Origin: an uncultured Dehalococcoidaceae bacterium
GTDB lineage: Bacteria > Chloroflexota > Dehalococcoidia > Dehalococcoidales > RBG-16-60-22
Length of the DNA: 34,899 nt
Assembly: GCA_964597015.1 (NCBI GenBank)
Contig: CAZQWO010000002.1
Span: forward strand, 3,739-38,637
Reading direction: 5' to 3'
Shown piece after piece: positions 1 to 34,899 of this stretch (positions within the stretch are counted from its first letter, which is position 1; the number at the start of each line of letters is the position of its first letter). The notes under the pieces were generated by a model that ran no database searches, was not told the DNA's origin, and saw only the letters and a list, made by a program, of their open reading frames with translations. Both the position numbers and the translations under genes were made by a program.

Positions 1-7
1 CCCTGAC

Positions 8-376
8 CTACTGCGACTCGAATTCTTCCTTGGCCAGTGATACGAGTATGGTTGAGGCTACACCCAGCGGGAACATGCCAAGTATGGCAATGATGGAGCC
101 AGCCAGCGCCCATCCCCATTTCCTTCTCTGCAGGGCAAATACGCCGCCAACTATGGGAAGTACTGCCTGGATGATGGTAATAACCAGTACGATTATTAAT
201 ATGGTGCTTATCATGGGCGTCATAAAGGGGGCGTTTGCGGGCGGCAGGAGCTGCATGACGTAGGCGCCACTGCTGATGATAGCAATGGCGATGATGAGCC
301 CTATAGCACCCAGGACATTAAACGCTCCGGTGATAATATTCAATATTCCGGCTGTTGTTGGTTTCCATGTTTTCAT
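8..376 (-). CDS. Small 4-TM integral membrane protein of unknown family (paralog A of a divergent pair)
   Basis: ORF 8..391. The ATG at 376 lies 6 nt after GAGGAGG. Four hydrophobic segments. Collinear with the 520..900 product (TWKP..AG.L.I..G ; QR(R/K).WG.ALAGSI.AIL ; EFE near the C-terminus). Confidence 0.7.
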   Translation of the reverse strand: MKTWKPTTAGILNIITGAFNVLGAIGLIIAIAIISSGAYVMQLLPPANAPFMTPMISTILIIVLVITIIQAVLPIVGGVFALQRRKWGWALAGSIIAILGMFPLGVASTILVSLAKEEFESQ

Positions 377-481
377 TTCTATCCTCCTCACATAGGAGTG
401 CTGAAATTGTAACGCATAGCCTATTAAACTGCAATAGCCGGCTCATGCTGACCGGCTCCTTATGTCGATGATTGTGCGGTC

Positions 482-510
482 TCGAAAAAGCGCCTTCGAA
501 CATCTATAAT
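482..510 (+). promoter_or_regulatory. Candidate sigma70-like promoter (TCGAAA-N17-TATAAT) giving a near-leaderless mRNA for the 520..900 gene
   Basis: TATAAT at 505..510 lies only 9 nt before the ATG at 520, and no Shine-Dalgarno sequence lies between them. The -35 element is weak (4/6). Confidence 0.25.
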
Positions 511-519
511 AGTTCCGGG

Positions 520-900
520 ATGGAGACGACCTGGAAGCCCGTAGCGGCCGGCGTTCTGGACATCGTGCTGGGTATACTCAACCTGTTTGGCATGTTTGTT
601 GTCATAGGCCTCCTGGTCGCCTTTGGTGGCGGTGTTCTGACCGTAGTCCGTGTTGCTGAATTATTACCACTCTGGCTGTCCGGGATGGTACAGGGGGTTC
701 TGATAGTCATGGCTATTCTGCTGGCGGTATCAAGTGCACTGCCCTTGATTGGCGGGATTTATGCTGTGCAGAGGAAGTCATGGGGTCTGGCACTCGCCGG
801 TTCCATCGTGGCGATACTGTCGCTGGCGCCAGCGGGCATTGTATCCACGGTGCTGATTGCCTTATCCCGGAATGAATTCGAAAAATATGATAGATTCTAG
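520..900 (+). CDS. Small 4-TM integral membrane protein of unknown family (paralog B)
   Basis: ORF 472..900. The internal ATG at 520 gives METTWKP..., aligned with the MKTWKP N-terminus of paralog A. Same TM layout and conserved motifs. Confidence 0.7.
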   Translation: METTWKPVAAGVLDIVLGILNLFGMFVVIGLLVAFGGGVLTVVRVAELLPLWLSGMVQGVLIVMAILLAVSSALPLIGGIYAVQRKSWGLALAGSIVAILSLAPAGIVSTVLIALSRNEFEKYDRF

Positions 901-929
901 TATAGTAAATGAATCAGGGAGGATTGACC

Positions 930-1382
930 ATGATACAGAGAATCAATCATGTCAGCATTACGGTTAAGGACTTGGACAAGGTTATACAGTGGTTTAGAGA
1001 TGTAATGGGCTGTACCAACATCTGGGAGCCATACGAATATAAAGGGGATTTGATTGAGACGTGCCTCGGTATACCCGGCGTGCACCTTAGAGTCCAGAAA
1101 GTGCAGGTCCAGGATTTCGTCCTGGAGTTTATCCAGTATCTGTCGCCGCCGGGCAGGGAACTCAAAGGTAACACCAACGACGTTGGCTATCCCCATATAG
1201 GTTTTGTGGTTGATGACATCGTCGGGATGTATGAGGACATGAAGCGGAAAGGCGCGCAATTCAAGTCCCCACCGTGCCAGATTACCGATAAAAGTAACCC
1301 GATGATTGGCTGGCAGATGGTCTTTGTATGGGGACCTGAGGGTATGACTCTGGAGCTGGTTCAGGCGCCGAAAAAAGAATAG
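930..1382 (+). CDS. VOC (glyoxalase/bleomycin resistance/dioxygenase) family protein
   Basis: ORF 909..1382. The ATG at 930 is preceded by GGGAGGA. The N-terminus MIQRINHVSITVKDLDKV is typical of VOC beta-alpha-beta-beta-beta modules, and the size is about 150 aa. Confidence 0.75.
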   Translation: MIQRINHVSITVKDLDKVIQWFRDVMGCTNIWEPYEYKGDLIETCLGIPGVHLRVQKVQVQDFVLEFIQYLSPPGRELKGNTNDVGYPHIGFVVDDIVGMYEDMKRKGAQFKSPPCQITDKSNPMIGWQMVFVWGPEGMTLELVQAPKKE

Positions 1383-1422
1383 GCTGGCTCTTTATATCCG
1401 GCGTGGTTCAGGGAAACAGGCA

Positions 1423-2103
1423 TCAGCGCTTGCGGGTGTAGAAGACACAATGGCGTGCTTCTTTGGGGTCGGTGAAGTGCATCACCCCACCAAGCTCCTC
1501 TGAAGACTCGCTTTCCACCAGCCCCATGCCGTGCCCGGCTAGGATCTGCAGCACACGCTGCTCATCGTAAAGCTGGAAAGAGCGTTCCGTGCCATAGTCC
1601 TTATCGTAGATAGTAAGCACGCCGTCACCGTTTTTGAACATCAGCTGCAATACGCCACCGGGTTTCAGCACCCGGCACAGCTCGGGCAGGGTGATTGCCT
1701 CTACCATGGCCGGTTCGATATGCTGGATAACGGCGTTGCACATGACAAAGTCGAAGAAAGCGGTGGCAAAAGGGAGCCCTTTGCGTAAATCAGCCACGGA
1801 TAACCTGCCCGCAATATCAGGGTGGAGTTTTACCGCTATATCAATGTTTTCCTTTACGGCGTCCACACCGAAGATATCGCAACCATCACGCCAGAGGGAG
1901 TAGACATCGCGGGCGCCGGCGCCACAGCCGGCATCTAGACCGCGATTACCGGGAACCAGCGTCTTGAGGTGCTCGATTAACGCCAGGTCTCCGGTCAGTT
2001 TCGGGCAGGATGCCTCAATGTATACCGATTGCAGGTACTGATGTGCCACCTCGGCATACCGTTCCGCATACCGCGTGTAGAATTTTTCCGAGTAGTCTTC
2101 CAC
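1423..2103 (-). CDS. Class I SAM-dependent methyltransferase
   Basis: Motif I LDAGCGAGARD and downstream FDFVMCNAVIQH / LKPGGVL blocks. GTG start 3 nt after the stop of the upstream gene. Confidence 0.75.
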   Translation of the reverse strand: MEDYSEKFYTRYAERYAEVAHQYLQSVYIEASCPKLTGDLALIEHLKTLVPGNRGLDAGCGAGARDVYSLWRDGCDIFGVDAVKENIDIAVKLHPDIAGRLSVADLRKGLPFATAFFDFVMCNAVIQHIEPAMVEAITLPELCRVLKPGGVLQLMFKNGDGVLTIYDKDYGTERSFQLYDEQRVLQILAGHGMGLVESESSEELGGVMHFTDPKEARHCVFYTRKR

Positions 2104-2106
2104 CGT

Positions 2107-2769
2107 TCAAGCCAGGCTGTCCAGTTTTTGTTTTAAGCGCTGCGCCGATAGACGGGCGCTGGACAGGATGGGCACCCTGCGGCTGGTCTCAGGGGCCTGT
2201 TTCACGACTCCTTCCATGGATGGCTGGGGTACCACTATTACGTCTACCTCATCCATCGGCTGGTCCAGGTACTCCAGGACAATGCGGTCGTGGGTGGCCA
2301 TATCGTCGCGCCTCAGGGCGTCGAAAGCCCCCGGGCACAGCAAGGTTTTTACTTCGATTTTCCTTCCTTGTTCCGTTGCTTCTTCCTTGATTAACTGCGC
2401 CGCCGATGCCAGCATGCCGGGATGGGTTCCCAGGATACCGATGCGGTCGCCCGCGTCCATTGCCTCCTCAACCATGATCTCAAGAACCGATAGCACTGGA
2501 ACATTAACGGCCTCTCCGACCTCGTCGACCAGACGGCCGAAGGCGGTGCAGGTGAGCAGCACAACCTCGGCGCCCGACTCTTCAGCGAAAGATGACAGCG
2601 CTTTCAGCCGGCGAAGAACCCGGCCGCGCAACTCTTTGCTGGCCATAGCCGGCAGCCCTTCGTCAACGAGATGGACGACTTCCACATCGGGCATAACTTC
2701 AGCGGTCAATTCGTTAAATAGTCGAACATTGAACCAGCCGGCGTGTACCATGCCTACTTTTCGTCCCAT
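2107..2769 (-). CDS. Asp/Glu/hydantoin racemase family protein
   Basis: ORF 2107..2820. The ATG at 2769 lies behind GGAGGT. LLTCTAFG and LLCPGAF Cys-containing blocks are spaced as in two-Cys racemase/isomerase-fold proteins. Confidence 0.6.
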   Translation of the reverse strand: MGRKVGMVHAGWFNVRLFNELTAEVMPDVEVVHLVDEGLPAMASKELRGRVLRRLKALSSFAEESGAEVVLLTCTAFGRLVDEVGEAVNVPVLSVLEIMVEEAMDAGDRIGILGTHPGMLASAAQLIKEEATEQGRKIEVKTLLCPGAFDALRRDDMATHDRIVLEYLDQPMDEVDVIVVPQPSMEGVVKQAPETSRRVPILSSARLSAQRLKQKLDSLA

Positions 2770-2857
2770 TCTATACCTCCGGAGCGAACTTAATAATTTA
2801 ACCATTAATCCAATTCTCATTTCAACAAAGGTCCAGAAAGCAGCTTGGTCGGAGCTC

Positions 2858-2887
2858 TTGACAGCATGGGCGAAGAAGAACTAAATA
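2858..2887 (+). promoter_or_regulatory. Candidate promoter TTGACA-N18-TAAATA for the 2921/3942 gene pair
   Basis: Perfect -35 at 2858..2863 and an AT-rich -10 at 2882..2887, in the 150-nt divergent intergenic region. Confidence 0.3.
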
Positions 2888-2920
2888 ATGATATATTGTA
2901 AGTGTTAAAAGAGAGGAGTC

Positions 2921-3883
2921 GTGGCGACAATTATGGAACTCAAAGATATTAAAAAGGTGGGGGTTGTTGGCGCCGGTACCATGGGCCCCGGAATAGCGAT
3001 AAACTTTGCGCTCTGGGGGTACCCGACCATGCTCTGCGATGTCAGCGATAACATTCTGGAAAAGGCCACCGTAAGAATAAAACGTGACCTGGATGTCTTT
3101 GTTCAGGAAGGACTGGTAACAAGAAAGCAGGTCGACGAAACTATGGGCAGAGTTACTACTACCACTGGGCTGGCAAGGGTCGCCGAAAGCAGCGATTTCA
3201 TAACTGAGGCTATAACCGAGAGTGTTGAGGACAAGCGGCAGCTCTTCAATAAACTTGACCGGCTATGCCCATCTCATACTATAATCGCAAGTAATGCCTC
3301 CTTTCTGTTGCTCAGTGAATTTGGTTCCGGGGTCAGGAGACAGGACAAGATAGCCATTACCCACTACTTCGTGCCGCCACACATCATTCCCGGAGTTGAA
3401 GTAGCGGTAGGCCCGGGAACGTCAGAGGAGACCATCAATATCATCTGCGACCTGATGAGAAAGGTCAGGAAAGTACCGATAAAGGTGCTTAAAGAATCGT
3501 CCGGGAGTCTGGTCAACCGGATACAGGCCGCTTTGCGGAGAGAGGCGTTCCGCGTTTGGGCGGAGGGGATAGCCACGGCTGAGGATATTGACCTGGGAGT
3601 CAGGGCAACATTTGGCTTTCGCCTTCCCCTTGATGGGCCGATAACACACTATGACCTTTCCGGTGTCTGGCGGTGGGATAAAGACGTCCGGGTTGCCTGG
3701 GCAGAAAAGCAGTTTGACAGTGCCAAATACGGGCTGGATGAAGAAATAGCGACCAGGATAAAGGAACGCATTGCCCAGGGCGTACCCTGGATTATTGACC
3801 CGGGCCAGTTTGACCAGCAAAAAGATAAGATAGAAAGGGAATACATCAGCTGTCTCAAGAAATGGTACTGGCCGAAAGAATAA
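2921..3883 (+). CDS. 3-hydroxyacyl-CoA dehydrogenase family NAD-binding protein
   Basis: Rossmann motif VGVVGAGTMGPGIAINFA near the N-terminus, about 320 aa, with HADH-like N- and C-domains. The start is GTG 2921 or ATG 2933, after AGAGAGGAG. Confidence 0.7.
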   Translation: MATIMELKDIKKVGVVGAGTMGPGIAINFALWGYPTMLCDVSDNILEKATVRIKRDLDVFVQEGLVTRKQVDETMGRVTTTTGLARVAESSDFITEAITESVEDKRQLFNKLDRLCPSHTIIASNASFLLLSEFGSGVRRQDKIAITHYFVPPHIIPGVEVAVGPGTSEETINIICDLMRKVRKVPIKVLKESSGSLVNRIQAALRREAFRVWAEGIATAEDIDLGVRATFGFRLPLDGPITHYDLSGVWRWDKDVRVAWAEKQFDSAKYGLDEEIATRIKERIAQGVPWIIDPGQFDQQKDKIEREYISCLKKWYWPKE

Positions 3884-3941
3884 ATTGGGGCGGTATTTTT
3901 CACCGGGTGCAAATAATCTATTAATGTAAAAGGAGGGATAC

Positions 3942-4925
3942 ATGGAAGACTTCGAAATCATTGACATGCACGTTCACCTGTGCCGGACAAAAGAAGAAGA
4001 GGGCACTTACTTTCCGCTGCCAGGCCGCCGGGAGCGTGATAGATGGGCCACCCCGGAGAGAATGGTAGAATTCATGGATAGAAACAACATATCTAATACG
4101 GCTTTCATGATTCTGGTGCCCCGGCAATCCCGCGGCCCGCTGTACGAAAAAGCAAAACTATGGGGGCTGCCTGAGGCGCAACAGCGGAAGGAGAAGGCGA
4201 AAATCAGCCAGCAAATCGGCCCCATAATGCGTGAGATGAATGAGTGGGGGTGTGGGGTGGGTCGTCGCCTTCCCAGGTTACTGCCCTTTATCGGCATGTC
4301 TGACGACCTGGGGAGCCCTGAAGCTATGGCGGAAGAGGTGGCTCTGAGGGCTGGGCAGGGAGCGAAGGGATTAAAAATGCATCCCGGGCAGTTTTCCCAT
4401 TACCCGGACGACGAGGCATTCTGGCCCGCCTATGAGAAATGCCAGGAACTGGGCCTGCCTATCCTGGCCGATTCTGGACCCTGGCCGCACTCACATCTGG
4501 TATATATGTATCCCAACCCGCTGGGTTATAACCTGCCTGAAGATGAGAAGAATTACGCGGAACCCAAGAACTGGGCGAAGGTACTCAGGGCTTTTCCGAA
4601 GCTGACGGTTATACTGGCCCACCTTGGTTCAGCCTGGTGGGACGAGAGGGTGGAGCTGGCTCAGACGTTCCCCAATGTCTATTTTGACACGTCGCAGGGG
4701 TTTGCGGCACCGGACCAGCTGCCGGTGGTTGCCCGGCGCGGCCTTGCCGAAGAAGATGTCGTCCGGGTCCTCCGTAAAATCGGCGTGGAAAGGATAGTGT
4801 TTGGTAGCGATATGCCCGGGATACCGCTGCAACCACAGCTGGAACAGATATTACGGCTGCGCTTTACTGATGAGGAAAAGCGCATGATACTGGCGGAGAA
4901 TGCCAAGCGTATTCTCCGTATTTAA
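3942..4925 (+). CDS. Amidohydrolase_2-type metal-dependent TIM-barrel hydrolase (paralog P1, 327 aa)
   Basis: IDMHVHL (HxH), KMHPG, LAHLG, FDTS and FGSD ligand-like positions. AGGAGGG Shine-Dalgarno sequence. Collinear with the products of 20145..21128 and 31823..32806. Confidence 0.8.
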   Translation: MEDFEIIDMHVHLCRTKEEEGTYFPLPGRRERDRWATPERMVEFMDRNNISNTAFMILVPRQSRGPLYEKAKLWGLPEAQQRKEKAKISQQIGPIMREMNEWGCGVGRRLPRLLPFIGMSDDLGSPEAMAEEVALRAGQGAKGLKMHPGQFSHYPDDEAFWPAYEKCQELGLPILADSGPWPHSHLVYMYPNPLGYNLPEDEKNYAEPKNWAKVLRAFPKLTVILAHLGSAWWDERVELAQTFPNVYFDTSQGFAAPDQLPVVARRGLAEEDVVRVLRKIGVERIVFGSDMPGIPLQPQLEQILRLRFTDEEKRMILAENAKRILRI

Positions 4926-5010
4926 ATAATCTGGTAACCGGGTTTTTCAATTTAGCTGTCGGTGAGATACCTTAAGCAAGCTGCTCGTTATTTGGTGCAG
5001 TTTATACGGA

Positions 5011-5823
5011 CTATTCTTTGTCAGCTAGCTTGATCTCAAACAACCAGGGCCACAGTTTTCCGGTCACAAATAGCCGGTCGTTCGCTGCGTCATAAGCAAT
5101 ACCATTTAAAACATCGACGGGTGGGCTATGTTCCTGCGACTGCAAAAGCCCTGACAAATCCAGCCATGCGGTCAATTGGCCGGTGTTTAAGTCAATTACC
5201 GCTATATTATCAGTCTGCCATACGTTGGCGTATACCTGGCCCTTGATGTATTCCAGTTCATTGAGCCTGTCAATTGGAGTGTCATTATGGTGAACTTCGA
5301 TATGGCCGATGATTCTGAAGGTTTCAGGGTCCAGAAAATACAGGGTAGAGGTGCCGTCGCTCATAATCAGGCGTTCTCCATCATGCGTGATACCCCAGCC
5401 TTCGGTGGCGTAGGTAAAATTGCCTGTTAGCTTGAAGCTGTCTCTGTCATAAATCAAACCAGTTCTGGATTTCCAGGTTAACTGGATGAGCCTGTCTCCG
5501 AGGACGGTGATACCTTCTCCAAAATACTGAGCGGGTAACCCGTGGATTTGCTGTACATCGCCGGTTTCCAGATCCACTTTCCGTAACGTGGATTTCCCGT
5601 ATAGCCCGGTTCCCTCATAGAGAACTCCGTTTTCAAACGCCAGTCCCTGTGTGAAAGCAGCCCTGTCATGGGGGTAGGTATTGACGATTTCATATCCGTA
5701 GACCGGGATGGAGACGTTAAGGCTGACCGGTTCAGGGGGTCCAAAACATGAGCTGATACCCAGAACGGCCAGTAATAGAAACAGTGCGCCGAGCAGTTTG
5801 CTAGGAAATTGAACTGAAAACAT
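5011..5823 (-). CDS. Glutaminyl-peptide cyclotransferase (beta-propeller glutamine cyclotransferase), predicted lipoprotein
   Basis: YPHDRAAFTQGLAFENGVLYEGTGLYGKSTLRKVDLETG and later propeller blades match the plant/bacterial QC family. N-terminal signal peptide with lipobox ISSC. Confidence 0.75.
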   Translation of the reverse strand: MFSVQFPSKLLGALFLLLAVLGISSCFGPPEPVSLNVSIPVYGYEIVNTYPHDRAAFTQGLAFENGVLYEGTGLYGKSTLRKVDLETGDVQQIHGLPAQYFGEGITVLGDRLIQLTWKSRTGLIYDRDSFKLTGNFTYATEGWGITHDGERLIMSDGTSTLYFLDPETFRIIGHIEVHHNDTPIDRLNELEYIKGQVYANVWQTDNIAVIDLNTGQLTAWLDLSGLLQSQEHSPPVDVLNGIAYDAANDRLFVTGKLWPWLFEIKLADKE

Positions 5824-5864
5824 CAGTCTCGTCTCCCATTCCTGATGTAACTGAAGAACTTACT

Positions 5865-6161
5865 TTAGCCCCCACGCTGTTGCTTGGTCGAATTCTGAAA
5901 CCGTGCCCTTACCTGTTCCGGGGACAGACCACTGACGGTTATCAGCTTCCGCTTGCCGGTCAGACCCTTTTCGATTGTCAGGGCGCTTTTGCTCACATGC
6001 AAGATACTGCTGAGATAACCAATTAATTCCTGATTGGCCCTGCCTTTAATCGGCGGGGCGGCAATTCTCAGCTGCCAAATCCCGTCCTTTTCCCCCGATA
6101 CCTCATTGCAGCGGGCGTTGGGGTATACCTGCACCTGGATTTTAGATTTTTCTTTATCCAT
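5865..6161 (-). CDS. DUF167 (YggU-like) family protein
   Basis: 98 aa, with V.PNAR.NEV...L.I...PP..G.AN.ELI..L...L.V.KS.L.I..G..GK.K pattern. Confidence 0.65.
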   Translation of the reverse strand: MDKEKSKIQVQVYPNARCNEVSGEKDGIWQLRIAAPPIKGRANQELIGYLSSILHVSKSALTIEKGLTGKRKLITVSGLSPEQVRARFQNSTKQQRGG

Positions 6162-6288
6162 ATGGCTTCCATTATTGTAGCACCCGGTCGCCTGATAATT
6201 CCTGTTTTATTGGTTCAAAAATCCTAGGAATTTTTTTGGGCAATGAGATATAATAGGGATTGTAACCGCGATTCCCATCCACGATGGA

Positions 6289-7479
6289 GTGCCGGTATTG
6301 AATGTCAGTGAGTTAAAGTCCAGAGTAATCAATGAGATAGATAATCACATTGATGAGCTTAAAGAGTTGAGTCTGAAGATACACGGTAATCCCGAGATTG
6401 CTTTTCAGGAAGAAAAAGCGGCCGCCTGGCTCACCGACTACCTGCAGGCAAATGGTTTTGCCACGGAAAAGGGTATCTGCGGGCTGACAACGGCATTTCG
6501 GGCGACCTGTGGGAGAGGGAGGCCGGTGATTGCCCTTCTGGCGGAGTATGATGCGCTGCCCAAGCTCGGTCATGCCTGCGGGCACAATATCATTGCCACC
6601 AGCGCCGTTGGCGCCGGGATAGCGGCCAGAGCGGTGGTGGATGAGCTTGGCGGTACGGTGCAGGTAATGGGCACGCCGGCTGAGGAGATGGGCGGTGGCA
6701 AGGTTTATATGATTAAGGGGGGTGCTTTTAAAGGTGTGGATGCGGTTATGATGATACACCCGGCTGGGTTGAACACCGCGACCACCAAATTTCTCGCCCT
6801 CGAAACGCTGGAGGTGGAATTTTTCGGCAAGTCGGCGCATGCCGCCGCCAGGCCTGAAGCGGGCATCAATGCGCTGGAAGCTATGTTAATGTCCTACGCC
6901 GGCATAAATTCCCTGAGGCAGCATATCAGGGACAGTGCCCGCATCCACGGCGTTATTACTGACGGCGGTGAAGCGGCCAATATCGTGCCGGCGCACACCG
7001 CCGGTCATTTCATCGTTCGGGCGGCGGAGGACAGCTACCTGGACGAATTGAAGGAGAGGGTGCTGAATTGCTTTATCGGCGCTGCCACCGCTACCGGGGC
7101 AAAATTGAAATACCGGTGGGGCAAGGTACGCTATGCCACGCTGCGCAATAATTTCACAATGGCGCGCCTGTTCCGGAAGAACCTGCAGTCTCTGGGCAGA
7201 CGGGTTCACCTGGTCGACCCCAGGATAGGTATTGGCAGCAGTGACATCGGCAATGTCAGCCAGGTAGTGCCCAGCATTCATCCGCTCGTCGCCATCGCTT
7301 CCGCCAGGGCGGTAACCCATTCTCCTCAGTTTGCCAGAACGGCTGCCTCTGAAGCCGGGACGCGCGGCCTTACCGATGCCGCTAAGGCACTGGCGATGAC
7401 CGTGGTTGACCTGATGGCTGAGCCGGCGGTGCTGGACATGGTTCAGAAAGAGTTTCAAAAGGGTGATAATTCGGGATAA
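6289..7479 (+). CDS. M20 family metallo-amidohydrolase (AbgB/M20D-like)
   Basis: LGHACGHNIIATSAVGAG metal/active-site block, about 396 aa with a dimerisation insert. The start is uncertain: GTG 6289 abuts GGAG, and TTG 6298 is better spaced. Confidence 0.7.
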   Translation: MPVLNVSELKSRVINEIDNHIDELKELSLKIHGNPEIAFQEEKAAAWLTDYLQANGFATEKGICGLTTAFRATCGRGRPVIALLAEYDALPKLGHACGHNIIATSAVGAGIAARAVVDELGGTVQVMGTPAEEMGGGKVYMIKGGAFKGVDAVMMIHPAGLNTATTKFLALETLEVEFFGKSAHAAARPEAGINALEAMLMSYAGINSLRQHIRDSARIHGVITDGGEAANIVPAHTAGHFIVRAAEDSYLDELKERVLNCFIGAATATGAKLKYRWGKVRYATLRNNFTMARLFRKNLQSLGRRVHLVDPRIGIGSSDIGNVSQVVPSIHPLVAIASARAVTHSPQFARTAASEAGTRGLTDAAKALAMTVVDLMAEPAVLDMVQKEFQKGDNSG

Positions 7480-7503
7480 GAGCTTGTATTCTAGAGGGTA
7501 TAA

Positions 7504-8520
7504 ATGATTATTGCCGTTGATGCCGCGGGCGGGGACTATGCGCCTCATGAAATCGTGAAGGGGGCCGTCAAGGCAGCTGATGAGTACAAGGTGGAGGTGG
7601 CACTGGTGGGGAAGAAAAAGGTGCTCCACGTGCTGGCGGGTCGCCATCTTGGCAAAGAGGGCATCAGCATTGTTGAGGCCAGCCAGGTTATTGAGCCCAA
7701 CGAATCGCCGATAAAAGCTATCCGCAGCAAAACAGACTCATCGATTGTGGTTGGTATAAACCTCGTAAAGAAGAGGAAAGCCGCCGCCTTTGTCTCCGCG
7801 GGTAATACCGGGGCGGTCTTCGGTGCGGCGCTGTTTGGGCTCGGGAAAATAAAGGGTATTGAGCGCCCGGCTATCGCCTGTATCATGGACATCACCCCTT
7901 CGACCCCGGCCCTATTGATTGATGCCGGTGCCAATGTTGAATGCCGTCCCGGCCACCTCGTTCAATTTGCCGAGATGGGCGTTGTGTTCAGTAAGCATGT
8001 GCTCGGCATCAGCGAGCCGCGGGTTGGCCTCCTCAGCAATGGCGCGGAAGAGACCAAGGGAAACCAGCTGGTTCAGGAAAGCTACCAGCTCCTGAAGAAG
8101 GCAAAATATCTGAATTTTATCGGCAATATTGAAGGCCATGATATTCTGAAGGTGGTGGCGGATGTGGTTGTTACCGATGGTTTTACCGGCAATATTGTGC
8201 TTAAGACCATCGAGGGCATGAGCGACACATTCTTGGGTTCGGCACGACAGGTCGGGCAGGTCATTTCCAATGCCTACCACTTCAGAGGCCGCGACCTGCT
8301 CCGCGACCTTGGTCTCGGCTCCTGGGTCAACCGGATAGACTATCGCGAATACGGCGGGGCGTGCCTGCTGGGCGTGAACGGGAATGTCATCATTGCCCAT
8401 GGACGCAGCCAGGCCAAGACCATTAAAAACGCCATCGGCATTGCCAAGCATATGGCTGAAGAAAACATCGCACAGGTAATCAAGGAGGAGATTCATGAGC
8501 AAGTCAGTAGAAGTGAGTGA
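7504..8520 (+). CDS. plsX: Phosphate acyltransferase PlsX
   Basis: [15 protein letters not shown]-terminus, VSAGNTGA and [10 protein letters not shown] blocks, 338 aa. Confidence 0.9.
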
Positions 8521-8818
8521 CAGCAATTTTGACCAGATGGTGCTGCAGTCGAAAACGCCGGTGATGGTCGATTTCTGGGCGGTCTGGTGTGGGCCCTGCC
8601 GTATGGTGGAGCCCATTGTTGAGGAGCTGGCCGGTGAGTACGAAGGCAAGGTCACCGTTGCCAGGTTGAACGTTGATGAGAACCCGAAGACGGCCAGCCA
8701 GTACGGTATCATGAGCATCCCGACGCTGCTCATATTCAAGGATGGAGCGCCGGTTTCGAATATCATTGGTTTCCGACCCAAAGCGGAACTGAAAAGAGGC
8801 ATTGATGCTGTCCTTTAG
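8495..8818 (+). CDS. trxA: Thioredoxin
   Basis: 107 aa with [13 protein letters not shown] active site. GGAGGAG Shine-Dalgarno sequence. The start lies 26 nt inside the plsX 3' end. Confidence 0.92.
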
Positions 8819-8848
8819 ATAATAAGCAAGCCATGGTTATGCAGGAGG

Positions 8849-9781
8849 ATGAGGTTGGCGACAAAGCGCGAGTATGAAGTGGTCATTATCGGGAGCGGGC
8901 CGGCGGGGCTCACTGCGGGCATCTATGCGGCAAGGGCGAGGCTGAAAAGCCTGCTCGTTGAGAGGGGGGCCACGGGCGGCTGGATTATAAATGCCGGCCT
9001 GGTGGAAAACTATCCCGGCTTTCCCGATGGTATCAATGGCCTGGAACTGGCCGATGCCATGCAGCAGCAGGCACAAAAATTTGGCCTGGAGACATTAACC
9101 GCCGAGGTGACCGGCCTTGAGCTGAAGGGCGAGCAGAAGGTGCTGAAGACAAGCGAAGGGGACATCGTCGCCAGAGCGGTCATCGTCGCCGGTGGCTCGG
9201 ACCGGGTCAAGCTTGGAGTCCCCGGCGAGGACGAGTTCACCGGTCGGGGCGTGGCCTATTGCGCCGTGTGCGATGGCTATTTCTATCGGGACGTCCCGGT
9301 GGCGGTGGTGGGCGGCGGCAATGCCGCCATGAACGAAGCGCTGGAGCTAACCAAATTCGCCTCAAAGGTTACTGTAATACACCGCCGCGATGAACTGCGC
9401 GCCACCAAAATCCTGCAGGAAAGAGCCCTCGCCGAGAAGAAAATAGTATTCCTGTGGGACACGGTGGTCGAGGCGGTTGAAGGGAAAGACACGGTAAAAA
9501 AGCTCGGGCTGAAAAATGTTAAGACCGGGGAAAAGTCCACTCTGGATATATCCGGCGTCTTTGTCGCCGTTGGTTTCAAGCCAAACACGGGCTATCTGAA
9601 AAAAATCATCACGCTGGCCGACAACGGCACCGTAATCACCAATGAAAAAATGGAGACCGATGTGCCGGGCATTTTTGCCGCCGGAGACATAAGGTCGAGC
9701 TCAATACGGCAGGTCGCTGGGGCGGTGGGCGATGGTGCGGTGGCGGCGATATATGCGGAGCATTACCTCGCCGGTAAATAA
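8849..9781 (+). CDS. trxB: Thioredoxin-disulfide reductase
   Basis: IIGSGPAGLTAGIYAARA FAD motif, redox CAVCDG, GGGNAAMNEA NADPH motif and GIFAAGD. The ATG at 8849 abuts AGGAGG, so TTG 8855 may be the real start. Confidence 0.9.
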   Translation: MRLATKREYEVVIIGSGPAGLTAGIYAARARLKSLLVERGATGGWIINAGLVENYPGFPDGINGLELADAMQQQAQKFGLETLTAEVTGLELKGEQKVLKTSEGDIVARAVIVAGGSDRVKLGVPGEDEFTGRGVAYCAVCDGYFYRDVPVAVVGGGNAAMNEALELTKFASKVTVIHRRDELRATKILQERALAEKKIVFLWDTVVEAVEGKDTVKKLGLKNVKTGEKSTLDISGVFVAVGFKPNTGYLKKIITLADNGTVITNEKMETDVPGIFAAGDIRSSSIRQVAGAVGDGAVAAIYAEHYLAGK

Positions 9782-9844
9782 AAATTGTCCCTCTCTTGGT
9801 GGGCAATATTGGCGTAAAGTATAATGATGGCAAGGAGATAGTGG

Positions 9845-10492
9845 ATGAAGGTTGTCTTTATTGAAGATGTGCCCGGTGTGGCCGAGGCTGGAGAAATCAA
9901 GGAAGTAGCCGATGGCTATGGACGCAATTACCTTATTCCCAGAAAGCTGGCCGTTCTGGCCGATGCCCGGGCAACAGAGATAGTGGAGGCGCAGAAGAAA
10001 AGGAAAGACCGGATTGAGGCGGAAATGGAGGCGGAGATGCGGGAGCTGGCCGGGAAGCTGGAAGGGCTGGAAATAGTCATCAAGGCCAAGGCAGGCGCCA
10101 AGGACAGGCTGTACGGGTCAATCACCAATGCCGATATTGCCGAGGAGCTGAACAAAAGCGCCGGTCTGGAGGTTGATAAGAGAAAAATCGAGCTCGAAAC
10201 ACCTATCCATGAGATAGGCAGCTATGACATACCCATCAGGCTGACCAAGGACATCATTCCCAGGATAAAGCTCAGCGTCGTCGAGGAGGAGGTGGCGGAG
10301 GGAAAGGAGAAGACGGAAGCCAAGCCTAAGAAGGAGAAAAAGGCAAGGAAGAAGGTAGCAAAGACGGAGAAGGCGACGAAAGAAACGAAGGTGGAGAAGG
10401 CGACGGAAGAGGTGGAGACTGAGGCACAAGAGGAAAAAGTAGTGGCAGAAGCGCAGGCTGAGGTCGAAGAGGAGACGGAGCAGAGTGGTTAA
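9845..10492 (+). CDS. rplI: 50S ribosomal protein L9 with a roughly 70-aa Lys/Glu-rich C-terminal extension
   Basis: MKVVFIEDVPGVAEAGEIKEVADGYGRNYLIPRKLA is the canonical L9 N-domain. It is 215 aa, against about 150 aa for typical L9. Confidence 0.9.
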   Translation: MKVVFIEDVPGVAEAGEIKEVADGYGRNYLIPRKLAVLADARATEIVEAQKKRKDRIEAEMEAEMRELAGKLEGLEIVIKAKAGAKDRLYGSITNADIAEELNKSAGLEVDKRKIELETPIHEIGSYDIPIRLTKDIIPRIKLSVVEEEVAEGKEKTEAKPKKEKKARKKVAKTEKATKETKVEKATEEVETEAQEEKVVAEAQAEVEEETEQSG

Positions 10493-11870
10493 CGATAGAT
10501 TGCCTCCGCATGACCTTGATGCCGAGGAAGCCATCATCGGTTCGCTGCTTATCGATGGCACGGCGATATATAAAATCGCCACCCATCTGAGTAAGACGGA
10601 CTTCTACCATGAGCGCAACCAGTGGCTGTTCGAGGCTTGCCAGGCGCTCTATGAGCGCAACGAGGCGATAAACCAGATTACCGTGGCGCAGGAACTGGCC
10701 AGGAGGGACAAGCTGGAAGCAGCCGGTGGCGCCGCATTCCTGAGCCACCTGATTTCCGTGTGCCCGACGCCGCTGGACATCGAGCACTACGCCCAGATTG
10801 TCAACCGGCTCTCCATTATGCGTGGACTTATCGGCGCTGCCGACCAGATTTCCCGTGTTGGCTACGAAGCCGGTCCGGACGTTGACACCAGTCTCAGCCG
10901 GGCGGAGGACATCCTGTTCCGGCTGCGACACGGACACGGTGAGCGCGATTTCGTTCACATCCGTCAGGTGCTGGACCAGTATTTTGAAGCGGTGCCGCCT
11001 GAGGAAGAAGGCCGCGCTCGTGAGCAGATACCCTACGTGCTTTCCAACTTCGTCGGCCTCGATGAATTCCTGGGCGGTTTTCAGCGCTCCGACCTGATTA
11101 TCATTGCCGGCCGACCCAGTATGGGAAAAACGAGTTTGGGTCTCAGTATTGCCCGTAATGTAGCCGTGGAACAAAAAGCTTGTGTGGCGCTGTTCAGCCT
11201 GGAAATGGCCAGGGACTCGGTCATTCTGCGCTTTCTGGCCAGTGAATCCGGGGTGAACTCACGGCGGGTCAGGTTCGGACTGCATACCGAGGACGAGGAG
11301 AGGCGTATCATGGAGGCCACCGGCGTCCTTTCCGAGTCAGCCATATTCATTGATGACTCTCCGCAGTTGCGGGTGGTGGAAATGCGCAGTAAGGCCCGCC
11401 GACTCCACTTCGAGCGGGGACTGGACCTGATTATCGTTGATTACCTGCAGTTGATGGGGGGCGAGGGGCGGGGTGAAAACCGCGTTCAGGAAATCAGTTA
11501 CATCTCGCGCTCTCTCAAAGCGCTTTCCCGCGAGCTGAATGTGCCGGTGATTGCCGTATCACAGCTCAGCCGGGCGGTGGAATGGCGCGCATCACACATT
11601 CCGCAGCTGGCTGACCTCAGGGAAAGCGGCAGCATTGAGCAGGATGCCGATGTGGTGATATTCATTTACCGCGATGAATATTATCACAACGAGGAGGAGT
11701 GGCAGCTGCAGCATCCCGACCGTGAGTACCCGCGGGAAGAGGCTGATATTATGATAGCCAAAAATAGAAATGGTCCCACCGGCCAGATTAAGCTGCGTTT
11801 TCGGCACAACCTGGCCACGTTTTATAATTATGAATACCCGGTAAGTAGCGAAGAGCCGACGTTGCTATGA
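10485..11870 (+). CDS. dnaB: Replicative DNA helicase DnaB
   Basis: PPHDLDAEEAIIGSLL N-terminus, Walker A GRPSMGKTS, IIVDYLQLM Walker B and SQLSRAVE motifs. GTG start overlaps the rplI stop by 8 nt. Confidence 0.92.
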   Translation: MVNDRLPPHDLDAEEAIIGSLLIDGTAIYKIATHLSKTDFYHERNQWLFEACQALYERNEAINQITVAQELARRDKLEAAGGAAFLSHLISVCPTPLDIEHYAQIVNRLSIMRGLIGAADQISRVGYEAGPDVDTSLSRAEDILFRLRHGHGERDFVHIRQVLDQYFEAVPPEEEGRAREQIPYVLSNFVGLDEFLGGFQRSDLIIIAGRPSMGKTSLGLSIARNVAVEQKACVALFSLEMARDSVILRFLASESGVNSRRVRFGLHTEDEERRIMEATGVLSESAIFIDDSPQLRVVEMRSKARRLHFERGLDLIIVDYLQLMGGEGRGENRVQEISYISRSLKALSRELNVPVIAVSQLSRAVEWRASHIPQLADLRESGSIEQDADVVIFIYRDEYYHNEEEWQLQHPDREYPREEADIMIAKNRNGPTGQIKLRFRHNLATFYNYEYPVSSEEPTLL

Positions 11871-12577
11871 GTCAGTTCAGCGGATTTCCAGCCAGGATGG
11901 AATTCACCCCCATCCCCAATTATTTCCTCAATGTCCTGCTGCCCGAAATTGATGATATCCAGGAATTGAGAACGACCCTGCATGTGCTGGCGGCGTTATA
12001 CCGGAAAAAGGGCCAGCCACGCTTTGTCAGCTATCACGAATTGCTGGGGAATGACGGGCTGATAAAAAGCCTGAAAGAAGGTGGTGAAGCGCCGGAGGAA
12101 ACGCTGCGCCGGGCATTGCAGACGGCCAGCCAGCGGGGAATTTTTATCCATATCGTTCTGGACAGCGACGGGTCGACCGAGGACATCTACCTGCTCAATA
12201 CCGAATCGGACCGCAAAGCCGCCGCCAGAATCGAAAGCGGCGAAATTAAATTGAGCGGACTCATAGCCATTGCGAAGCCAAGCGCTGAACCTGAAGAACT
12301 GCCGGATATATTCACCCTGTATGAACAGAATATCGGCATGCTGACGCCGATAATTGCCGACGAACTAAAAGAGGCGGAAAAGCTGTACCCTGAGAGCTGG
12401 CTCAGGGACGCCATCAAAGAAGCGGTGGCGCTCAACAAGCGGAACATCCGCTATATTATGCGTATTCTGGAACGCTGGTCGACCGAAGGGAAGACTGATG
12501 GAACATATCAGCGAGTTTCTAAGACAGACCCGGATAAATACATCAAGGGAAAATACGGACACATGGTCCGACGTTGA
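11867..12577 (+). CDS. DnaD-domain replication initiation/primosome protein
   Basis: C-terminal YEQNIGMLTPIIADELKEAEKLYPESWLRDAIKEAVALNKRNIRYIMRILERW matches the DnaD/DnaB_2 repeat. ATGA overlap with the dnaB stop. Confidence 0.7.
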   Translation: MSQFSGFPARMEFTPIPNYFLNVLLPEIDDIQELRTTLHVLAALYRKKGQPRFVSYHELLGNDGLIKSLKEGGEAPEETLRRALQTASQRGIFIHIVLDSDGSTEDIYLLNTESDRKAAARIESGEIKLSGLIAIAKPSAEPEELPDIFTLYEQNIGMLTPIIADELKEAEKLYPESWLRDAIKEAVALNKRNIRYIMRILERWSTEGKTDGTYQRVSKTDPDKYIKGKYGHMVRR

Positions 12578-13904
12578 GGAAGCCCCTTCGCCGAGCGCCA
12601 GCTGTCCCATCTGCAAGGGTGCCGGGGTGGTGCACCCGCGTTTGCCTTCCGGGAAGCCGGATTACAGCCGGGTGGTGCCCTGTCGGTGCCTGAAAAAGGG
12701 GCTTGATGACGAGCGCCTGGCACGCCTGAGACGCTACAGCAACCTGGGAACACTCGCCCGGTTTACCTTCGAGAACCTGGAGCCAAGGGGGAGGGGTGGG
12801 AACCCGAAGAGTCAGGAGCAGTACCAGCGTGTCTATGAGGCGGCTCAGGCATTCGCCGCCGACCCGAAAGGGTGGCTTGTCCTCATCGGCCCCAGCGGCA
12901 GCGGCAAGACGCACCTGGCGGCAGGCATTGCCAACGAGCGCATCAGAGGCGGTTTTCCCGCTTTCTATATAACGGCTCCCGACCTTCTCGACCACCTGCG
13001 GGCCGCCTTCAGCCCCGGCAGCGAGATACCCTATGATGAGTTCTTCGACCAGGTCAGAAACGCCCCGCTGTTGATTCTGGACGATTTTGGCGTTCAGACC
13101 AGCACGCCATGGGCCCGGGAGAAGCTCGACCAGCTGCTGACCTATCGCTTCAACAGCCAACTGCCCACGGTTATCGTGCCCATCGTGCCGCTGGCACAGA
13201 TTGACGAGAGGCTACAGACCCGCCTGGCCGACCCTGAAATGAGCACGGTCTGCATGATTGAAGAGAAGCAACCTGTATCTCTGGACTATGCTTGGGGGTC
13301 GGAATTCGAGCTGCAGAAAGGCATGACTTTTGAAAACTTTGACCGGAGACGGGTTAACCTGCCGCTAGAAAAACAAGAAAACTTGGAAGAGGCTTATCGG
13401 ATTGCTTTTGAATTTGCGAAATCACCTGAAGACTGGATAATGTTTATGGGTGAGTCTGGATGTGGTAAAACACACCTGGCCGCGGCCATCGTAAACTATC
13501 GTTATCAGGCCAACAAGCCGGCACTATTTGTCGTTGTATCTGATTTCCTTGACCACCTGCGGTCGACATTCAGTCCGGACAGCAAGATATCTTATGACCA
13601 GTTGTTTGAAAAAGTAAAGACGGCGCCATTGCTTGTTTTAGATGACTTTGGTGAACAGACAACAACTCACTGGGTCAAGGAGAAACTATATCAGGTTATA
13701 AACTACCGCTATAATGCTAAGCTGCCAACAGTGATAACTACACGATATTCACCTGACGAGATAATAGAAAATCTGGAAAGTTCCATTAGCTCACGGTTGG
13801 TTGATAATAAAATCAGCAATGCCTTCAATATCACCGTGCCGGATTATCGGACTGATGCCGCCAGCCAGAGGAAGACTGCCCGCCGCGAGCGGAGAGGGCG
13901 CTAA
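12498..13904 (+). CDS. Helicase-loader-like protein: Zn-ribbon plus two tandem DnaC/DnaI/IstB-type AAA+ modules
   Basis: CPICKGAG..CRC near the N-terminus. Module 1 has GPSGSGKTH, LLILDDFG and QTRL. Module 2 has GESGCGKTH, LLVLDDFG, PTVITT and SSRL. This is the only canonical start, and it lies 80 nt inside the preceding gene. Confidence 0.8.
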   Translation: MEHISEFLRQTRINTSRENTDTWSDVEEAPSPSASCPICKGAGVVHPRLPSGKPDYSRVVPCRCLKKGLDDERLARLRRYSNLGTLARFTFENLEPRGRGGNPKSQEQYQRVYEAAQAFAADPKGWLVLIGPSGSGKTHLAAGIANERIRGGFPAFYITAPDLLDHLRAAFSPGSEIPYDEFFDQVRNAPLLILDDFGVQTSTPWAREKLDQLLTYRFNSQLPTVIVPIVPLAQIDERLQTRLADPEMSTVCMIEEKQPVSLDYAWGSEFELQKGMTFENFDRRRVNLPLEKQENLEEAYRIAFEFAKSPEDWIMFMGESGCGKTHLAAAIVNYRYQANKPALFVVVSDFLDHLRSTFSPDSKISYDQLFEKVKTAPLLVLDDFGEQTTTHWVKEKLYQVINYRYNAKLPTVITTRYSPDEIIENLESSISSRLVDNKISNAFNITVPDYRTDAASQRKTARRERRGR

Positions 13905-13972
13905 GACAGTTCGGCGGCTTTTAAGATAGCCGCAAAAGGCTTTTAATCTTTCGGGAGAAACATACAACTCTG

Positions 13973-15421
13973 TTAGCGTTTTAAACCATCGGCTACGGAG
14001 CGTCCCAGCTCCAGGTCAGCCTTGGACAGGTTCTCAATTACCCGCTGCTGGACTGGCTTCTTGATGTGCATAAGGTCCGCAATGAGATTATCTACCAGGT
14101 GCTCCTTATCCATCTTGCTTAAGGAACGATATTTCTCTCCAGCCTGTGCGAAATCGTTCGTTTGGCTGATTTTCTGCCGGGCCACTTCTCCCTCAAGCCA
14201 GTATTTGCGGGGGGTGCCTTCCTCAGGAGCCTCTTCTGGCGCATCACTAACCAGGCTACTGGGCTCATAGTTGACCGGGCCACTGAACTCCCCAATCTGC
14301 ATGGCTCCGTCGCGCTGGTTGTTGCTAGCCTCAACGGGTGGGCGATTGATGGGAAGTTGCAGGTAATTCGGCCCTAGCCGGTGGCGCTGAGTATCAGCGT
14401 AGGAGAATGTTCGACCCTGAAGAAGCTTGTCGGCCGAAAAATCAATTCCTGGAACGATACTGGCGGGGCAGAAAGCCGCCTGCTCCACTTCGGCAAAGAA
14501 ATTTTCCGGATTGCGGTTGAGCACCATTTTGCCGACCGCCATAAGTGGTAGCTTGTCCTCAGGCCACGTCTTGGTGGGGTCTAGTGGGTCGAAGTCTTGT
14601 TTAAGCTCATCGGCGATATCCATCAACTGCACGTTTAGCTCGTACTCAACCTCTTGGCCACTGGCGATGGCATCATGAAGGTCACGGGTAAGATAATCAG
14701 GGTCGACACCCGCCAGGCGTGTTGCTTCATGCCGGTCGAGGTTCTGCACACCCAGTTTTGGCTTCCAGTGGTATTTCACATACATCGCTTTTCCCTCAGC
14801 ATTCACCCACACATAGGTGTTGACGCCAAAGCCCTCTTGCATTCGGTAACTTTTTGGCGTGCCGCGGTCAGAAAAGAGCCAGATAATCATATGCGTTGAT
14901 TCTGGCGTCAGGGATATGAAGTCCCAAAAACGGTTATGCGCGGAAGACGCTGATGGTATGTTGTTATCCGGTGCACCCTTGAAGGCGTGAACCATATCGG
15001 GAAACTTTATCGCGTCCCGGATGAAAAATACCGGTAGATTGTTCCCAACCAGGTCGTAGTTGCCCTCCTCGGTGTAGAACTTAACGGCGAAACCCCGGGG
15101 GTCCCGTACCGTATCGGCGGAGCCCCGCCCCCCTGTTACCGTGGAAAACCGTAAAAATACCGGGGTCTTTTTCGCCGGGTCTTGAAGGAATTTTGCCTTA
15201 GTATAAGGTTTCATGCTCTTGTAAACCTGAAAGTAGCCATGTGCACCCGCTCCCTTGGCATGGACAACTCTTTCGGGGATACGCTCCCTGTCAAAGTGGG
15301 CCATCTTTTCCACGAACTGGACATCCTGTAACAGGACTGGACCACGCTCGCCAACGGTCAATGAGTTCTGGTTGTCAGTGACCGGCACACCTTGATTTGT
15401 AGTAAGATATTTACCTTTCAT
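13973..15421 (-). CDS. katA: Monofunctional heme catalase (small-subunit type)
   Basis: FDRERIPERVVHAKGAGAHGYF (distal His), RFSTV.G, FDLTK-like and RLGPNY (proximal Tyr region). 482 aa. AAGGAGGG Shine-Dalgarno sequence. Confidence 0.92.
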   Translation of the reverse strand: MKGKYLTTNQGVPVTDNQNSLTVGERGPVLLQDVQFVEKMAHFDRERIPERVVHAKGAGAHGYFQVYKSMKPYTKAKFLQDPAKKTPVFLRFSTVTGGRGSADTVRDPRGFAVKFYTEEGNYDLVGNNLPVFFIRDAIKFPDMVHAFKGAPDNNIPSASSAHNRFWDFISLTPESTHMIIWLFSDRGTPKSYRMQEGFGVNTYVWVNAEGKAMYVKYHWKPKLGVQNLDRHEATRLAGVDPDYLTRDLHDAIASGQEVEYELNVQLMDIADELKQDFDPLDPTKTWPEDKLPLMAVGKMVLNRNPENFFAEVEQAAFCPASIVPGIDFSADKLLQGRTFSYADTQRHRLGPNYLQLPINRPPVEASNNQRDGAMQIGEFSGPVNYEPSSLVSDAPEEAPEEGTPRKYWLEGEVARQKISQTNDFAQAGEKYRSLSKMDKEHLVDNLIADLMHIKKPVQQRVIENLSKADLELGRSVADGLKR

Positions 15422-15471
15422 GGTGCCCTCCTTTTCTTATTTTATAGGGCTGTTTTACACGTTAGACTTTG

Positions 15472-15499
15472 ATTTTACTACCTTTTAATATATTGTCAA
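15472..15499 (-). promoter_or_regulatory. Candidate catalase promoter TTGACA-N16-TAAAAT
   Basis: The minus strand reads TTGACAATATATTAAAAGGTAGTAAAAT, about 50 nt upstream of the catalase ATG. Confidence 0.45.
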
Positions 15500-15664
15500 T
15501 ACCCGCCGATGCGTATATATTTAAGTCTTTAAAAAATTGGCAGTAGAAACCTTTAGGTGAATAAGTTGGGCTCTTGATTGGTATGTAGGAATGGGCAATA
15601 AATTAGCAGATGAATTGTCATGGTAGGCTTGAACAGAAAGGTCGCCAAAATTTAAGGCTAAAAG

Positions 15665-15710
15665 TGGTACCCCTGTCACGACCCGAACGCACGTCAGGCA
15701 GTTCAGGAAT
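15665..15710 (-). pseudogene. Degenerate 3' half of a tRNA-Arg(CCU)-like gene ending in CCA
   Basis: The minus strand reads ATTCCTGAACTGCCTGACGTGCGTTCGGGTCGTGACAGGGGTACCA. This aligns block-wise with the anticodon loop, T-arm and acceptor 3' strand of the intact tRNA at 16753..16825. No matching 5' half lies upstream. Confidence 0.5.
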
Positions 15711-15775
15711 GTGTCAGGTGATGTCCTGTTGTTCACATCCCGTTAGTAAAACGCTAGCGGAAGAGATTGGCCTAT

Positions 15776-16216
15776 TTACTCGTAGGCTTTAACGCCAACC
15801 AGCGCTACTTCCTCGTCCTCGTCTTGATGGCGGCCGCTGGTGCCTACGGCACCAACCGTATAGCCTTCCTTTGTCCTGATAAGGTTGCCCCCGGGGATAA
15901 GCGTCAATCTGTCAGGCTCACAGAAATCGGTGGCTTTAAGTCCCATCTTTGCCAGCATGTCGCGGGTGGTTCTGGTGTCCCGTTTGAACGCTATGGCGCT
16001 CCAGGCTTTATATTCAGCCATACGCCGGTTAACCAGAGAGGCCTGAGGCACTCTGGCAAAGCACATAAGAACACCACACTCGTCCACTACGGCCAGGGCC
16101 ATACCCCGGCCTGGCTTGGTCACCGTCGTGTACTCCACCATGGCGTCAACAATCTTACGAGCTTGCTCCAGGGTCAAACTGCCCGGGCGTACCGGTTCAC
16201 TTGATATCTGGCTCAT
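15776..16216 (-). CDS. GlcG/HbpS-like (DUF336) heme-binding family protein
   Basis: LTLEQARKIVDA....A..G..MA.AVVDE.G.L......P.A........KA.SA..F...T and GG.LI...G..VGAVG.SG match the DUF336 pattern. The ATG at 16216 lies 8 nt after GGAGG; the ORF-track GTG at 16225 sits inside the Shine-Dalgarno sequence. Confidence 0.75.
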   Translation of the reverse strand: MSQISSEPVRPGSLTLEQARKIVDAMVEYTTVTKPGRGMALAVVDECGVLMCFARVPQASLVNRRMAEYKAWSAIAFKRDTRTTRDMLAKMGLKATDFCEPDRLTLIPGGNLIRTKEGYTVGAVGTSGRHQDEDEEVALVGVKAYE

Positions 16217-16221
16217 TTTTA

Positions 16222-16284
16222 ACACCTCCTCGGACTAATATTACTACCATTTCAATATTTAAGTATAGTACCCCTGGCGCGACT
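16222..16284 (-). repeat. Direct repeat copy A: 16 nt of tRNA-Arg 3' end plus 47-nt flank/leader
   Basis: 59/63 identical to 16706..16768 in the same orientation. 16269..16284 equals tRNA positions 58-73. Confidence 0.9.
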
Positions 16285-16311
16285 TTCATCTGGAGATATC
16301 TGGTTCAGAAG

Positions 16312-16701
16312 CTAATCGCTGACTTCCAGCAGCTCAATCAATATATCTTCGGGGCTGACAAGGAAGGCTATTTTAGTGGTGGGGCTGATTGATTTTATCT
16401 CCTGCACAATCTTTATCCCTTTCGCCTTCATCTCGGCCACGGCTTCTTCAATGTTGTTGGTTCTGAGTCCAAAGTGCTCAAGCCCACAGCCATCGGGTAG
16501 TGTATTTGGTACCAGTGGCTCGGGTCTTGGCTGAGTCGCCTTGATTGACACCCCGTCAAGCGCCACTGACACAAGAGTGCGCCCATCGGGGAGTTCAAGG
16601 AAGCCATCCTGTTTGGCACCAAAGATTTTTTTGTAGAAATCGGCTGTAGTAACGGGGTCCTTGCTGACCAGATGAACGTGGTCAAACCAGTATTTAGGCA
16701 T
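16312..16701 (-). CDS. VOC (glyoxalase) family protein
   Basis: 129 aa. FDHVHLVSKDPVTTADFYKKIFGA N-terminal VOC motif and EHFGL second-half metal-ligand-like block. GGAGGTGT leader. Confidence 0.75.
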   Translation of the reverse strand: MPKYWFDHVHLVSKDPVTTADFYKKIFGAKQDGFLELPDGRTLVSVALDGVSIKATQPRPEPLVPNTLPDGCGLEHFGLRTNNIEEAVAEMKAKGIKIVQEIKSISPTTKIAFLVSPEDILIELLEVSD

Positions 16702-16705
16702 TCAG

Positions 16706-16768
16706 ACACCTCCTCGGATTACTATTACTACCATTTTAATATTTAAGTAAAGTACCCCTGGCGCGACT
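16706..16768 (-). repeat. Direct repeat copy B (overlaps the 3' end of the intact tRNA-Arg gene)
   Basis: See copy A. The offset between the copies is 484 nt. Confidence 0.9.
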
Positions 16769-16825
16769 CGAACGCGCGCACGCGGTTTAGGAAACCGCTG
16801 CTCTGTCCACCTGAGCTACAGGGGC
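16753..16825 (-). tRNA. tRNA-Arg (anticodon CCU), 73 nt, CCA not encoded
   Basis: Hand-folded cloverleaf of GCCCCTGTAGCTCAGGTGGACAGAGCAGCGGTTTCCTAAACCGCGTGCGCGCGTTCGAGTCGCGCCAGGGGTA. D stem GCTC/GAGC, anticodon stem GCGGT/ACCGC with loop TTCCTAA, T stem GCGCG/CGCGC with TTCGAGT. The acceptor stem has a G1-U72 wobble. Confidence 0.85.
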
Positions 16826-16876
16826 ACATCAAGGCATCACTATTTTAGCGGTAAACCTGGTTGCTGGCAAGTTGAC

Positions 16877-16906
16877 TTGACTTCTTCAGAGTCTGCGCCA
16901 TACAAT
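16877..16906 (+). promoter_or_regulatory. Candidate promoter TTGACT-N18-TACAAT for the Ldh_2 gene
   Basis: Overlapping TTGACTTGACT at 16872..16882 and TACAAT at 16901..16906. AAGGAGG Shine-Dalgarno sequence follows. Confidence 0.4.
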
Positions 16907-16944
16907 CAAAAATGGCTCACCCCATTTTGTTTTAAGGAGGAATT

Positions 16945-18054
16945 ATGGCAGATAGCGATGTTAAGGTAGTGGCGTGGCAACCGCTGAAGGAGTTTACCAA
17001 GGAAGTATTCACCCGGGCCGGCATGCCGCCGGAAGATGCTGAAGCCGAGGCGGGAGCGCTGATATGGGCCAACCTGCGGGCCGTTGACTCTCACGGCGTG
17101 CTGCGTATTCCCTGGTATCTGGACAACATTGAAAAGGGCGTAATGAACCCTAAGCCCAATATAAAACTCATTAAAGAGACTCCGGCGACGATTTTTCTCG
17201 ATGCCGACCGGGCTCTAGGTCCGGTGGTCACCATCAGGGTGGTGGATATGGTGGTGGCAAAGGCGAAGGAGGCGGGCATTGGCTGGGCGCTGATACGCAA
17301 CCTGACCCATCAGGGCGCTCTGGGGTATTATTCGCAGATGATAGCGGAGAAAGGAATGGCGGGGATTGTTTTTGTCTGCAATCCACCCAATATGGCGCCA
17401 TTTGGCGCCAGGGTTGCCGGTGTGCACAACAGCCCGATTGCCATTTCCGTGCCGGCAAAGCGGCATCGCCCGCTCAATCTGGACATGGCGACCAGCGTGG
17501 TCGCTGGCGGCAAGCTCTGGCTGGCCGTGGATAAGAATATACCCATACCGGAAGGCTGGGCACTTGATAAAGAAGGAAAGCCGACCACTGACCCCAAGAA
17601 CGTTGGCGCTCTGCTGCCTTTTGGCGGCCCCAAGGGCTCGGGTCTGTCGATGATGTTCGAGTGTCTTTCCAGTATTATGGCCGGAAATCCGCAGCTGGAG
17701 CCGGCGCTATTCGGTCGCGAAACCGATAAGCCCGATGAAGGCAAGCAGAAGCAGGCCATAGGTGAGCGATTAGCCTACGTACCAAAACATATTCAGAACA
17801 GCGTGGTGGCGGCGATAGATATCAGCACTTTTACCGACCTGGAGAGCTATAAAGAGCATATTGACAACCTTATCGATGGTATAAAAGCGTTGCCCAAGGC
17901 GGAGGGTTTCAGCGAGATTTTTGTCCCCGGTGAACCGGAGGAAAGAACTTTTACCGAGCGTTCCAAGAACGGGATTCCTCTGCCTCAGGGAACCGTCCGC
18001 AACCTGATGGCAGTTTCGGAGAAATTGGGCGTAAAATTACCGCCCGGCCTGTGA
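16945..18054 (+). CDS. Ldh_2 family (malate/L-lactate/sulfolactate-type) NAD(P)H oxidoreductase
   Basis: About 369 aa. LRAVDSHGVLRIPWYL, ALGYYS, FGGPKGSGLSMMFE blocks are characteristic of the type-2 Ldh/Mdh family. Confidence 0.7.
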   Translation: MADSDVKVVAWQPLKEFTKEVFTRAGMPPEDAEAEAGALIWANLRAVDSHGVLRIPWYLDNIEKGVMNPKPNIKLIKETPATIFLDADRALGPVVTIRVVDMVVAKAKEAGIGWALIRNLTHQGALGYYSQMIAEKGMAGIVFVCNPPNMAPFGARVAGVHNSPIAISVPAKRHRPLNLDMATSVVAGGKLWLAVDKNIPIPEGWALDKEGKPTTDPKNVGALLPFGGPKGSGLSMMFECLSSIMAGNPQLEPALFGRETDKPDEGKQKQAIGERLAYVPKHIQNSVVAAIDISTFTDLESYKEHIDNLIDGIKALPKAEGFSEIFVPGEPEERTFTERSKNGIPLPQGTVRNLMAVSEKLGVKLPPGL

Positions 18055-18084
18055 CCGGGCGGCGCACATAATCAAGATTGGCCC

Positions 18085-18288
18085 TTATGATTTTGGAGTT
18101 ATGCCTTCCCTGCGGAATAGCTTCTGAAGCTCTCGGCGAGCCAGCCTGGTTGGCTCGCCGCCCTTCTTCTCCCAGCGCTGCACGGTGGAAAGGCTAACGT
18201 GCATCTCCCGGGCCATGTCTTCCTGTGTCCAGCCCTTCTTTTTACGCAGTTCCTTCAGCTTCTCGGAAAGTCCTTCCATATTCACCAC
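18085..18288 (-). CDS. XRE-family helix-turn-helix transcriptional regulator (about 65 aa)
   Basis: LRKKKGWTQEDMAREMHVSLSTVQRWEK is a canonical HTH_3 motif. The start is GTG 18288 or ATG 18279. Confidence 0.8.
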   Translation of the reverse strand: MVNMEGLSEKLKELRKKKGWTQEDMAREMHVSLSTVQRWEKKGGEPTRLARRELQKLFRREGITPKS

Positions 18289-18326
18289 TTACATAATAAA
18301 AGGTTTTACCTTGTGTAGCACGTGAA

Positions 18327-18356
18327 AGTATAGCACCCCATATGCCCATTTGTCAA
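18327..18356 (-). promoter_or_regulatory. Candidate promoter TTGACA-N18-TATACT for the XRE gene
   Basis: The minus strand reads TTGACAAATGGGCATATGGGGTGCTATACT, about 40-70 nt upstream of the XRE start. Confidence 0.45.
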
Positions 18357-18374
18357 TATGCGTGACATTTGTCA
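18347..18374 (-). promoter_or_regulatory. Operator-like direct repeat TGACAAATG x2 (19-nt spacing) overlapping the -35
   Basis: catttgtca occurs at 18347..18355 and at 18366..18374 on the plus strand. Confidence 0.35.
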
Positions 18375-18556
18375 GAGTAAATATTTAGAATTTTTAATCA
18401 TTAGCCGGCATTAAAACACGTGTAGGCGGTGTTTGTTGAAAAACATTCAACTCAAACTAAAAATGTCTTCTTCTGGCTTGCCATTTGGGCAATTAGCCAG
18501 TACGTTTAGACTGGCATGAAAGTAGGTATTACTAATGATGCCGGTAGTGCAATTTA

Positions 18557-19903
18557 CTATGTTTCAGGCGCAGGACCTATCAGTTCAGGCCACAGTTCCT
18601 CAATCGTCGGCTTGAGTCCGGTCATAACGTCGTCAACGGCCCTGACCGCGGTGTCGATTTCCTTCCGGGTCATAGGAGTTGACATAACATATAGACCTCT
18701 TGACGCTGAGAAGCAACCCCTTTCCAGCATTGCCAGATAGAACAGGTGCAGCAGGTCTTTATTGGCTTCCCTGGCCGCTTTGCCGTTTATCACCGGCTGG
18801 TCATGGAAATGGATGTTCTGCAGCGAGCCTATTCCGGTAACCTGCCCCTTGACGTTAAGTCGCTTGAAGATAGCCCGGACACCGTCGGCAAAAGACTCGC
18901 CGAGCTTGTTTATGTACTTTATGACGTCGGTGTTAAGTTGCTCCATGGTGGCCACGCCGGCAGTGGCGGTCATGGGATTGGCGTTCAGCGTACCGGCATG
19001 GTAGACCTTTCTTATCTCAGGGGAGAACATCTGCATCAGGTCTTCACGTCCGCCAACGGCACCAACCGGATAGCCGCCGCCGATGATTTTAGCCATGGTG
19101 GTGAGGTCGGGCTTGATTTTATAGATACTCTGGACGCCTCCCCAGGCCAGCCTCAGGCTGATTACCTCATCGAGGATGAACATGATGCCGTTATCTTGTG
19201 TGACCTTGCGCAGGAACTCAAGATAGCCGTCGCGTGGGGGTATCAAGCCAGAGGCACCCATCGCCCCCTCAACGATGACCGCAGCCAGCCTGTCTTTGTT
19301 CTCCGCAATGGCTTTCGCTGCGGCTTCCTTGTCATTGTAGGGAACGATGATGGACTCGGCCCTGTTGCCCTTCGATATGCCGGTGGCGTCGGAGGGAAAG
19401 ACTATGGGGTCGTAGCTCCCGTGATAGCAGCCGTCTGTTTTCAGGAGCATGTCCTTGCCGGTAAGGCCCCGGGCCAGGCGTATGGCCATCATCACCGCCT
19501 CCGTCCCAGAGTTGCCAAACCTGACCTTGTCCACGGAGTCGACCATGTTGCAGACGAGTTCTGCCCAGCGTACCACGGTGGGAATGAGTGCTCCAAATGC
19601 GGTGCCCTTCGCTGCCTGTTCCCTCACCGCCGCCACCACTTTGGGATTGGCGTGACCGAGAATCATGGTGGTGTAGCAGTTGTGGAAGTCAATGTACTCG
19701 TTGCCGTCAACGTCGGTGAACCGGCAGCCTTCCGCTTTATCTATCCAGAAGGGATAGGGGTCAAACCAGATTGAGGTGCGGGTATCACCGCCCGGCATAT
19801 ATTGGCGCGCTTTGGCCATCGTTTCACTTGATTTTTTCGTCCTCCGACGATAGGTATCTTCATATTTTTTGGTGACTTCAGCCACCAACTTTTCTCGGGA
19901 CAT
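18557..19903 (-). CDS. Class-III PLP aminotransferase (GSA-aminomutase/omega-transaminase-like)
   Basis: YMPGGDTR, DVDGNEYIDFH....TMILGHANP, DEVISLRL and the PLP-Lys region. The ATG at 19903 lies behind AGGAGAGAG; the ORF-track start at 19975 is less likely. Confidence 0.8.
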   Translation of the reverse strand: MSREKLVAEVTKKYEDTYRRRTKKSSETMAKARQYMPGGDTRTSIWFDPYPFWIDKAEGCRFTDVDGNEYIDFHNCYTTMILGHANPKVVAAVREQAAKGTAFGALIPTVVRWAELVCNMVDSVDKVRFGNSGTEAVMMAIRLARGLTGKDMLLKTDGCYHGSYDPIVFPSDATGISKGNRAESIIVPYNDKEAAAKAIAENKDRLAAVIVEGAMGASGLIPPRDGYLEFLRKVTQDNGIMFILDEVISLRLAWGGVQSIYKIKPDLTTMAKIIGGGYPVGAVGGREDLMQMFSPEIRKVYHAGTLNANPMTATAGVATMEQLNTDVIKYINKLGESFADGVRAIFKRLNVKGQVTGIGSLQNIHFHDQPVINGKAAREANKDLLHLFYLAMLERGCFSASRGLYVMSTPMTRKEIDTAVRAVDDVMTGLKPTIEELWPELIGPAPET

Positions 19904-20077
19904 TTGACTCTCTCCTTTCCTGTAGTTCAAACACGGCCTTGCTATGTGCTGAAAGACAATGAGGTATGATAACAAATATCTTATAACAAATTAACCATGT
20001 ATGACAATTAAATTTATAGATGTCCCGGGTTTCGCTTCCTTTCATATTTATATTAATTTGCGCCAGGACGGAAATCC

Positions 20078-20106
20078 TTGACAAAAAACGCCCGACTGCC
20101 TAAAGT
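20078..20106 (+). promoter_or_regulatory. Candidate promoter TTGACA-N17-TAAAGT for amidohydrolase P2
   Basis: Perfect -35 at 20078..20083 and -10 at 20101..20106, followed by AGGAGGG and the ATG at 20145. Confidence 0.4.
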
Positions 20107-20144
20107 GTCCGAGGAATATCCATTAAAATAATCAGGAGGGATGC

Positions 20145-21128
20145 ATGGCTGATTTTGAAATCATTGACGCTCATATTCACCTGGCAAGGACCATGGAGGA
20201 GGAGAGCAACTACTGGCTTTTCCCGGGGCGCCGGGCATGTGACCGGTATGGTACGCCGGAGAGGGCCGTCGAGTATATGGAGCAGGAAGGCATCTCCAAG
20301 ATGGTCATCATGACCCTGATTGGCCGCCAGTACCGCGGCCCCCTGCTGGAAAAACCGAAGTTAGCCAAGCTGCCCGATAAGCAGCGACGGGAAGCGGAGA
20401 AGAAAATCGGCGAGCAGGTCGGCCCTAAAATACGCGAGGTCAATGAGTGGAGCTGCGGAGTAGCCAAGCGTTTCCCGCAGCTTGTCTCTTTCAGCTGCCT
20501 GGCGCCGGAGCTGGGCGGTGCCGAAGGCATGGTCAAAGAAGTGGAGGTAAGAGTAAGCCAGGGGGCAAAGGGAATCAAGCTTCATCCCGGCATGTTCTCC
20601 TTCTTCCCCGATGATGAGGTCATGTTCCCGGCGTACGAGAAATGCCAGGAGCTGGGACTGCCGGTGCTGGCTGACTCGGGGACCTGGCCGACGCCGCATG
20701 TCCTGGTGGAATACCCTTCGCCGGTATTAATGGCAGCGCAGTCGGCGGTGATTGATTACGCTGAGCCCAAGAACTGGGCCAAGGCGGCCGCGACGTTCCC
20801 GCGCCTTAAAATTGTCCTCGCCCACCTGGGCTCGGCCTGGTGGGACGAGAGGGTGGAGCTGGCGCAGAAGTACCCCAACGTTTATTTTGATACCTCTCAG
20901 GGGTTCTCGGCACCGGACCGTATTCCTTACAGTACGTATAGGGGTCTGGCGGAAGCAGACGTGCCGCGCATCTTCCGAAAAATCGGCATAGACCGGATAC
21001 TTTTCGGCACCGATTTCCCGGCGCTGGCACCGCAGCCGCAGCTGGAGCAGATAATACGCCTGCCACTGACCGACGAAGAAAAGCGCAAAATTCTGGCGGA
21101 GAACGCCAAGCGCGTTTACAACATTTAA
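20145..21128 (+). CDS. Amidohydrolase_2-type metal-dependent hydrolase (paralog P2, 327 aa)
   Basis: IDAHIHL, KLHPG, LAHLG, FDTS, FGTD. Gap-free alignment with P1 and P3. Confidence 0.8.
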   Translation: MADFEIIDAHIHLARTMEEESNYWLFPGRRACDRYGTPERAVEYMEQEGISKMVIMTLIGRQYRGPLLEKPKLAKLPDKQRREAEKKIGEQVGPKIREVNEWSCGVAKRFPQLVSFSCLAPELGGAEGMVKEVEVRVSQGAKGIKLHPGMFSFFPDDEVMFPAYEKCQELGLPVLADSGTWPTPHVLVEYPSPVLMAAQSAVIDYAEPKNWAKAAATFPRLKIVLAHLGSAWWDERVELAQKYPNVYFDTSQGFSAPDRIPYSTYRGLAEADVPRIFRKIGIDRILFGTDFPALAPQPQLEQIIRLPLTDEEKRKILAENAKRVYNI

Positions 21129-21147
21129 ACCTTTGCGGTCAGGAAAA

Positions 21148-21191
21148 AAGGAGGCAGGGGCGCCCCAGTTACGGAAATACCCTGCCTCCTT
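21148..21191. terminator. Bidirectional intrinsic terminator between convergent genes
   Basis: Perfect 12-bp stem AAGGAGGCAGGG / CCCTGCCTCCTT with a 20-nt loop. An A-run lies upstream and GCTTTTT downstream. Confidence 0.6.
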
Positions 21192-21198
21192 GCTTTTT

Positions 21199-22023
21199 CT
21201 ACAGTCCCAGCAGCGACTTTATCTCATCAATGGCCGGTTTCAGTTTTTCGTAGTTGTTGTCGATAACATAGCCCAGCATGAAGAGCTGGTAGCCTTCCTT
21301 GGCCCACTTGGCCAGGCCCTTGGGGGCAAAGCCGCCGATGCCCGCCACCTTGCCCATCTTTTTACTGATATGGCCAATCTCCCGCAGTCTTTCCTCCACT
21401 ATCGGCGCGCTCACTGTCTCAGAGCGCAGCATTTTGGGCGGTGTCCCATAGATATCCATCACCAGGTCGTTGGTGCCCACAATGGTGCCGGTAACACCCT
21501 CAAGGCTGAGTATCCGGTGCAGGTTGCCGATGCCCTCCACGCTTTCGGTCATTGGAAAGAGCACGACGTTATCGTTCACGTATTGGCAGATGTCCGAGAG
21601 CGGCATCTCCGCCAGGTTCTGAGAATCCATTAGATACGGGCTCATGCCGACCCCCGAGCCGCGGTGGCCGATGGGTGAAAAGTAGCACTGGTCGATGGCG
21701 AATATCGTTTCCTCGACCGTGTTGACACAGGGCAACATCATCCCGTTGATGCCGGCGTCCATGTAGCACCGGAAGTGGCCGTCTTTGTCCTCGGGCCTCA
21801 TCAGGATGGGCATCTCCAGCTTCCGCGAGACGCGAATATACTCAAATATCGTTTCTTTATCTACCAGGCTGTGCTCGGTCTCCATCATGATAAAATCGAA
21901 GCCGAAATCTTTAAGTGCCTGTACCGTTTTCTCCGGGTCATTCCTCGGCCCGATGGTCTGCCCGAAGACTATCTTGCCTTTCTGCAGTTCCTTTTTGAAG
22001 TTGAGCGTAACGTTCAGTGCCAT
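21199..22023 (-). CDS. HpcH/HpaI-family 2-keto-3-deoxy-acid aldolase
   Basis: FGFDFIMMETEHS, MRPEDKD and divalent-metal Glu/Asp positions. The ATG at 22023 lies 7 nt after an AAGGAGG that overlaps the fdhA stop codon. Confidence 0.75.
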   Translation of the reverse strand: MALNVTLNFKKELQKGKIVFGQTIGPRNDPEKTVQALKDFGFDFIMMETEHSLVDKETIFEYIRVSRKLEMPILMRPEDKDGHFRCYMDAGINGMMLPCVNTVEETIFAIDQCYFSPIGHRGSGVGMSPYLMDSQNLAEMPLSDICQYVNDNVVLFPMTESVEGIGNLHRILSLEGVTGTIVGTNDLVMDIYGTPPKMLRSETVSAPIVEERLREIGHISKKMGKVAGIGGFAPKGLAKWAKEGYQLFMLGYVIDNNYEKLKPAIDEIKSLLGL

Positions 22024-22033
22024 ATAAACCTCC

Positions 22034-24790
22034 TTATTTTTTTTCAATCCTCACCGCGGAGACTTTGAATTCGGGTATCTTTGCCAGAGGGTCTAATGCC
22101 GGGTTTGTCAGCGCATTTGCCGGAGATTCACGCCAGTGAAAGGCCAGAAAAGCCAGTCCGGGGGAGGATTTATCGGTTACCCGCACCGGCACTTCTATTT
22201 TGCCGCGCTCGGAAGCTATGGTCACCAGGTCGCCATCGGTGATGCCGAGCTTGGCGGCGTCATCGGGATGTATATCCACCACGCCATAGGGAATGAGCTT
22301 GTCCAGGACCTCGGCCCTTCTGGTCATGGTGCCGGTATGCCAGTGCTCCAGCACGCGACCGGTAGTCAGTATCATGGGATATGATTCGGAAACTGCTTCC
22401 GCCGGAGGCCGGTATTCTACGGCATGGAATTTCCCCAGGCCGCGGGTAAATTTACCCACATGGAGTATGGGCGTGCCAGGGTCAGACTTATCAACGCAGG
22501 GCCATTGCAGTCCATAGCCATCCAGCCGATTATGGTGAATGCCGCCATATATTGGGGTGAGGGCGGCTATCTCTGCCATTATCTCGGCGGCATTTTTGTA
22601 GCCAAAGGGTCGGCCCATTTTCGCCGCGAGTTCAGATACAATCTGCCAGTCCGGCCTAGCCTCTCCCGGCGGGTCAACCGCTTTCCTCAGTTTTTGCACC
22701 CGCCTTTCCGTGCTGGTGTAGGTTCCGTCCTTTTCGGCGAAAGCGGCGGCGGGGAGGATAACGTCGGCGAGGACAGCGGTCTCGCTGGGGAATATGTCCT
22801 GGACCGCCAGAAATTCAAGTTTTTGCAGAGCCTGCTTTACATGGCTGATATGTGGCTCGCTCAGCATCGGGTTCTCGCCGATGATGTACATGGCCTTGAT
22901 TTTACCCTGATGGGCCGCTTCCACCATTTCCGTAACCGGCAGCCCTGGCGTTTCACTTAAAGTCGCGCCCCAGGCCGACTCAAATTTGGCCCTGTTTTCC
23001 GGGACGTTCACCCGCTGATACCCGGGATAGACGTTGGGCAGAGCACCCATATCGCAGGCACCCTGAACGTTGTTCTGGCCCCGCAGCGGACTGAATCCGG
23101 TGCCCTCCCGGCCCATATTGCCCGTCAGCATCAGCAGGTTGGCCACGCTTTTAACATTATCGGTGCCGGTGGTGTGCTGCGTTATGCCCATGCTGTAGAG
23201 AATGGCCGCCCGGTCGGCTCTGGCAAAGAGGCGGGCCGCTTTCACGATGTCGGCCTGCGGTACCCCGGTTATCTCTTCGGCCATCTTCGGGGTGTAGCTC
23301 TTGACCGTCGCGGCCAGCTCCTCGAATCCTTCCGTACGCTGCTGTATGAATTCTTGGTCATGCAGTCCTTCTTCAATGATGACGTGCATGATGGCGTTCA
23401 GCAGGGCCACATCTGTTCCGGGCTTATGCCGCAGATGAATCGTAGCCCGTCTGGCAAGGTCGATATTACGGGGGTCAACCACTATCAGTTTAGTCTCTCC
23501 GGATTCTATCTTCTGGCGGATGATTCGCCCGATGATGGGATGGCATTCCGTGGTGTTGGACCCGATGACGAAGAGGAGGTCGGCTTTGGCAAAGTCGGCT
23601 ATCGAGTTGCTCATGGCCCCATCACCGAAGGCAGCCAGGGCAGCGACCACCGTAGAGGCATGGCAGAGACGGGCACAGTGGTCCACGTTGTTGGTGCCCA
23701 GGACGGCACGGGCGAACTTCTGCACCACAAAATTTTCCTCGTTGGTGAATTTGGCGGAGCTCAGCACTCCGAGGCTATCCGGCCCGTATTTCTCTTTGAC
23801 GCGCGTGAGCTTACTGGCTACCAGAGCTAGAGCTTCATCCCAGCTGGCCTCGCGGAAAACTTCCCCGAAGTTGCCATCAACCTCGACATCCTTGCCATAG
23901 CCCTCTTTTCTGATGAGGGGCCTGGTTAACCGGTTGGGATGGCTGATAAAGTCGAAGCCGAACCGGCCTTTGACGCAGAGCCCGCCCCGGTTTACCGGGC
24001 TCTCTTCATCCCCCCTCACGGCCACGATTTCATTGCCGCGAATACCCAGATATATGGAGCAACCGACGCCGCAGTATGGACATATCGTTTTCACCTCATG
24101 CGCTGGCTGCACGGTGTGTTTGGGTAAAAGAGAGCCAGTGGGACACCGGGCGAGACATTCGCCACAGGACTCGCATATCGATTCAATAATGGACTTATCC
24201 CCCATGGTGCTTACTTTGGCCGCATAGCCCCGGAAGGCGATGTCAATGGCGCCGACGCCGGCAATTTCGTGGCAGGCGCGCACGCATTTCCCGCAGAGGA
24301 TGCACTTGTTAGGGTCGCGGATAAAGGCGGGGTGGCCGTCGTCAACGGGCAATATCTGCGTGCTTTTACGCAGTCGGTCGAAGTGTTCCTGCTCTATATT
24401 GAGGTAACGCGCTATCTTCTGCAGTTCGCACTGCTGGTTTTTGGCACAGGTAAGACAATCGCCGTGATGATTTGCTATAATCAGCTCCATGGCGATGCGC
24501 CGCACCTGATTTACCGCCGGCGTCTCGGTGTGCACCACCATACCGTCAGCCGCGACAGTGGTACATGAAGTTGGAAGACCACGCATACCCTCAATCTCAA
24601 CTATGCACAGGCGGCAGGCCCCGTACGGCGTCAGGTCAGGGTCGTAGCAAAGCGTGGGGATGTATATGCCGGCACTCAGGGCTGCTTCCAGCACGGTGCT
24701 TCCCTTCGGCGCCTGGACTGCCTTGCCACCAATGGTCAGGGTGACGGTGCCAATTTTTTCTGCTGCAGCAGTTGCGACCTTTGAGGTCAT
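22034..24790 (-). CDS. fdhA: Formate dehydrogenase catalytic subunit: NuoG-like Fe-S N-terminus fused to a Mo/W-bis-MGD domain, Cys type
   Basis: 2Fe-2S CYDP..CRLC, HHGDCLTCAKNQQC, two CxxCxxCxxxCP motifs, MopB CPYCGVGC...CVKG, active site VDHCARLCHASTV (Cys-His, no in-frame TGA) and LRGQNNVQG. Confidence 0.88.
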   Translation of the reverse strand: MTSKVATAAAEKIGTVTLTIGGKAVQAPKGSTVLEAALSAGIYIPTLCYDPDLTPYGACRLCIVEIEGMRGLPTSCTTVAADGMVVHTETPAVNQVRRIAMELIIANHHGDCLTCAKNQQCELQKIARYLNIEQEHFDRLRKSTQILPVDDGHPAFIRDPNKCILCGKCVRACHEIAGVGAIDIAFRGYAAKVSTMGDKSIIESICESCGECLARCPTGSLLPKHTVQPAHEVKTICPYCGVGCSIYLGIRGNEIVAVRGDEESPVNRGGLCVKGRFGFDFISHPNRLTRPLIRKEGYGKDVEVDGNFGEVFREASWDEALALVASKLTRVKEKYGPDSLGVLSSAKFTNEENFVVQKFARAVLGTNNVDHCARLCHASTVVAALAAFGDGAMSNSIADFAKADLLFVIGSNTTECHPIIGRIIRQKIESGETKLIVVDPRNIDLARRATIHLRHKPGTDVALLNAIMHVIIEEGLHDQEFIQQRTEGFEELAATVKSYTPKMAEEITGVPQADIVKAARLFARADRAAILYSMGITQHTTGTDNVKSVANLLMLTGNMGREGTGFSPLRGQNNVQGACDMGALPNVYPGYQRVNVPENRAKFESAWGATLSETPGLPVTEMVEAAHQGKIKAMYIIGENPMLSEPHISHVKQALQKLEFLAVQDIFPSETAVLADVILPAAAFAEKDGTYTSTERRVQKLRKAVDPPGEARPDWQIVSELAAKMGRPFGYKNAAEIMAEIAALTPIYGGIHHNRLDGYGLQWPCVDKSDPGTPILHVGKFTRGLGKFHAVEYRPPAEAVSESYPMILTTGRVLEHWHTGTMTRRAEVLDKLIPYGVVDIHPDDAAKLGITDGDLVTIASERGKIEVPVRVTDKSSPGLAFLAFHWRESPANALTNPALDPLAKIPEFKVSAVRIEKK

Positions 24791-24827
24791 TTACTCACTC
24801 CTTTGTCAGCCAGAATACCACTGGCTT

Positions 24828-26708
24828 CTAAGATACAGTTGCCGGCTCCCCGGATGTTACCACTACCGCACCAAACTTGGGGGGACAAACGTTAAGACAG
24901 GTTCCGCATCGGGTGCATTTGCTCTGGTCTATGACGTGTACCTCGCGCTTACCACCCTGAATTGCTGCCGCGGGGCAAGCCCTGGCGCAGATGCCGCATC
25001 CTTTGCACTTCTCCGGGTCAATCCGGTAGGTCAGCAGCGCCTTGCAGAATGATGCCGGGCAGCGTCTTTCCGAGATATGCGCTTCATATTCATCGCGGAA
25101 GTAGCGAATGGTAGTCAGCACCGGGTTGGGCGCTGTCCCGCCCAGGGCACAGAGGGAGCCGTCTTTAACCGCTTCGCCCAGTTCCAGCAGCAACTCGATG
25201 TCTCCATCTTTACCTCTGCCGCTGGTGATATCTTCCAGGATATCCAGCATCTGCTTGGTGCCAAGTCGGCACATTATGCATTTACCACAGGACTCGGCCT
25301 GGGTAAAGGTCAGAAAATATCGGGCCACATCAACCATGCAGGTGCTCTCGTCCATCACCACCATGCCGCCGGACCCCATAATGGCACCGGCCGCGGCCAG
25401 AGACTCATATTCAACCGGGGTATCGAGTAAGCTGGCGGGGAGGCAGCCTCCAGATGGGCCGCCGGTCTGTATCGCTTTGAAGCCCTTGCCTTCGGCGATG
25501 CCACCCCCGATGCCGTAAATGATTTCGCGCAGGGTGATGCCCATAGGCACCTCGATAAGTCCTGTTCGCTCAACTTTGCCCACCAGAGAAAAGGTCTTGG
25601 TTCCCTTGCTCTTTTCCGTACCATAGCTGGCATACCAGCCCGCACCTCGCTGGAGTATAGCCGAGACATTGGCCCAGGTCTCCACATTATTTATGTTGGT
25701 GGGTTTACCCCATAAACCTGATTGAGCGGGAAATGGGGGGCGGGGTCTGGGCATACCGCGGTTGCCTTCGATAGAGGCTATCATGGCTGTCTCCTCGCCG
25801 CAAACGAAGGCGCCGGCCCCTTCCTTTATCTTGATATGGAAGTTGAAGCCGGAGCCCATGATTCCCTTGCCCAGCAACCCGCACTCTTGCATCTGCTGGA
25901 GCGCGACCTTAAGCCGACGAATCGCCAGGGGATACTCGGCTCGTATATAGATGTAGCCCTCTGAGGCACCGATGGCATAGGCGCCGATGAGAAGCCCTTC
26001 CAGAACGGCATGGGGGTCGCCTTCCAGCAAAGCCCGGTCCATAAAAGCACCGGGGTCTCCTTCATCGGCATTACAAATGATATACTTGGTTTTCCCGGGG
26101 GCGTCATGACAGAATTGCCACTTAACGCCGGTGGTAAAGCCGGCGCCTCCCCGCCCGCGCAAGCCGGATTTCTTGACCTCGTCAATCACTTCCTGTGGTT
26201 TCATCTTGAGCGCGCGGCTCAGGCCGTCATAGCCGCCGTTGGCGATATAATGATGGATTTCAGAGGGGTCGATATTGCCGCAGTTGCGTAAAGCAATGCG
26301 AACTTGAGGCTTCAGTACCGGCAGGTCAAAAAGCATTGGAATCCCTTCAATATTTCCCTCGCCACGGGTACCGAGGGCCAGGTCAGGGCGCGGATTATCC
26401 CCGACCAGGTAGTCCCGCACAATCTCCGGGATAAGCTCAGGTTGCAGGTGCCCGTAGAAGACGCTGGGCCTGCCCGGCTTGCTCACTTCCAGCAACGGTT
26501 CCGCATAGCAAAGGCCTATACAGCCCACCTGAATGATTTCAGCCTGTATCCCGGCCTTTTCCAGTTCCTGATTAAGGGTCTCAAGTATATCCCCTGCCCC
26601 GGCGGCGATACCGCAGGTGCCCATGCCGATTAAAATACGGGGTACAGGGCTACTCTGTGTGGCTTCCCATTGCGCTATTGCCCGCCTTTTCCTATCTTTA
26701 AACTGCAT
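24828..26708 (-). CDS. NuoF/HydB-like NAD(P)H-FMN-FeS subunit with N-terminal Trx-like 2Fe-2S domain and C-terminal 2x[4Fe-4S] ferredoxin domain
   Basis: GLRGRGGAGFTTGVKW, ICNADEGDPGAF, ESCGKCIMCR, CKGCGICARACP and CTRCGTCLNVCP. 626 aa. Confidence 0.88.
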   Translation of the reverse strand: MQFKDRKRRAIAQWEATQSSPVPRILIGMGTCGIAAGAGDILETLNQELEKAGIQAEIIQVGCIGLCYAEPLLEVSKPGRPSVFYGHLQPELIPEIVRDYLVGDNPRPDLALGTRGEGNIEGIPMLFDLPVLKPQVRIALRNCGNIDPSEIHHYIANGGYDGLSRALKMKPQEVIDEVKKSGLRGRGGAGFTTGVKWQFCHDAPGKTKYIICNADEGDPGAFMDRALLEGDPHAVLEGLLIGAYAIGASEGYIYIRAEYPLAIRRLKVALQQMQECGLLGKGIMGSGFNFHIKIKEGAGAFVCGEETAMIASIEGNRGMPRPRPPFPAQSGLWGKPTNINNVETWANVSAILQRGAGWYASYGTEKSKGTKTFSLVGKVERTGLIEVPMGITLREIIYGIGGGIAEGKGFKAIQTGGPSGGCLPASLLDTPVEYESLAAAGAIMGSGGMVVMDESTCMVDVARYFLTFTQAESCGKCIMCRLGTKQMLDILEDITSGRGKDGDIELLLELGEAVKDGSLCALGGTAPNPVLTTIRYFRDEYEAHISERRCPASFCKALLTYRIDPEKCKGCGICARACPAAAIQGGKREVHVIDQSKCTRCGTCLNVCPPKFGAVVVTSGEPATVS

Positions 26709-27220
26709 TACGTTTCCTCTTTGCGGGCAAGTATCTTCTTCGCTTTTTCCGTCGTCATTCGGCCGTATACCCGGTCATTAACGACCACAACCGGAGCTAA
26801 GGCACAGGACCCGAAGCAGGCGACTGTCTCCAGAGTGTATTCCAGGTCAGGCGTGGTTTCTCCGGCTTTGATGCCCAGTTCACCTTCCAGTGCTTCGAGG
26901 ATACTTGTCGCCCCGCGCACGTAACATCCCGTGCCCCGGCATACTCTAATGATGTTTCGTCCCGTGGGGACGAGCTTGAATTGCGCGTAAAATGTGGCGA
27001 TGCCAAAGACCGTGCTTTCTGGCACATCTAAATAACGGGCTATCTGCTTTAGCCCTACCTCAGGCAGATAGCCAAGTCTCTGCTGGACTTCCTGCAATAC
27101 TGGTATCAGCTCAGACCTTTCCCCTCTATATGATTCCAGGGCCTCATTTACTTGGCTTAATAAAATCTCTTTCTGTTCCCGCACTATTTCAGGCGCCTTT
27201 ACCGGTCGGGAAATCCCCAT
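26708..27220 (-). CDS. NuoE/HydC-like [2Fe-2S] subunit
   Basis: CRGTGCYVRG ... CFGSCALAP. 170 aa. The stop overlaps the next start as TAATG. Confidence 0.85.
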   Translation of the reverse strand: MGISRPVKAPEIVREQKEILLSQVNEALESYRGERSELIPVLQEVQQRLGYLPEVGLKQIARYLDVPESTVFGIATFYAQFKLVPTGRNIIRVCRGTGCYVRGATSILEALEGELGIKAGETTPDLEYTLETVACFGSCALAPVVVVNDRVYGRMTTEKAKKILARKEET

Positions 27221-27409
27221 ACGTGACCTCGCTTAAAGCAACATTTTTTGAATTTCTATCAGTCTATCACGGGCATGGGCGATAGGACAAGTAATCAGCT
27301 GGGCGGGTTCTGCTCGGTTGTGGTTGGTGGCTATTTAGGCCTCGAAAGTGGAGCTGGGGTGACAATAGGTAGAACTTTTGAGCATGTCTTTGCTCTTACA
27401 TTCTAAGGG

Positions 27410-27456
27410 TACCTGCTACACAATTCAAGCATGTATTACCTGAACTGCACAATTCA
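27410..27456. promoter_or_regulatory. Direct repeat TACCTG-N3/5-CACAATTCA x2 upstream of the FDH operon
   Basis: Copies at 27410..27427 and 27437..27456, in a 306-nt non-coding gap. Confidence 0.3.
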
Positions 27457-27461
27457 GACTT

Positions 27462-27480
27462 TTGTTACCTAGGGTAACAA
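27462..27480. promoter_or_regulatory. 19-nt palindrome TTGTTACC-TAG-GGTAACAA (operator-like)
   Basis: Perfect 8-bp arms. No adjacent U-tract on either strand, so it is unlikely to be a terminator. Confidence 0.35.
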
Positions 27481-27526
27481 CCTACGCGACTATTGCATTC
27501 CAAAATCAAGATGAAACCGGTCTAGC

Positions 27527-28555
27527 TTATGCTGATGGAACATGAGCAACAGGTTCTACAGGTAGACTTTTTGGCTTATGGACTGGTTCCCAGATACAAT
27601 GGAGGGGTGGAATGTTGATATAATTGAAACCACCAGCTTTTTCCTTGGGGTCTCCAAAGTGCCCTCTCTGTATACTGGTGAAACCCTGCGCAGTCAATAA
27701 CCCTGAGACCTCGTCAATATCGTCGCACAAGAACTTAAGGTGATGGAGGCTTTCCCCATGCTCATCTATCCAGTCCTGGTATAGAGAGTCTCCTTCCACC
27801 GACTGGACTAGCTCTAACTCCAGGTCTCCAATATACGCATGGGCGATTCTTTCCCTTGCCCAAGCGGGCTTGCCATAGTAGAAGCGGTCATAAAGTACGT
27901 GAGAGCCCCAATCTCGTATCTCCCACGGGCCAATGCCCAGAATATTCCAGTAATTTTCCGCGGTCTGTATCACGTCCTTAACGCAGAGCGCCACCTGCTT
28001 TATCTCAGTGACCTTGACCTTAGCTGGACTAACCGCCTTCGGGTCTTCGGGAAAGAGCCTGGCACCCATAGGGTTACCGCCGGTGCGATTGCTCGTTTCC
28101 CAGACTACCTTAAGCGGTTTCATCAAATCAAAATAGGCAAACTGGTTTTTCAGTTCCGGGCCGAAGTGCCCGCCCTGAATGGCGGGAAATCCCAGATTCG
28201 CCATCTCGCCCTTTATCCGGTCAATGTCGAGGTCTTCGGTGAGGAACTTCATGTGGTGCAACCCTTCCCCGTGCTCGTCAATCCAGTCCTGGTAGATAGA
28301 TGACCCCTCCAACGTCTCAAAAAGTTCAAGTTCTATCGGCCCGACCTGGGTGACTGCTCCTAGATACCTGCCCCAAGCCGGTTTGCCATAGTAGTGCAGG
28401 TCAGGGATACGCAGCGAACCAAATTCAAAAACTGCCCACGGCCCGATGCCTAAGATGTTCCAGTACGCTTCCATGCTCTTCTGCAGGTTATTACACACAA
28501 TGCAGACCTGCTGTATCTGTGTAGCTTTAACTCTGGCTGGACTCTGTGCCGTCAT
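27527..28555 (-). CDS. Tandem two-module VOC family protein (internal duplication)
   Basis: The halves align: ..YWNILGIGPW..YYGKPAW..ELELF/V..EG.S.YQDWIDEHGE.LHH.KFL.. occurs twice. AGGAGG Shine-Dalgarno sequence. Confidence 0.75.
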   Translation of the reverse strand: MTAQSPARVKATQIQQVCIVCNNLQKSMEAYWNILGIGPWAVFEFGSLRIPDLHYYGKPAWGRYLGAVTQVGPIELELFETLEGSSIYQDWIDEHGEGLHHMKFLTEDLDIDRIKGEMANLGFPAIQGGHFGPELKNQFAYFDLMKPLKVVWETSNRTGGNPMGARLFPEDPKAVSPAKVKVTEIKQVALCVKDVIQTAENYWNILGIGPWEIRDWGSHVLYDRFYYGKPAWARERIAHAYIGDLELELVQSVEGDSLYQDWIDEHGESLHHLKFLCDDIDEVSGLLTAQGFTSIQRGHFGDPKEKAGGFNYINIPPLHCIWEPVHKPKSLPVEPVAHVPSA

Positions 28556-28597
28556 GTATGCAACCTCCTGAAAGATATTTCCGCAGTGGAATTCACC

Positions 28598-29497
28598 TTA
28601 TTTTCTATTTGCTTCTCTTGAAGATAATGAATCAACAAAACTGATTAAATCCTTTGCCTGCCAGTAGGTCATGTAGTCTATCATCTTGCCTTCCAGTGAG
28701 GTAGCGCCCGCTCCTTTGCTCTGGGCTTCTTCGAAGGCTTCAACCACTTTCCGGGCGAAGGCTATGTCATCTGGTGATGGCGAAAATACCTCGTTAGCGA
28801 TATCAATCTGTGTTGGGTGAATCAGATATTTTCCCTTGTAACCCAGCTGTAAGGCAAGCACTGCTTCCTTTCTGAAGCTGTCCAAGTCAGTGAGAAGCCC
28901 GAAAAAAGCGGTATCTATGGCCTGGACTCCGGCGGCCCGCCCGGCTATGGCTACTTTCGACCGGGCGAATAGCAGCTCCGTCTGCTCGGGGGTAATAGAG
29001 GCGGTGCTTCGCCCCATATCCCGGTAGTAGTCACCGGCGCCGAAACTGGTAGCGAATATGCGCTCGCTGGCCGAGGCTATTTCATAGGCGTTGATTATCC
29101 CTTTGGCTGTTTCCAAAATAGGGCTAATTTTAACTGTGCCCACCGCCACACCACTTTTCACCTCAGCTTCTTCAAGCATGCCGTCCAGCTTGACTATATC
29201 AGCGCCTGTCTCCGCCTTGGCGAGCAACACGCCGTCCAGGCCGTTGACGACGATGCAGCTTAAGTCTTCGGCGGTAAGCCCGGTGGTGAGGGCATTAATA
29301 CGCACGAAAACAGAGGAGTCGCCAGCCTTCCCAGTTTCTATCGCGTCTCTGACCATGCTTCGTGCCGTTGCCTTGTCTTTCAGCGGCACTGCGTCTTCAA
29401 GGTCAAAGATAATCCCATCGGCAGGAAGGGAAGCCGCTTTCGAAATCATCTTGGGGTTGTTTCCGGGCACAAAAAGCATTGAACGTAAGACCATCAT
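28598..29497 (-). CDS. CitE/HpcH-fold acyl-CoA lyase (malyl-/citramalyl-CoA lyase-like)
   Basis: RSMLFVPGNNPKMISKA...DGIIFDLEDAV and later E/D metal ligands. The ATG at 29497 (MMVLRS..) is preferred over the ORF-track GTG at 29548. Confidence 0.75.
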   Translation of the reverse strand: MMVLRSMLFVPGNNPKMISKAASLPADGIIFDLEDAVPLKDKATARSMVRDAIETGKAGDSSVFVRINALTTGLTAEDLSCIVVNGLDGVLLAKAETGADIVKLDGMLEEAEVKSGVAVGTVKISPILETAKGIINAYEIASASERIFATSFGAGDYYRDMGRSTASITPEQTELLFARSKVAIAGRAAGVQAIDTAFFGLLTDLDSFRKEAVLALQLGYKGKYLIHPTQIDIANEVFSPSPDDIAFARKVVEAFEEAQSKGAGATSLEGKMIDYMTYWQAKDLISFVDSLSSREANRK

Positions 29498-29598
29498 TTT
29501 GGTGATACATCTCCTTTGCAGTATTCTTCTCTGGCATAACGTGGACACAGCCTGCAGTGAAAAACCGCAAACGACGTGGTGTTAAACTGACTTGAAAC

Positions 29599-31722
29599 TC
29601 AAGCTCCATTAATAACTATTAATGCATCCACGGCCATTACCCCTTTATTTTGCGGCCGCACAATTAAAGGATTTATATCCAGTTCCGTTATTTGCTCTTT
29701 TGCGGCCATGGCCAGGCTGGATAAATTCAACAGTGTTTTTTCTAGTGCTGCAATATCGGCTGGCGCTTTTCCACGAAAGCCTTCCAGTATTCTAAAACCT
29801 TTTATCTCACGAATCATTTCCTGAGCGTCAAATTCATTAATTGGACATACCCTGACACTGAAGTCTCTAAGAACTTCAGTGAAAATGCCGCCAAGTCCAA
29901 AAAGTAAAACGTGGCCCATCATGGAATCCTGTTTGATTCCCATTATTACCTCTGTGCCATCTGCCACCATTTCCTGAATTAAAATACCCCTGATTGAAGC
30001 AGATGATTCCAGTGTTGAGATTATTTCCTGCACTTCAAGAAAAGCCTTTTCCACCTCAGCTCCGGAACGTAGTCCTACCTTTACCAATCCCAGTTCTGTC
30101 TTATGGGGTAAGTCTGGAGAGTCAACCTTCATCACTACCGGATAGCCGATGCCATCCGCCAGTTTTCCCGCCTCCTCAACGCTGTTAGTTAAACCGCCTT
30201 TGGGTATGTCGATGCCGAAGGAGGAGAGTAATTTAAGGCTTTCCATTAACCCCAGAGGCCCCTTCTGTTTCGGAATATTAAACTTCACCGGAGAGCTAGC
30301 GGCGGCTTTACGGTGACCGCTACCGGCGGTATAATACTCTCTTATTCTATGATAATACAGGGAAGCGTTTATGGCTTTGCCGAGAGTCTCCGCACCGTAA
30401 AATATGGGAACCCGGCTGGATTGTAGCAGCTTTAGTCCATTAACCTCACGCTCACTACCCGTCCATAACATCGCTAACGGTTTCTGAGTTTTCCCGGCAA
30501 CGCCGATTATGCGCTCGGCCTGGTTATCCGACCCGGCAGTCCCTAAAACCACCCCTCCGTACAAATCGTCATTTATCATAAGGTTAAGAATATCCACGAG
30601 GTCCTCTTCAAAAGCATGCCAGGTAATATCTGCCGGATTTGCCGAGGAACCAAACCCTTTCAAAATATCCTCCAGACCCTGCCTGGTGGCATCCGATGGT
30701 TGGGGTACTTCCATAATCTGCTCGCATTTATCTGCCAGAAGAGAAGCTACCCCTCCCGAATGTGCCACAATTCCTACGCTTTTCTTGTGAAAAAGGGGAG
30801 TTTTGGTCAGCAGCGAAGTGACATCAAGCACTTCATCCCAGTCGTCCAGTCTGATTACTCCGGTTTGTTTAAAGAGCGCATCGTAATCCTGGTCTGACCC
30901 TGTCATAGAAGCGGTATGGGACAGGGCTGCTCGCTGGCCGGCAGACGAGCGTCCGATTTTGATGGCCACTATTGGTTTACCCAGCGCCAGAGCTTCTTCG
31001 GCCACAATCCGGAATTTCTCGGTGTCTTTAACAGCCTCGAAGTAGGCTACTATTGCTTTCACCTCTGGCCTGTGAATACAATAGCGAATGAAGTCACTGG
31101 TGTCCAGGTCAGCTTCGTTGCCCGTAGAAATAACATAGGCAAGATCGAGCCCTCGGTCACGCGCCCTTGCCAGGAAGGGACCAAATGCTGTTGCTCCGCT
31201 CTGGCAAACCATAGCAATATTACCGGCAGTGATAGTCTGAATATCAGGGAGTGCCGCAGAACAGGACCAGATGTGGTCTGTAACATTGGCAATGCCAAGG
31301 CAGTTGGGCCCGCATAAACGCATGCCAGTGTGACTGGTGAAATCCTTCAGAGCCTGCTGGGCTGCCCTCCGGTCGTCAGTTCCTTTTTCAGCAAAGCCAG
31401 CGGTAATAATGACGCCAGTTTTCACTCCTTTACGAGCACATTCCTCAAGTACAGGCATGGTGCTTTCAAAGGGCACAATTACTGCGGCGAGGTCCGGCAC
31501 TTCTGGCAGTGAACTAACATCAGGGTAACAACGAACACCCATTATCTCCTCGTGGCGAGGGTTAATGGGGAAAATGGAACCGCCATATCCGGCTTCAAGC
31601 AGATTATTTAGAAATCGTCCTCCGTATTGAAGCCTGGCGGACGCACCGATAATAGCGATTGACCGCGGATGCAGCATTATCTCAATTCGTTCCATAACCT
31701 GCTCATTTTGCTTTTGCGTCAT
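29599..31722 (-). CDS. ADP-forming (NDP-forming) acyl-CoA synthetase, fused alpha/beta (ACD family)
   Basis: PRSIAIIGAS CoA-binding N-terminus, ligase-CoA domain with a phospho-His-loop-like GHSGG-type region, and a C-terminal ATP-grasp. 707 aa. Confidence 0.8.
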   Translation of the reverse strand: MTQKQNEQVMERIEIMLHPRSIAIIGASARLQYGGRFLNNLLEAGYGGSIFPINPRHEEIMGVRCYPDVSSLPEVPDLAAVIVPFESTMPVLEECARKGVKTGVIITAGFAEKGTDDRRAAQQALKDFTSHTGMRLCGPNCLGIANVTDHIWSCSAALPDIQTITAGNIAMVCQSGATAFGPFLARARDRGLDLAYVISTGNEADLDTSDFIRYCIHRPEVKAIVAYFEAVKDTEKFRIVAEEALALGKPIVAIKIGRSSAGQRAALSHTASMTGSDQDYDALFKQTGVIRLDDWDEVLDVTSLLTKTPLFHKKSVGIVAHSGGVASLLADKCEQIMEVPQPSDATRQGLEDILKGFGSSANPADITWHAFEEDLVDILNLMINDDLYGGVVLGTAGSDNQAERIIGVAGKTQKPLAMLWTGSEREVNGLKLLQSSRVPIFYGAETLGKAINASLYYHRIREYYTAGSGHRKAAASSPVKFNIPKQKGPLGLMESLKLLSSFGIDIPKGGLTNSVEEAGKLADGIGYPVVMKVDSPDLPHKTELGLVKVGLRSGAEVEKAFLEVQEIISTLESSASIRGILIQEMVADGTEVIMGIKQDSMMGHVLLFGLGGIFTEVLRDFSVRVCPINEFDAQEMIREIKGFRILEGFRGKAPADIAALEKTLLNLSSLAMAAKEQITELDINPLIVRPQNKGVMAVDALIVINGA

Positions 31723-31822
31723 TATTACACCTCATATCTGGCAATAGTACATGAACTACTTCTGTACTATCCGTAGATAATGTTTGACTGCATCTTTAGT
31801 AAAAATCTCAATTCATTTATCA

Positions 31823-32806
31823 CTACAGGTTTAAGATACGCTTGGCGTTTTCGGCCAGAACCAACCGTTTTTCCTCGTCGGTGAGTGGGAGACGCAGAAT
31901 CTGTTCTAGCTGTGGCTGTACAGGGATGGGGCAGAAGTCCGAGCCGAACATTACCCGGTCGACTCCTATCTTGCGCATTACCCTGACCGCATCTTCTTCC
32001 GCAAGAGACCGGCGTGGAGTGATGGGGAGCATATCTGAAGCTGCAAAGGCCTGGGAGGTATCAAAAAATACGTTGGGATATTTCTGGGCCAGCTCGATTC
32101 TTTCATCCCACCAGGCAGAACCAAGATGGGCAAGCACCAGAGTCAAACGCGGGAATTCCTCAAGCACCCTAGCAAAATTCTTTGGCTCAGCATAGTCTAC
32201 AGTTTCTACGTAGTTCTTCTCAATTATGGGCATAGGATAAGCCGCTAAGACGGGTGAATGAGGGTAGGGCCCTGAATCTGCCATAATTGGCAGACCCAGC
32301 TCCTGACATTTTTCGTATACCGGCCAGTATCGTTCGTCATTCGGGAAAAAGGAGAACATGCCAGGGTGAAATTTCACTCCCTTTGCCCCCTGATGAAACC
32401 GGAGGGTTACTTCATCTACCATTGCCCTGGCATCCCCGAGGTCGTCGGAAATACAGATGAAAGGGTATAATTGTGGAAAACGTTTTCCGGTTTCACAACC
32501 CCACTCGTTCAGGGTACGCAAGAGCGGTGCTATTTGTTGACTGATCTTTTTCCTTTCTTCCTGTCTCTGTTTCTCAGGAAGTTCATTTAACCTGGCCTTT
32601 AGTTTGAGAGGGCCGCGATCCTGACGTGGTATCAGAATCATGAAGGCTAACTTTGATATACCCATCAATTCCATGAATTGAATGACTCTCTCCGGAGTGC
32701 CATAGCGATTCAGATTACGGCGTCCGGGAACCAGACAATAACCAGCCTCTTCTTCAACTGTCCTGACCAGGTGTGTGTGTGCATCTATGACTTCGAAGTC
32801 TTCCAT
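31823..32806 (-). CDS. Amidohydrolase_2-type metal-dependent hydrolase (paralog P3, 327 aa)
   Basis: IDAHTHL, KFHPG, LAHLG, FDTS, FGSD. Gap-free alignment with P1 and P2. Confidence 0.8.
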   Translation of the reverse strand: MEDFEVIDAHTHLVRTVEEEAGYCLVPGRRNLNRYGTPERVIQFMELMGISKLAFMILIPRQDRGPLKLKARLNELPEKQRQEERKKISQQIAPLLRTLNEWGCETGKRFPQLYPFICISDDLGDARAMVDEVTLRFHQGAKGVKFHPGMFSFFPNDERYWPVYEKCQELGLPIMADSGPYPHSPVLAAYPMPIIEKNYVETVDYAEPKNFARVLEEFPRLTLVLAHLGSAWWDERIELAQKYPNVFFDTSQAFAASDMLPITPRRSLAEEDAVRVMRKIGVDRVMFGSDFCPIPVQPQLEQILRLPLTDEEKRLVLAENAKRILNL

Positions 32807-32925
32807 CCTCTCTCCTCACCAGCTTATGAATTTTTCTGAATCTACGATAGTGCCCGTTAAACCGCTCAATCAAGGCTTCAGAATCGTTCAATGCCTAAAG
32901 GCTCTGCATTTGTGCACAGCAGGGC

Positions 32926-33918
32926 TTAGCGTTTAAGTTGCTGGGAGCCGTAAAAGTACCGGGGCGGTCGCAGCTTATGCCAGACCTCGTCACAGGCAGT
33001 CTGCTCTTCTTCAGACAGTTGAATTTCAGTTGCTATTAGATTTTCTTCAAGCTGCCGGACCGAAGAGGCCCCCATAATAGTAGCTGTTACTTGCTCATTG
33101 CCAAGTATCCAGGCGAGAGAAAACTGGGGCAAACTGCAACCATGCGTCTGGGCAAGCTTCTTAAGTTGGTCCACCGCCTCGAAATTGCCGGGTGTCCAGT
33201 AACGGCCTTTATATGCTGACCCCATGCGTTCGTGCGAAAACCTGCCTTTGGCCGGCGGTTTATCTTGCTGGTGTTTCCCGGTAAGAAGACCGCCAGCTAA
33301 TGGATTATAGACGCAGACGCCTACTCCCTCATAGTTGCAGAGGGGCAGGAGTTCGGTTTCAATATCCTGTGATAGCAGATTATAAAGCGACTGAATACAG
33401 CTAAAACGTGCCATGTTCTGAAGTTCACTGGCCCAGAGTGCTTCGCATAGCTGCCAGGCAAAAAAATTGGAACAGCCGATATATCGCACCTTACCCTGTT
33501 TTACTATGTCATCAAGAGCACCCAGGGTCTCCTCGATAGGTGTTCCCTCGTCCCACCAGTGCACATAGTACAGGTCAATATAGTCTGTGCCAAGACGACG
33601 CAAACTTCCCTCGATACCATCCATAATGTGTTTACGTGATAACCCGATGTCATTAATACCCGGCCCTGCCGCCATCCCGACCTTTGTGGCCAGTACTACA
33701 GACTGACGCCCCCCTTTTATTAACTTACCTACGATTTCTTCCGATCTGCCTTTGGCATAAACAACATCCGCGGTATCAATAAAATTAACGCCGGAATCGA
33801 TCGCTTTGTGGAATATTTCTGTTGACTCTGCCTCACCTAGTTGGTCACCAAATAACATCGTACCGAGGCAAACTTCGGAAACCATAAGCCCGGTTCTTCC
33901 CAGTTTTCGATATCTCAT
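32926..33918 (-). CDS. Aldo/keto reductase
   Basis: MRYRKLGRTGLMVSEVCLGTMLFG, IDTADVY, DLYYVHWWD and GCSNF blocks. 330 aa. Confidence 0.85.
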   Translation of the reverse strand: MRYRKLGRTGLMVSEVCLGTMLFGDQLGEAESTEIFHKAIDSGVNFIDTADVVYAKGRSEEIVGKLIKGGRQSVVLATKVGMAAGPGINDIGLSRKHIMDGIEGSLRRLGTDYIDLYYVHWWDEGTPIEETLGALDDIVKQGKVRYIGCSNFFAWQLCEALWASELQNMARFSCIQSLYNLLSQDIETELLPLCNYEGVGVCVYNPLAGGLLTGKHQQDKPPAKGRFSHERMGSAYKGRYWTPGNFEAVDQLKKLAQTHGCSLPQFSLAWILGNEQVTATIMGASSVRQLEENLIATEIQLSEEEQTACDEVWHKLRPPRYFYGSQQLKR

Positions 33919-34108
33919 AAACTATCCCTCTTTCGATAATGAATCGCAGGTAAACCCACTAAATTGACTATTACGATTTATTTAGCTTATCTTAGCCTTG
34001 TCTATTTCAGTTACTTTTAAGTCTTACCAAGTAACATTCAAGACTTGAAACCGAACAGCCGTATCGCTCTAGGTAACTATTCCCCTTCGCATGTTGTTTT
34101 CTTTTTAA

Positions 34109-34899
34109 CTACCGTATCATCAGACTGGGTAACCAGGTGATAATCTGGGGGAAAACGATACATAAGCCAAGCCCGACCATTATGAGTAGAACAAAAGGAA
34201 TTACTCCCCGGATAATGTCAGCGGTAGTCACTCCGAGCTCCGGTGCCATTGCCCCTCTGACAATAAATATGGCGTAGGCAAAGGGAGGAGTCATGAATGA
34301 CATCTGGAGGTTGACGCAAATCATCATGGCAAACCAGAGGGGGTCAAACCCCAGGGCAGCACCGATGGGCGTGGCTATGGGCACGACGAGGAAGACAATC
34401 CCTATCCAGTCCATGAAAAAGCCCAGAAGAAAACAGATAAACATGATAATCCCAAAGGCACCCCAGCGTCCACCAGGAGCAGCCAGAATCAGTTCCGTGA
34501 CTACATCCCCACCCCCGGTACCGAGAAATACCCCGACAAAAGTAAAAGCCATTACTACTACAATAAGAATAAAGCCGCAGAGTCTAAGAGTCTCCTGGGC
34601 TACCTCTTTTAAGACCTTGAAGCTAAACCTGCGGTAGGCAATAACCAGAACAGTGGCGGCAAACGCACCAACCCCGGCAGCCTCAGTGGGCGGGGCGATG
34701 CCAAGGAAGATAACGCCCAGCACGGACATGACAAGAAACACGGGAGGCAGCAGTGAGTTAATGAGCATGACCAATTTTTTACCCAGAGGTACCGTCCTCT
34801 GCTCTATCGGTACTGCCGGTGCCGTATTTGGCTGCAAAAAACTCTGCACCAGAATATATCCAATATAGAGGGCCGAGAGAACGAAACCGGGTATAAAGG
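34109..34899 (-). CDS. dctM: TRAP transporter large permease (DctM-like), C-terminal part; the 5' end lies beyond the window
   Basis: Polytopic membrane protein with DctM-like C-terminal helices (..MTPPFAYAIFIV.. ; ..FPQIITWLP..). The reading frame stays open from 34849 to the window edge (..FIPGFVLSALYIGYILVQSF..). Confidence 0.7.
   Translation of the reverse strand, partial: FIPGFVLSALYIGYILVQSFLQPNTAPAVPIEQRTVPLGKKLVMLINSLLPPVFLVMSVLGVIFLGIAPPTEAAGVGAFAATVLVIAYRRFSFKVLKEVAQETLRLCGFILIVVVMAFTFVGVFLGTGGGDVVTELILAAPGGRWGAFGIIMFICFLLGFFMDWIGIVFLVVPIATPIGAALGFDPLWFAMMICVNLQMSFMTPPFAYAIFIVRGAMAPELGVTTADIIRGVIPFVLLIMVGLGLCIVFPQIITWLPSLMIR

What the first reader, a model, noticed from the sequence alone, without database searches (positions are those of the whole stretch)
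16222..16825. 63-nt direct repeat carrying the last 16 nt of tRNA-Arg(CCU) brackets a one-gene VOC cassette
Copy A (16222..16284) and copy B (16706..16768) are 59/63 identical, in the same orientation, and offset by 484 nt. In tRNA sense, the first 16 nt of each copy read AGTCGCGCCAGGGGTA, which is positions 58-73 of the intact tRNA-Arg(CCU) gene at 16753..16825. The remaining 47 nt are the 3' flank of the tRNA. That flank ends in GGAGGTGT, 4-5 nt before the ATG of two unrelated genes: VOC at 16701 and the GlcG-like gene at 16216. A directly repeated tRNA 3' end is the scar left by site-specific integration into a tRNA gene (attL/attR). Here the bracketed unit is a single 129-aa gene, and no integrase or recombinase is visible anywhere in the window. 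The repeat also supplies the Shine-Dalgarno sequence and a possible TTACTT-N17-TAATAG promoter to whatever gene lies behind it. That arrangement resembles an integron-like or tandem-island cassette site more than a classical prophage or ICE.
Basis: partly seen in the sequence, partly recalled or inferred. Interest (0 to 1): 0.7.

Follow-up and report, generated by a model that had tools for sequence, protein, structure and literature searches.

The report
Integration scars behind a tRNA-Arg gene
The 63-nt repeat is real: it is a leftover piece of a tRNA-Arg gene plus a copied gene leader, marking the seam between two one-gene insertions at a spot where uncultured Dehalococcoidia repeatedly gain and lose small genes. 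This is a familiar kind of integration hotspot in an unusually miniature form.

Summary
tRNA-Arg(CCU) lies at 16753-16825 (-). The 63-nt direct repeat (16222-16284 and 16706-16768) is 59/63 identical, and its first 16 nt are tRNA positions 58-73. A third, degenerate tRNA 3' half (15668-15711) lies between the HbpS-like gene and catalase.

The host is an uncultured Dehalococcoidia bacterium. In relatives, the interval from tRNA-Arg to the dnaC-like gene holds different one-gene units:
- VOC only.
- CN-hydrolase, VOC and a racemase-like gene, each followed by a tRNA-Arg 3' fragment.
- VOC and catalase.

Two relatives carry a tyrosine integrase abutting this tRNA. One of them has a 6.7-kb island flanked by a perfect 38-nt repeat of tRNA positions 1-38. 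The tRNA is therefore a live integration hotspot, and the tRNA-derived repeat is an att-type scar.

The VOC unit itself is old: every relative with this tRNA locus has it. The 47-nt non-tRNA part is VOC's own leader. It was copied in front of HbpS and replaces HbpS's usual ~110-nt leader at a GAGGTGT microhomology.

The window has no integrase. No integron-type integrase and no attC-like fold was found. The best fit is a decayed tandem array of tRNA-anchored islets. An active integron-like cassette platform is a minority possibility.

The parts
16753..16825 (-). Intact tRNA-Arg(CCU) gene with no encoded CCA. It anchors the array and is the primary attachment site.
   Evidence: ARAGORN; Rfam 60.4 bits.
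16842..16870 (-). Sigma-70-like promoter match (TTGCCA-17-TAAAAT) 17 nt upstream of the tRNA. It may drive a tRNA-VOC-HbpS transcript (inferred).
   Evidence: Consensus scan, 10/12 matches; no terminator-like site in 15350-17000.
16706..16768 (-). Repeat copy B: tRNA positions 58-73 (16753-16768) plus the 47-nt VOC leader (16706-16752), ending in the SD motif GGAGGTGT.
   Evidence: Leader homologues lie upstream of VOC in L010, L013, L048, L049 and L051.
16312..16701 (-). VOC/glyoxalase-family gene (129 aa), the old one-gene unit present in every relative that has this tRNA locus.
   Evidence: Pfam; tblastn and homologue contexts; identity matrix 74-87%.
16285..16311 (-). Decayed left part of tRNA fragment 2 (roughly tRNA positions 32-57), starting right after the VOC stop codon. 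It is orthologous to the sequence after VOC in L048, L010, L013 and L012.
   Evidence: Alignments.
16222..16284 (-). Repeat copy A: a perfect copy of tRNA positions 58-73 (16269-16284) plus a 43/47 copy of the VOC leader (16222-16268), now serving as the HbpS leader.
   Evidence: The junction with HbpS-native sequence lies at GAGGTGT.
15776..16216 (-). HbpS-like/GlcG (DUF336) gene, 146 aa. This is the lineage-specific unit. Homologues of 82-92% identity sit in at least 6 other genomic contexts.
   Evidence: Pfam.
15668..15711 (-). Fragment 3: a degenerate tRNA-Arg 3' half (anticodon loop to position 73, about 77% identical). It is followed by the ancestral downstream flank shared with L012, L010 and L049.
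   Evidence: (D2).
13973..15667 (-). Ancestral flank (15422-15667, with the catalase promoter match at 15472-15499) and the catalase gene (13973-15421). Catalase is present in some relatives (L012, L015) and absent in others.
   Evidence: Pfam. No further tRNA fragment lies between catalase and dnaC-like.
12498..13904 (+). dnaC-like double AAA+ loader gene, convergent with catalase. It is the conserved distal boundary of the variable interval.
   Evidence: Pfam; conserved in 28 related loci; also the boundary in L051.
16945..18054 (+). Ldh_2 gene, the conserved proximal boundary on the 5' side of the tRNA. In L010 a 6.7-kb integrase island lies between it and the tRNA.

Best explanation
The locus is a decayed tandem array of one-gene islets anchored on tRNA-Arg(CCU) in an uncultured Dehalococcoidia genome.

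Shown:
- In tRNA sense the array reads: tRNA | VOC | fragment 2 | HbpS-like | fragment 3 | ancestral flank and catalase | dnaC-like (convergent).
- The fragments are displaced 3' parts of the tRNA gene. This is the type of scar left when a tyrosine integrase recombines an element into a tRNA gene and the element restores the gene.
- Relatives carry such integrases at this very tRNA.
- Relatives carry other one-gene units at the same place.

Inferred history:
1. VOC entered long ago, with its own 47-nt leader next to the att core. It is now fixed.
2. In the window's lineage, shared at least in part with L048, a second unit became established behind the old VOC scar.
3. The tRNA end plus the VOC leader (63 nt) came to precede HbpS. 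This happened through recombination between the tRNA end and the scar, followed by a join at the 7-nt Shine-Dalgarno (SD) microhomology GAGGTGT, which removed HbpS's normal ~110-nt leader.
4. The two copies were then homogenised, or the duplication is simply recent. They are 94% alike, whereas the orthologous leaders of the window and L048 are only about 70% alike.

Inferred consequence: VOC and HbpS share one leader and SD. They are probably transcribed from the tRNA promoter, because no terminator-like site and no good internal promoter was found. Nothing in the window can move these units today.
For: Sequence facts:
- tRNA and repeat verified.
- Third fragment found.
- Taxonomy and 28 syntenic loci obtained.

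Hotspot:
- L010 has a tyrosine integrase whose ORF runs into the tRNA, plus a perfect 38-nt direct repeat of tRNA positions 1-38 flanking a 6.7-kb island.
- L049 has a 75%-identical integrase abutting tRNA-Arg, followed by VOC and a fragment.

Variable content of the same tRNA-to-dnaC interval:
- L013: VOC.
- L010: CN-hydrolase and VOC.
- L012: VOC and catalase.
- L051: CN-hydrolase | fragment | VOC | fragment | racemase-like | fragment | dnaC-like.

Age of the VOC unit:
- VOC plus fragment is present in all of these loci. The left part of the fragment shares derived states across the window, L048, L010 and L013.
- L012's fragment is followed by the same flank as window fragment 3, so the window differs from L012 by about 600 nt carrying HbpS.

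Origin of the 47-nt part:
- It is VOC's leader in all relatives.
- HbpS homologues elsewhere have a different leader ending TGAGGTGTTAAAAATG.

Expression signals: promoter and terminator scan.

Precedents:
- Islander definition of restored target plus displaced fragment (PMC4383910).
- Tandem ssrA islands in Dehalococcoides, including units without integration modules (PMC3146451).
- Successive integrations and scattered partial tRNAs in Prochlorococcus islands (bioRxiv 10.1101/2020.12.28.424599).
Against: - No integrase lies in the 34.9-kb window, and no excision junction or circular form was seen. Reads are not available.
- The integrases found in relatives sit on the 5' side and restore the 5' half of the tRNA. 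The scars in the window are 3' halves, so a different element type or orientation must have made them.
- The order of events is not resolved. Three routes remain possible: HbpS inserting into the old scar; loss of HbpS in L010, L012 and L013 by scar-to-scar deletion; or duplication of the VOC unit followed by gene replacement.
- Units of exactly one gene with tight borders are not what random decay of large islands predicts.
- In L051, fragments B and C share an 18-nt stretch that is not tRNA-like, so an already decayed scar was itself duplicated.
- HbpS also moves without tRNA fragments (L039, L041, L044, L047), so general illegitimate recombination contributes.
Confidence: 0.7

Rival explanations
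1. Active integron-like platform. One-gene circles that carry a mimic of the tRNA-Arg 3' half plus a short leader are captured and shuffled at tRNA-Arg(CCU), or at earlier scars, by a tyrosine integrase encoded next to the tRNA or elsewhere in the genome. The 63-nt repeat would then be the shared recombination-site and leader module of two such cassettes.
For: - L051 has three consecutive one-gene units, each followed by a tRNA-Arg 3' fragment.
- Fragments B and C of L051 share CTTTTAATCAGGGTGTCG, which is not tRNA sequence, so a scar rather than the tRNA was duplicated.
- L046 has three direct copies of the T-loop-to-3'-end of another tRNA bracketing single genes, one of them HbpS; two copies are identical over 25 nt. 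L045 shows the same HbpS unit with different neighbours.
- In L010 and L049 the integrase lies immediately 5' of the tRNA, followed by the array, a layout like intI-attI-cassettes.
- The VOC stop codon abuts or overlaps the tRNA-like segment in all lineages.
- Many contigs break exactly at the tRNA end or at the scars, and most VOC contigs are about 1 kb long.
Against: - The VOC unit is fixed in all relatives, and VOC diverges roughly in step with host genes.
- The scars decay differently in each lineage, so no site is conserved.
- No attC-like fold: z-scores +0.67, -1.83, -0.02 and +1.2.
- The integrases are generic tyrosine recombinases, far below the integron-integrase cut-off, and none is in the window.
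- The L010 integrase belongs to a 6.7-kb phage-like island that duplicates the 5' half of the tRNA.
- HbpS normally has a different leader and also relocates without any tRNA fragment.
- No matching elements were found in the viral collection.
Confidence: 0.17
2. Purely local duplication or gene conversion, with no site-specific recombination in the origin of the 63-nt repeat. An old 16-nt scar and the shared SD motif served as short homologies for template switching or unequal crossing-over, which copied the tRNA end plus VOC leader in front of a neighbouring HbpS gene.
For: - The two copies are 94% identical, while orthologous leaders of the window and L048 are about 70% identical and L048's own two copies about 65%. 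This points to recent copying or conversion within the lineage.
- The right boundary lies exactly in the GAGGTGT microhomology.
- The left boundary lies at a pre-existing scar conserved in relatives.
Against: - L048 already has a VOC-leader-like sequence after its scar, so the arrangement predates the split.
- Fragment 3 is an independent tRNA 3' half that this model does not explain.
- Double template switches on 16-nt and 7-nt homologies are rare events.
- This model supplements the scar model rather than replacing it: it still needs the scars to have been made by integration.
Confidence: 0.1
3. The 63-mer is a dispersed promoter or leader repeat of this genome, or a chance or assembly artefact.
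For: It supplies the SD to two unrelated genes.
Against: - Only two copies exist in 34.9 kb.
- The chance expectation is about 3e-21.
- The same arrangement was assembled independently in at least four other samples: L002, L003 and L004 in full, L006 and L007 in part.
- A metagenome pattern scan found only one unrelated chance hit.
- No promoter consensus lies inside the repeat.
Confidence: 0.03

Closest known systems
tRNA/tmRNA-gene genomic islands as defined by Islander (restored target gene plus displaced fragment marks the island ends; PMC4383910)
   Same: - An intact tRNA at one end.
- Direct-repeat 3' fragments in the same orientation.
- Fragment starts fall at the anticodon loop or T-loop.
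- Tyrosine integrases occur at the same tRNA in relatives.
- Tandem arrangement.
   Different: - The window has no integrase.
- Units are single genes of 0.5-1 kb rather than islands of several kb or more.
- The repeat extends 47 nt beyond the tRNA, because a gene leader was copied as well.
- The oldest unit (VOC) is fixed across species.
Tandem ssrA genomic islands of Dehalococcoides mccartyi (McMurdie et al. 2011, PMC3146451)
   Same: - Same bacterial class.
- Tandem islands downstream of a single t(m)RNA gene, delimited by short direct repeats of its 3' end.
- T-loop insertion.
- Some units lack an integration module and were proposed to be cis-mobilizable or fixed.
   Different: - The target is tRNA-Arg(CCU), not ssrA.
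- The associated integrases are tyrosine recombinases, not the serine recombinase DsiB.
- The ssrA islands carry multi-gene rdhA cargo. Here the units are single small genes, including stress-related ones.
Tycheposon-shaped genomic islands of Prochlorococcus (Hackl et al., bioRxiv 10.1101/2020.12.28.424599)
   Same: - A streamlined genome.
- Elements with a tyrosine recombinase, sometimes with replication genes, integrate at specific tRNAs.
- Later arrivals push earlier ones further in.
- Partial tRNAs and element remnants are scattered in the island.
- The L010 island has an integrase and a replisome-organiser domain protein.
   Different: - No homology to tycheposon proteins was tested.
- The window holds only remnants.
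- The units are one gene each.
- The L010 element restores the 5' half of the tRNA.
Integron (intI-attI-cassette/attC array)
   Same: - An array of promoter-proximal single-gene units, each followed by a short recombination-site-like sequence.
- In two relatives a tyrosine recombinase lies next to the primary site.
- The upstream site supplies the expression signals.
   Different: - No IntI-type integrase.
- No attC hairpin.
- The sites are tRNA-derived and decaying.
- The VOC unit is immobile across species.

Membership tests
tRNA-anchored integrative island / att scar (Islander-type) | Intact target tRNA gene at one end | tested here: met
   ARAGORN and Rfam.
tRNA-anchored integrative island / att scar (Islander-type) | Displaced fragment of the same tRNA in direct orientation at the other end | tested here: met
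   Fragment 2 matches 16/16. Fragment 3 is about 77% identical over 42 nt; 0 of 5000 random windows scored as well.
tRNA-anchored integrative island / att scar (Islander-type) | Fragment begins at a canonical crossover sublocation (anticodon loop or T-loop) | tested here: met
   The perfect block of fragment 2 starts in the T-loop (position 58), with weaker similarity back to the anticodon loop. Fragment 3 and the fragments in L049 and L051 start in the anticodon loop. The L010 repeat ends at position 38.
tRNA-anchored integrative island / att scar (Islander-type) | Integrase gene inside the unit | tested here: not met
   No recombinase in the window. Integrases occur at this tRNA only in relatives L010 and L049, on the 5' side.
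tRNA-anchored integrative island / att scar (Islander-type) | Presence/absence polymorphism of the bracketed unit among related genomes | tested here: inconclusive
   Met for HbpS, CN-hydrolase, the racemase-like gene and catalase. Not met for VOC, the unit bracketed by the 63-nt repeat, which is present in all relatives with this locus.
tRNA-anchored integrative island / att scar (Islander-type) | Excision products (empty site, circular junction) | not testable with these tools
   No read data. The only indirect sign is contigs that start or end at the tRNA end or at scars.
Integron | IntI-type integrase adjacent to the primary site | tested here: not met
   None in the window. The L010 and L049 integrases score 51.8 and 46.8 bits on TIGR02249 against a cut-off of 265.
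Integron | attC sites: imperfect palindromes that fold as single strands | tested here: not met
   Single-strand DNA folds of the unit ends are no better than shuffles: z +0.67, -1.83, -0.02, +1.2.
Integron | Array of mostly promoterless single-gene cassettes read from a common upstream promoter | tested here: inconclusive
   Single-gene units are present. Only the tRNA promoter match lies upstream and no terminators were found. No expression data are available.
Cis-mobilizable element (att-flanked unit lacking recombination and transfer genes) | Flanked by att-derived repeats and lacking an integrase | tested here: met
Cis-mobilizable element (att-flanked unit lacking recombination and transfer genes) | Still mobilised in trans or by accretion with a neighbouring element | not testable with these tools
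   Requires reads or experiments. The decay of the scars in several lineages argues against mobility for VOC.

The most novel reading that the evidence does not exclude
Dehalococcoidia may possess a tRNA-anchored, integron-like gene-capture platform. In this reading, a tyrosine integrase that abuts tRNA-Arg(CCU), and possibly other tRNAs as in L046, inserts and shuffles single-gene circles whose recombination site mimics the 3' half of the tRNA. The tRNA promoter and a short shared leader would then express whatever is captured. The window would be one array of that system, observed without its integrase.
Probability: 0.17. Interest if true: 0.85.

Novelty: new member of a known kind. Interest (0 to 1): 0.45.

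Why it matters
It identifies tRNA-Arg(CCU), next to the dnaB/dnaD/dnaC-like replication genes, as a gene-turnover hotspot in uncultured, genome-streamlined Dehalococcoidia.

At this hotspot, oxidative-stress and detoxification genes (catalase, an HbpS-like haem protein, a VOC enzyme, a CN-hydrolase) are swapped in and out one gene at a time. This extends the tandem-island picture known from Dehalococcoides ssrA and from Prochlorococcus to a new tRNA, a new integrase type and a miniature unit size.

It also shows how an integration scar plus a leader can be reused to express a newly placed gene. If the single-gene units prove to be actively mobilised, this would be a new kind of cassette system. 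The loci listed here give a concrete place to test that.

Tried and rejected
1. **Metagenome scan.** The scan for the leader pattern CTTAAATATTNAAATGGTAGTAATA returned a single hit, inside an AT-rich serine-recombinase gene of an unrelated organism (L008). It has no tRNA and no synteny, so it is a chance match.
2. **Viral-collection scans.** Scans for the tRNA-Arg 3' half and for the L010 integrase found nothing.
3. **Proposed promoter.** The TTACTT-N17-TAATAG promoter inside the repeat was not returned by the consensus scan. Only a weak 9/12 site overlaps copy A.
4. **CRISPR-DR47 match.** The Rfam match at 15415-15440 scores 20.7 bits against a cut-off of 39 and coincides with the catalase ribosome-binding site. 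It is spurious.
5. **Extra CCAGGGGTA hits in L013.** Those at 16562 and 17147 lie inside an ABC-transporter permease gene and are chance matches.
6. **Fourth fragment.** No tRNA fragment lies between catalase and the dnaC-like gene, only a hairpin-like GC-rich inverted repeat.
7. **Racemase-like gene of L051.** I tested whether it is a relocated orthologue of the window's Asp/Glu racemase gene (2107-2820). It is only 24% identical, so it is not.
8. **Integron membership.** Tested and not met.
9. **Exact-protein look-up of Ldh_2.** It found only the source contig.
Full report
**1. Observation**

The sequence facts hold.
- ARAGORN finds one tRNA in the window, tRNA-Arg(cct), at 16752-16825 on the minus strand. 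Rfam's tRNA model matches 16753-16825 at 60.4 bits against a gathering score of 29.
- The repeat finder reports a 63-nt direct repeat at 16222-16284 and 16706-16768, 59/63 identical and spaced 484 nt. A 59/63 match has an expectation of about 3e-21 over all position pairs of the window.
- Read in tRNA sense, both copies begin AGTCGCGCCAGGGGTA, which is tRNA positions 58-73.
- Both copies end in GGAGGTGT, 4 nt before the VOC ATG and 5 nt before the HbpS-like ATG.
- Pfam confirms the genes: catalase (13973-15421, -), HbpS-like/GlcG (15776-16216, -), VOC (16312-16701, -), Ldh_2 (16945-18054, +), and a dnaC-like double AAA+ protein (12498-13904, +).
- Pfam scans of the window's other genes found only metabolic and housekeeping proteins and no recombinase (gene tables).

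**2.

A third tRNA-derived segment lies at 15668-15711 (-), between HbpS and catalase. It matches the tRNA from the anticodon loop to position 73 at about 77% identity. Its alignment score is 22, against a null of -9.6 +/- 4.0, and 0 of 5000 random windows scored as well.

In tRNA sense the locus therefore reads: tRNA | VOC | fragment 2 | HbpS | fragment 3 | 246-nt flank and catalase | dnaC-like (convergent).

In copy A, weak tRNA similarity continues upstream of the perfect 16-mer to the VOC stop codon. No further fragment lies between catalase and dnaC-like.

**3. Source and relatives**

The window comes from JGI metagenome contig Ga0212124_10000397. The same arrangement was assembled independently in at least four other samples (L002-L004 in full, L006 and L007 in part).

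A genome-collection search with the dnaC-like protein returned 28 syntenic loci, all uncultured Dehalococcoidia, Dehalococcoidales or Chloroflexi. What lies downstream of dnaC-like differs between species:

| Locus | Content in tRNA sense |
|---|---|
| L013 | tRNA-Arg, 28 nt, VOC, 16-nt fragment (AGCCGTGCCAGGGGTA), a DUF3795-like gene, dnaC-like |
| L010 | integrase island, tRNA-Arg, CN-hydrolase, VOC, perfect 16-nt fragment, a DUF3795-like gene, dnaC-like |
| L012 | VOC, fragment, then the same flank that follows window fragment 3, catalase, dnaC-like |
| L051 | tRNA, CN-hydrolase, fragment A, VOC, fragment B, racemase-like gene, fragment C, dnaC-like |
| L049/L050 | integrase, tRNA-Arg, VOC, well-preserved anticodon-loop-to-3' fragment, ancestral-type flank |
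| L048 | tRNA, leader, VOC, fragment 2, then the first 17 nt of a second leader-like sequence, where the contig stops; same Ldh_2-side synteny as the window |

It concerns HbpS, CN-hydrolase, the racemase-like gene and catalase. It does not concern VOC.

**4. The tRNA is a live integration site**

In L010 a 403-aa tyrosine integrase (Pfam Phage_integrase, 1.9e-25) reads into the 5' end of the tRNA. A perfect 38-nt direct repeat, equal to tRNA positions 1-38, lies 6742 nt away next to Ldh_2. It flanks an island that includes a phage replisome-organiser domain protein. The Ldh_2-proximal copy carries the upstream flank seen in the window.

L049 has a 75%-identical integrase in the same position.

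These elements recombine in the anticodon loop and restore the 5' half of the tRNA. The scars in the window are 3' halves, the commoner polarity.

Together this supports reading the fragments as att-type scars in the Islander sense: a restored target plus a displaced fragment (PMC4383910).

**5. Age of the VOC unit**

VOC plus its downstream fragment occurs in every relative that shows this region. VOC proteins are 74-87% identical to the window's.

The sequence between the VOC stop codon and the 16-nt core shares derived, non-tRNA states across the window, L048, L010 and L013, for example CAGRTTAR in place of the T arm. The VOC integration is therefore ancient and the unit is fixed.

The fragments have decayed in lineage-specific ways. 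The left half is lost in the window, L010 and L013. The right half is lost in L051 fragment B. L049 is the best preserved. That pattern argues against selection on a recombination site.

**6. Origin of the 47-nt part**

The leader that follows the tRNA in front of VOC is recognisable in L048, L049, L013 and L051. It is also recognisable in L010, where CN-hydrolase has been inserted between the tRNA and the leader. It is VOC's native leader.

HbpS homologues of 82-92% identity sit in at least six other contexts:
- between C_GCAxxG and AP-endonuclease genes;
- behind a radical-SAM gene;
- next to HpcH, in a contig that also holds Ldh_2 and tRNA-Arg;
- inside an array of fragments of another tRNA;
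- behind a catalase promoter remnant next to dnaC-like;
- in L045, with yet other neighbours.

In five of these contexts HbpS carries a conserved leader of about 110 nt, with a mini-ORF (MVE-stop) and a hairpin, ending TGAGGTGTTAAAAATG or a close variant of it. The radical-SAM context (L041-L043) has a different upstream sequence.

In the window that leader is absent. Similarity to VOC's leader runs up to GAGGTGT, and similarity to HbpS-native sequence starts at GAGGTGT. The right end of the 63-nt repeat is therefore a recombination joint in a 7-nt Shine-Dalgarno (SD) microhomology, not a cassette boundary.

**7. How recent is the 63-nt identity?**

| Comparison | Identity |
|---|---|
| Window copy A against window copy B | 94% |
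| Orthologous VOC leaders, window against L048 | about 70% |
| L048's own tRNA-side copy against its scar-side copy, over the 34 nt visible | about 65% |

The arrangement of scar followed by a leader-like sequence predates the split from L048. The copies in the window were homogenised or re-copied later.

**8. Mechanism**

Shown: tRNA-derived scars; an integrase-bearing island at the same tRNA in relatives; variable one-gene content at this interval; an old VOC unit; a leader swap at a microhomology.

Inferred:
- VOC entered by integrase-mediated recombination at the tRNA.
- Later events placed HbpS behind the old scar with a copy of the tRNA end plus the VOC leader. Possible routes are recombination between the tRNA end and the scar, either on sister or donor DNA or as a small circle, followed by a microhomology join.
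- The exact order remains open: insertion into the scar; loss of HbpS from L010, L012 and L013 by scar-to-scar deletion; or duplication of the VOC unit followed by gene replacement.
- For expression, the only good promoter matches are upstream of the tRNA (TTGCCA-17-TAAAAT) and of catalase (TTGACA-16-TAAAAT). No terminator-like site lies between 15350 and 17000. Co-transcription of tRNA, VOC and HbpS is therefore plausible but untested.

**9. The integron-like reading**

Several observations keep it alive:
- L051 has three one-gene units in a row.
- L051 fragments B and C share an 18-nt stretch that is not tRNA sequence, so a decayed scar was itself duplicated.
- L046 has three direct copies of the T-loop-to-3'-end of another tRNA bracketing single genes. 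One is HbpS, and two copies are identical over 25 nt.
- L045 shows the same HbpS unit with other neighbours.
- The integrase-tRNA-array layout occurs in L010 and L049.
- The VOC stop codon abuts the tRNA-like segment everywhere.
- Many contigs break at the tRNA end or at scars, and most VOC-bearing contigs are about 1 kb.

Against it:
- VOC is fixed and the scars decay.
- The unit ends do not fold like attC.
- The integrases are generic tyrosine recombinases, scoring 52 and 47 bits against a cut-off of 265 for the integron-integrase model.
- The L010 integrase belongs to a conventional island.
- HbpS also relocates without tRNA fragments.

I give this reading about 0.17.

**10. Comparison with known systems**

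The closest are:
- Islander-type tRNA islands (PMC4383910).
- The tandem ssrA islands of Dehalococcoides. These show T-loop insertion, 20-bp repeats, and some units without integration modules that were proposed to be cis-mobilizable or fixed (PMC3146451).
- Prochlorococcus islands shaped by tycheposons, where later arrivals push earlier ones inward and partial tRNAs remain (bioRxiv 10.1101/2020.12.28.424599).

The present case differs in four ways: the target (tRNA-Arg CCU), the integrase type, the one-gene unit size, and the leader copied together with the scar.

**11. Verdict**

The claims that VOC is the mobile cassette and that the 47-nt flank is a cassette or promoter module are not. This is a new member of a known kind, of moderate interest, with a minority but testable possibility of an integron-like capture system.

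Noticed in passing
L010 13204-13241 and 19946-19983; integrase at L010 13232-14443 (-): A 6.7-kb island with a tyrosine integrase and a replisome-organiser domain protein is integrated in the anticodon loop of tRNA-Arg(CCU). It restores the 5' half of the tRNA (perfect 38-nt repeat of positions 1-38), and the integrase ORF ends inside the tRNA. An 18-nt motif, GCGTTAATTTGGCGTTAA, recurs near both island ends (13288-13305 and 19822-19839) and may be an arm-type binding site.
   Followed up: partly
L046 66-90, 696-720, 1223-1247 (minus-strand sense); L045 655-674: Three direct copies of the T-loop-to-3'-end of a different tRNA (TTCGAATCCAACCCCCGCTA, with CCA in two copies) bracket single-gene units: HbpS with its native leader, and a 96-aa secreted-looking protein. 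L045 has the same HbpS unit with different neighbours and one truncated fragment. The intact tRNA was not on these short contigs.
   Followed up: partly
L044 ~980-1099, L045 ~670-786, L046 ~90-197, L039 ~6880-7000, L047 ~940-1052: HbpS homologues in five other genomic contexts share a ~110-nt leader: a strong SD, a three-codon mini-ORF (ATG GTT GAA TAG, or a variant of it in L039/L047) and a GGGTCAG...CTGACCC hairpin. It may be a regulatory leader and is missing in the window.
   Followed up: no
L047 772-1496: In this relative HbpS, with its native leader, sits behind a catalase promoter remnant and a degenerate catalase 5' end, next to dnaC-like. HbpS has in effect replaced the catalase coding sequence. 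In L002 and L006 the catalase gene is called as two overlapping ORFs, which could be a frameshift or an assembly error.
   Followed up: partly
window 10485-13904 (+): The replication operon reads dnaB, then a DnaD/DnaB_2-domain protein, then an unusual double AAA+ loader (IstB_IS21 plus Bac_DnaA ATPase domains, 424-468 aa). It is conserved in 28 Dehalococcoidia loci and forms the fixed edge of the variable interval.
   Followed up: no
window 909-1382 (+), 27527-28555 (-); 3942-4925, 20145-21128, 31823-32806; 21199-22047, 28598-29548: The window holds two further VOC-family genes, one of them a 342-aa double-domain form. It also holds three Amidohydro_2 genes and two HpcH/HpaI aldolase genes, so there is local paralogy among small-molecule catabolic genes around the hotspot.
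   Followed up: no
T arm of tRNA-Arg(CCU) in the window, L010 and L051 against L013 and L048 against L044 and L049: Three T-arm versions occur among close relatives: GCGCG/CGCGC, GTGAG/CTCAC and CCGGG/CCCGG. The 5' half of the tRNA is nearly invariant. This fits repeated replacement of the tRNA 3' half by integrating elements, or compensatory evolution.
   Followed up: no
L006 and L007 position 1; L003 position 1; L044 end; L048 end; L051 start: Independent assemblies break exactly at the tRNA 3' end, in the T-loop, or a few bases into the copied leader. L006 and L007 both start at the same base, 6 nt into copy A's leader. This suggests population heterogeneity or repeat-induced graph branching at the scars.
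   Followed up: partly
L013 14800-18880: A glycine-betaine-type ABC transporter cluster of about 4 kb is inserted between Ldh_2 and the aminotransferase gene, relative to the window. This is another indel in the neighbourhood. Function was read from the sequence only; no domain scan was run.
   Followed up: no
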